A stretch of DNA of 19,719 nucleotides, from NCBI GenBank assembly GCA_044356295.1, contig JBIKWN010000048.1, forward strand, positions 1-19,719, read 5' to 3'. Origin of the DNA: Bdellovibrionota bacterium. Lineage in GTDB: Bacteria > Bdellovibrionota_C > UBA2361 > JBIKWN01. The position numbers and the translations under genes are program-made. Below are positions 1-19,719 of the stretch, piece after piece. A model generated the notes under the pieces. The model did not search any database. It had not been told where the DNA came from and was given only the letters and a program-made list of their open reading frames with translations. Within the stretch, counting starts at the first letter, position 1, and every line of letters begins with the position of its first letter.

Positions 1-52
1 GTACGCGAAGGATTACATAAGATCCTTCGCGTACTTCGCGACCTTCGCGTTA
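1..52. repeat. Palindromic REP-like element built of CGCGAAG/CTTCGCG units, left arm cut by the window edge
   Basis: gtacgcgaaggat (1-13) and atccttcgcgtac (22-34) form a perfect 13-bp inverted repeat. Two more cttcgcg units follow, spaced 9 nt apart (cttcgcgta-cttcgcgac-cttcgcgtt). It lies just downstream of the HTTM gene stop. Confidence 0.7.
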
Positions 53-74
53 CAAAAAAGTCTTTAATCACTTC

Positions 75-1607
75 CTATCGGACAATAGTGCCCAACACCT
101 GCTCGGAAATAACTATACTCTGGGCAGCAGTACCATTAGCAGAGGGCTCAGGGGATTGTCTGGTGAGTCGTAAGAGCTTGAATTCAGCCATCAGGGGATA
201 TGTTTTTTTTAGATATGAAAAAGTATGGTCGATAAAATCCCCCGGTGCATAACCAGGAAAGCGAGAGTTCCATTCAGACCTAAGATATGAGTAATCTGAA
301 GGCATGGCAAAGTAACTTTCAAGTTTATCTGAATTGAATTCACTTCCTTTATCAAGGTCTATCCATATTGATGAATTTTTAGCTCTTCCTAATCGCACAT
401 ACATGTAAACTGTAGTCGGTGCATCAAATGAGAACATCCTCCAATGTTGTGGGATTCTTAAATACTGTATTAAAAATTGATTATATTGAGGAAGTGACCA
501 TGACGGCTCCCTGCCACCACTCATCCAAGATTTATAAGAATACAAAGAATGGATGAAGACATGCGAAATAATCATCACTGATAGAATACCAGTTACAATA
601 TGAGCAATTTTTGAAGAATTATTTTTTTCTACTCGGTTAATATCTGATGATTGGATCTTTTTATCATTAAAAATGAGTGCCCAAAAATAATTTGGTACTA
701 CAAGTATCGATAACGACATCATCACAGGGCTAAAAGGACCAAGTATCAGACAGAGTCCAATACCAAAATGTAAAAATAAAATTACACATGCTCCTATAAG
801 TCGAAATATAAAGGAATAAAACGGAAATAAAATAAGGATTGGCAATGCCCCTTCTAATATCAATACAGTTCGACTTAAAATCTGTAATAGCGAGAAAGAT
901 ACATAGTCACGAATGAGCACACCTATAAAAGTCACACGATCTGGAATCCATAAACTATAATATAGTGCGGTTCCTGTTTGCCATGTTACGCCAGTTTTTG
1001 TTAGGAAATTAAAAGTGTAAATGACTGCTATTGATACAAGACATCCTGCAAAAGCAATTGATGAGCCCAGTGAGTCAGAAAGATCCTCTTTACGCTTTAC
1101 CAAGGGTTTATTCAGAAACATTGGCAGCGAAAATGTGAATCTTTTATCGGTTGGAAGAAGAATAGTCCAAAGTAAAATGAGGTGCAGGACAATTGTTCCC
1201 CCGTTTTCTAATAAAAGGTTTCTGTTATTGATTGAAACCGAACAGAGCAAGGTAAGCACTTTAATCCACACACCTCCGATCCCACAGGTAAATAAAGCGA
1301 ATAAAATTGTAGAAAACAGAAAAAAGAGAATCACTTCATTTGGGGAACTGAATGCATCTAGAAACGAGAAAGCATAATCAACACTTGAAAATAACTTATA
1401 ATGATTAGGGAAAACCCCATTATTAGTATAAAATTCTTTGTAGTGAAAAAATCGAGTCAATACATCAGTCAGCAGAATACAACCGATACTGATTCTAAAT
1501 AGTGCTAATGCCCGCAGATCAAAAAAACAGTATCGATGATACAGAAAAGACAGTATCTTTCTTAAAAAGTGAATACTATTTTGGCTAAAACTACTCATAC
1601 ACTTCAT
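75..1607 (-). CDS. HTTM-domain polytopic membrane protein (SdpB / vitamin K-dependent carboxylase-related), with a C-terminal QxWxMF segment
   Basis: 510-aa ORF with many hydrophobic helices. Motifs DLRALALFRISIG, FYTNNGVFP, NRNLLLENGG, WQTGTALYY, LFLHFGIG and PQHWRMFS are typical of bacterial HTTM proteins. Confidence 0.8.
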   Translation of the reverse strand: MKCMSSFSQNSIHFLRKILSFLYHRYCFFDLRALALFRISIGCILLTDVLTRFFHYKEFYTNNGVFPNHYKLFSSVDYAFSFLDAFSSPNEVILFFLFSTILFALFTCGIGGVWIKVLTLLCSVSINNRNLLLENGGTIVLHLILLWTILLPTDKRFTFSLPMFLNKPLVKRKEDLSDSLGSSIAFAGCLVSIAVIYTFNFLTKTGVTWQTGTALYYSLWIPDRVTFIGVLIRDYVSFSLLQILSRTVLILEGALPILILFPFYSFIFRLIGACVILFLHFGIGLCLILGPFSPVMMSLSILVVPNYFWALIFNDKKIQSSDINRVEKNNSSKIAHIVTGILSVMIISHVFIHSLYSYKSWMSGGREPSWSLPQYNQFLIQYLRIPQHWRMFSFDAPTTVYMYVRLGRAKNSSIWIDLDKGSEFNSDKLESYFAMPSDYSYLRSEWNSRFPGYAPGDFIDHTFSYLKKTYPLMAEFKLLRLTRQSPEPSANGTAAQSIVISEQVLGTIVR

Positions 1608-1663
1608 TGTGATAATTCTAAGGATTCAGAGTCAATAATAAGAATGATAGGTTCGTTGGATGT

Positions 1664-3070
1664 ATGGGGCTAAAAATCACGAAACGTCAAAAGAGTATAC
1701 TGATAAGTATCTTCTTGATTACCAGTATCTGGTTACTAGCGGTTACCCCTATATTTAGAATTCCGGTTGTAGGAATTGCGGATAATGGGGATTTTTATAG
1801 GGTTATAAACCCAATAGGATTAGAAAAAATAGGTGGTCGCGAAAGTGGCGACCCAGTACTGCTTACAGAGTACTCAAAACAGAGGCCTATTTTTCGTCGA
1901 CTTTCATCTACGGCAAGTATAGTACCCTTTTTTATAAAGGAATTTCATACATTTCTGTTTGGCATAAGTAAGAACTTAGATATCCAGATTCTTGGAATAA
2001 CACTTTCGATTCTATTCCTGTTCTGTATGCTATTTGCTCACTTTTATCTGCTTATTCCAATTTCGACAATTGGTGTGATCTGTTTTATCTTCTCGGATCC
2101 AAGTTACCTACTCTATCTAAATAGTTTCCTTTCAGAAGGAACTGTTTTTATCAGTTTATTTTTATTAATCTGCTTTTTGATTTCCCACCGTCAAAAAAAA
2201 TCTAAACTGCTTCTCTATTTTATTTTCTTTATTTTTCTTTTTACGAAACATCACTTTGCAATTCTTGGATTACCTTTCTTTGTTTTTTATAGCTTACTAC
2301 ACCGCAGAACAGATTATGGGTTGCTGGTTATTGCTCTCGTAGCTCTTTATTTTTCATTCATTTCGCTCAATCAATTTAGAAAGATCAATATTTTTCTGCC
2401 TAATGCGTTCAATCGATTCGCATCCGGTCCTGCAGCCCTCAGTGACAATCCCACAAAGATACTTATAAACCTTAATCTAAAACCAGAATATCAAAAATAT
2501 GTAAATGCTAATTTCTGGTCACTCAATCTTGCAGATAATAATACGAGTGTTGAATTAAAAGAGATTATTAAAGTACCAATACACGCAATTGCTTTTGAAT
2601 ACTTCAAAGACTCTTCGGTTTTATCAAAGATTTCAGTCAAAGCTCTGGATGCAGTCGCTTTCAGTAAAATTTACACCGCTGCGCACTACTCTGATGTAAG
2701 TCACCCCCTGGAAAGATTTAGACGAGCCATTAGTTTTCGAGACTTTCTAGAAGAATGTTTCTCGAAGTATAAAATAACAACTTGGCTGATACTGATGTTC
2801 TTTGTTTTTTCTGCATTCTGTATCTCAAAAAGACGCATTCGTTATAGTATGGTCTTTCTTTCCTTATCAACGTTACTGATTGTTTCATCAAGTATTCTTG
2901 GTGATGGGCTTTGGGATTTTGAACGACATACTCTGTTGGCAAGGTTTTGTTTTGATATCCTGATAGGCTTATCAATCTATAGTATAATGCAGCACTGTTA
3001 TTATTATTTTTCCTCTACAAGATTCATTCACCAAAGAAAGTTTCTAAGAATTACGGAAGAAAAAGGCTAA
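1664..3070 (+). CDS. WsfD-like polytopic membrane protein, putative GT-C fold (lipid-linked sugar) glycosyltransferase
   Basis: 468 aa with many TM segments. GIADNGDFYRV in the first external loop and YLLYLNSFLSE resemble the WsfD-like family as I recall it. Confidence 0.6.
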   Translation: MGLKITKRQKSILISIFLITSIWLLAVTPIFRIPVVGIADNGDFYRVINPIGLEKIGGRESGDPVLLTEYSKQRPIFRRLSSTASIVPFFIKEFHTFLFGISKNLDIQILGITLSILFLFCMLFAHFYLLIPISTIGVICFIFSDPSYLLYLNSFLSEGTVFISLFLLICFLISHRQKKSKLLLYFIFFIFLFTKHHFAILGLPFFVFYSLLHRRTDYGLLVIALVALYFSFISLNQFRKINIFLPNAFNRFASGPAALSDNPTKILINLNLKPEYQKYVNANFWSLNLADNNTSVELKEIIKVPIHAIAFEYFKDSSVLSKISVKALDAVAFSKIYTAAHYSDVSHPLERFRRAISFRDFLEECFSKYKITTWLILMFFVFSAFCISKRRIRYSMVFLSLSTLLIVSSSILGDGLWDFERHTLLARFCFDILIGLSIYSIMQHCYYYFSSTRFIHQRKFLRITEEKG

Positions 3071-6000
3071 GCTTCCAAGCTAATGTTTCAAAACTTTTTA
3101 AATCCTCGATATCATGACCACCTTGATAGAGATAACTTACCGTGTGTGGTTTTGTATATGCTGGATCGTATTGCCCTCTGACGGTAAGAATCGGAATTTT
3201 CTTTGATTCTGCTAAAGCCTGCAAAGCGCCTTTATCATTACCAACTTGGTCGATGATTGCATCAACAGCGATTCCTTCTTCTAATAGAATTTTTTGTATT
3301 TTATTGCCATAAGAAACTGAATAGCTGACAATTTTTTGATAGTTGTTATGAGTTGCATATTTTTTGACGGCTTTAATAGTAGAAGCTAAAGCTTCTCGAT
3401 TAATACTTTTCTCGAACTTTTTTCCGTAGCCAATCGATCCTGGGTAATTTACCGCCAATACACGGTATCCTAAATTATTAAGCAGATGAAAATATGGGTT
3501 ATATCTTGGCGAAACATTTTCGTTTGGTCCTCCATGCCACCAAACAATTAATTTTTTTAGTGATGGATCGCCAAAAAGCCATGCTGGAATTGTTTCACTC
3601 TTGGAATCAGTTGGAATTTCAACAGCATTGATAGCGATTTGTTGATGAACCGGCCGATCAACAAGGAACTCCCATGTAGAGTCATTACCTAAACGACCGA
3701 GAGTTCGTGGATGGGTACTGTCTGAAATAATTCCGTAAATATCTTGATCAACTTTTACTGCACTATAAACAATAATATTTTTATCAGATTTATATTTAGA
3801 AGTTTCAATCCAATAGAAAGAACGATCTGCAAAACGCTTAAAATCTTGATTGGTATCAAGAAGGTCGAAATCTTCTTGTTCTCGAGCTGTGGCAGTAAGT
3901 TCAATAACCCCAGTTTCTTGCAAATTAATTGAGAAGGATCCCACTCGATCATCTGTTATACCTCTGCCTGTCAAACCGAAAGTGCCATCGGGAAGTGTAA
4001 AGATTTCACGCGCATCTGTTAAATTTTTTAGATTGTTTTCAGTGCAATCATTTTTATGATCATTGCCATTACAAATTATTACAATTGGATTCGTTCGAGC
4101 ACTCTTAATCCCTGCAAATACACCTTGATTGTTGATTGCGCAAAGATCAAAACTCTCAATGGCAACAGTCGAGTCAAGTTGTCGATCCATTGAACTACCA
4201 AGATAGGTGATAACTCTTGAACCATTTTCCTCAAAAGAAATTTTTCTTGAATGTGAATTAAGGCAAATCTTTCCAGTATCAGAATTGCCCTTGTTAATTT
4301 TTGTTAATTCAGTTGTGGCTTTATTATAAACATATAAATTATTTGATTGAGCTTGTGTTGAGACTGATAGGAGCAATACGTGTTGTTCACTCAAAGCATC
4401 AATGACCATCAAATGAGAATTACTGAAATCCAAAGAGGCAGGGATTTGCAATGGAAAAATTTCATTTTTATAATAAACCTTAGGGCGCATGAGCCCATTT
4501 TGATCTGTTTGTGCAAAAAGAACTTTGCCATACCAGTTGATTACTTTACTCTGGGATTTTTTCCATTCTATTGGAATAACGGCATCATCAAAAAAAAGAT
4601 GAGGACATTGTACGAGATAATTTTTAAGTGAATTCTTGGTTTCGTATGAAAGTGCATAAAAAGAAGCAAAAATTTCTATCTGCCTTATCAATTGCTGCGA
4701 GCATTCTTTTGACGAATTAAGTAGAGTTGTAAATTGCTGATTTGCTTCTGCACTATCCCCTGTACGGCTCGCATGAACTGCAGAAATTTCATACGTCGAA
4801 TATTGCTTGGGAAAATAACGCTTCTGTTGTTCAACTAGGGATTGGGCTTCGCTTGTCTTGTTCAGGTTAAGAAACTGATGAAGCTGTTCAGTAACTTTTA
4901 CATTGGTCCAATCCCAATATGTTTTGACTTCGTAAGTTTCATACGGATTTTTATCTAGTTTCGAAATTTGGTTTAATGCAAGAATCCGCAAAGGCATCTG
5001 ATAAAAACACAGACAGATAAATACGACTCCGGTTGCTTTTGCTACATACCATCTTGCTTGGCTCGCAATATTGAATTTTTTTTCAACAAGAAACGTAAAG
5101 ATTAAACAATAAATAATTAAACTTATTAATCTACTTGAAATAGGCTCTGAAAATGCCTGTATACTGACAGCAAATAAACTCAACAATAGTAATGCTTTTT
5201 TTGTTGTAAGCTTCTTCCATCGTAGCAGAATTGCAACTGGCGTAATCAAAAAGAACGTCAAATAAGCCAATCCTCCAATGATTCCTAATTCAACAAAATA
5301 CCTCAGGTATTCATTCATCACGACATTAAAAGACCCCTTGAGTATTCCAAATGAAGAATCAAGAGATAAATCAGAAAGCCTAATTACCAATTGTTTAGCG
5401 CCTATTCCAGTCAAAGGGGATTCATAAAAAAACTGTAATGTTTTCTGCCAAATTAATAGTCGCCCACTCCATGCTGATGGATTAAATATTGAAGTTAGAC
5501 TATTGGTATAGGGACTTGCTGAATTCCAATGTAAGAAATCTTTTAAAGAAAACGCCAAAAGAACAGTACTGATTCCAATGAAACAGATCCCTCTCCTGTG
5601 TTTTTGGCGATAAAAGAGTTTACGAAGTGACGGAATAAGAACAAACATTGCAAAATAAAATGCAAGAATTACCCACCCAGATCTGCATCGAAAAAGTACA
5701 ATACAAACAAGAGACAAAATAATATTTAAACTTGTCCAGAGTCGAATAAAAAAACTTCGTGATAGCAGAAGGAGATAGACACCCAGTGGCAATGCTTGAA
5801 GTAGGAATAAAACAAGTTGATTTCTAAATCCAAACGCTGAACCAAGCCAATCACCACTCACTATTGAGATTGGCATATAAAACCTATTAATAAACATCAA
5901 CAGCAACAAAAGCGTTACAGTAAAATTTATTGAGTAGATGACACCAAGTAAGGTGAATTTTTTCTGTTCAATAAGAATAATAATAGAAAGCAACAGTAAC

Positions 6001-6260
6001 CAGATTCCAATTTCATCAAGTACTAATCCAGGATTTGGAATATTGAACAATTGAAGAAATAATTCACCAACTATGAAATATAAAGGAAAAAGAAGGATCC
6101 ATGGCACATATTTATACCTTGGTCTTATTTCAAAAAAACTTACTATGACAAAGGCAGAGGTTAAGAGGCTCAGTGCGATGAAACGGTTGCTAGCTAAAGC
6201 TTGAAATCCTTGGAGATTAAGTAAACTACCAAATAAAATAAGGATTAGACTGTAAAACAA
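3051..6260 (-). CDS. Fusion of an O-antigen ligase (Wzy_C)-like membrane domain, a helical TPR-like region, a beta-rich (propeller-like) region and an S9-type alpha/beta hydrolase
   Basis: 1069 aa, TTG start. The first ~420 aa are polytopic, with FGFRNQL, RCRSGW, SGRLLIWQKTLQFFYESPLTGIG and MNEYLRYFVELGIIG. The C-terminus has LIVWWHGGP (H909), GYRVLAVNYPGSIGYG, SVSYG (S983), GQYD (D1032) and GGH (H1049). Confidence 0.8.
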   Translation of the reverse strand: MFYSLILILFGSLLNLQGFQALASNRFIALSLLTSAFVIVSFFEIRPRYKYVPWILLFPLYFIVGELFLQLFNIPNPGLVLDEIGIWLLLLSIIILIEQKKFTLLGVIYSINFTVTLLLLLMFINRFYMPISIVSGDWLGSAFGFRNQLVLFLLQALPLGVYLLLLSRSFFIRLWTSLNIILSLVCIVLFRCRSGWVILAFYFAMFVLIPSLRKLFYRQKHRRGICFIGISTVLLAFSLKDFLHWNSASPYTNSLTSIFNPSAWSGRLLIWQKTLQFFYESPLTGIGAKQLVIRLSDLSLDSSFGILKGSFNVVMNEYLRYFVELGIIGGLAYLTFFLITPVAILLRWKKLTTKKALLLLSLFAVSIQAFSEPISSRLISLIIYCLIFTFLVEKKFNIASQARWYVAKATGVVFICLCFYQMPLRILALNQISKLDKNPYETYEVKTYWDWTNVKVTEQLHQFLNLNKTSEAQSLVEQQKRYFPKQYSTYEISAVHASRTGDSAEANQQFTTLLNSSKECSQQLIRQIEIFASFYALSYETKNSLKNYLVQCPHLFFDDAVIPIEWKKSQSKVINWYGKVLFAQTDQNGLMRPKVYYKNEIFPLQIPASLDFSNSHLMVIDALSEQHVLLLSVSTQAQSNNLYVYNKATTELTKINKGNSDTGKICLNSHSRKISFEENGSRVITYLGSSMDRQLDSTVAIESFDLCAINNQGVFAGIKSARTNPIVIICNGNDHKNDCTENNLKNLTDAREIFTLPDGTFGLTGRGITDDRVGSFSINLQETGVIELTATAREQEDFDLLDTNQDFKRFADRSFYWIETSKYKSDKNIIVYSAVKVDQDIYGIISDSTHPRTLGRLGNDSTWEFLVDRPVHQQIAINAVEIPTDSKSETIPAWLFGDPSLKKLIVWWHGGPNENVSPRYNPYFHLLNNLGYRVLAVNYPGSIGYGKKFEKSINREALASTIKAVKKYATHNNYQKIVSYSVSYGNKIQKILLEEGIAVDAIIDQVGNDKGALQALAESKKIPILTVRGQYDPAYTKPHTVSYLYQGGHDIEDLKSFETLAWKLSLFLP

Positions 6261-6273
6261 TCAACTGTGACAA

Positions 6274-6447
6274 TTATGGAGTTATTACTATCCGTTCATC
6301 CACAGATAAGGTCACAGCAAAACCACCAAATGTGGCAAGTAAAACTTGAGGAGCTTCGTAAGCAAGGACTGGAGATGATTGTGTCTCAAGTGAAGAAGTA
6401 TCTTTCAGTTCTTCTTGTACGAATTTTGATTTATCTGAATCTGCCAT
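6274..6447 (-). CDS. Putative RiPP-type precursor peptide, 57 aa: MADSDKSKFVQEELKDTSSLETQSSPVLAYEAPQVLLATFGGFAVTLSVDERIVITP
   Basis: Small ORF on the same strand as, and between, the modification genes. It contains YEAPQV (6343-6360), matching the YxxPxL RRE-recognition motif. I prefer ATG 6447 to GTG 6477 because a -35/-10 pair overlaps the upstream extension. Confidence 0.7.
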   Translation of the reverse strand: MADSDKSKFVQEELKDTSSLETQSSPVLAYEAPQVLLATFGGFAVTLSVDERIVITP

Positions 6448-6455
6448 TACCTTGA

Positions 6456-6485
6456 ATAGTACACCCAAGATATCCACGGTATCAA
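6456..6485 (-). promoter_or_regulatory. Putative sigma70 promoter for the precursor peptide gene (probably leaderless)
   Basis: Minus strand reads TTGATA (6485-6480), 18 nt, TACTAT (6461-6456), 8 nt, ATG (6447). There is no properly spaced Shine-Dalgarno. Confidence 0.55.
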
Positions 6486-6531
6486 GAGAAAAAATGTAAG
6501 GTTTCCGCCTATAAACATCTAGAAAAACAAC

Positions 6532-7785
6532 CTATGTCCTAAGAAACTGACTAATGTGTAAGGTTACCGGTCTATTGAATTCATCGAAAGCATTGTAACA
6601 CTCTAATATTTTAAGCTCTAAATCCTCAATGTTTTGGATCTGGTTATCTCTCAAACAATTGAAATTTGGCAGTTCTAAAATACGACAACTGACCTCAAAA
6701 AGCTTCTCTTCAAATTTGTAACTTTGAGAACAGGTGGTTTCCTTCAATAAATCTTTGCGACTCAAAACTTCTACCATTGTTTGCTGTCCAACAGTTGCCT
6801 CATAGGCAAGAGATAACAAGCTCAGATCTGCAATTAACTTTTCAAGTTCGGAATAATATTTCTCCCTCTTAAGAAAGAAAAATGGGTATTTACTCGTCGT
6901 TAATTTCTTGTAGCGCCTTACTATCGAAAATAGCTCATCAAGCAAACCAAAGCATTGATCGTGTACCGATTGATTTATAACTATTGAATTAATTAACGAC
7001 TGCAGTCGAGTATTTTGAATATCACGTTCAAAAGATTTCCTCATGAATATTGACGTTGCAAGAATATCTTCGAGAGCATTTTCGAAAAAAATGTAAGGCG
7101 GATCAAATAACGGGATTTTTTTAGCAGCAGAAGAAGCCCAGTGGGAAACTTCTTGATACAATCTATTGGCTTCGTTTAGATCAATTGTTGAAGGCAGAAT
7201 AATTGTCAAATCAACATCAGATGAACCTGGAATAATTTCCTTATTCGCATATCGAGAATGAAAATGAAAAATTCCAATATTTTTCTTTTTACACAAAGAT
7301 TCTACATTAAACTTAACAACATCAAGCAAACAGCTCCAAAAAAAGCGAGCAAAACTATAATACTTGAACAAAGAAAAAAACTTTATTAAAAGAGCTTTAA
7401 TTAGTTCTTTAACAGGTTTTAGAATTTTATAACAAAATTCAATGCAGCTCTTGTATGTTTGATCTCTATTGGTTGCCTTCGCTGGAAAAACTCTGCCGAT
7501 ATACATCGATGCCATCACTGGCGGATCTTCATGATGTGATTTTAATGAGCTTGTAATAATTTTTTGGTCTTCAATTCTAACAAACTGATGCCAAATCATT
7601 ATTTGATCACGAATGATAGCAATTATCATTCCTGGACTGAGCTCACTCAGAGGGAATTTTTCAATAAAACATATCTCTGACCGTATGAGTGATGGTTCCA
7701 TACTATCACTCATGACTGGTGCATAAATCCGCTCACCAGAGAAAACTCTTCTTTGGACCTCAAGTAAGATCTGAATCTTTGTCAC
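6532..7785 (-). CDS. S24/S26 (signal-peptidase-like, Ser/His) peptidase domain fused to a Pol-beta-type nucleotidyltransferase domain
   Basis: aa 1-100 contain VMSDSMEPSL (S28), LSPGMIIAI, WHQFV (H66) and EDPPV...YIGRV. aa ~170-200 contain FHSRYANKEIIPGSSDVDLTII (D190, D192). The GTG start overlaps the upstream TAG (TAGTG). Confidence 0.7.
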   Translation of the reverse strand: MTKIQILLEVQRRVFSGERIYAPVMSDSMEPSLIRSEICFIEKFPLSELSPGMIIAIIRDQIMIWHQFVRIEDQKIITSSLKSHHEDPPVMASMYIGRVFPAKATNRDQTYKSCIEFCYKILKPVKELIKALLIKFFSLFKYYSFARFFWSCLLDVVKFNVESLCKKKNIGIFHFHSRYANKEIIPGSSDVDLTIILPSTIDLNEANRLYQEVSHWASSAAKKIPLFDPPYIFFENALEDILATSIFMRKSFERDIQNTRLQSLINSIVINQSVHDQCFGLLDELFSIVRRYKKLTTSKYPFFFLKREKYYSELEKLIADLSLLSLAYEATVGQQTMVEVLSRKDLLKETTCSQSYKFEEKLFEVSCRILELPNFNCLRDNQIQNIEDLELKILECYNAFDEFNRPVTLHISQFLRT

Positions 7786-9230
7786 TACACCAATACCCCA
7801 ATGTTACGAAGATTTTCAGTAAGCAAAGAAAAATCGTTAGCGATGACTCCTTTATCAATATTATACTTTTCACTCGTGGTATTAATCGTAGTTTCTGCAT
7901 CTTTGGTTGAAAGATAGGTCAGAAGCATGAATCGCGCAGTGTGATTAAGTGTAAATCCAGTATTTCCTAGAAGATCTTTTTCATTCCACGCCACGATTCG
8001 AACAATTTCTGGAGTAATGGCAATTCGAAACGCAGCTTGTAAGAGAGTTGGCGTTTGAGATGGAATGCTACTTAGCAAACAATCTTTTTTGATACGTTTC
8101 TCAAAAATAGATGAAATCCACCACCCAATCCAACGCGTTATATGGGCAACAAATGAAAAAAGATAATCTTTGTTCAAAGCTTTTGGTAACGAAGGAAAAG
8201 AGAACCCCCAATAGGTAGGCGCTACGATACCAAGTGAAGGGAGCCACTTTTTAATCATACGTCTATCCCAATACGCTTGTCTAAAAAGTGATCCAAAATA
8301 TCGATATAGGGAACTATGTCCAAGATCTTTGGTAATGACCTCAGCGATGAATGCAATGCATCCACCGAAGTTCAAACATTGAAAACTAAGATCAACATCC
8401 TCCGACCTGCCTAAGGTGGTATCAAAAAATATGTTATTATCAATTAAAAAATCTTTCCGAATCATGACAGCAGCTGTATCGAAAAATGGGATCGGCAATC
8501 TCTTTGCATTTGCAAATCCTTTTATAGACCAATGATTCATCTGATCATGATGTGTTTTTAAGATTCCTCGACTCAAAATTGCTGAGTACTGAATGGCTGA
8601 CTGAACAGCTACAATTTCATCAAGTTCAAACCCAGATAAAGTTTTCTCTATCCATTGTCTTCCAAGTTGAACATCACTATCTATAAAAGCAATAAATTTT
8701 CCCCTTGCAGCTCGAAGTCCCCTATTTCGTGCATATGAACGTGATTTTCTTTTTTCATCTAATATAATCACAGGATATTTAGAAGCCAGAAAAGATGTCC
8801 TATCAGTTGAATTATTATTTACAACAATGACTTCAAAGTGATGTTTTGTTTCTTGATTAAAAATGGATTCAAGGAGTGCTTCTATACTAGCTTCAGCATT
8901 AAAAGCTGGAATGACGAATGAAATAAATGGGTTTATAGGTGATCTAGCTAACATGTTAGCTTTATAGAGTTGAAATAAAACATCAATTAAATCATTTTGA
9001 ATTGATTCTTTATCAACAGTCGGAAATTGAGTAATTAAGAACTCAAGAATTTTATCTTGAGTTCCATATGTTTGAATTAAGGTTGGAAGGTGTGACCAGA
9101 TCCCTGTTAGCGTAATTGTTTTTCCGCCCTGGAAATGAATAATTTCAACAGTAGTATCATCTTTGCTGAAATAGACATCCGGATGAAGAATAAAGCCATG
9201 CTTGATAAAATCGAACAGACTTTTCTTCAT
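7785..9230 (-). CDS. GT2 glycosyltransferase flanked by N- and C-terminal PqqD/RRE-like domains
   Basis: GT2 core: ISFVIPAFNAEASI, EVIVVNNNSTDRT, ARNRG, FIAFIDSD, RSEDVDL. aa ~12-95 (LHPDVYFSK..TLTGIWS..ESIQNDLIDVLFQLYKANML) and aa ~405-481 (FTLNHTARFML..EKYNIDKGVIANDFSLLTENLRNIGVL) follow the three-strand/three-helix PqqD pattern. Confidence 0.8.
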   Translation of the reverse strand: MKKSLFDFIKHGFILHPDVYFSKDDTTVEIIHFQGGKTITLTGIWSHLPTLIQTYGTQDKILEFLITQFPTVDKESIQNDLIDVLFQLYKANMLARSPINPFISFVIPAFNAEASIEALLESIFNQETKHHFEVIVVNNNSTDRTSFLASKYPVIILDEKRKSRSYARNRGLRAARGKFIAFIDSDVQLGRQWIEKTLSGFELDEIVAVQSAIQYSAILSRGILKTHHDQMNHWSIKGFANAKRLPIPFFDTAAVMIRKDFLIDNNIFFDTTLGRSEDVDLSFQCLNFGGCIAFIAEVITKDLGHSSLYRYFGSLFRQAYWDRRMIKKWLPSLGIVAPTYWGFSFPSLPKALNKDYLFSFVAHITRWIGWWISSIFEKRIKKDCLLSSIPSQTPTLLQAAFRIAITPEIVRIVAWNEKDLLGNTGFTLNHTARFMLLTYLSTKDAETTINTTSEKYNIDKGVIANDFSLLTENLRNIGVLV

Positions 9231-9242
9231 GCAAATTAGAGA

Positions 9243-9716
9243 TTAATCGACTATCAATCCTTTGACGACATTCTTGAGTTCTTGAGCCTGTTCAATCGTT
9301 GAAGAATCTGTGCGCTTTATTAATTTTTCATAAATCGTAGCGACCTTTTTATAGGGCTCAGGGCGATCACCGAGGGTTTTGATCTGTTCAGAAATCTTAA
9401 CTTCAATATCTTTTAGAGCTTTCTGATTTTTTTCTTTCTCTTCAGGTTTTGATTTTTCAAGTGCTGCTGTTGCAACTTCAAACTCATCAAATGTTGCTTG
9501 TACGATAGCTAATTGTTCTGCGCCGGATTTCTGTTTGGTAATCTGCGCGTCATTATAAAAACGAAATCCAAAAAATCCAATCGCTGCAATAAGGGCGATA
9601 TAAAATACAGGTTTTGAAATTACGTTAACAATGTCACTTAATTTCTGAATCTCATCTTCTGCAAATTCAGTTTGACCATCAAGTACACGGAGTGAAATTT
9701 TTTTCTGTTCTGCCAT
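9243..9716 (-). CDS. Hypothetical single-pass membrane protein with a helical C-terminal region
   Basis: One TM segment (VFYIALIAAIGFFGF) followed by a charged helical region. ATG 9716 is preferred to TTG 9722. Confidence 0.6.
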   Translation of the reverse strand: MAEQKKISLRVLDGQTEFAEDEIQKLSDIVNVISKPVFYIALIAAIGFFGFRFYNDAQITKQKSGAEQLAIVQATFDEFEVATAALEKSKPEEKEKNQKALKDIEVKISEQIKTLGDRPEPYKKVATIYEKLIKRTDSSTIEQAQELKNVVKGLIVD

Positions 9717-9734
9717 ATTCAAATAAAGTTTAGA

Positions 9735-10385
9735 TTACATTTTATGTTTAAAGTCATCTGGATCAAGTTTCTCTAAAAGATCCTCCCACTGACTCTTATC
9801 GATATTTTTAAAATCGGATTGATCTGCTGTTGGTATTTCTTCAGATTCAGAAGCATCTGCACTATCTGTAGATTGAGAATCTGATTGAGCCGATGAAGCC
9901 TCATCTTTTTCATCAATCACCGATTCTGGTGGTCGTGCCATCGGCTCAGCTTGTTCAATTTGCAACGTATTTTTTGATTGCTCAAGAACTGATTTCGTAA
10001 CAAATATTGGCGCTGATTCACGGAGCGCAATTGCTATTGCATCACTTGGACGTGCATCAATTAACATTACTCGATCACCACGACTAATTGTTAGCTCTGC
10101 AAAATAGGTCGATTCTTTTAATTCGGTAATAAAGACTCTTTGTACTTTTACATCAGTTTGTAAAAATATCTCATGCATTAAATCATGAGTCAGGGGGCGC
10201 GCCATTGCCACTTGCTTAATTGCGCTGGCAATTGATGTGGCCTCGGCAATACCGATCCAAATTGGGAGGATATATTTCCCATCTTCATCTTTTAGAATTA
10301 CTACAGGGGCTTGAGTATTTGGGTCTAGGACGAGTCCGCCTACATACATCTCAATTGCGGAATCTTCAGGGGCTTTCGAAGTCAT
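9735..10385 (-). CDS. Bifunctional nuclease family protein (DUF151)
   Basis: PVVILKD, ILPIWIGIAEA, RPLTHDL, IDARPSDAIAIALR and an acidic linker before WEDLLEKLDPDDF. Confidence 0.92.
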   Translation of the reverse strand: MTSKAPEDSAIEMYVGGLVLDPNTQAPVVILKDEDGKYILPIWIGIAEATSIASAIKQVAMARPLTHDLMHEIFLQTDVKVQRVFITELKESTYFAELTISRGDRVMLIDARPSDAIAIALRESAPIFVTKSVLEQSKNTLQIEQAEPMARPPESVIDEKDEASSAQSDSQSTDSADASESEEIPTADQSDFKNIDKSQWEDLLEKLDPDDFKHKM

Positions 10386-10430
10386 TCGGGTATGTTATCA
10401 CATTATTATTTTAATGCATCCCCTTGAAAA

Positions 10431-10492
10431 ACCCTGAGCGCAGTCGAAGGGAGGGAGCGTACCCCCCGTGACCCTTCGACTACGCTCAGGGT
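10431..10492 (-). repeat. 21-bp inverted repeat of the CCTGAGC..AGTCGAAGG REP-like type; possible terminator after miaB
   Basis: accctgagcgcagtcgaaggg (10431-10451) pairs with cccttcgactacgctcagggt (10472-10492). The single mismatch becomes G-U on the minus-strand RNA, and a short U run follows (10430-10427). Confidence 0.8.
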
Positions 10493-10510
10493 AATGGGAG
10501 CCAAAAACCA

Positions 10511-11908
10511 CTACCCCAAATACTCACCAGTCAAAGTAAACCGATGAGCCTTCAAAAGCCTAACAGGAACAATCATTCCAGGCTTCAACCCAGAATAAGG
10601 CTTATCAAAATGAACAATAGTATTTTGCGACAACCTGCCCTGCAAACGTGACTCATCATGGCTAGAAACCCGATCAATCAATACTTCACCAGTTTGACCA
10701 ATCCACTTCTGTAACCGAACCGCTGCCAATTCTTCCTGAGTTTTTTGCAAAAACTGTAACCAACGAAGTTTTTCTTCATACGGCACTGGATCTTCCATCT
10801 CGGCAGCTTTTGTTCCAGGACGTGGAGAAAAAATATAAGAATACGAATGATCAAACTCAAGATGCTTCATCAGATCAATTGTTTCTAGAAAATCACTTTC
10901 AGTTTCACCAGGAAACCCAACAATTACATCCGTTGTAACAGCCATTTCAGGTACACGTGCTTTAATTGATTCAATTATCGAAATATATTTATCGCGACGA
11001 TAATTTCGATTCATCAATTTTAAAATTTTATCTGACCCAGCTTGGAGCGGCATATGAATATGGCGACAAACCTTTGGATTTTCACAAACTAAATCAATAA
11101 AATCTTGGCGAATTTCTTGGGGATGTGGGCTTGTAAAACGAATTCGTTTTATATGATCGATCTCTGCAATTTTACTAATCAATTCGGTAAATTTAAGTCT
11201 TGGTTTTAAATCCAATCCATATGAATTTACAGTTTGCCCAAGCAACGTTAACTCTTTGACACCACGGTGAGCTGCGATTCGAGCCTCACGCATAATTTCA
11301 TTTGGATGACGAGATACTTCAACACCCCGAGTCGTTGGAACAATGCAGTACGTGCAATTTTTATTACATCCTCGACTAATTGAAATAAATGCAGAAATTT
11401 TTTCAGTTTCATAAAATCCTGCAGGCAACTCTTCCCATTCATCACGGTAATCGACAGCTACTTGCGGGGCACTCCCCGATTTTCGAAGTGCAACCATTGA
11501 AGGAACAAGCGACAAATTATGAGTACCAAAAACAAGATCAACTGTTTTACTTCTTTTTACAATTGCTTCGCCCTCTTGTTGTGCAACACATCCACCAACA
11601 CCGATCATGAGCTTTGGATTTTTCTTTTTAAGATCCTGAAGTTGTCCAAGCATCGAATACAACTTCTGTTCAGGTTTATCACGAACGCTACAAGTGTTAA
11701 TTAAAATAAGATCTGCAGTTTCAGGGCCATCAACTGGTTGATAATCATTCTCAAGAATTTTTTTCAGCTTCTCGGTATCGTACTCATTCATAGCACAGCC
11801 AAAAGTCTTGATGTAAAGACCAGGTTTTTCAGACTGAGACTTCAAAAGTCCAGATTTATCTGAATGATTACGGGCACTTATTTGATAAAGCGTCTCTTCG
11901 GGCTGCAT
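10511..11908 (-). CDS. miaB: tRNA-2-methylthio-N6-dimethylallyladenosine synthase MiaB
   Basis: UPF0004 motifs TFGCAMNEYD, NTCSVR and GGCVAQQEG; radical SAM motif CNKNCTYCIVP; RIRFTSPHP, TDVIVGFPGET, SPRPGTKAA; C-terminal TRAM domain. Confidence 0.95.
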   Translation of the reverse strand: MQPEETLYQISARNHSDKSGLLKSQSEKPGLYIKTFGCAMNEYDTEKLKKILENDYQPVDGPETADLILINTCSVRDKPEQKLYSMLGQLQDLKKKNPKLMIGVGGCVAQQEGEAIVKRSKTVDLVFGTHNLSLVPSMVALRKSGSAPQVAVDYRDEWEELPAGFYETEKISAFISISRGCNKNCTYCIVPTTRGVEVSRHPNEIMREARIAAHRGVKELTLLGQTVNSYGLDLKPRLKFTELISKIAEIDHIKRIRFTSPHPQEIRQDFIDLVCENPKVCRHIHMPLQAGSDKILKLMNRNYRRDKYISIIESIKARVPEMAVTTDVIVGFPGETESDFLETIDLMKHLEFDHSYSYIFSPRPGTKAAEMEDPVPYEEKLRWLQFLQKTQEELAAVRLQKWIGQTGEVLIDRVSSHDESRLQGRLSQNTIVHFDKPYSGLKPGMIVPVRLLKAHRFTLTGEYLG

Positions 11909-11952
11909 ACTGAAAAACAGTATAGCCTAAAACTTATTCCGACTCGAATTAT

Positions 11953-12657
11953 CTAAGACTCAGCTTTCACGATAACCTGCCAAGCCCCCTTCTCGCCCTC
12001 ATGCACTGGCAGCTCAGAATCCAGAGCAATCGAGAAAGAACGAGTTTGTTTTGGCTCAATAGTTACATCACTCAATATGACCTCTGTGGTAGCTTCAGGA
12101 TCATGAACTGAAAGATCCAAATAATCGCCACTTTTTACCCACTGAAACTCAACGGTTAATGGAAGATTTGAAATTGGATAATATCCTGTATTTTCGATCG
12201 TTCCATTAATCTTAGAACCAGTTGTATCACTGACTAACATTGTATCTTTAATAGTAACAAACTTAGATGGTGGCACTGATTTTAAAAAACCTTCAGCATC
12301 CGATCCCCACAACAGATCAACTTGATAATCAGTAAAGCCTTCTGCATCGGCAGAAAGTTGAAGCTGTTCACCTTTCTGACTTTCTTCGAAAGGAACAAAA
12401 GATTCACCAAGGTCAGTTCCATTTTTTATAGTTTTAAGCCGCAGTACTGAGGGTGCCGATACCTCAGAAGTAAACTGTTCAACGGTGGCTTTAATAAAGA
12501 GCTTTTTACCATCAAAGACTTCATCGTCTATGCGAAGTTGATACGGAGCATCCGTATCTGATTGAGCCAGCGGCGGGCGTACCTCTTTACTGGAACACCC
12601 AGTAAAAATCAAAAGCAAAAGAATTAAAAAAATTTTCTTTCGAGGCAAAGCAATCAT
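11953..12657 (-). CDS. Hypothetical lipoprotein with two beta-rich domains
   Basis: Signal peptide with lipobox IFTGC; beta-rich body including INGTIENTG; ATGA overlap with the upstream gene. Confidence 0.65.
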   Translation of the reverse strand: MIALPRKKIFLILLLLIFTGCSSKEVRPPLAQSDTDAPYQLRIDDEVFDGKKLFIKATVEQFTSEVSAPSVLRLKTIKNGTDLGESFVPFEESQKGEQLQLSADAEGFTDYQVDLLWGSDAEGFLKSVPPSKFVTIKDTMLVSDTTGSKINGTIENTGYYPISNLPLTVEFQWVKSGDYLDLSVHDPEATTEVILSDVTIEPKQTRSFSIALDSELPVHEGEKGAWQVIVKAES

Positions 12658-13127
12658 GAATGATTCTCTTTTATATCAGCTTTTGACGGTTCTGCAGAAA
12701 CAAATTTCCATCCATCTGATACTGTAAACTCCCACACTTGATCCTCTGCATAATCTTCAACGATATAAAATGGCACTTTAAATCGTTTTGCCGTAACACT
12801 TGCTACACAGCGAGTACTATCTTCATTAAAATCAAGAAAATCAGTTTTAGTTTCTACTAAACGATATCCTTTGTATTTTTTCATTATTTCTTTTATTTGC
12901 ACACTTCGGACATCTTCTTTAATAAGGGCTCCAACAGCTTGAAATTTATTCCAATAAATGAGGTCTTGAAAATTTTGAACTGATTGAGGAAGTAATGCCT
13001 CTCTATCGTTTTTTCCTAACCCAATTTTACTAACACCTTCTACAAAAGGCACTACAATGCATCCACTACAGGTGAACGCTATGATGAATAAAAATGGGAT
13101 GATTCGTTTTAAATATATACCTAGCAT
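12654..13127 (-). CDS. Hypothetical lipoprotein
   Basis: 157-aa ORF with an N-terminal hydrophobic stretch ending in TCSGC; translationally coupled to the next gene. Confidence 0.65.
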   Translation of the reverse strand: MLGIYLKRIIPFLFIIAFTCSGCIVVPFVEGVSKIGLGKNDREALLPQSVQNFQDLIYWNKFQAVGALIKEDVRSVQIKEIMKKYKGYRLVETKTDFLDFNEDSTRCVASVTAKRFKVPFYIVEDYAEDQVWEFTVSDGWKFVSAEPSKADIKENHS

Positions 13128-13161
13128 TTTGTTAGCCTAGCACTGCATTACCTATCAGGAA

Positions 13162-13294
13162 ATGCATCAAAACTTTTTCATAAATCTTGTATGTCTGAGG
13201 ATTAATTTAGATCATAATGAAGGCAAACAGCGAGATCCTATCCACGTGCATGTACTAAATATTGGAGGCTTGGAATGAACACTTCAAATCTTGA
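13162..13294 (+). pseudogene. Internally deleted, frameshifted DUF4160 remnant
   Basis: The frame from ATG 13162 gives ...NEGKQRDPIHVHV (to 13254). The +1 frame at 13259-13294 gives ILEAWNEHFKS*. These are the N-terminal and C-terminal hallmarks of DUF4160, with the middle missing, directly upstream of DUF2442. Confidence 0.7.
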
Positions 13295-13556
13295 TGCTTT
13301 AGCAAAAGCAGTAACTTTTGACTCAGATAATTTTTGGGTAGAGCTTGTAGATGGTCGACAACTCGGCGTTCCACTTGCTTATTTCCCTCGTCTTGCTAGA
13401 GCATCCAGCGCTCAACGTAAAAAATATATCATTAGCGGAGGCGGAATTGGACTTCATTGGGATGAGTTAGACGAGGATATTTCAGTACCCGCTCTCCTTA
13501 TCGGTAGAGTTGATCAAACTACTCAAACCACTAAACGCAAGAAAAGAGCTGCTTAA
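13275..13556 (+). CDS. DUF2442 domain-containing protein (putative antitoxin of a DUF4160/DUF2442 pair)
   Basis: WVELVDGRQLGVPLAYFPRL and GIGLHWDELDEDISVPALL; GGAGG at 13264-13268 upstream of the ATG. Confidence 0.9.
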   Translation: MNTSNLDALAKAVTFDSDNFWVELVDGRQLGVPLAYFPRLARASSAQRKKYIISGGGIGLHWDELDEDISVPALLIGRVDQTTQTTKRKKRAA

Positions 13557-13572
13557 TATAAGAATTTAATGG

Positions 13573-13917
13573 TTACTGCTTAGCTTCCGGCTGAGGCATA
13601 ACTCGGTGAAACAAATTAAAAGCACGTTCTTTCAAGTTTCTTCGAATCTCAGTTTTATTTTTATTTTCATCTTCAGGACGAAGCAGACTTGTATCAACAA
13701 CTTCTTTTAAGTACTCAGTAGAAATAGAAGCTTTTCCAACATCAACTTCACCTCTAAGTTCTTGTAAAAACTTTGCACTCGACTCTTCAGTTGCGACCTG
13801 TTGTTTTTTCTGCTTTTTTTGTGACTCTATTCTAAGAATAGTTCCTGATATCAGAACAATTCCAACTGAAAAAAGAAATACTAACGATCGATGTGCAAAA
13901 GAAGGTTTATCACTCAT
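13573..13917 (-). CDS. Hypothetical protein with an N-terminal membrane anchor
   Basis: 114-aa ORF with one TM segment followed by a Lys/Gln-rich soluble part; no family recognised. Confidence 0.55.
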   Translation of the reverse strand: MSDKPSFAHRSLVFLFSVGIVLISGTILRIESQKKQKKQQVATEESSAKFLQELRGEVDVGKASISTEYLKEVVDTSLLRPEDENKNKTEIRRNLKERAFNLFHRVMPQPEAKQ

Positions 13918-13973
13918 AACGACAGATAAGATGCTCTTAGGTGAGCTTTCGGTAGCAATATTTTAAACGGTGA

Positions 13974-14381
13974 CTAACTTATTACTTTTACGTTAGCTCT
14001 AATCCAATCTACGACGCTTTGAGTTGAAGCTCCGGGCAAAAATATCTCTTTAACCCCTATTTTTTTGAGCTCAATGACGTCTTCTTTAGGGACAATACCC
14101 CCGCCAAATAAAACAACGTCTTCAGCTCCCTCTTTTTTCAATAACTCTATCACTGCTGGGAAAAGTGTCATATGAGCTCCAGACAGGATACTCATACCAA
14201 TAGCTTGAACATCTTCTTGGATAGCTGTCCGCACAATCATCTCAGCAGTTTGATGAAGCCCAGTATAGATAACTTCCATTCCAGCATCCCTCAGAGCTCG
14301 AGCAATGACTTTCGCACCACGGTCATGACCATCAAGACCAGGTTTTGCAATTAAGATTCTATGACGTCCAGTATTTGACAT
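13974..14381 (-). CDS. icmB: Cobalamin-binding small subunit of an acyl-CoA mutase (IcmB-like)
   Basis: [34 protein letters not shown] (DxHxxG), SILSGAH and FGGGIVP; follows the mutase large subunit. ATG 14381 is preferred to TTG 14390. Confidence 0.85.
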
Positions 14382-14392
14382 AAGAGGCAACT

Positions 14393-16051
14393 CTAAAACA
14401 TTCCAGGGTCAGAATACACTCCAAAGACATCGCGGTAAATATCGGATACTTCACCAAGTGTTACACCAACATCCACCCCGTCAATCAGATAACTTAAAAC
14501 GTTCCTATTTTCGACACAGGCACTTCGTATCGCCTCGAGAGATTCCTTATGTTTTTTAGGATCGCGTTGTTCTTTAAACCACTTACATCGTTCAATCTGT
14601 TTACGCTCTGCTTCAAAATCAATTTTGAGTGTTGGGATATTATGCTCGTCATCGCTGTCTCGATTACTGTTTACACCAACCATAGTGTATGACTTATCGT
14701 CAAAATTCTTTTGAAATTGGTATGCACTCTCTGCAATTTCTTTTTGCGGATATCCAAGTTCAACTGCTCGAAGCATTCCACCAAGATCATCAATTTTTTG
14801 TATGTAAGCTAACGCTTCACGTTCGATATCAGTGGTAAGTTTTTCAACATAATAAGATCCACCTAGAGGATCAATGACATTTGTAATCCCTGTCTCTTCT
14901 GCAATGATTTGCTGTGTTCGAAGCGCAACTTTCACTGCTTCTTCAGTTGGAAGTGAAAGCGTTTCATCCATGGAATTTGTATGGAGCGATTGCACTCCGC
15001 CAAGAACAGCCGCCATTGCTTGAAGCGCAACTCGAGCAACGTTATTCATTGGCTGCTGAGCTGTTAACGATACACCAGCAGTTTGTGCATGTGTTCGAAG
15101 CTTCCATGAGTGCTCACTTTTCGCACCAAAGCGATCTTTCATGATACGCGCCCAGATTCGGCGTGCTGCACGAAGTTTTGCGATCTCTTCAAAGAAATCA
15201 TTATGAATATCAAAAAAGAATGATAGACGCGGAGCAAATGAATCAACATCCATTCCACGAGCGATACAATGATCGACATAGCCGATTCCATCAGCAATCG
15301 TAAACGCAAGCTCTTGTACAGCGGTCGCACCAGCTTCTCGGATATGATAACCAGAGATAGAAATAGGATTAAACTTCGGTGCAAAGTCTCTGCAGTATTC
15401 TATAATATCACAACAAAGTTTCACCGATGGCGCCGGAGGACAGATCCATTCTTTTTGTGCAATAAATTCCTTAAATGAATCGTTTTGGATCGTTCCACCA
15501 ATTTTATCAAAACTAATATTTCTTCGACGAGCAATACAAAAATAAAATGCCATTGCAACTGTTGAAGTTGCATTGATAGTCATTGAAGTTGAAACATCAG
15601 CAAGATTAATCCCTGCAAATAATCTTTCAAAGTCATCAATAGTTGAAATGCTCACCCCTTCACGCCCTACTTCACCAATTGATTTTGGGTGGTCGGCGTC
15701 GTATCCCATCAACGCTGGCATATCAAAAGCAGTTGATAAACCAGTTTGACCAGCTTGAAGAAGATATTTAAATCGTTCATTTGTATCTTCAGGAGATCCG
15801 AATCCAGCAAACTGCCTCATCGTCCACCAACGTCCACGATACATGGTTGGCTGAACACCACGAGTAAATGGAAACTCACCCGGATATCCAAGTTCTTTAT
15901 GATAATCAAGACTACCTAAAGATTCTGGTGTAACAAGCGCGGGTTGTTCACGAAAACTTATCGATTGAAAAGATTTTTTTTGCTCTTTTTGTGACTTAAA
16001 CTTTTTCTCGTACCAAGTTTTCTCATTTGGAGAGGTTGTATCTTTTGACAT
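14393..16051 (-). CDS. icmA: Acyl-CoA mutase large subunit, isobutyryl-CoA mutase (IcmA) type
   Basis: MCM-family motifs [20 protein letters not shown] and [10 protein letters not shown]. Specificity positions are RQF81AGF and EFIAQ199KEW (Phe/Gln) rather than the Tyr/Arg of methylmalonyl-CoA mutase. Confidence 0.85.
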
Positions 16052-16066
16052 GACAATCTCTGCTTC

Positions 16067-17227
16067 TTATTCTTTAATTAAATTTCCAGCTATGACCATT
16101 TTCTGTATCTCACTGGTTCCTTCATAAATCTCACAGATCTTAGCATCCCTTAAGTGACGCTCAGCTGGATAATCGGTTACGTATCCATACCCACCATGGA
16201 TCTGAATACCTTTATCAGCACAAAACATAGCAGATTCAGAAGCATAAAGCTTTGCCATCGCGGCTTGTCTTGCATACGGTTTGTGTTGATCTTTAAGGCA
16301 AGCAGCTGAGAGTGTCAAATATCTTGAGGCATCAATCCTACAGATCATCTCAGCAAGGTAATTTTGAATAGATTGATGCTCGACTACTGCTTTTCCAAAT
16401 GCTTTACGGTCTTTGCCATAAGCCATGGCGTCTCGAAGGGCGGCTCTGGCTATACCGACTGCTTGTGCTGCAACACCGGTACGTCCACCATTTAATGTCG
16501 TCATTGCAACCGTAAAACCTTTGCCTTCTTCAAAAAGTAAATTTTCTTTTGTAAGAACAACATTGTCGTATTGGAGTCCGCATGTTGCAGAACCACGAAT
16601 ACCTAACTTGTCTTCTTTTCTGCCTCTGGTTAACCCTTTGATATTCATTGGGTGAACAAAAGCTGAAACACCTTTGTGTCCTTTATTCTTATCACCTGTT
16701 GCAAATAAAACAGTAACATCCGCGACTGGACCATTGGTAATCCAATTTTTTGCACCATTAATTATAAATTCATCACCTTTTTTTTCATACACACAGGTAA
16801 GAGATCCCGCATCACTACCAGTACCAGGTTCAGACAATGAAAAACTTCCAAGCCATTCACCTGTTGCAAGTTTTGGAAGATATTTTAATTTCTGCTCATG
16901 CGTTGCGTAATCAATAATTGGTGATAGACAAAGTGAATTGTGAGCACTCACAATAATTGATGTTGAGGCACAGGCTGCTGCAAGCTCTTCAATGATACAG
17001 CAGTATGCAAATTGAGAAAGTTCAGCTCCTCCGAATTCCGAAGGAACATACGCTCCCATAAATCCAAGCGCGCCCATTTTAGGGATTAACTCTTTTGGAA
17101 AGTAATGTTCTTTATCAATTTTTTCAGCAAGAGGAAGCACTTCATTCCTTGCAAACTCACGAGCAGTGTCGATTACCATCTGCTCTTCTTCAGAGATAGC
17201 GAATTGAAATCCTGATTCCCAGCTCAT
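16067..17227 (-). CDS. Short-chain (butyryl/isobutyryl-type) acyl-CoA dehydrogenase
   Basis: FSLSEPGTGSD, INGAKNWITNG, KLGIRGS, QIHGGYGY and EIYEGTSEIQ. ATG 17227 overlaps the upstream TGA (ATGA). Confidence 0.93.
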   Translation of the reverse strand: MSWESGFQFAISEEEQMVIDTAREFARNEVLPLAEKIDKEHYFPKELIPKMGALGFMGAYVPSEFGGAELSQFAYCCIIEELAAACASTSIIVSAHNSLCLSPIIDYATHEQKLKYLPKLATGEWLGSFSLSEPGTGSDAGSLTCVYEKKGDEFIINGAKNWITNGPVADVTVLFATGDKNKGHKGVSAFVHPMNIKGLTRGRKEDKLGIRGSATCGLQYDNVVLTKENLLFEEGKGFTVAMTTLNGGRTGVAAQAVGIARAALRDAMAYGKDRKAFGKAVVEHQSIQNYLAEMICRIDASRYLTLSAACLKDQHKPYARQAAMAKLYASESAMFCADKGIQIHGGYGYVTDYPAERHLRDAKICEIYEGTSEIQKMVIAGNLIKE

Positions 17228-18021
17228 GCATTCTCCCAATTTGGTTTTCGTTTCTGCATGAATGCTTTCATCCCTTCTTCTCTATCTTTGGTTCCGAATA
17301 ATTTCAGAAACTCTTCAACTTCAAAACGTAGTCCTGAGGTCAGTGTTTGATCACAAGATGCCTGTATTACTTTTTTAACGCCAGTAATAGCTTGCGGAGC
17401 TTTTTCAATAATTTTTTGTGCTAATGCTTCACAGGTTGTCATAAGATCGGAAATTGGAACTATTTTATCTACCACGTGAAGTCTTAGTGCTTCTTCGGCA
17501 TTTATAATATCTCCGGATAAGCAAAGTAGTTTTGCAGTACCTACTCCGCTTCGATGAATCAGCCTCTGTGTTCCACCAAAGCCTGGGATAATTCCAAGAT
17601 TTACTTCAGGCTGACCAACCTTTGCAGTATCTGCTGCAATAATGACATCACATGCCAATGCAAGTTCTAAACCACCACCAAGTGCAAATCCGTTAACGGC
17701 AGCAATCACTGGAAGGTAAAATTGCTCGAAACGTCGCATCACTCGCTGACCTAATTCTATATAATCTGCAATCGCATTTGCACCAAGATCATGCATCGCT
17801 GCAATATCTGCTCCTGCAACAAATGCTTTTTCTCCTGAACCGGTAACAATAACAACTCTTGGCTCTGGTTTTGTTTCAATCTCTTGCAACGCTTGTTCGA
17901 GAGAAATCAATACATCACGATTCAGTGCATTCAATGACTGTGGTCGGTTCACGGTCAAAAGTACAAGTGAACCATTTTGTTTATATTCAATGAGAACTGA
18001 TTTTTCTTTTTGTAAACTCAT
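17224..18021 (-). CDS. Enoyl-CoA hydratase / crotonase
   Basis: NRPQSLNALN, AFVAGADI, AAVNGFALGGGLELALACD and GQPEVNLGIIPGFGGTQRL, with both catalytic Glu present. The ATG at 18021 follows the HIT gene stop. Confidence 0.93.
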   Translation of the reverse strand: MSLQKEKSVLIEYKQNGSLVLLTVNRPQSLNALNRDVLISLEQALQEIETKPEPRVVIVTGSGEKAFVAGADIAAMHDLGANAIADYIELGQRVMRRFEQFYLPVIAAVNGFALGGGLELALACDVIIAADTAKVGQPEVNLGIIPGFGGTQRLIHRSGVGTAKLLCLSGDIINAEEALRLHVVDKIVPISDLMTTCEALAQKIIEKAPQAITGVKKVIQASCDQTLTSGLRFEVEEFLKLFGTKDREEGMKAFMQKRKPNWENA

Positions 18022-18023
18022 AA

Positions 18024-18365
18024 TTATCCCGGAGGCCAAGAAAACGGACGACCTGATAGTATATGTAAATGAAGATGAAAAACACTTTGTCCAGCAGCCG
18101 CACCGTTGTTAATGACGACGCGGTATCCTGATGCAATAAAATTCTCTTGCACTGCGATATCTTTTACCGCCAGCAAAAGCTCACCAAGAATGATTACATC
18201 ATCAGATGTAGCTTCGGACAATGAAATCAGTGGTTCTTTCGGAATAACCAAAATATGTACTGTGGCTTGTGGGGTGATATCTCGAAAAGCAAGAACATTT
18301 TCGTTCTCATAGACAATTTCTGCCGGGATCTGGCGGTTTATAATTTTGGTGAAAATAGTCTCCAT
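18024..18365 (-). CDS. hinT: Histidine triad nucleotide-binding protein (HinT/PKCI family)
   Basis: IFTKII, AFRDITPQATVHILVIPK, GQSVFHLHLHIL (HxHxH) and a C-terminal WPPG. Confidence 0.93.
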   Translation of the reverse strand: METIFTKIINRQIPAEIVYENENVLAFRDITPQATVHILVIPKEPLISLSEATSDDVIILGELLLAVKDIAVQENFIASGYRVVINNGAAAGQSVFHLHLHILSGRPFSWPPG

Positions 18366-18547
18366 ATTCTAGGACAGATACTATCCTAGCCCCTCAAAAC
18401 CTCCAAGAGGCTTAAACCTAGTGGTTCTGAGCCCAAACTATGAGTTTTTCATATTTTTTTTCATAAATTTCAATTTTTTCTGAACAACTTTCTGCGGAAC
18501 TGCCGATATAATAACTAGTGCTGTAGGGATTTATAGGAATTTTTCGT

Positions 18548-19435
18548 ATGAGCGGATTTAAAAGACAACAATCTAAGCTTCCATTAATTTTAGCTGTTTC
18601 AGTTGGCGTATTCGGTGTTCTAACAATTGCCATTGCGCTTGCATCTATGAAAAAAACGAGCACACCTGCACAAGCAGACGGCGACAAAAGAGACAGAGTT
18701 GTTGTCGTAGAGAAAGAAGCTCCGATTGAAATGGTTGAAGTACTTGTTCCAATCCAAGAAATTGAACAAGGTAAAAAACTTGAGCCTGCAATGTTTAAGA
18801 TGGAAAAGCGTCCTAAAGTTGCAACAAATCAATCATCCATTAAAAGTTTTGAAGAGTTAAAGAACCAATTTGCTCGCTCAATTATTCCTGCAAACAATCC
18901 TTTAAGTAGAGAAGTGATGACTCCGATTCGTCCTGCGAACCCAGTTATTGCAAGTATCCCTGCAGGCTTTAGAGCAGTTTCTATTCGTGTAGATTCAATT
19001 TCATCTGTTGAAGGTTGGGCAACTGCAGGAGCATTAGTTGATATTCAGTGGATAAGTGATACAAACGGTAAACGTGCTGCAAATATAATCGTTCAAAATG
19101 CAAAAGTACTCTCTGCTGAAAGACAGATTGAAAACCAAGCACAACAACAAGCACAGGGACCAGTACCAACAACGGTAACTCTTTTGGTGAATGAGCGTGA
19201 TGCGCAAAAGATCTCTCTTGCATCGACTACTGGATCAATGATGCTTCACCTCCGTGGTGCAACTGATTTTGGTAAATCATCTGACGTTGATGGACCGATT
19301 ACACTGCAAGATCTTAATGGCTCAAGTGCCAATAGTCGTGATGGACTTGAAGGCGTTTTAAAAATGAAAAATGCTGATGGCACCTATAAAGAGATCGGCA
19401 TTAGAAGCGGTCGTATTGAAGAGCTTAAGCGCTAA
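18548..19435 (+). CDS. cpaB: Flp/Tad pilus assembly protein CpaB (RcpC)
   Basis: N-terminal TM segment and SAF-like domain; IPAGFRAVSIRVD, GWATAGALVDI, IVQNAKVLSA and TVTLLV...LHLR match the RcpC domain. Confidence 0.88.
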   Translation: MSGFKRQQSKLPLILAVSVGVFGVLTIAIALASMKKTSTPAQADGDKRDRVVVVEKEAPIEMVEVLVPIQEIEQGKKLEPAMFKMEKRPKVATNQSSIKSFEELKNQFARSIIPANNPLSREVMTPIRPANPVIASIPAGFRAVSIRVDSISSVEGWATAGALVDIQWISDTNGKRAANIIVQNAKVLSAERQIENQAQQQAQGPVPTTVTLLVNERDAQKISLASTTGSMMLHLRGATDFGKSSDVDGPITLQDLNGSSANSRDGLEGVLKMKNADGTYKEIGIRSGRIEELKR

Positions 19436-19450
19436 AATTTAAGCGATGCT

Positions 19451-19473
19451 TTCTAATACGAATCGTATTAGAA
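19451..19473. promoter_or_regulatory. Perfect 11-bp palindrome with 1-nt spacer; candidate operator
   Basis: ttctaatacga-a-tcgtattagaa directly precedes ATG 19475 and overlaps a TAGAAT (19469-19474). Confidence 0.5.
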
Positions 19474-19474
19474 T

Positions 19475-19669
19475 ATGATAGAGATGAACGAAGTTGTTAA
19501 TCAAAAAATTGAAGATTATAAGCTTGCTCAGAAATTAGTCGATGAAGGGGCTGGGGAAGATCTTCATTTTTTTCTTTTAATGATTGAATACCTTCGACTC
19601 TCACCAGAAGAACGATTAGCAAAAGGATTGGCACGTGGAAGACGTAAGTATTTCCTTATCAGAAAGTGA
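19475..19669 (+). CDS. Small hypothetical protein (LxLSPEERL type), possible antitoxin-like partner
   Basis: 64-aa ORF containing YLRLSPEERL and overlapping the next ORF; alternative ATG at 19484. Confidence 0.55.
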   Translation: MIEMNEVVNQKIEDYKLAQKLVDEGAGEDLHFFLLMIEYLRLSPEERLAKGLARGRRKYFLIRK

Positions 19670-19719
19670 ATATCAATTCTTAAAAAGTCTTTGCGATGCT
19701 GAGATCAAATTCTTAGTTG
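19635..19719 (+). CDS. Partial ORF running off the window; possible nucleotidyltransferase family protein
   Basis: AAAGGA (19622-19627) precedes GTG 19635, giving MEDVSISLSESEYQFLKSLCDAEIKFLV. This resembles the FLxxLxxxxvxylvvGG N-terminus of small NTases, but only 28 codons are visible. Confidence 0.4.
   Translation, partial: MEDVSISLSESEYQFLKSLCDAEIKFLV

Follow-up and report, generated by a model that had tools for sequence, protein, structure and literature searches.

A probable RRE-dependent ribosomal peptide cluster that combines a lasso-like leader with a predicted Sec11-type peptidase–nucleotidyltransferase fusion

Introduction

The YxxPxL motif is conserved in the leaders of lasso peptides, and the available part of one study describes the mutation of three motif residues in tests of phosphorylation and leader removal (PMC10368454). 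Tailoring by accessory nucleotidyltransferases (NTases; PsmN and BsfN) and by a family-2 glycosyltransferase (GT2; IgtG) has precedents in lasso clusters, as far as the accessible text of the reports goes (PMC11912497, PMC9266682, PMC10368454). Fusions of an RRE to a glycosyltransferase domain (PF00535) are listed by RRE-Finder (PMC7470986) and by a 2025 structure-based RRE survey (PMC12710340), in the portions available of both.

New RiPP classes are rarely predicted by sequence alone, and each adds enzymology for peptide engineering. Here we analysed a 19,719-nt stretch of DNA from a lake-water bacterium (the window), in which the minus-strand cassette at 6274–9230 probably makes a modified ribosomal peptide and would represent a so far undescribed family of RRE-dependent RiPPs. 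Its predicted kit comprises a precursor whose leader carries the lasso-like motif Y-x-x-P-x-[LVI], one or two PqqD-type domains, and a cytoplasmic fusion (P2) of a Sec11-type peptidase with an ANT/KNTase-like NTase. We found no description of this peptide, RRE and S24/S26-NTase combination in the literature.

Results

Organization of the cassette and its neighbours

Four co-directional minus-strand ORFs encode the RRE-GT2-RRE protein, P2, the 57-aa peptide and a large Wzy_C/S9-like protein (Table 1). The tight spacing reported in the initial annotation was borne out, with the GT2 stop overlapping the GTG start of P2 in TAGTG at 7785 and a gap of exactly 13 nt between the TAA of the peptide gene and the TTG of the large gene. 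Promoter and terminator scans returned 20 and 5 hits, neither standing out against shuffled expectations of 26.4 and 4.1, respectively; no clear Shine-Dalgarno sequence was found upstream of the peptide ATG, and no transporter gene was present in the cassette of the window. The neighbouring radical SAM (rSAM) gene encodes MiaB (TIGR01574, 473 bits versus a cut-off of 355). Contigs of a second lake-water sequencing run carry the same cassette.

Table 1. Positions of the predicted features in the window
Feature	Position	Strand	Evidence
Wzy_C/S9-like membrane protein, 1069 aa	3051..6260	-	Pfam, PDB phmmer
Precursor-like peptide gene, 57 aa from ATG	6274..6447	-	Homologues in other loci
P2, 417 aa, predicted Sec11/SipW-type S24/S26 serine peptidase + pol-beta-type NTase + helical domain	6532..7785	-	
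P2 NTase + helical domain, residues 150-417	6535..7338	-	VIA, Foldseek, homologue Pfam, invariant columns
P2 peptidase domain, residues 16-105	7471..7740	-	SEC11A profile, VIA folds, invariant columns
RRE-GT2-RRE protein, 481 aa	7785..9230	-	Pfam, NCBIfam, profile, AF2 + Foldseek
C-terminal RRE (PqqD) domain, residues 396-481	7788..8045	-	Pfam, NCBIfam, hhalign
GT2 catalytic domain, residues 100-330	8241..8933	-	Pfam, PDB profile, Foldseek, invariant columns
N-terminal RRE-like (PqqD-like) domain, residues 1-95	8946..9230	-	Pfam sub-threshold, AF2, hhalign

The large protein matched Wzy_C (PF04932) at residues 179–334 (46.6 bits versus a cut-off of 31.7), and an ESM Atlas lead pointed to Wzy_C clusters at 0.81. 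Its match to Peptidase S9 (PF00326) was sub-threshold (18.1 versus 22.6 bits), the PDB phmmer hit (5l8s, E 2.5e-4) covered 50 residues only, and candidate triad residues in the S9 region were read by eye, unaligned. The gene, which the initial annotation had counted as a member of the system, was missing from all six of the other loci, L014 included, and no orthologue was found among 40 relatives. It is probably co-transcribed with the cassette but does not belong to the conserved kit; it is either an accessory gene or an unrelated neighbour, and at most an addition peculiar to this strain.

The small ORF encodes a precursor-like peptide

ORF translation confirmed the 57-aa peptide with YEAPQV, which would be 67 aa if counted from an upstream GTG at 6477; its gene is single-copy in the genome. 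The peptide comprises a polar N-terminal part, the motif Y30-E-A-P33-Q-V35, F40-G41-G42 and a variable C-terminal part from F43, and it lacks Cys. A close variant, P0133, was 84% identical, with differences mainly in the last 6 residues, and the small ORF of L014 was a homologue. The Y and P of the leader motif were invariant in all eight peptides compared; the leader motif was kept and the C-terminal part ranged from 4 to 32 residues, as for RiPP precursors. In G101 and G019 the predicted cores comprise just 4 residues, so that both the position of cleavage and the assignment of a 'core' may be wrong.

An acidic residue stood at position 8 after the predicted junction in 4/8 peptides, and residue 1 was F or L. 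This pattern bears on whether the product could be a non-canonical lasso-like or lariat peptide, in which the S26 peptidase would replace B2, the NTase would activate Asp or Glu with ATP, a macrolactam would form onto the new N-terminus, and the GT2 would decorate the product. Such a product would fit the agreement of the leader with the lasso YxxPxL motif (PMC10368454, in its available part), the lasso B1-type best match of the C-terminal RRE described below, the parallel between RRE, protease and NTP-using enzyme and lasso B1/B2/C, and the position of the acid, counted from the F43 equivalent, at residue 8 in the window peptide, P0133, L014 and G120 and at residue 7 in G113. However, the 4-residue cores of G101 and G019 are too short for a ring, the acid of G114 is at position 6, the acid pattern across about five lineages is statistically not separable from chance, F or L at core residue 1 is not the usual small residue, and Y lies 13–14 residues from the junction rather than 17. 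In addition, pol-beta-type NTases are known to act on hydroxyls, not carboxylates, which also counts against this explanation, and we consider it very unlikely. The canonical lasso register, with Y at -17, did not yield consistent cores for the window and L014 peptides and was dropped.

The GT2 protein carries a C-terminal RRE and a probable N-terminal RRE-like domain

The GT2 catalytic domain was identified by Pfam (Glycos_transf_2, residues 104–262, E 2.5e-28), by a profile search of the PDB (chondroitin synthase, 1.4e-27) and by Foldseek (RmlT and TarP, E about 1e-11). D184-S-D186 and E277-D278 were invariant in the 5 orthologues aligned. The C-terminal domain exceeded the Pfam cut-off for PqqD (PF05402, residues 423–479, 31.3 versus 23.4 bits); its best NCBIfam match was lasso_PqqD_Strm (E 8.5e-7, far under the cut-off of that model), which gave E 2.4e-5 and 2.4e-6 on the isolated domains, and it aligned with the stand-alone PqqD proteins of sister loci (hhalign E 3.3e-5).

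The N-terminal domain fell below the PqqD cut-off (18.8 versus 23.4 bits, E 0.0021), PqqD being the top, sub-threshold Pfam match in both the window protein and its L014 orthologue. Its AF2 model showed a strand-strand-strand-strand-helix-helix-helix topology (pLDDT 73–89), and hhalign related it to the C-terminal domain (E 1.9e-4) and, among sister loci, to PqqD proteins that stand alone (E 2.8e-4). Where the window has this domain, G101 and G019 have a PqqD gene of its own. These results agree with the proposal that both GT2 termini are RRE-like, the C-terminal one by Pfam and the N-terminal one by topology and hhalign.

The structure model of the GT2 protein was poor at residues 333–428. 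Prediction of its complex with the peptide scored 0.59, and the best of 3 controls scored 0.00. In calibration, the mark was reached by 116/157 solved complexes and 2/215 mismatched pairs; scores of 0.60 or below comprised 18 of the 157 solved complexes and both passing mismatches. Contact agreement between runs was at least 44%, and partner pLDDT was at least 39. The model weakly suggests that the GT2 protein docks the 57-aa peptide.

P2 is a predicted peptidase–nucleotidyltransferase fusion

The peptidase half of P2 had no Pfam match at E 0.01; with the limit raised to E 1, Peptidase_S24 appeared at E 0.013 (15.6 bits versus a cut-off of 23.3). A P2 family profile matched SEC11A in the PDB (E 2.5e-5), bringing the SM-x-P, H-R and D positions into register, and the model of residues 16–105 resembled SipA, LexA and SEC11C (VIA Z 8.8–9.9). 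The archaeal-type signal peptidase model scored 20.1 bits versus a cut-off of 51.85. Across 9 P2-family proteins, Ser28, Met29, His66 and Asp87 were invariant, and no invariant Lys was found in this half.

Residues 150–370 resembled ANT(3'')(9) (Z 7.1, 186 aligned), AAD(9) (7.0) and ANT(4') (6.2), and the helical domain resembled HEPN/MNT-associated bundles (5yep, Z 7.0; 1jog, Z 6.7); fold matches at Z 6–7 are middling, in a range that VIA flags as possibly non-specific. Foldseek matched the NTase half to 3c18 (prob 0.97, E 0.02), and an ESM Atlas lead pointed to NTP_transf_2 clusters at 0.81. In the motif G187-S-S189-D190-V-D192, the residues G187, S189, D190 and D192 were invariant in the 9 P2-family proteins. 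The Pfam cut-off of 21 for NTP_transf_2 (PF01909 clan) was exceeded by the L052 (26.4) and L048 (24.9) homologues; no Pfam family exceeded its cut-off on the window's own P2, in which the K-G-D box is degenerate. Membrane-segment prediction was negative for P2 and the GT2 protein, and P2 contains no hydrophobic segment. The fusion proposed from the sequence thus appears correct: the alignments and models indicate a Sec11-type half and an ANT-like half, each with invariant catalytic residues.

S24 domains and MNT-type NTases are both found in defence, toxin-antitoxin or regulatory systems, and the likeness of the helical domain to 5yep and 1jog, together with the variation of the island between near-identical strains, would suit a module of this kind with a LexA-like self-cleaving S24 domain, a minimal NTase and the small ORF as regulator. 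PADLOC, however, was negative for three window proteins and gave only weak generic NTase matches for one homologue; the peptidase is of the Ser-His Sec11 type and lacks the invariant Lys needed for LexA-type self-cleavage, and PqqD/RRE domains are the peptide-docking domains of RiPP pathways. We therefore consider such a module extremely unlikely.

The peptide, an RRE and P2 recur at other loci

We compared seven loci (window, L014, G101, G019, G113, G114 and G120); besides the window, these come from a single metagenome contig and from five genomes, all of the latter in the same small phylum. Only 3 relatives of P2 at E<=1e-10 were found among 1.84 billion representatives, and the family profile detected S24/S26-NTase fusions in 6/124 genomes of the phylum, G000 included, with short S24/S26-only matches in G099, G106, G069 and G097. 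Single-sequence searches with P2 in 40 relatives recovered the window alone, and a metagenome scan with P0002 gave no match. A scan of genome contigs with the GT2 alignment returned only 7 distant GT2s (22–27% identity), which were left out.

Each of the seven loci contained exactly one small ORF with Y..P.[LVI].{4,6}[LIVF].[GA][FGL], no more than about 400 bp from the enzyme genes. This strict motif, set post hoc once the matches were known, occurred in 0/2323 small ORFs of the other fetched loci (255 kb); the a-priori motif Y..P.[LVI] occurred in 28/2323 small ORFs of the same 255 kb. The independent lineages number only about five, in one small phylum, since window/L014 and G113/G114 are pairs. 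The prediction that the small ORF would be syntenic, conserved and precursor-like was upheld by a motif-bearing equivalent in 6/6 other loci, and because this ORF adjoins the same enzymes at all six, the cassette is more than a chance arrangement. The analyses show the domain identities, the conservation of catalytic residues and the synteny of the peptide.

A PqqD/RRE domain was present in 7/7 loci, fused in the window and L014 and encoded by stand-alone genes in the other five (Pfam E 2.3e-12 to 2.8e-10); the GT2-PqqD proteins of G101 and G019 scored 28.8 and 33.1 bits. Because P2, the motif ORF and PqqD/RRE occur in all the other loci, the conserved core is the peptide, the RRE and the S24/S26-NTase. 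GT2-RRE was found in 4/7 loci, and the 3/7 without a GT2 retained the rest of the kit, so the GT2 is not the defining enzyme; judged by this distribution, GT2-RRE is a tailoring module. Overall, the initial annotation stood with respect to the peptide, the RREs, the peptidase-NTase fusion and the lack of a cyclase, but not with respect to Wzy_C-S9 membership. None of the three refuting observations that it named was made.

The initial annotation suggested that the product could be a cell-envelope glycoconjugate; glycan-type membrane genes were found near some loci, with a different identity each time. The region could be an ordinary envelope-glycan island, in which the GT2 would supply adjacent GT-C-type membrane proteins (WsfD-like, Wzy_C) with a lipid-linked sugar, the PqqD-like domains would mediate protein contacts and the small ORF would not be a substrate. 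The polytopic neighbours in the window (a WsfD-subfamily protein, E 1.6e-35, Wzy_C and a 9-segment unknown protein), the continuation of the G019 locus with GT1, GT2, acyltransferase and UDP-GlcNAc 2-epimerase genes, and the PMT_2 and ABC-2 transporter genes of G113 all suit this explanation. It nevertheless leaves unexplained the motif ORF and PqqD beside the S24/S26-NTase in 7/7 loci, 3 of them without a GT2; moreover, these neighbours vary by locus, and the GT2 protein and P2 have no predicted membrane segment. An envelope-glycan island is thus unlikely.

Between the window and L014, flanking proteins were 81–86% identical, compared with 47% for the GT2 and 34% for P2. In one genome with a flank 97% identical to that of L014, the cassette is deleted and a 55-bp P2 remnant is left. 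By these comparisons, the cassette behaves as an accessory island. The G101 assembly (5.1 Mb in 3 contigs) appears nearly closed and possibly derives from a cultured strain.

Proposed pathway

For the RiPP cluster that we favour, we infer the following chemistry and sequence of steps, together with the sites and the role of the peptide as substrate. The leader would dock on an RRE, and the RRE-bearing GT2, where present, would move a sugar to a hydroxyl within the first four post-junction residues, Thr46 being the candidate in the window. The NTase half of P2 would then use an NTP to nucleotidylylate a hydroxyl on the peptide or on its sugar, and the peptidase half would cleave behind the conserved hydrophobic-x-[G/A] position, between G42 and F43, to release the leader.

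Cyclase, rSAM, YcaO and Lan enzymes are all absent from the conserved kit, and the fusion of a soluble Sec11-type peptidase to an aminoglycoside-NTase-like domain suggests that nucleotidylylation of the peptide is coupled with removal of its leader. We know of no RiPP class with this pairing as its class-defining chemistry, and found none in the literature. With the RRE-GT2-RRE protein, a candidate substrate would be identified for the first time for a family-2 glycosyltransferase guided by an RRE. It is distinctly unlikely, in our estimation, that the S24/S26-NTase defines a new RiPP class following lasso/lariat logic with unrelated folds, in which the serine peptidase would expose a new N-terminus and the fused NTase, through NTP-driven activation, would form a ring or a peptide-nucleotide or peptide-phospho-sugar link. 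Under that reading, the ring could close onto a conserved acidic residue, or the link could be extended by RRE-GT2. If G101, with its seemingly nearly closed genome, is a cultured strain, the prediction would be testable.

Comparison with known systems

The lasso pathway (precursor A, RRE B1, Cys protease B2, cyclase C) is among the known systems closest to the cassette: the two share an RRE of PqqD type, which in the cassette matches a lasso B1 model best in NCBIfam, a Y-x-x-P-x-L/V/I leader, a leader protease and an NTP-using enzyme. The protease of the cassette, however, belongs to the Sec11-type serine peptidases, is fused to an NTase and is not the Cys protease B2, and the Y-to-junction distance differs from the lasso value as noted above. 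A search of the window's own genome (93.6% complete) and contig returned 0 matches to the B2 transglutaminase-like protease (PF13471), in a search that misses weak domains, the window's PqqD included. No lasso cyclase was found among the full-length matches to PF00733: of 5 matching places, which include two weaker ones (E 6.8e-9 and 3.2e-5), the two full-length homologues keep GATase_7 (E 2e-39 and 2.5e-47) and belong to polysaccharide loci with GT1, PMT, hexapeptide-transferase and oxidoreductase genes. Neither of the two lasso enzymes nor an rSAM partner of RiPP type was found for the cluster, and the nearby rSAM is MiaB. The leader motif and the RRE suggest that lasso recognition modules have been re-used by unrelated enzymes.

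Among glycosyltransferases, IgtG is a membrane GT2-deacetylase for which the available text of its paper describes no RRE, whereas the window GT2 carries RRE-like domains. The listed RRE-PF00535 fusions are of the same kind as the window GT2 and are flagged as candidate new RiPP enzymes (PMC7470986, PMC12710340); the available parts of these lists give no S24/S26-NTase partner, precursor motif or product, and one example may belong to the window family. Glycocins, made by SunS-type GT2 S-glycosyltransferases, resemble the proposed pathway in having a GT2 that acts on a ribosomal peptide; the SunS model (TIGR04195) scored 18.8 bits on the window GT2 versus a cut-off of 350, and glycocins have a Cys acceptor and a peptidase-containing ABC transporter, both lacking here. 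Glycocin glycosyltransferases are not known to use a PqqD-type RRE. MftF of mycofactocin (TIGR03965), an RRE-dependent RiPP pathway, was the best NCBIfam match of the GT2 domain (E 1.7e-22), but the score was 79.9 bits versus a cut-off of 280, the catalytic core alone aligns, and the MftA/B/C/D/E genes are absent here, the adjacent rSAM being MiaB.

P2 itself aligns at its Ser-His-Asp positions with SEC11A of the Sec11/SipW (S26B) signal peptidases, and shares with ANT/KNTase-type NTases the G-S-x-D-x-D motif and a two-domain fold like that of ANT(3'')(9) and ANT(4'). Unlike the enzymes of both groups, P2 is predicted to be soluble and fused, and its gene adjoins those for an RRE and for a peptide with a leader.

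A peptide cassette as an accessory island

The cassette at 6274-9230, which contains the genes for a small peptide, a peptidase-nucleotidyltransferase (NTase) fusion (P2) and a glycosyltransferase carrying PqqD-like peptide-docking domains (RREs), probably represents an undescribed RRE-dependent RiPP family. The genome is metagenome-assembled (2.96 Mb, 93.6% complete), the window is one entire 19.7-kb contig of it, and the phylum was represented by only 124 species in the genome set searched. The coordinates of the four genes described in the initial annotation were confirmed, as were the overlapping stop and start codons (TAGTG at 7785) and the spacing of 13 nt ahead of the large gene.

Positions of the features in the window and in related contigs
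Feature	Contig	Position	Strand	Description
GT2 protein	window	7785-9230	minus	481 aa
Q/W/D/R segment of GT2 protein	window	8253-8279		residues 318-326
P2	window	6532-7785	minus	417 aa
Small ORF	window	6274-6447	minus	57 aa from ATG (67 aa from upstream GTG)
Region covered by short contigs of run X3	window	6135-6520		
Large membrane protein	window	3051-6260	minus	1069 aa
Single-pass membrane / coiled-coil protein	window	9243-9722	minus	159 aa; adjoins nuclease gene
Polytopic membrane protein	window	75-1607	minus	
Polytopic membrane protein	window	1664-3070	plus	
P2 remnant	L034 (G002:C9)	131-181		
Counterpart of P2 remnant	L014	5080-5130		
ORF convergent with peptide gene	L014	5680-6627	minus	315 aa
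Region with minus-strand unit ending in peptide gene	L048 (G113)	9845-15597	minus	

Upstream of the cassette, co-directional genes encode MiaB, a bifunctional-nuclease-domain protein and the 159-aa membrane protein, with identities to a same-genus genome of 81%, 87% and 57%, respectively; all three are core genes. Proteins of similar build (264-274 aa) occupy the site after the nuclease gene in other families of the order, and the 159-aa gene is a fast-evolving, shortened core gene outside the cassette. To the left lie two genes for polytopic membrane proteins: one protein (510 aa, 9 hydrophobic segments) had no Pfam or NCBIfam match, and the other belongs to the WsfD subfamily of glycan hexose transferases (E 1.6e-35), and its gene is convergent with the large gene, the ends of the two overlapping by 20 nt.

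In the metagenome contig L014 the order was the same: MiaB, nuclease and membrane protein come first, then GT2 and P2, with 47% and 34% identity to their window counterparts, and then a 62-aa ORF that shares Y-x-x-P-Q-[VL]-x4-F-G-G-x-A-x-T with the window peptide. The genome G002, of the same genus, has a flank 97% identical to L014 across MiaB, nuclease and membrane protein; GT2 is missing, and all that is left of P2 is 55 bp of its 3' end, shortly before the contig stops. By sequence comparison, presence or absence of the cassette is a polymorphism between near-identical strains, and its deletion in G002 marks it as an accessory island subject to gain, loss and rapid evolution. In the 315-aa ORF of L014, a Cys-rich N-terminal part precedes about 50 T-N-Q-T units in tandem, which make up most of the protein. 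Two separate studies each contributed a lake-water run containing the cassette; the window's DNA may have come from one of these runs, and the other covered the entire 6.8 kb, with at least 99% identity in 17 of 21 aligned pieces. A third lake-water run, X3, yielded short contigs across the peptide gene; their sequences show 5-15 differences in every 140 nt and one inserted nt behind position 6488, and their probable origin is the strain encoding P0133, a variant of the peptide.

The peptidase-NTase fusion as the conserved enzyme

P2 had no Pfam match at E 0.01; at E up to 1, Peptidase_S24 was matched (E 0.013, 15.6 bits, under the 23.3 cut-off). The P2-family profile matched human SEC11A (E 2.5e-5), and the serine of S-M-x-P, the histidine of H-R and a downstream Asp fell in aligned positions. 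In the P2 model, residues 16-105 resembled SipA, LexA and SEC11C (Z 8.8-9.9), and residues 150-370 resembled the two-domain aminoglycoside nucleotidyltransferases ANT(3'')(9), AAD(9) and ANT(4') (Z 6.2-7.1) and, by Foldseek, a nucleotidyltransferase-like protein (prob 0.97, E 0.02). Across nine family members, S28, M29, H66, D87, G187, S189, D190 and D192 were invariant. A single-sequence search with P2 returned only 3 proteins at E<=1e-10 among 1.84 billion representatives, and with the profile, S24/S26-NTase proteins of greater length (627-691 aa) were recovered from five more genomes of this phylum. Two of these five reached the Pfam NTP_transf_2 cut-off; one of the five reached the S24 cut-off, as did the database homologue P0124.

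Gene order in the cassette loci and peptide sequences from Y to the end
Source	Genes	Peptide
Window	RRE-GT2-RRE, P2, peptide	YEAPQVLLATFGGFAVTLSVDERIVITP
P0133 (84% identical variant, known from protein alone)		YEAPQVILATFGGFAVTLSVDEQSTILP
L014	RRE-GT2-RRE, P2, peptide	YVSPQLKVSVFGGLALTAQLETAIPDEPIL
G101	peptide, PqqD, GT2-PqqD, S26-NTase	YSKPSVGAPEKLGGFFMT
G019	peptide, PqqD, GT2-PqqD, S26-NTase, GT1, GT2	YTAPRLNRPIKLIALCSE
G120	peptide, PqqD, S24-NTase, GNAT	YRKPEIEQPKEILGFCANVIYELPT
G113	PqqD, S24-NTase, then convergent peptide gene behind ABC-2 transporter genes	YNKPCLENGSKVEGFGATSIETLNEAGELVEEGSLGYSGEFINLEM
G114	PqqD, S24-NTase, then convergent peptide gene behind ABC-2 transporter genes	YSKPEVSNSERISGFGASGESFTESQTEGAVEEGALGYSGELIELMF

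What the loci share is a leader-bearing peptide, an RRE and the S24/S26-NTase fusion, and these make up the conserved kit. The initial reading of a RiPP-like peptide system was largely right, with two amendments: the peptidase-NTase fusion displaces GT2 as the defining enzyme, and the Wzy_C-S9 gene falls outside the conserved system. Since GT2-RRE occurs in only 4/7 loci, it is regarded as a tailoring module that brings a docking domain of its own.

The glycosyltransferase and its RRE domains

The core of the GT2 protein is a family-2 glycosyltransferase (Pfam E 2.5e-28; PDB profile matches down to 1.4e-27; Foldseek about 1e-11), and D184-S-D186 and E277-D278 were invariant among the orthologues (n=5). 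Q318, W321, D322 and R323 were also invariant in these five, a pattern reminiscent of the Q-x-x-R-W box in family-2 glycosyltransferases that form chains; judged by these residues, GT2 might add more than one sugar. No hydrophobic segment is present in the GT2 protein or in P2, and a cytoplasmic location is therefore probable for both.

Both ends of the GT2 protein had been read as PqqD/RRE domains. The C-terminal 85 residues exceeded the Pfam PqqD cut-off, with the lasso B1 model as the top NCBIfam match. For the N-terminal 95 residues, an RRE-like character rests on four weaker lines of evidence: PqqD was the top, sub-threshold Pfam match here and in the L014 orthologue; AlphaFold2 gave three helices after a strand-rich start (pLDDT 73-89); hhalign gave E 1.9e-4 against the C-terminal domain and 2.8e-4 against the stand-alone PqqD of sister loci; and a separate PqqD gene occupies exactly this position in two sister loci. 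The stand-alone PqqD ORFs (n=5) had Pfam E values of 2.3e-12 to 2.8e-10. The RRE that stands free in other loci is fused to the front of GT2 in the window and L014, and from this fusion the N-terminal RRE may serve P2 and the C-terminal RRE may serve GT2.

The peptides and their predicted processing

The motif Y..P.[LVI], taken a priori from the initial annotation, matched 28 of 2323 small ORFs in 255 kb of unrelated loci. A stricter motif, defined post hoc after the matches were known, matched 0/2323 and was found exactly once per locus in 7/7 cassette loci (about five independent lineages), placing a motif-bearing small ORF in synteny with the enzyme genes.

Type I signal peptidases require a small residue at position -1. 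The hydrophobic-x-[G/A] then F/L junction of the peptides fits this rule, suggesting that the leader of the window peptide would be removed between G42 and F43. A hydroxyl lies four residues past the junction in 5/7 loci, and a hydroxyl or thiol lies within the first four residues in all four GT2-bearing loci, a pattern that points to Thr46 as a candidate acceptor. The NTase of P2 resembles hydroxyl-adenylylating enzymes, and O-nucleotidylylation is accordingly the proposed activity, with the peptide or its sugar as the predicted target. The predicted GT2-peptide complex scored 0.59 (best of three controls, 0.00), with runs agreeing in at least 44% of contacts and a partner pLDDT of at least 39. 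The mark used was reached by 116/157 solved complexes and 2/215 mismatches; passing scores of 0.60 or under came from only 18 of the 157 solved complexes and from both passing mismatches, and the prediction lends weak support to binding.

Neighbouring membrane proteins

Within its first 430 residues the 1069-aa protein carries about 15 hydrophobic segments; it also has a Wzy_C domain over the cut-off, and its C-terminal region resembles S9 below threshold. Its gene probably shares a transcript with the peptide gene. It was absent from 6/6 other loci, with no orthologue among 40 relatives, and is therefore treated as an add-on or neighbour particular to this strain.

Glycan-type membrane genes lie near several loci (WsfD-like in the window; PMT_2 and an ABC-2 transporter in G113), and the G019 locus has additional soluble glycosyltransferases. 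Because these neighbours differ per locus, the earlier idea of a possible envelope glycoconjugate is so far unsupported. In G113 and G114 (L048 and L052), a 340-aa protein of no assigned family, an ABC-2 permease and an ABC ATPase are encoded on the minus strand in one unit, of which the peptide gene is the last member; next come genes for a membrane glycosyltransferase (PMT_2) and a phosphodiesterase/PglZ-like enzyme. The GT2-less subfamily might use these genes for export and additional tailoring.

Comparison with known systems

Membership in the lasso peptides was considered, as the leader motif is that described for lasso leaders, in which YxxPxL lies at -17 to -12 beside a Gly1-Asp8 ring (PMC10368454). 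Unlike in lasso peptides, the Y-to-junction distance is 13-14 residues. The Transglut_core3 protease was absent in a whole-genome family search, and the two full-length Asn-synthase homologues carry strong glutamine-amidotransferase domains and are sited in polysaccharide loci. These three observations speak against lasso membership, and no lasso cyclase or protease was found in the genome. The whole-genome Pfam search overlooked the window's own PqqD (31.3 bits in the protein scan), so its negatives are reliable for strong matches only. Glycocin and mycofactocin membership failed on model scores and partner genes.

Literature searches on RiPP, RRE or PqqD with nucleotidyltransferase, glycosyltransferase or S26 signal peptidase, on lasso tailoring and on MftF with RRE returned no description of this kit. 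Lasso tailoring enzymes include the nucleotidyltransferases PsmN and BsfN and the membrane GT2 IgtG (PMC9266682, PMC11912497, PMC10368454); unlike P2 and the window GT2, these carry no peptidase or RRE fusion in the sections of the published accounts that describe them. RRE-GT2 fusions are listed as unexplained candidates in RRE-Finder (PMC7470986) and a 2025 survey (PMC12710340). Against these systems, the one proposed in the initial annotation is likely an undescribed family with predicted chemistry.

Follow-up and report, generated by a model that had tools for sequence, protein, structure and literature searches.

A recurring fusion of a WaaL-fold membrane domain and an S9C-type serine hydrolase module, encoded in a Bdellovibrionota genome

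The window analysed here, a stretch of 19,719 nucleotides from a Bdellovibrionota bacterium, contains one long open reading frame (P0001) that appears to join two enzymes of different kinds. This raises the question of whether the frame encodes a genuine protein and, if so, what such a protein does. A sequence-only reading had described a fusion of an O-antigen-ligase-like domain to an S9 hydrolase, with altered motifs in both active sites, and proposed a membrane-bound machine of RiPP type. The features of the locus are listed in Table 1.

The single 1069-codon frame was confirmed. On the minus strand it runs without an internal stop from 6260 to 3054, followed by a stop codon at 3051–3053, and is intact in DNA of 35% GC. 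The first codon is TTG, immediately 3′ of an in-frame TGA; because the gene-caller version on record begins at an alternative GTG start at V52 (1018 aa), the true start may lie up to 51 residues further in. An assembly chimera, read-through between two genes or gene decay could be suspected from this uncertain start, from the poor modelling of residues 1–23 in the full-length AF2 model and from the source, a fragmented metagenome-assembled genome of 128 contigs. Against this, reads from a separate study (run X2) cover 30 of 30 bins of the gene, no joints or loose ends were found in four runs, and one run-X1 contig covers positions 2600–4966, across the junction between TPR stalk and propeller. 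P0001 retains every family-invariant residue in both halves (7/7 columns invariant in 34 Wzy_C-TPR relatives and 33/33 columns invariant in 18 hydrolase relatives), and independent assemblies from other phyla also contain collinear fusions. The independent fusions and the read coverage contradict an assembly artefact, to which we assign practically no probability. P0001 is one real membrane protein of four parts.

Table 1. Features of the fusion gene and its neighbours; positions are those of the window.
Feature	Position	Strand	Basis or remark
WsfD-family membrane hexose transferase	1664..3070	+	NCBIfam NF051875, E 1.6e-35, 122.7 bits, cut-off 80
Fusion ORF P0001	3051..6260	-	1069 codons + stop
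Membrane domain, residues 1-434	4959..6260	-	Full-length AF2 model, hydropathy segments
Pfam Wzy_C, residues 179-334	5259..5726	-	E 3.9e-12, 46.6 bits, cut-off 31.7
R193	5682..5684	-	Aligned to WaaL R191
R267	5460..5462	-	Aligned to WaaL R265; nearly invariant
M315-N316	5313..5318	-	At WaaL His-Asn position (AHND in 7tpg)
TPR-like helical stalk, residues 439-556	4593..4946	-	AF2 model; seven helices
Beta-propeller, residues 569-865	3666..4556	-	Structure models, fold matches
Compact alpha/beta-hydrolase domain, residues 877-1069	3054..3632	-	Models, profile and fold matches
HGGP 909-912, oxyanion-loop motif	3525..3536	-	Aligned to acylaminoacyl peptidase HGGP
S983, nucleophile	3312..3314	-	Turn between strand 976-982 and helix 985-994
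D1032, triad acid	3165..3167	-	Loop after strand 1024-1029
H1049, triad base	3114..3116	-	Loop after strand 1043-1045
57-codon ORF	6274-6446		Same strand as fusion
S24/NTase-like gene, 417 aa	6532..7785	-	Weak matches; Atlas lead, score 0.81
GT2 glycosyltransferase + C-terminal PqqD	7785..9230	-	Pfam; first gene of apparent operon

An exhaustive phmmer search with P0001 returned 474 relatives at E ≤ 1e-3. Three of these (P0007, P0008 and P0009) gave a single collinear match each over both halves, with E values from 2.8e-80 to 2.1e-69. Collinear fusions at 24–27% identity are present in nine or more further protein clusters and, as fusion ORFs, in three fetched loci (L011, L012 and L035). Among 35 relatives scanned, nine carry Wzy_C together with an aligned hydrolase part and its invariant triad, and alpha/beta-hydrolase or S9 Pfam matches were present in five of the nine. 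The fusion design recurs in several bacterial phyla and appears to be unstudied.

The N-terminal part of P0001 has the WaaL fold (GT-C_B, Pfam Wzy_C). In VIA-align, the model of its core (approximately residues 28–393) matched 7tpj_B with Z 19.7 and an rmsd of 5.1 over 330 aligned residues, and the membrane part gave a profile match to 7tpg_B at E 1.6e-22; both entries are the O-antigen ligase WaaL of Cupriavidus metallidurans (CAZy GT121, Pfam Wzy_C). A periplasmic loop (243–316) lies inside the Wzy_C match. In WaaL-type enzymes, an arginine pair is the proposed holder of the pyrophosphate of the undecaprenyl-diphosphate-linked glycan. Both arginines are kept in P0001, and R193 is invariant in 10/10 fusions and 34/34 Wzy_C-TPR relatives. 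R267 and M315-N316, the latter in place of the HN motif, are located exactly where the sequence-only reading had put them, but the altered motif is no local defect. The position of the WaaL AHND histidine (H313, counted on the alignment), a Met in P0001, is occupied by Y, M, F, N or L across the subfamily, and the missing His is a trait of that whole Wzy_C subfamily. Because P0001 lacks this His, which is the proposed catalytic residue in WaaL, PglL and PglS, the membrane domain may be no transferase. P0001 also differs from WaaL in adding a 13th helix, the TPR stalk and a 510-residue periplasmic hydrolase, and in having no LPS-core genes nearby.

Over the stalk region, the family profile A6 matches TPR proteins. 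The beta-rich region noted beyond it is a beta-propeller in the C-terminal structure model (pLDDT 92.9, pTM 0.93), and its cysteines C666, C707, C730 and C739 are invariant in 18/18 relatives. Propeller and hydrolase domain together resemble S9C acylaminoacyl peptidases/acylpeptide hydrolases (MEROPS), namely A. pernix 1ve6/2hu8 and S. psychrophila 5l8s, over 481–488 residues (Z 28.1–28.5). Residues 556–1069 matched 2hu8/1ve6 with Z 28.5 and an rmsd of 3.0 Å over 481 of 509 residues, and the Foldseek match of the C-terminal model to the same peptidase had E 2.8e-22. The family profile matched 5l8s at E 5.2e-21 with HGGP, NY(P/R)GSTGxG, S-Y-G, Asp and His all aligned, whereas Pfam Peptidase_S9 covered only residues 923–969 (E 0.002, 18.1 bits, under the cut-off of 22.6). 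The S9 assignment is weak in Pfam and strong by family profile and by fold.

The hydrolase module has a complete Ser983-Asp1032-His1049 triad and an HGGP loop. Each S9 residue named beforehand was found, including the nucleophile elbow (S979-YSVSYG-N986, with S983), and the model places the nucleophile at a strand-helix turn and the other two triad residues in post-strand loops. The compressed spacing of the triad was likewise borne out: 49 residues from Ser to Asp and 17 from Asp to His, against 82 and 32 in 5l8s (counted on the alignment). To call the active site altered was an overstatement, as triad and oxyanion motif are invariant in 10/10 fusions and the elbow has the S-Y-G core of S9C enzymes; from this invariance, the hydrolase looks active. 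Compared with the S9C enzymes, the identity is only 12–16%, the hydrolase domain is shortened, the elbow reads S-V-S-Y-G-N, and the module has conserved cysteines and is tethered to the membrane in the periplasm.

This location is predicted from topology. After the catalytic loop come four hydrophobic helices (hydropathy, AF2 model). The 13th helix of the domain (400–434), beyond the WaaL-fold core, is predicted to carry the chain to the periplasm. The hydrolase module would thereby lie outside the membrane, on the same side as the Wzy_C catalytic loop. Free-standing relatives open with a hydrophobic, signal- or anchor-like N-terminal stretch, as read from their sequences, and the invariance of the four propeller cysteines also counts in favour of this topology. 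The full-length AF2 model (pLDDT 86, pTM only 0.65) does not fix the mutual placement of the two active sites.

The company kept by the relatives points to the cell wall. Amidase_3 or Amidase_2 domains (MurNAc-L-Ala amidases) are fused to the hydrolase module in P0010, P0030, P0041 and P0033 and in loci L017 and L018, and alignments of P0008 and of the L012 fusion with amidase-fused proteins run from end to end. Amidase_3 genes adjoin the hydrolase gene in L010, L019 and L020. A GT51 peptidoglycan glycosyltransferase gene is next to the relative's gene in L035, where the two overlap by 4 bases, and in L007, L010 and L022; L007 also contains an SLT gene. Another type of TPR-bearing membrane protein, with weak PMT_2 likeness, lies beside the module in eight loci and is fused to it in L018, and an amidohydrolase-like protein also recurs with it. 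No peptidoglycan genes were found within 4.5 kb in L004, L005 and L006. The relatives are found near cell-wall enzymes rather than near genes for peptide natural products. Through this repeated association with amidase, GT51, amidohydrolase-like and TPR membrane glycosyltransferase-like proteins, which is guilt by association over about 15 loci, several from related MAGs, the most likely substrate is one linked to the cell wall: a peptidoglycan stem peptide, a lipid-linked unit bearing a MurNAc-peptide, or a wall-bound glycoconjugate.

We consider it an even bet that P0001 is a bifunctional envelope enzyme of the inner membrane, facing the periplasm, which couples glycan transfer to peptide or ester hydrolysis on a cell-wall-associated substrate. 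The Wzy_C domain would bind an undecaprenyl-diphosphate-linked glycan through the R193/R267 pair and might transfer or polymerise it in a form of the WaaL/Wzy reaction that does not depend on the His. The extra helix and TPR stalk would hold the S9C-type module on the catalytic-loop side of the membrane, where the tethered serine hydrolase could act on the same acceptor or product, cutting or transferring one of its peptide or ester bonds. The GT2-PqqD, S24/NTase-like and WsfD-like neighbours may supply or decorate the glycan. Besides the absent His, this reading has against it the PqqD domain in the local operon and the content of the window, where genes for an amidase, a GT51 enzyme, an amidohydrolase-like protein and an A8-type protein are all missing; Amidase_3 and GT51 matches of the same genome are on other contigs. 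The earlier idea of a machine for glycan transfer and peptide trimming survives in part. Its logic is still plausible, since this is a real two-enzyme membrane fusion with the hydrolase and the Wzy_C catalytic loop both on the periplasmic side; its RiPP link gained no support from the comparison of loci, and nothing in the analysis points to translocation.

That link would make the locus a RiPP or glycopeptide pathway in which GT2-PqqD binds and glycosylates a precursor, perhaps the 57-codon product, and the fusion trims it by means of the S9 domain and transfers a glycan at the membrane. The PqqD peptide-binding domain is typical of RiPP pathways, and here it scores 31.3 bits against a Pfam cut-off of 23.4; the best named relative of the GT2 is the mycofactocin glycosyltransferase MftF, though far under its cut-off. 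Three full-length homologues of GT2-PqqD share its architecture at 44–47% identity, and a fourth, shorter one is without PqqD. A single strand carries GT2-PqqD, the S24/NTase-like gene, the 57-codon ORF and the fusion, with one base shared between the first two and short gaps elsewhere; the fusion gene itself sits in a low-GC accessory stretch. Yet a core RiPP enzyme (for example a cyclase, YcaO or a radical SAM partner) is missing, MiaB at 10511–11908 being a housekeeping gene, and the neighbours did not recur in 33 fetched loci by tblastn, save one weak GT2 match in L011. The same search detected no relative of the 57-codon ORF, and PqqD (by Pfam), the GT2-PqqD gene and the S24/NTase gene were found in 0/15 homologous loci. 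The S24/NTase-like protein, weakly S24/S26-peptidase-like at its N-terminus and nucleotidyltransferase-like in the remainder, occurs in G000 only among 124 genomes of the phylum. PqqD-guided tailoring is cytoplasmic, whereas prediction puts the hydrolase module in the periplasm. The S9 RiPP macrocyclases PCY1, OphP and GmPOPB are among its fold matches (Z 18.8–19.8), but it is much nearer to acylaminoacyl peptidases (Z 28). With the link confined to the neighbours of this genome and the relatives near peptidoglycan enzymes, we regard such a pathway as quite unlikely, although the local operon means that the fusion may have a peptide-linked role in this genome.

A universal His is not known among Wzy polymerases, which share the Wzy_C domain, and a His-less Wzy_C might polymerise an exopolysaccharide or O-antigen repeat while the tethered hydrolase, as an esterase, removes or moves O-acyl groups. 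A Wzz chain-length gene upstream of the L011 fusion fits this, as do P0049 and P0052, in which this Wzy_C subfamily is fused to an acyltransferase-like domain of OpgC type, the title of 1ve6 ('acylpeptide hydrolase/esterase') and matches of the hydrolase domain alone to feruloyl esterases and thioesterases (Z 17–18.7). Among the 18 ORFs of the window, however, neither a Wzx nor a Wzz family was detected, the complete two-domain S9C architecture and its motifs are a better fit to peptide substrates, and the amidase and GT51 links point to peptidoglycan; the chance of this explanation is slim. Protein O-glycosylation, which we judge unlikely, would make P0001 a PglL/WsfB-like O-oligosaccharyltransferase whose TPR and S9C module recruits, processes or is the acceptor. 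In the accessible part of PMC2943079, the Wzy_C enzymes WsfB and PglL have TPR motifs at the C-terminus, and a branch sugar is attached by WsfH/WsfD via a lipid carrier, as the GT2 and WsfD-like proteins of the window might do with a hexose; the arrangement of a Wzy_C core with a periplasmic domain or TPR behind it, at the C-terminus, also emerges from what is available of PMC12800693. The WsfD-family gene adjoins P0001 convergently, the 3′ ends overlapping by 20 bases, and the pairing of the module with the weakly PMT_2-like protein is consistent with this function, as is the frequent location of PglL-like genes beside their targets (PMC3643930, in part). On the other hand, the His needed in PglS (H324A is inactive; PMC12800693, same portion) is absent from P0001 and its whole subfamily, the P0001 appendage is a complete enzyme and not merely a binding domain, the window contains no S-layer or pilin-like acceptor gene, its GT2 is flanked by PqqD, and the Amidase_3 fusions and GT51 neighbours are left unexplained.

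For the preferred coupling of glycan transfer to hydrolysis at the cell wall, two known systems offer partial parallels. E. coli WaaL with a single F332S change (WaaL15) accepts lipid II as donor and attaches the derived peptidoglycan units to LPS, according to the accessible part of PMC4296511. Such use of a MurNAc-peptide lipid-linked donor fits the peptidoglycan-enzyme company of the P0001 family, for which we hypothesise lipid II use by analogy; WaaL15 is a laboratory mutant with no hydrolase attached. WadA of Brucella/Mesorhizobium (GT121 + GT25), described in the available part of PMC10920833, likewise has a WaaL-type domain fused to a second globular enzyme of the same pathway, but there the ligase is canonical and the appended domain is a glycosyltransferase and not a serine hydrolase.

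The source genome of the window is metagenome-assembled (2.96 Mb in 128 contigs, rated 93.6% complete), and the window is one whole contig of 19,719 bases. In it, the fusion protein P0001 is encoded on the reverse strand, from 6260 to 3054, by a single stop-free frame of 1069 codons in DNA of about 35% GC. All residues named by the sequence-only reading were found where it had placed them. The first codon is a TTG immediately after an in-frame TGA, while the recorded gene call begins at V52. Given this recorded start, the poor model quality of residues 1–23 and the alignment of the relatives P0008 and P0009 to P0001 from close to residue 1, we place the true start within residues 1–52, which leaves the later conclusions unaffected.

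A word-indexed homologue search with the full-length query returned only P0001 itself. The relatives came from HMMER run exhaustively against 1.84 billion representatives, which yielded 474 of them at E ≤ 1e-3. Three match both halves collinearly in a single stretch: P0007 (976 aa, query 122–1069, E 2.8e-80), P0008 (1291 aa, query 41–1065) and P0009 (1282 aa, query 88–1052). Wzy_C was detected in 9 of 35 relatives scanned with Pfam (P0007, P0008, P0009, P0020, P0080, P0084, P0086, P0125 and P0130); all nine align across the hydrolase part with an invariant triad, and five also have alpha/beta-hydrolase or S9 Pfam matches. Fused frames were likewise read in the fetched loci L011 (Competibacteraceae MAG, 1086 aa), L012 (Myxococcales MAG, 1339 aa) and L035 (metagenome contig, 1092 aa). 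On two Gemmatimonadales contigs the halves are separate genes, adjacent in L021 and with a short ORF between them in L019.

Public contigs were compared with window positions 2600–6700. One contig of sequencing run X1, which may be the source sample of the window, spans 2600–4966 and thus the hydrolase, propeller, TPR stalk and last helix. Run X2, from a different study, covers 30 of 30 bins, with 14 of 15 pieces at ≥99% identity, and four runs contain no joints or loose ends within 2600–6700. Among the differences listed, X2 has at least 8 changed codons (at least 5 synonymous) and run X3 at least 11 (at least 6 synonymous), numbers too small to draw on. Since collinear fusions occur elsewhere, X1 bridges the stretch from the hydrolase to the last helix and X2 covers every bin, a chimeric assembly or single-strain read-through is rejected, and we regard an artefact as extremely improbable. 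No RNA data set was listed as carrying the fusion gene. At window position 4947 the window has A and the contigs of X1, X2 and X3 all have T, which turns Asn438, in the linker behind the last membrane helix, into Lys; the window may carry a minority variant or an assembly error there.

Features of the fusion protein P0001, of its neighbours in the window and of a recurrent partner gene in fetched loci
Feature	Sequence	Position	Strand	Remark
Membrane helices	P0001	residues up to 434		full-length model
Loop carrying R267	P0001	residues 243–316		full-length model
TPR-like stalk, seven helices	P0001	residues 439–556		full-length model; profile of the Wzy_C-TPR family (A6) matches TPR proteins there
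Beta-propeller	P0001	residues 569–865		full-length model
Compact eight-stranded alpha/beta-hydrolase	P0001	residues 877–1069		full-length model
510-aa polytopic membrane protein	window	75–1607	-	no Pfam or NCBIfam match
57-codon ORF	window	6274–6446	-	ATG at 6446; ends 14 bases before the TTG of the fusion
417-aa protein, weak S24/S26-like start and nucleotidyltransferase-like body	window	6532–7785	-
GT2 + PqqD gene	window	7785–9230	-	upstream of the fusion, same strand; PqqD above Pfam cut-off
Amidohydrolase-like protein	L007, L012, L018	L007:5970–7409; L012:6834–8300; L018:4939–6369		also in L013 and L015; five genomes, different lineages

The membrane domain has the fold of WaaL, an O-antigen ligase. 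Residues 179–334 match Pfam Wzy_C (PF04932) with 46.6 bits, where the gathering score is 31.7. An AlphaFold model of full-length P0001 was obtained from a 76-row alignment (pLDDT 86, pTM 0.65). VIA-align superposed the predicted model of residues 28–393 on WaaL (7tpj_B) with Z 19.7 and an rmsd of 5.1 Å over 330 of 403 residues, and a profile of the TPR-less relatives matched 7tpg_B at E 1.6e-22. R193 and R267 align with R191 and R265 of WaaL 7tpg. In both alignments R193 never varies; R267 is equally fixed in the TPR-less set (A7) and almost so in the others. In one study, such arginines are proposed to coordinate the pyrophosphate of Und-PP, the role of catalytic base is proposed for a histidine, and the H324A variant of PglS is inactive (PMC12800693).

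The position of this histidine, in the AHND motif of 7tpg and equivalent to PglS H324, is M315 in P0001. The sequence-only reading had reported the Wzy_C motif HN as altered to MN; the methionine is there, but "altered" is too strong a word for it. Among relatives this position is occupied by Y, M, F, N or L, the subfamily consensus is F-N-D-Y-L-Q, and P0001 retains all 7 of the columns that are invariant in 34 Wzy_C-TPR relatives, so the loss of the histidine is a conserved subfamily trait rather than the mark of a broken copy. Because the histidine is absent across the subfamily, we would not, judging by sequence, count the membrane domain among the WaaL- or PglL-type ligases; it may be a WaaL scaffold with a different catalytic arrangement, or a putative polymerase-like enzyme.

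Hydropathy and the model agree on four hydrophobic helices after the catalytic loop of P0001, which places the C-terminal modules on the same side as the loop, the periplasm. Four cysteines (C666, C707, C730 and C739), which all 18 hydrolase relatives keep, are in agreement with this placement. The N-terminal hydrophobic stretch of free-standing relatives, read as a likely signal peptide or membrane anchor, also agrees with it.

The hydrolase module is best compared with acylaminoacyl peptidases (AAPs) of family S9C. Pfam Peptidase_S9 matched at 18.1–20.1 bits, below the gathering score of 22.6, and only over profile positions 6–52. A profile of 62 relatives, however, retrieved the solved AAPs 5l8s (E 5.2e-21) and 1ve6 and 2qzp (4e-17), with HGGP, NY(P/R)GSTGxG, S-Y-G, Asp and His aligned residue by residue. 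A separate model of residues 561–1069 reached pLDDT 92.9 and pTM 0.93. The same AAPs were the top Foldseek matches (E 2.8e-22, TM 0.76–0.79), and VIA-align to 2hu8/1ve6 gave Z 28.5 and an rmsd of 3.0 Å over 481 of 509 residues, embracing both the propeller and the alpha/beta-hydrolase.

S983, D1032 and H1049 are invariant in all 10 aligned fusions and align with the triad of 5l8s; the same is true of H909–P912, which aligns with HGGP of 5l8s and 1ve6. Structure prediction, proposed earlier as a check on the triad, places S983 at a strand-turn-helix elbow after strand 976–982, and D1032 and H1049 in the canonical loops after the seventh (1024–1029) and eighth (1043–1045) strands. The compressed triad spacing noted from the sequence is borne out by alignment (49 and 17 residues versus 82 and 32 in 5l8s); it reflects shortened loops, with no element lost. 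The nucleophile elbow reads S-V-S-Y-G-N instead of G-x-S-x-G-G; it keeps the S-Y-G core, and relatives vary between G, S, A and E at the first position. From sequence and model, the S9C-type module of P0001 looks active.

The partners of the family elsewhere were collected by Pfam scans and tblastn over the fetched loci, which are few and in some cases related. About 40 free-standing proteins of 520–700 aa match P0001 residues ~560–1068. The hydrolase module is fused to Amidase_3 in P0010, P0030 and P0041, to Amidase_2 in P0033, and to an amidase also in L017 and L018. In end-to-end alignments that take in the amidase parts, the fusions P0008 and L012 pair with P0041 and P0030 (40% identity over 736 aa, 33% over 750 aa). 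Separate Amidase_3 genes are adjacent in L010, L019 and L020. A gene for a GT51 peptidoglycan glycosyltransferase lies immediately downstream in L007, together with an SLT lytic transglycosylase in that locus; in L035 a GT51 gene overlaps the stop of the fusion by 4 bases and a second copy lies upstream, and L010 and L022 have a GT51 gene near the homologue. No peptidoglycan gene was found within 4.5 kb in L004, L005 and L006. An amidohydrolase-like protein of ~480 aa, with weak Amidohydro_1/3 matches, recurs in L007, L012, L013, L015 and L018 with 40–60% identity between loci. A PD40/hydrolase-like protein of L021, encoded beside a Wzy_C gene, bears a fused Amidohydro_3 domain.

The commonest neighbour of the free-standing hydrolase is a membrane protein of ~490 aa with C-terminal TPRs and a weak likeness to PMT_2 (A8-type), adjacent in L004, L007 (8410–9891), L008, L009, L013, L016, L017 and L025. 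In L018:847–3447 it is fused N-terminally, giving the order membrane protein, propeller, hydrolase, Amidase_3; this ORF is split by an apparent frameshift near 3380–3450. The hydrolase module is thus a mobile periplasmic unit that travels with peptidoglycan enzymes and joins two kinds of TPR-bearing membrane proteins, one with the WaaL/Wzy_C fold and the other, by its sequence, apparently weakly PMT_2-like. We do not call the A8-type protein a Wzy_C protein, because its resemblance to the Wzy_C-TPR family (hhalign 92.8%) comes chiefly from the TPRs and last helices. It is unrelated to the WsfD-like and 510-aa proteins of the window, and one member had no phmmer match in the PDB. Look-alikes in the Atlas are named mannosyltransferase/TPR, which serves as a lead only. 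In L018, from a Bacteriovoracaceae MAG, a Transglut_core3 gene (6805–7209) lies ~3 kb downstream of the hydrolase-amidase gene and is followed by a 91-codon ORF, possibly by coincidence. Transglut_core3 is a family of lasso-peptide leader peptidases.

Around the fusion in the window, the 417-aa gene starts on base 7785, at which the GT2 frame ends. Its product has an S-M-E-P serine-peptidase-like motif near the start (E 0.013 with Pfam S24 and 4.4e-4 with TIGR02228, neither reaching its cut-off) and a G-S-x-D-x-D nucleotidyltransferase-like motif, and a search of 124 genomes from the phylum found it in its own only. A gene for a WsfD-family hexose transferase converges on the 3' end of the fusion with a 20-base overlap (3051–3070), and no terminator-like site was found between the two. 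Full-length homologues of the GT2-PqqD protein with the same architecture are P0156–P0158 (44–47% identity); a fourth GT2 homologue, the shorter P0159 (393 aa), has no PqqD. An identical GT2-PqqD copy is recorded on a 38,196-base contig. On visual inspection, the N-terminal ~100 residues of the GT2-PqqD protein seem PqqD-like too. The start of the 510-aa protein presumably resembles HTTM-type domains, and a paralogue with 33% identity lies on contig C117 of the same genome. The left 9.5 kb of the window is slightly lower in GC (0.34–0.38 versus 0.37–0.42). In the compared genome G002, the syntenic contig ends 242 bases past the homologue of orf159, and G001 is rearranged. By tblastn, the own genome has no relative of the amidohydrolase-like or A8-type proteins; its four GT51 loci and its Amidase_3 match are on contigs other than the window.

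Folds, conserved residues, modelled topology, recurrence of the fusion and gene company point to P0001 as a periplasm-facing bifunctional envelope enzyme, a reading to which we give about an even chance. Both activities, their coupling and their substrate are proposed as follows. The WaaL-fold domain would bind an Und-PP-linked glycan and transfer or polymerise it without the canonical histidine, and the tethered S9C hydrolase would act on the same substrate, associated with the cell wall, by cleaving or transferring a peptide or ester bond. A MurNAc-peptide donor is chemically reasonable, since E. coli WaaL uses lipid II after the single change F332S and overproduced PglL does likewise (PMC4296511). 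It is possible, if unlikely, that the family is a natural counterpart of the laboratory mutant WaaL15, a His-less WaaL-type enzyme acting on lipid II or another MurNAc-peptide-Und-PP substrate beside a dedicated GT51. The S9C peptidase, which in relatives is accompanied by Amidase_3 and the amidohydrolase-like partner, would then edit, remove or transfer the stem peptide, and the product would be a peptidoglycan-derived or -anchored glycoconjugate of an undescribed kind. Alternatively, an S9 acyl-enzyme might be resolved by an amine, in which case the fusion would link peptide to glycan in a sortase-like manner.

Other readings of the bifunctional enzyme draw on the same evidence. Protein O-glycosylation, in which the hydrolase would be a recruiter or the target, is in keeping with the periplasmic or TPR tails of the Wzy_C enzymes PglS, PglL and WsfB, with which P0001 shares the Wzy_C core and a helical stalk; the local trio of Wzy_C-TPR, WsfD-like and GT2 proteins also recalls WsfB, WsfD and WsfH of Paenibacillus alvei S-layer glycosylation (PMC2943079). 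With a ligase histidine missing throughout the subfamily, we find it distinctly unlikely. Another reading is a Wzy polymerase coupled to an esterase. Of the related fusions, L011 alone has a Wzz gene upstream. The window has neither Wzx nor Wzz by Pfam scan; we hold this reading to be improbable. No LPS core or O-antigen genes, which would be expected around a WaaL-type ligase, were found among its 18 ORFs scanned with Pfam and NCBIfam. We know of no sequence motif that defines Wzy polymerase activity on Und-PP repeat units. The machine for ribosomal peptides (RiPPs) favoured by the sequence-only reading receives equally little credence from us. The window does contain the PqqD gene, and the 57-codon ORF, whose product is hydrophilic and acidic in its N-terminal half and hydrophobic, with a Gly-Gly, towards its C-terminus, could be a precursor peptide or chance; it has no relative in the 33 fetched loci. 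Only this window pairs the fusion gene with a PqqD gene, none being found by Pfam in 15 homologous loci, and none of the window neighbours recurs by tblastn in 33 loci, save one weak GT2 match in L011. The fold is also nearer to AAP (Z 28.1) than to the RiPP enzymes PCY1 (5uzw, 19.8), OphP (7zaz, 19.5) and GmPOPB (5n4e, 18.8), and no lasso isopeptidase is among the fold matches listed. The link to RiPPs finds no support in these comparisons, which corrects a tempting annotation of the window.

WaaL, Wzy, PglL and the SEDS peptidoglycan polymerases form one structural class that uses lipid-diphosphate-linked sugars, and its diversification past LPS and protein glycosylation is poorly mapped. 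The family described here adds a recurrent, conserved architecture, a His-less WaaL-fold domain with an apparently active S9C serine hydrolase, to which close relatives add a MurNAc-L-Ala amidase domain and a GT51 gene in translational coupling. It offers a testable lead to an undescribed envelope pathway bordering peptidoglycan and surface-glycan assembly. Full-text literature searches, whose coverage mostly leaves out subscription journals, turned up no publication that deals with an architecture of the Wzy_C-S9 or Wzy_C-S9-amidase type. A bimodular WaaL-type enzyme of another kind is WadA, which joins GT121 and GT25 (PMC10920833).

When P0001 was compared with 40 genomes from its order or from nearer kin, among them two from its genus (62% and 86% complete), there was no strong match, and two weak partial hits were found. 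At E ≤ 1e-10, 5 of the 124 genomes from the phylum carry the hydrolase family; at E ≤ 1e-30, with only two candidates scored per genome, it was found in 1 of the 401 genomes from G124's phylum, the seed itself. The regions of G117 and G044 are loci already counted among the fetched set. At least 44 listed clusters of propeller-hydrolase proteins are without a Pfam assignment above threshold, and with them a substantial unannotated family is named. Two members of the His-less Wzy_C-TPR subfamily, P0049 and P0052, carry a further fusion partner, an N-terminal OpgC-type (acyltransferase-like) membrane domain.

Follow-up and report, generated by a model that had tools for sequence, protein, structure and literature searches.

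Results

The locus

We analysed a stretch of 19,719 nucleotides (the window) from a freshwater Bdellovibrionota bacterium (GenBank assembly GCA_044356295.1, contig JBIKWN010000048.1). The features discussed below are listed in Table 1. A small gene encoding 57 amino acids is most likely the last conserved gene of a three-gene operon, behind the genes for a glycosyltransferase whose GT2 domain lies between two RREs and for a fusion of a signal peptidase with a nucleotidyltransferase (NTase). The stop codon of the glycosyltransferase gene overlaps the start of the fusion gene at 7785.

Table 1. Features of the locus, in the direction of transcription
Feature	Position	Strand	Basis
RRE-GT2-RRE glycosyltransferase, 481 aa	7785..9230	minus	PF00535 2.5e-28, PF05402 2.5e-07
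Fusion, 417 aa: archaeal/SipW-type signal peptidase (N-terminal) and Pol-beta-type nucleotidyltransferase (C-terminal)	6532..7785	minus	Profiles, alignment, AF2 model
Spacer, 84 nt	6448..6531	minus	Separates the fusion gene from the peptide gene
Probable precursor peptide gene, 57 aa	6274..6447	minus	ATG 6447 (likely start), stop TAA 6274-6276; translation, codon-frame score, homologues
Putative RRE-binding leader motif Y30-E-A-P-Q-V35, Y-x-x-P-x-[VLI]	6343..6360	minus	Y30 and P33 invariant in 6/6 sequences (alignment A6)
Block G41-G42-F43-A44-V45-T46, hydrophobic-x-G-[F/L]-x-x-[T/S/N]	6310..6327	minus	Alignment A6
Variable C-terminal tail L47-P57	6277..6309	minus	4 of the 9 differences from homologue P0003 fall in residues 52-56
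Wzy_C (O-antigen-ligase-like) membrane domain with S9-like peptidase domain, 1069 aa	3051..6260	minus	Wzy_C 3.9e-12; Peptidase_S9 0.002 (below cut-off)

The related metagenome contig L004 has the same gene order as the window: MiaB, a BFN-domain protein, a 157-aa protein, the glycosyltransferase, the peptidase-NTase fusion, and then an ORF of 62 codons. Identity between the window and the related organism is 33-47% in the operon and 82-88% in the housekeeping flanks. This divergence of the operon, above that of its flanks, is consistent with the rapid turnover reported for such systems.

The Wzy_C-S9 gene begins 14 nt past the stop codon of the peptide gene and is followed by a WsfD-like gene. 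It is missing downstream of the L004 peptide, and the whole fusion was found in none of 123 other genomes of the phylum. Matches to the gene were seen in 7 of 124 genomes, and the four genomes that carry peptidase-NTase fusions (G071, G083, G084 and G090) are not among them. It is possible that the Wzy_C-S9 protein is a local accessory outside the conserved core. A scan of 19 window ORFs brought up no ABC exporter and no kinase. Radical SAM maturases, MftD and MftE are missing from the window, where MiaB is the sole radical SAM protein.

The peptide gene

A preliminary description of this DNA, made from the sequence, had drawn attention to the 57-codon ORF and to the features of its product: an acidic Ser/Thr-rich N-terminus, Y30-E-A-P-Q-V, the hydrophobic stretch LLATFGGFAVTL, the tail SVDERIVITP and the absence of Cys. 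The ORF and all of these features are present in the translation of 6274-6477 on the minus strand. The ORF is a genuine gene. Its codon-frame log-likelihood is 0.448 per codon, as compared with 0.329±0.111 for pieces of real genes (n=1160), a value that just 0.21% of 5800 pieces read in a wrong frame attain; the antisense ORF at 6267-6455 scores -0.055.

Public gene calls use earlier starts, either GTG 6477 (P0002, 67 aa) or one still further upstream (P0003, 81 aa). The L004 homologue begins at a Met aligned with ATG 6447 of the window, and the upstream extension of P0003 corresponds to another frame in the window, which ends in a stop at the ATG. The upstream stretch is thus free of frame constraint, which makes ATG 6447, as judged from these alignments, the likely start codon.

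The spacer ahead of the gene contains a weak sigma-70-like match at 6485-6456, and AAGG three bases before the ATG; the promoter-like matches around the spacer number 3, with 3.3 expected by chance. Shine-Dalgarno sequences are seldom used in this genome (an SD-like 4-mer precedes 291 of 1160 long ORFs). RNA folds of both spacers, this one included, were no better than those of shuffled sequences, and an Rfam search of the whole window gave no match. A terminator-like match inside the ORF (6336-6322) is not credible, as its stem is only 5 bp. The DNA occurs in 16 sequencing runs, 15 from lake-water or freshwater metagenomes and one labelled only 'metagenome', with no RNA run among them; reads from four of these yielded nothing beyond short contig pieces, which agree fully with the window and show no variants.

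Conservation of the peptide

Comparison of the peptide with family profiles gave no family match, and a search of the ESM Atlas gave no usable match (recognition value 1518). Two close homologues were found, P0003 (84% identity, nine differences) and the syntenic ORF of L004 (L004:5301-5489). The Smith-Waterman score of the peptide against the latter was 57, a value reached by none of 5000 shuffles (23.5±4.6; z-score 7.4). Of the 36 ways to pair a frame of the window's intergenic region with one of that in L004, the peptide pair scored best (62), followed by a pair scoring 46. Residues M1, D5, K6, Q11, E13, T17, S19, V27, Y30, P33, Q34, F40, G41, G42, A44, T46 and P57 are identical in all three sequences (alignment A3). 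The DNA of 5700-7000 was not found in the two genomes of the same genus, of which one is 62% and the other 86% complete.

We found peptide candidates beyond this close set. At each of the four related loci with a peptidase-NTase fusion (L022-L025) there is one small ORF nearby with the motif Y..P.[LVI].{5,7}G[GF].[AF], against a shuffle expectation of 0.08 for the four together, L022 and L023 sharing one genus and hence not being independent. Shine-Dalgarno-like sequences precede the candidates of L023 and L025, and a weaker one that of L022. A profile of the three close peptides missed the distant candidates (the best had rank 6, E 5.7, among 1804 six-frame segments), so their kinship rests on position and on a motif composed after seeing those peptides. 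In the whole genome of the window the motif has five matches: one is the peptide itself, three belong to longer frames (296-759 codons), and the one on contig C66, the sole other short frame, was rejected as it is antisense within a gene of 647 aa.

In the six sequences of alignment A6, G42 is invariant, position 43 is F or L in all, and position 46 reads T, T, T, N, T and S. Between the YxxP motif and the Gly the segments of L022-L025 are polar (E, N, G, S, K). No sequence likeness links the tails of the relatives, which extend 0 to 28 residues past the position equivalent to T46; the L024 peptide terminates at that very residue. The conserved block G41-T46 may be the region recognized and cut by the peptidase, with T46 as a candidate modification site.

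Conservation of YxxP had been proposed beforehand as a check on the peptide, and the motif is indeed kept in the L004 counterpart of the ORF; small ORFs that carry it also accompany all of the related peptidase-NTase genes found. The spacing departs from that of a lasso leader: counted from Y30, the Gly pair lies at +11/+12 rather than +9 and T46 at +16 rather than +15 of the consensus cited in the preliminary description. Of the three Ser and Thr residues put forward there as modification sites, only the first, T46, is kept across the alignments (close set T/T/T, distant set T, N, T and S); S48 and T56 are not conserved.

The glycosyltransferase

The C-terminal RRE of the glycosyltransferase (residues 423-479) gives the PF05402 match of Table 1 and also matches NF033530 (lasso PqqD) at 8.5e-07. 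In profile searches of PDB sequences TbiB1 was the top match for both the N-terminal (E 0.0018) and the C-terminal domain (E 1.9e-10), and the C-terminal RRE profile also matched TfuB1 at 1.8e-4. In the AF2 model residues 13-90 form strands and three helices. The structural matches of the GT2 domain are generic, to wall-teichoic-acid and polysaccharide glycosyltransferases; its putative active site includes a D184-S-D186 motif. The best NCBIfam match of the protein is MftF (TIGR03965) at 1.7e-22, with 79.9 bits against a cut-off of 280; the glycosyltransferase of L024 matches MftF at 1.5e-32, with 113.1 bits, also under the cut-off. For the SunS family (TIGR04195) the score is 18.8 bits, where 350 would be needed. 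Scanning genome contigs with the glycosyltransferase alignment retrieved only distant GT2 genes (22-27% identity), mostly from Ignavibacteria-type MAGs.

Prediction of the peptide in complex with its RRE protein, a further check suggested beforehand, came out weakly in favour of binding. The median ipSAE was 0.59 (runs of 0.56, 0.72 and 0.59), the best of three controls giving 0.00; contact agreement was at least 44% and partner pLDDT at least 39. The ipSAE mark is passed by 116 of 157 solved complexes and by 2 of 215 mismatched pairs, and passes at 0.60 or under comprise 18 of the 157 solved complexes plus both passing mismatches. It is also possible that the pass reflects the likeness to TbiB1, because a solved TbiB1-leader complex exists. 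The prediction thus lends weak support to binding of the peptide leader by the RREs of the glycosyltransferase.

The peptidase-NTase fusion

The putative catalytic residues of the fusion are S28, H66 and D87 in the peptidase and S189, D190 and D192 in the NTase. The peptidase triad is invariant in 13 of 13 sequences (alignment A5); the window peptidase reads SSL at a place that is [KR]-[GA]-[DE] in 12 of the 13 aligned sequences. The window NTase has H-S where distant relatives have G-S. The only NCBIfam match of the peptidase domain is TIGR02228, at 20.1 bits and below the cut-off of 51.85, which another member of the family, P0127, exceeds (62.3 bits). A search with the peptidase profile gave 1071 representative matches.

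The AF2 model of the fusion has a pLDDT of 81.3. With VIA-align its peptidase domain aligned to SipA, LexA, signal peptidase I and SEC11C (Z 8.1-9.3), and its NTase domain gave middling Z scores of 6.1-7.4, with 6.5-7.4 for ANT-type adenylyltransferases. Foldseek returned the S24/S26 domain only, and nothing at E ≤ 0.001, and the ESM Atlas gave only weak leads, 0.81 to NTP_transf_2 clusters.

The 417-aa protein was not found in 60 relatives of the order, and scans of metagenome and genome contigs with the peptidase-NTase alignment (A1) found zero relatives. Longer fusions (633-717 aa) are encoded in 4 of 123 other genomes of the phylum, all of the same class. At two of the four loci a PqqD domain is encoded directly upstream of the fusion, as a GT2-PqqD fusion in L024 and as a discrete PqqD in L025, and P0221 is itself a PqqD-peptidase-NTase fusion. 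In L022 and L023 an ABC-2 transporter pair adjoins the peptide.

Comparison with known systems

The closest known system to this locus is the LPP (linear polyphosphorylated peptide) family, described from Bacillota as clusters of LppA/K/B/S/D/N (Popov et al., Nat Commun 2026, PMC13381572). In the passages of that paper used here, LPP precursors carry the motif YxxPxVLxHQxIxFETxxS, and a SipW-like peptidase, to which an RRE presents them, cuts after T-1; this peptidase, LppS, requires S29, H68 and D93 and acts only with its RRE; and the RREs of lasso and LPP systems bind the same Y-x-x-P-x-[VLI] class of motif (PMC13381572). The peptidase of such an RRE-dependent leader cleavage is of the archaeal/SipW type (PMC13381572), and the S26 domain of our fusion, being of this type, places the locus next to this family. 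The likeness extends further. Both appear as lasso relatives that lack a cyclase, with a YxxPx[V/L] leader, a PqqD-type RRE encoded with the peptidase, a nucleotidyltransferase of some kind in the set, variable C-terminal cores and adjacent glycan-biosynthesis genes, LPP clusters having also been found within polysaccharide loci (PMC13381572). The predicted triad S28/H66/D87 corresponds to S29/H68/D93 of LppS.

There are, however, differences from LPPs as they are portrayed in those passages. The window has neither the HprK-like kinase, whose reaction, polyphosphorylation of a core Ser, is the defining LPP modification, nor an MsbA-like exporter. Across the genome (93.6% complete) PF07475 has no match, and TIGR04352 gives just 16.9 bits on another contig. 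In place of a discrete LppB, two RRE copies flank the GT2 domain. The peptidase is fused to an NTase of the NTP_transf_2/ANT-like kind; PF14907 has zero matches in the genome, and comparison of the window NTase with the PF14907 domain of P0159 detected no match. After YxxPxVL, the LPP leader continues as HQxIxFET, and the peptide here as F-G-G-F-A-V-T; aligned without gaps from Y30, the peptide agrees with the LPP motif at 6 of its 11 specified positions (Y, P, V, L, F and S48), the L004 peptide at 2. Finally, LPPs are described as restricted to Bacillota (PMC13381572), and the present host lies outside that phylum.

With lasso B1 systems (TbiB1-TbiA, PDB 5V1U/5V1V; TfuB1, 6JX3) the locus has in common the YxxPx[L/V] leader and the TbiB1-like RREs. 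In contrast to them, its genome has no B2 peptidase match (PF13471, zero matches in the 93.6%-complete genome), there is no Asn-synthase-like cyclase among the window ORFs (PF00733 is matched on contigs C82, C51 and C70 only), and the core is unfit for a lasso ring of 7-9 residues, for which Gly, Ala, Ser or Cys is expected at position 1 and Asp/Glu at 7-9. The last point agrees with the preliminary description: after T46-L47 the core SVDERIVITP has acidic residues at 3 and 4 (D3 and E4) and none at 7-9. Its overall reading, a precursor recognized by RREs that combines a lasso-type leader with a non-lasso core, is supported by the conservation of YxxP, the TbiB1-like RREs and the missing B2 peptidase and cyclase.

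Tailoring modules of the paeninodin and pseudomycoidin type, with an HPr-type kinase, a PsmN-type nucleotidyltransferase and a GT2 (PMC7533575; see also PMC6993621), resemble the locus in that PqqD, GT2 and a nucleotidyltransferase accompany a peptide whose leader is of lasso type and in which a Ser/Thr near the C-terminus is expected to be modified. As presented in the passages cited, such modules need the kinase and act on a lasso that is finished or nascent, and here there is neither lasso nor kinase. RRE-Finder flagged fusions of an RRE with PF00535 as an architecture absent from known RiPP classes (PMC7470986, 2020; PMC12710340, 2025). The present glycosyltransferase joins the same two domains, and the passages on those fusions name no precursor, peptidase partner or experiment. 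None of the texts consulted describes an RRE-GT2-RRE gene in an operon with a peptidase-NTase.

A GT2 enzyme working on a ribosomal peptide would also recall, by analogy, the glycocin enzymes SunS and ThuS. Glycocin cores are Cys-containing helical hairpins, and their double-glycine leaders are cut by peptidase-ABC transporters. Here, in contrast, the peptide is free of Cys, the window has no such transporter and the SunS match is far under the cut-off. The locus likewise differs from mycofactocin, as the MftF score is under the cut-off and the operon lacks a radical SAM maturase.

Discussion

We think it probable that the ORF encodes the precursor, that is the substrate, peptide of a three-gene operon of RiPP type, LPP-like but without the kinase. 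By homology, and in line with the complex prediction, the leader Y30-x-x-P33-x-V35 would dock as a strand onto one or both of the PqqD-type RREs of the glycosyltransferase. The docked peptide would then be presented to the GT2 domain for addition of a sugar to a hydroxyl, for which T46, as the only conserved Ser/Thr after the leader motif, is the best candidate. A nucleotide or a sugar-phosphate might be attached by the ANT/GlnE-like nucleotidyltransferase domain. The Ser-His-Asp peptidase of SipW type would, by analogy with LppS, remove the leader within F40-G-G-F-A-V-T46, and the product would be a short, linear, Cys-free peptide, glycosylated and/or nucleotidylated.

We favour cleavage of the leader between G42 and T46, together with modification of T46. 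The cut may fall after the invariant G42, the site that we favour. Cleavage after T46, in the T-1 register of LPPs, is a weaker candidate, and cleavage after V45, which would put F43 at -3 as in LppA, seems rather unlikely. The L024 peptide, ending as it does at the equivalent of T46, would be left with no core at all by cleavage at T-1, and with four residues only by cleavage at G-1.

Other explanations of the peptide have to be considered. It might stay unreleased, as a scaffold or primer for a sugar or sugar-nucleotide that is handed to the Wzy_C-S9 and WsfD-like envelope machinery, or a small molecule might be excised from it, as in mycofactocin and PQQ. MftF as the best NCBIfam match of the glycosyltransferase (and a stronger one in L024), the L024 peptide stopping right at the conserved Thr, the Wzy_C-family gene 14 nt downstream with the WsfD-like gene behind it, and the occurrence of LPP clusters within polysaccharide loci (PMC13381572) would all fit such a role. 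We nevertheless consider it improbable, since both MftF scores fall far short of 280 bits, the window has no radical SAM maturase, MftD or MftE, and the Wzy_C-S9 gene is missing in L004 and was not found in G071, G083, G084 and G090. It is more improbable still that the peptide is a real small protein which is no enzyme's substrate, for example a membrane-associated or regulatory one with V35-L47 in the membrane. A hydrophobic stretch of 13 residues does follow the acidic N-terminus, and the neighbouring gene encodes a large membrane protein; but the stretch is shorter than a typical membrane helix, its hydrophobicity is not conserved (the equivalent segments of L022-L025 are polar), and what is conserved is a motif of the RRE type.

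We see very little room for an untranslated chance ORF in an intergenic spacer. The ORF is short and has no family match, no strong Shine-Dalgarno sequence and no usable match in the Atlas. Against this, its codon-frame score is in the upper range of real genes, synteny and motif are conserved in L004, a motif-bearing small ORF is present at each of the four related loci, and the genome seldom uses Shine-Dalgarno sequences (291 of 1160 long ORFs). Least probable of all is a lasso precursor served by a cyclase and a B2 peptidase from elsewhere in the genome. The YxxPx[VL] leader and RREs nearest to lasso B1 proteins would suit it, as would the Asn-synthase-family genes on contigs C82 and C51. 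Those genes, however, are frames of 593-665 aa on other contigs, with no RRE match found; PF13471 is without a match in a genome that is 93.6% complete; the core after T46-L47 has its Asp/Glu at 3-4 and none at 7-9; and the L024 relative has no residues past the Thr.

Returning to the LPP-like precursor, a bolder version of this reading, to be taken as speculative, is that a distinct RiPP class, one that works without a kinase, has its first example in this locus. The glycosyltransferase with its two lasso-type RREs would directly O-glycosylate one conserved Thr four residues past an invariant Gly, the ANT-like NTase carried on a soluble SipW-type peptidase would add a second group, and the peptidase would free a linear glyco- or nucleotidyl-peptide of very few residues, down to four in a relative. 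The product might then be passed to the O-antigen-ligase-like/S9 membrane protein and into the envelope.

The above results extend a logic of recognition and cleavage like that of LPPs, which were described only in 2026 and as Bacillota-restricted (PMC13381572), to a freshwater Bdellovibrio-like bacterium. Here the kinase that defines LPPs is lacking, and a glycosyltransferase is joined directly to two RREs. Should the proposed chemistry hold, three genes would be enough to reconstitute leader-guided glycosylation of a peptide. The system would then aid the understanding of the super-family, and may offer a compact tool for leader-directed glycosylation.

Coding status and conservation of the peptide gene

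We analysed the reading frame of the 57-residue peptide, numbered here from the ATG at 6447. Translation of the minus strand returned the Cys-free peptide of the preliminary description, with every segment quoted there, within a frame that is open throughout 6274-6477. Codon tables were built from 1160 long ORFs in this genome. Scored with them, the frame gave 0.448 per codon, a value reached by just 0.21% of 5800 wrong-frame pieces; real 57-codon pieces gave 0.329±0.111, and the antisense ORF (6267-6455) gave -0.055. The 57-aa frame looks coding. The weak AAGG that precedes the ATG is no argument for or against the gene, because Shine-Dalgarno use is rare in this genome (an SD-like 4-mer in 291 of the 1160 long ORFs). 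Public gene calls of the peptide and its homologue start upstream of ATG 6447 (P0002, 67 aa from GTG 6477; P0003, 81 aa). The homologue on L004, a related metagenome contig, begins at a Met aligned with M1 of the window's peptide, and the window counterpart of the extra N-terminus of P0003 lies in a different frame that stops at the ATG, so the upstream region is non-coding spacer. P0003 and the window would probably differ by one base in the length of a T-run.

The peptide is single-copy in its own genome, and one relative (P0003, 84% identical) was found among 5.8 billion clusters searched. The nine differences between them fall at residues 20-25, 36 and 52-56; residues 1-19, 26-35 and 37-51 are identical. 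When aligned, the window's peptide and the 62-aa ORF of L004 are 33% identical (shuffle z-score 7.4), and the peptide frame pair ranks first of 36. As can be seen from an alignment of six peptides, M1, Y30, P33 and G42 are invariant, and a block hydrophobic-x-G-[F/L]-x-x-[T/S/N] is conserved; the YxxP motif, singled out in the preliminary description, also stands in the syntenic ORF of L004 and in candidate small ORFs of related loci in other genomes. The proposed spacing of a lasso consensus holds approximately, the Gly pair lying at +11/+12 and T46 at +16 from Y30. We conclude that the gene is genuine and that its product is probably a precursor peptide.

Features of the peptide operon and the adjoining genes
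Feature	Position	Strand	Basis
57-aa peptide gene	6274-6447 (ATG 6447, TAA 6274-6276)	minus	translation
417-aa peptidase-nucleotidyltransferase (NTase) fusion	6532-7785	minus	catalytic residues, AF2 fold matches
481-aa glycosyltransferase (GT)	7785-9230	minus	GT2 PF00535 2.5e-28, residues 104-262; PqqD 2.5e-07, residues 423-479
1069-aa protein, Wzy_C (O-antigen-ligase-like) multi-pass membrane domain and C-terminal S9-like peptidase domain	3051-6260	minus	starts 14 nt past the stop of the peptide gene
WsfD-like glycan hexose transferase	1664-3070	plus	NF051875, 122.7 bits (cut-off 80)
510-aa multi-pass membrane protein	75-1607	minus	no family match

A glycosyltransferase flanked by putative leader-binding domains

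The peptide gene comes after two same-strand genes, for the GT and the peptidase-NTase fusion. Besides the C-terminal PqqD-type domain of the GT, a putative leader-binding domain (RRE) whose profile matches the lasso B1 proteins TbiB1 (1.9e-10) and TfuB1 (1.8e-4), the protein has another RRE in its first 95 residues: TbiB1 (PDB 5V1U) was the top match (E 0.0018) of a four-sequence profile of the N-terminus, the two RRE profiles align mutually (63% probability, E 7e-5), and the AF2 model, of mean pLDDT 65, gives residues 13-90 four strands plus three helices. Structural matches of the GT2 domain are generic. Four homologues of the GT were found at 44-47% identity, one of them on L004. RRE-glycosyltransferase fusions are flagged as absent from known RiPP classes in PMC7470986 and PMC12710340. 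Structure prediction of the peptide with this GT gave a median ipSAE of 0.59 (best of three controls, 0.00), with runs sharing at least 44% of contacts and a partner pLDDT of at least 39, and returned the verdict 'weak support'; the solved TbiB1-leader complex may account for this pass.

A predicted peptidase fused to a nucleotidyltransferase domain

The 417-aa protein matched no Pfam family at E <= 0.01, and in NCBIfam it matched archaeal-type signal peptidase I alone, and weakly. When 13 proteins of this kind are aligned, S28, M29, P31, H66, D87, P89, G97, G187, S189, D190, D192 and P225 are invariant; among them are the Ser-His-Asp set of the peptidase and a D-x-D of Pol-beta type. In the AF2 model (pLDDT 81.3), an N-terminal helix (residues 3-15) precedes a region (~17-102) matching SipA, LexA, E. 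coli signal peptidase and human SEC11C (Z 8.1-9.3); residues ~150-370 match the aminoglycoside adenylyltransferases ANT(3'')(9), AAD(9) and ANT(4') and GlnE at middling Z of 6.1-7.4.

A profile of this family, searched against 1.84 billion representatives, gave 1071 matches at E <= 0.001, three of them at E <= 1e-30. Most are proteins of 110-270 aa in which the first ~100 residues only are covered, and an S24/S26-type peptidase domain was present in all five short matches scanned (P0129-P0133). Among the matches listed, eight have 550-680 aa and a match reaching past the peptidase domain, and four of these eight carry the S24/S26-type domain with NTP_transf_2. Single chains also combine PqqD, peptidase and NTase (P0221), a methyltransferase, SipW-type peptidase and NTP_transf_5 (P0159), or a radical SAM/SPASM and a SipW-type peptidase domain (P0172); these fusions suggest that the SipW-type domain is a widely reused soluble leader-peptidase module.

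Genomic setting and relatives in the phylum

Gene order in L004 is the same as in the window: MiaB, a BFN-domain protein, a 157-aa protein, GT, peptidase-NTase and the 62-aa ORF. Between window 6274-9230 and L004 2611-5489, identity is 47% for the GT, 38% for the peptidase-NTase and 33% for the peptide, as against 82-88% for the flanking MiaB and BFN-domain proteins. Either the peptide operon evolves much faster than its flanks, or it was exchanged or replaced at a fixed chromosomal site. The Wzy_C-S9 gene 3' of the peptide is absent in L004; its two halves have their matches in separate genes elsewhere in the phylum, and the whole fusion was found in 0 of 123 other genomes. Together with the WsfD-like and 510-aa protein genes it looks like a small envelope-glycan locus adjoining the peptide operon. 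Elsewhere in the window, a DUF2442 gene (93 aa, 5.8e-22; 13275-13556, plus) is the lone plus-strand gene in a long minus-strand housekeeping run. Convergent with the L004 peptide gene lies a 315-aa ORF (L004 5680-6627, minus) with a Cys-rich N-terminal part, the bulk of it being several dozen tandem Thr-Asn-Gln repeats that follow this part.

Peptidase-NTase fusions of 633-717 aa occur in 4 others of 124 genomes of the phylum, in one class and three genera (loci L022-L025). Immediately upstream, L024 has a GT2-PqqD fusion; the start of the L025 fusion is overlapped by a stand-alone PqqD protein, whose best NCBIfam matches are lasso PqqD chaperones. In L022 and L023 the fusion has as neighbours a pair of ABC-2 transporter genes, a protein with a weak HprK-related match (E 9.7e-4) and two glycosyltransferases, one of PMT_2 type and one GT2. 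Adjoining these genes, each locus has one ORF of 52-64 aa with Y-x-x-P-x-[LVI], 5-7 residues and G-[GF]-x-[AF]. This motif was written after seeing the ORFs. Six-frame translations of the four loci, two of which (L022 and L023) are from the same genus, contain it 4 times, where shuffled sequences predict 0.08; for a looser form the count is 7 and the expectation 0.585. The candidate ORFs escape an HMM built from the three close peptides (best rank, 6th; E 5.7). The L024 candidate (7584-7778, plus) has its TAG stop exactly after the conserved Thr, directly behind a G-G-F-F block, and so nearly nothing beyond the leader-like part.

Class assignment and proposed pathway

A lasso core reading fails, as the preliminary description had argued: D3 and E4 are present, and positions 7-9 hold no acidic residue. 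In the genome (93.6% complete) the lasso B2 family PF13471 has no match, and Asn-synthase matches are confined to other contigs. Hpr_kinase_C and NTP_transf_5 have no match genome-wide, TIGR04352 reaches just 16.9 bits on another contig, and no kinase, cyclase or ABC exporter was found among the 19 window ORFs scanned.

Linear polyphosphorylated peptides (LPP) were described in Bacillota in 2026. According to PMC13381572, their precursors carry YxxPxVLxHQxIxFETxxS; leader residues F-3 and L-10 matter; the peptidase LppS, which requires S29, H68 and D93, cleaves after T-1 solely with the leader presented by the RRE protein LppB, its N-terminal helix touching the RRE-leader sheet; core S3 is polyphosphorylated; and in heterologous expression no effect of LppN could be detected. 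In the window, the peptidase has S28, H66, D87 and a predicted helix (3-15) equivalent to that of LppS, and the LPP motif, aligned with the peptide without gaps, agrees in part, at 6 of 11 positions (Y, P, V, L, F and S48). In contrast to LPP clusters as described there, the window locus is without kinase and exporter, its RREs are fused to GT2, and its peptidase is fused to what is apparently another kind of NTase. The locus would therefore work in an LPP-like manner, yet it lacks the class-defining feature.

The pathway that we propose starts from what was observed directly, namely gene order, domain identities, conserved catalytic residues and the conserved leader motif. The leader would bind one or both RREs of the GT, a step to which the complex prediction lends weak support; GT2 may glycosylate T46, the NTase may add a nucleotide or sugar-phosphate, and the peptidase would cut between G42 and L47. 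A cut after G42 would place an invariant Gly at -1, a hydrophobic residue at -3 in 6/6 peptides and the conserved T/S/N at core position 4. A cut after T46 would fit T-1 of LppA, with a mostly small residue at -3, and leave L024 without a core; one after V45 would put F at -3 and S48 at +3, as the spacing of LPP has it, and leave L024 a single residue. The locus is a new kinase-less, glycosyltransferase-centred variant of the recently described LPP-type pathway.

Follow-up and report, generated by a model that had tools for sequence, protein, structure and literature searches.

Among known systems, the locus reported here comes closest to the linear polyphosphorylated peptide (LPP) clusters of Bacillota, which comprise LppA/K/B/S/D/N and define a type of pathway first reported in 2026 (PMC13381572). 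These clusters, whose hallmarks include polyphosphorylation of core Ser3, combine a YxxPxV leader, a discrete RRE, a SipW-like S26 peptidase of the archaeal type with a Ser-His-Asp triad, an HprK-like kinase and a nucleotidyltransferase, have no lasso cyclase and are linked to polysaccharide loci; the final product and the role of the nucleotidyltransferase were not identified there, and a partner outside the core cluster was suspected. In pseudomycoidin, a lasso peptide made with B1, B2 and C proteins, the kinase PsmK and the nucleotidyltransferase PsmN give a phospho-hexose modification, and the authors, in the sections available, leave open that PsmN may supply substrate to a separate glycosyltransferase (PMC6993621). 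MftF is a GT2 that extends the dipeptide-derived core of the RiPP mycofactocin by as many as nine beta-1,4-linked glucoses (PMC7491314). Fusions of RREs with glycosyltransferases are already listed, as uncharacterized, in the RRE-Finder paper (PMC7470986) and in a 2025 paper that names PF00535 as an RRE fusion partner (PMC12710340), so that the original prediction overstated the novelty of such a fusion; the accessible portions of both papers do not describe function, a two-RRE form or an S26-nucleotidyltransferase partner. Our literature search, which covered few subscription journals, found no published demonstration of a glycosyltransferase docking on a leader via its own RRE.

Composition of the cassette

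The window, the whole 19,719-nucleotide stretch of Bdellovibrionota DNA that we analyzed, carries a cassette of three genes, the first encoding a GT2 flanked by two RREs, the next a soluble fusion protein of an S26 peptidase and a Pol-beta-type nucleotidyltransferase, and the last a peptide of 57 aa whose leader holds a YxxPxV box:

7785..9230, reverse strand: RRE-GT2-RRE gene (P0001), 481 aa (ORF, PF00535, PF05402, AF2 model, full-length homologues)
8940..9200, reverse strand: N-terminal RRE, about aa 11–97 (AF2 fold, TbiB1 match, discrete RRE gene at the equivalent position in G071 and G019)
8091..8933, reverse strand: GT2 (GT-A fold) domain, about aa 100–380 (PF00535, GT-A fold matches)
7788..8039, reverse strand: C-terminal RRE, about aa 398–481 (PF05402 and NF033530 stretches; PqqD, TbiB1 and TfuB1 matches)
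7474..7785, reverse strand: soluble S24/S26-fold serine peptidase domain, aa 1–104 of a 417-aa gene (triad, fold matches, TIGR02228 below cut-off)
6532..7353, reverse strand: Pol-beta-superfamily nucleotidyltransferase domain and helical bundle of the same 417-aa gene (invariant residues, homologues' Pfam matches, fold)
6274..6447, reverse strand: candidate precursor peptide, 57 aa (YxxPxV box, conserved Thr46, position shared with L004)

The GT2 stop codon overlaps the GTG start of the S26-nucleotidyltransferase gene by one base. The same three genes stand in the same order on the homologous contig L004, which carries unrelated genes at the place of the downstream O-antigen-ligase-like, WsfD-like and 510-aa membrane genes; these were therefore rejected as cassette members. 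Promoter and terminator scans of the locus stayed at chance level.

PF00535 spans residues 104–262 of the 481-aa protein (Pfam search, E 2.5e-28), and the key residues of its DxD motif (D184-S185-D186) and ED motif (E277-D278), namely D184, D186, E277 and D278, are invariant in 11/11 aligned rows. GT-A fold matches of the 481-aa model reach Z 20–22, the best being the glycan enzymes WrtF, TarP, TarS and hyaluronan synthase, a likeness that says nothing about the acceptor; searches with the whole model returned GT-A folds only and thus did not probe the RREs. MftF (TIGR03965) is the best NCBIfam match for 5/5 GT2-RRE proteins tested, yet the window protein scores 79.9 bits, far below the cut-off of 280, and has no clear transmembrane helix (best 19-residue hydropathy 1.59), whereas MftF has a predicted one (PMC7491314, available part). 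No mft genes were seen within the window. SunS, likewise a GT2 glycosylating a ribosomal peptide, matches the fold at Z 13.5, below many glycan enzymes, and a glycocin of the SunS type was rejected, TIGR04195 scoring 18.8 bits against a cut-off of 350 and the window peptide containing no cysteine.

Three more full-length homologues (P0004–P0006) share the architecture at 44–47% identity and 99–100% cover. Other searches with the GT2 protein were less productive: at 1e-30 relatives came from its own genome only (1/61), a genome contig scan gave two generic GT2 loci, a plasmid search gave generic GT2s only, and among six metagenome loci L004 held the sole full-length homologue, the other five being dropped. 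Multi-GT2 proteins dominated the representatives search (at least 150 matches, four chosen by eye on C-terminal cover), and an unrelated-looking GT2 of G089 with no PqqD match was set aside. Absences in the phylum search are soft because it scored the best 14 GT2 candidates per genome and missed the window's own RREs.

In the peptidase domain the triad Ser28/His66/Asp87 is invariant in 8/8 rows and parallels S29/H68/D93 of the RRE-dependent leader peptidase LppS (PMC13381572). Its fold resembles SipA, LexA, SPase I and SPC-C (Z 8.1–9.3), and TIGR02228 matches below its cut-off (E 0.00044); two features kept in L004 and P0272, an Arg following His and a Gly-Asp motif, are missing from the window copy. 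Residues G187, S189, D190 and D192 of the nucleotidyltransferase are invariant in 8/8 rows, its homologues match PF01909/PF18765, the Atlas leads for the fused protein were PF01909 at scores below 0.9 only, and the fold resembles ANT(4')/LinB at a middling Z of up to 7.5. This Pol-beta/KNTase-type domain, fused to the peptidase, differs from the PF14907 enzyme that the consulted LPP text describes, and PF14907 had no match in the window at E up to 5. The fusion occurs in 6/124 phylum genomes; homologue searches returned 2–3 proteins only, the plasmid search no match, and PDB sequence searches with the S26-nucleotidyltransferase and kinase profiles nothing useful. A stand-alone S24/S26-like ORF on contig C56 lies in a phage-like region and was rejected.

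That the cassette should contain a leader-bearing peptide gene was borne out by the 57-aa ORF, with its box Y30-x-x-P33-x-V35 and conserved Thr46. This gene had been overlooked in the earlier sequence-only note. L004 has a peptide gene at the equivalent position, in which 8/17 residues from Tyr to Thr are identical, three of these eight with synonymous codon changes. A YxxPx[LVI] peptide ORF adjoins an RRE, GT2-RRE or S26-nucleotidyltransferase gene in 8/8 loci examined (window, L004, G071, G019, G083, G084 and two in G090), the background of the bare motif being 176/7077 short ORFs of the window's own genome. Set against the LPP consensus YxxPxVLxHQxIxFETxxS (PMC13381572, accessible text), the window peptide is in register at Y-16, P-13, V-11, L-10, F-3 and the final S, the last of which is Gln in L004, but not at H-Q, I and E-T, and the HQxIxFET motif is absent. 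Cores vary from 0 to ~30 residues after the conserved Thr/Ser position and shrink to 0–2 residues in G071, whose peptide ends on that position, and in G019; 7/8 peptides retain one hydroxyl/amide residue just beyond the predicted cut site. Similarity at the family level is by eye and position and is not significant, because the window peptide comes only 33rd among about 40,000 reported segments when it is left out of the leader profile, and 731st when L004 is omitted as well. The top leader-profile match, on contig C27, was rejected as a second precursor, since it has neither a YxxP box nor a start codon ahead of the motif.

A lasso peptide was also rejected. PF13471 (B2) has 0 matches in the window's own genome (93.6% complete), and PF00733 cyclase matches lie on other contigs, with none in the window; there is thus no B2 and no adjacent macrolactam cyclase, and the GT2 is built in, unlike in pseudomycoidin. 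Lasso peptides as a rule carry Asp/Glu at core position 7–9, and the window core has Val, Ile and Thr there (Thr46 being residue -2), with no Asp/Glu.

Two RREs on one glycosyltransferase

A PqqD/RRE-like domain at each end of an intact GT2, as originally predicted, was confirmed by Pfam, AF2, hhalign and PDB sequence matches. PF05402 scores 31.3 bits over the whole protein in two stretches, vs a gathering score of 23.4, and falls below that score when either end is cut out alone (N, 18.7 bits, E 0.0023; C, 20.7 bits, E 0.00053). The expected fold was found at the N-terminus, where AF2 gives three antiparallel strands then three helices (E19-23, E27-32, E38-42, H43-54, H58-68, H74-90; block pLDDT 73–89); at the C-terminus it gives three helices at block pLDDT 59–83, the expected strand region 377–428 being at pLDDT <50. 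The best PDB sequence match of the N-domain is TbiB1 (E 0.037), and the C-domain profile matches PqqD, TbiB1 and TfuB1 (E 0.0019–0.0093). With a profile built from 15 discrete RREs of relatives, hhalign matched N at 86% and C at 97%; among 16046 genome segments, the only clear match to discrete-RRE profiles was the RRE-GT2-RRE gene, with no further RRE found elsewhere. A model of the C-RRE with the peptide scored 0.36 vs 0.01 for the best control, with contacts agreeing to at least 58% and a partner pLDDT of 46 or more, which supports the complex weakly: the mark is reached by 116/157 solved and 2/215 mismatched pairs, but only 18 of the 157 solved pairs reach it with a score of 0.60 or less, as do both mismatches. 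This pass may stem from likeness to solved RRE-leader complexes.

RREs are discrete in G071, G019, G083, G084 and G090. In two of these relatives the discrete RRE gene overlaps the start of the GT2-RRE gene, by 8 nt (G071) and 4 nt (G019), and the double RRE is therefore best explained as a fusion in which a formerly discrete gene was probably joined on as the N-terminal RRE. The sequences do not place the N-RRE closer to discrete RREs than the C-RRE (hhalign 40% vs 95%). The C-terminal RRE is joined to the GT2 in G071, G090, G019 and P0143, and a discrete RRE stands directly ahead of the S26 fusion, with no GT2-RRE adjoining, in G083, G084 and G090 (contig C47). The C-RRE thus keeps company with the GT2, and the discrete RRE with the peptidase, so the likeliest partner of the C-terminal RRE is the GT2 and that of the N-terminal RRE the peptidase. 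This probably reverses the original assignment of the C-terminal RRE to the S26 peptidase; its analogy with the lasso B1/B2 pair is likewise better replaced by LppB/LppS. The N-terminal RRE may also be the partner of the kinase. G083 and G084 have the RRE, S26-nucleotidyltransferase, peptide and kinase, with no GT2-RRE match among the best 14 GT2 candidates per genome.

Kinase and exporter on a second contig

Contig C124, separate from the cassette contig, encodes an HprK-like kinase and a Wzm/Wzt-like exporter, and the tie between the two loci rests on co-occurrence only. The likeness to HprK is weak (E 0.003), with P-loop and DD motif retained. The kinase family occurs in 9/124 phylum genomes, including 6/6 with the S26-nucleotidyltransferase fusion, by a profile that left out G019 and G071. 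It also stands with GT2 or nucleotidyltransferase genes in G054, G088, G112 and a second G090 locus, where neither an RRE nor a peptide is visible; in a tree, the G071 kinase groups with two of these and the own-genome kinase sits on a long branch. The own-genome kinase lies at the edge of a surface-polysaccharide locus, beside an ABC-2/Wzm-like permease of the glycan-exporter type. A Wzm-like permease follows the kinase in G000, G054 and G084, the last in a one-strand run of kinase, permease, ATPase and peptide, and no Wzm gene was seen adjoining it in G071, G019, G088, G112 or either G090 locus.

Because several defining LPP features fail, the cassette is a variant of the LPP system. Common to both are the YxxPxV leader, an RRE, the S26 peptidase with its Ser-His-Asp triad, a nucleotidyltransferase, the lack of a lasso cyclase and a tie to polysaccharide loci, together with a kinase that is here only weakly HprK-like. 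By the accessible text on LPP, the RRE there is discrete, whereas both window RREs are fused; the exporter is MsbA-like, whereas a Wzm/Wzt-like one stands beside the kinase here and none in the cassette; the kinase lies in the cluster, whereas here it is outside the window; and a neighborhood table lists GT2 19 vs NTP_transf_5 140 (PMC13381572), whereas the window has a second RRE on a dedicated GT2.

Proposed pathway and competing readings

We judge it just about probable that the cassette belongs to a RiPP pathway of LPP-like, cyclase-free type whose dedicated glycosyltransferase docks on the leader, the chemistry being proposed from the domains, catalytic motifs, gene order and co-occurrence that we observed. 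Its product would most likely be a short sugar- and phosphate-decorated peptide. An RRE may grip the YxxPxV box of the 57-aa peptide, as the complex model weakly suggests and as is established in lasso and LPP systems (PMC13381572, accessible text). The C124 kinase could then phosphorylate a hydroxyl-bearing residue, most likely Thr46, close to where leader and core meet, and the GT2, docked on the leader via its own C-terminal RRE, would add at least one sugar. In inverting GT2s, as which we class this enzyme, the DxD motif binds metal and NDP-sugar and the ED aspartate is the base. The nucleotidyltransferase may help the GT2, by analogy with PsmN-dependent hexosylation of phospho-pseudomycoidin. 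Much as LppB serves LppS, the fused N-terminal RRE would hand the leader to the S26 domain with its Ser-His-Asp triad, for a predicted cut just before Thr46 or one residue earlier, and the linear glyco/phospho-peptide of ~12 residues might be exported, perhaps by the kinase-adjoining Wzm/Wzt-like transporter. In favor of this reading are the gene order shared with L004, the peptide ORFs at 8/8 loci, the partial LPP register, the invariant S26 triad, the co-occurrence of kinase and S26-nucleotidyltransferase fusion, the overlapping RRE genes of G071 and G019, the weak complex support and the MftF match. Against it are the unconserved cores, the non-significant leader-profile ranks, the GT2 clade members with no detected PqqD domain, the kinase loci with no RRE or peptide in sight, the glycan-exporter type of the transporter, the missing GT2-RRE match in G083 and G084, the hhalign comparison of the N-RRE, the two motifs missing from the window S26 and the low MftF scores. 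We infer peptide glycosylation by the GT2; if true, this would be a leader-programmable peptide glycosylation enzyme. The cassette, compact and soluble, with three genes and one defined peptide, is a candidate for the missing LPP partner, and the open LPP question therefore becomes testable. With two RREs in one chain, single-RRE deletions could reveal whether tailoring and cleavage are divided between them.

The shrunken cores of G071 and G019 suit a different reading, rather unlikely in our view, in which the Thr/Ser or phospho-Thr/Ser of a disposable peptide handle primes a GT2-built oligosaccharide, cleavage by S26 leaves the glycan on a stub of one or a few residues, and a Wzm/Wzt-like exporter carries it to the envelope. 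The kinase-permease neighborhoods, the four-gene run of G084, the polysaccharide locus beside the own-genome kinase and the MftF precedent point the same way, and such a pathway would link the logic of RiPPs with the assembly of surface polysaccharides and account for RRE/S26/kinase modules within polysaccharide loci. However, Wzm/Wzt exporters normally move lipid-linked glycans and no lipid anchor is evident here, the kinase stands without a visible adjoining Wzm at six loci, and co-occurrence is all that ties C124 to the cassette. The nearly core-less peptides are also compatible with a GT2 whose acceptor in envelope synthesis is a lipid or glycan, with the RREs and leader peptide only assembling or switching the complex and S26 cleavage resetting it. 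Five of the 13 rows of the supported GT2 clade (from a quick tree) have no detected PqqD domain, including the paralogue adjoining the own-genome kinase, and the four kinase loci with no visible RRE or peptide and the top fold matches to glycan enzymes fit too; still, GT-A fold matches do not reveal the acceptor, the protein has no clear transmembrane helix, 7/8 peptides keep the hydroxyl/amide residue past the predicted cut site, and the LPP system, which has this RRE/S26/kinase set too, acts directly on its own peptide (PMC13381572). We hold this reading to be unlikely.

That the domains are genuine and the pathway defunct in the host organism seems very improbable. The same-genus G002 retains only the GT2 start joined to an S26-nucleotidyltransferase fragment, a deletion scar, and the kinase was not found in this genome (86% complete); the window S26 is short of two family motifs, its nucleotidyltransferase protein is ~210–230 aa shorter than four relatives, and the own-genome kinase has its long branch. 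Against decay, all frames are open and every catalytic residue is kept in copies just 35–47% identical, and the P-loop and DD motif of the kinase are intact.

The glycosyltransferase and its gene cluster

The double-RRE GT2 cassette is real and open to a clear bench test. It joins the glycosyltransferase P0001 to a fusion of an S26 peptidase with a Pol-beta-type nucleotidyltransferase (S26-NTase) and a candidate precursor peptide:

7785-9230, minus strand: RRE-GT2-RRE open reading frame, 481 residues
6274-6447, downstream of S26-NTase: candidate peptide open reading frame with a YxxPxV box, 57 aa

The original prediction of a GT2 with a PqqD/RRE-like domain at each end was borne out. Pfam places the GT2 domain at residues 104-262, and the PqqD model PF05402 matches the whole protein in two stretches with 31.3 bits and so exceeds the 23.4-bit gathering score, which neither end reaches singly (18.7 and 20.7 bits). 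In an AF2 model built with five sequences, the N-terminus forms three strands and three helices (block pLDDT 73-89), the middle adopts a GT-A core, and the C-terminus has three helices after a poorly modelled stretch. The lasso RRE TbiB1 is the top PDB sequence match of the N-domain (E 0.037), and PqqD, TbiB1 and TfuB1 are the top three for the C-domain profile; against 15 discrete RREs of relatives, hhalign gave 86% for the N-domain and 97% for the C-domain. A last-helix aspartate, conserved in 17/17 aligned RRE rows, by position resembles and may be equivalent to D70 of LppB, described as bonding the leader tyrosine in linear polyphosphorylated peptide (LPP) clusters (PMC13381572 section 8). 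D184, D186, E277 and D278 of the GT2 are invariant (11/11 aligned rows). Three other full-length proteins have the same layout at 44-47% identity; a fourth homologue, P0007, has the GT2 as its very start, and the protein clustered with it is full length.

One base is shared by the GT2 stop and the start of the 417-aa S26-NTase gene. Residues 1-104 of the latter's product have an S24/S26 serine peptidase-like fold (Z 8.1-9.3), with Ser28, His66 and Asp87 invariant in 8/8 homologues, and the remainder carries a likewise invariant Pol-beta-type G-x-S-D-x-D motif. Homologues match PF01909/PF18765, and the fold likeness of the NTase part to ANT(4')/LinB reaches only middling Z. A homologous metagenome contig, L004, has the window's gene order (a gene we take to be miaB-like, BFN-domain, TPR-like, GT2, S26-NTase, peptide); beyond the peptide gene its genes are unrelated to the window's. 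There, the peptide gene adjoins a 315-aa ORF that begins with a cysteine-rich segment and contains a long TTNQ repeat (L004:5680-6627, minus strand).

Probable assignment of the two RREs

At 1e-38 the GT2 profile matched 5/124 phylum genomes: the window's own, G071, G090 and G019, where the GT2 has a C-terminal RRE only, and G089, whose match was dropped from the GT2 set. The S26-NTase profile matched nine, with long fusions in six (G000, G019, G071, G083, G084, G090) and a stand-alone S26 in the other three. G071 and G019 share the order peptide, discrete RRE, GT2-RRE, S26-NTase, the end of the discrete RRE gene running 8 and 4 bases, respectively, into the GT2-RRE gene; if joined, these two genes give the layout of the window's protein. 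In G083 and G084, and at one locus of G090, S26-NTase directly follows a discrete RRE, with no adjacent GT2-RRE. Because of these gene orders, we assign the C-terminal RRE to the GT2, and the N-terminal RRE most likely goes with the peptidase, so that the earlier proposal of a C-terminal RRE serving the S26 peptidase is most likely the wrong way round. Sequence does not decide the assignment, hhalign against the five discrete RREs of these loci giving 40% for the N-RRE and 95% for the C-RRE.

Candidate precursor peptides and predicted leader docking

A YxxPx[LVI] ORF adjoins the cassette genes at 8/8 loci examined, at two of which it was chosen by eye in six-frame translations; among 7077 short ORFs of the window's own genome, 176 contain the bare motif. 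From Tyr to Thr, the window and L004 peptides are identical at 8/17 residues, three with synonymous codon changes, and elsewhere they differ. About ten residues past the box, 7/8 peptides have a small-hydrophobic-small pattern, resembling the signal-peptidase (-3,-1) rule, followed two places on by Thr, Ser, Asn or Glu. The exception, from G071, ends on the Thr, and for this reason the Thr more likely belongs to the core, as its modified residue, than to the leader. The LPP register, in which Y-16, P-13, V-11, L-10 and F-3 of the window peptide match, likewise places Thr46 first in the core. Tails past the Thr/Ser position span 0 to ~30 residues. When the window peptide is kept out of the leader profile, it comes 33rd of ~40,000 reported segments, and 731st when L004 is also omitted, so the wider peptide-family likeness is statistically not significant.

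The C-RRE and peptide complex model scored 0.36 vs 0.01 for the best control (contacts agreeing to at least 58%, partner pLDDT no lower than 46), passing a mark reached by 116/157 solved and 2/215 mismatched pairs, with 18/157 solved pairs and both mismatches at 0.60 or below. This pass weakly supports docking, and solved RRE-leader complexes may account for it.

Elsewhere, discrete RREs carry a leader-like YxxP box fused at their own C-terminus (L033:4591-4977, L059:1342-1755, L062:1411-1884). Three 3.2-kb loci (L053, L054, L058) encode an RRE and a lasso-type leader peptide along with a methyltransferase-like protein, but no cyclase; their peptide cores begin Gly-Gly-Ser, and they have an ADFFG motif in common.

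A predicted peptide pathway and its alternatives

An HprK-like kinase lies near the cassette in G083, G084 and G090. The window's own genome has a homologue of it on contig C124, with 31% identity across 340 residues (E 2e-46); an ABC-2 permease and an ATPase follow this homologue, and a polysaccharide locus faces it. The permease's top PDB matches are transport permeases, an O-antigen exporter among them, and its homologues match Wzm/RfbD. A kinase profile built from four of the six fusion genomes (G071 was left out, as was G019, where the match is in two pieces) found the family in 9/124 phylum genomes, including 6/6 with the S26-NTase fusion, kin that are not independent. A strict kinase-cassette link is opposed by loci with the kinase and GT2 and/or NTase genes but no visible RRE or peptide (G054, G088, G112, a second G090 locus), and by the G071 kinase, which groups with two of them.

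We lean slightly towards the cassette as a predicted pathway for a short linear glyco/phospho-peptide. An RRE would bind the leader and the kinase would phosphorylate Thr46 or a neighbouring residue; the GT2, docked via its own C-terminal RRE, would add a sugar that the nucleotidyltransferase would activate or link; the S26 domain would receive the leader presented by the N-terminal RRE, and the product would exit the cell. Among the LPP results described, LppK phosphorylates core Ser3, no LppN activity was detected, and LppS, which depends on S29/H68/D93, shows cleavage only when LppB is present (PMC13381572). The hexose on phospho-pseudomycoidin is described as requiring PsmN, the authors leaving a separate glycosyltransferase open (PMC6993621), and MftF as oligoglucosylating a dipeptide-derived core (PMC7491314).

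That the peptide instead primes an envelope glycan seems unlikely. Marginally less probable is a GT2 whose acceptor is a lipid or a glycan, the peptide serving as an assembly switch, a reading favoured by the 5/13 rows of the GT2 clade in which no RRE was detected. Decay of the cassette is improbable; pointing towards it are two S26 motifs lost in the window copy and a deletion scar in G002, of the same genus (L087:1-233), where just the GT2 gene's first three codons are retained, fused to a 24-codon S26-NTase remnant, which indicates that the cassette genes can be lost all at once.

The cassette, though predicted to work like an LPP cluster, is not one: LPP clusters have a discrete RRE, a PF14907 transferase, an MsbA-like exporter and a full leader consensus, whereas the cassette's RREs are not discrete, it lacks the transferase and exporter, and the window peptide lacks the full consensus. 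In the LPP supplement, a single S26 of Bdellovibrionales, accompanied by two discrete RREs, falls outside the main cluster (PMC13381572). Lasso, glycocin and mycofactocin systems were all rejected; MftF is the best NCBIfam match for 5/5 GT2-RRE proteins, with scores far below cut-off. RRE-glycosyltransferase fusions are already listed, with no function given there, in PMC7470986 (section 10, Fig. S7 text) and PMC12710340 (section 6), and we found no characterised leader-docking GT2 in the literature searched.

Also on C124, an RRE-less GT2 of the same clade, on a long branch, is divergent from the kinase (L067:11025-11951) and has DAG where DxD is expected; repeat copies between two GT2 genes (L067 ~11930-12200) read as His/Gly-rich or Arg-rich frames. 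Kinase, NTase-like and GT2 gene sets in which neither RRE nor peptide is visible (L081, L083, L084; one NTase-GT2 fusion, two with a flavin oxidoreductase) are possibly a peptide-free sister system. In G088, one 812-aa protein fuses a PF14907 nucleotidyltransferase with PqqD and HprK-like domains (L086:732-3170).

In the window, a 1069-aa gene (3051-6260, minus strand), absent from L004, begins 14 bases past the peptide gene and encodes an O-antigen-ligase-like membrane domain (PF04932) with a weakly S9 peptidase-like C-terminus. A WsfD-like GT-C hexose transferase (1664-3070, plus strand) scores above the NF051875 cut-off, and several relatives have membrane glycosyltransferase-like genes close to the kinase as well. 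A 510-aa membrane protein (75-1607, minus strand), with no Pfam or NCBIfam match, presumably resembles HTTM-domain proteins.
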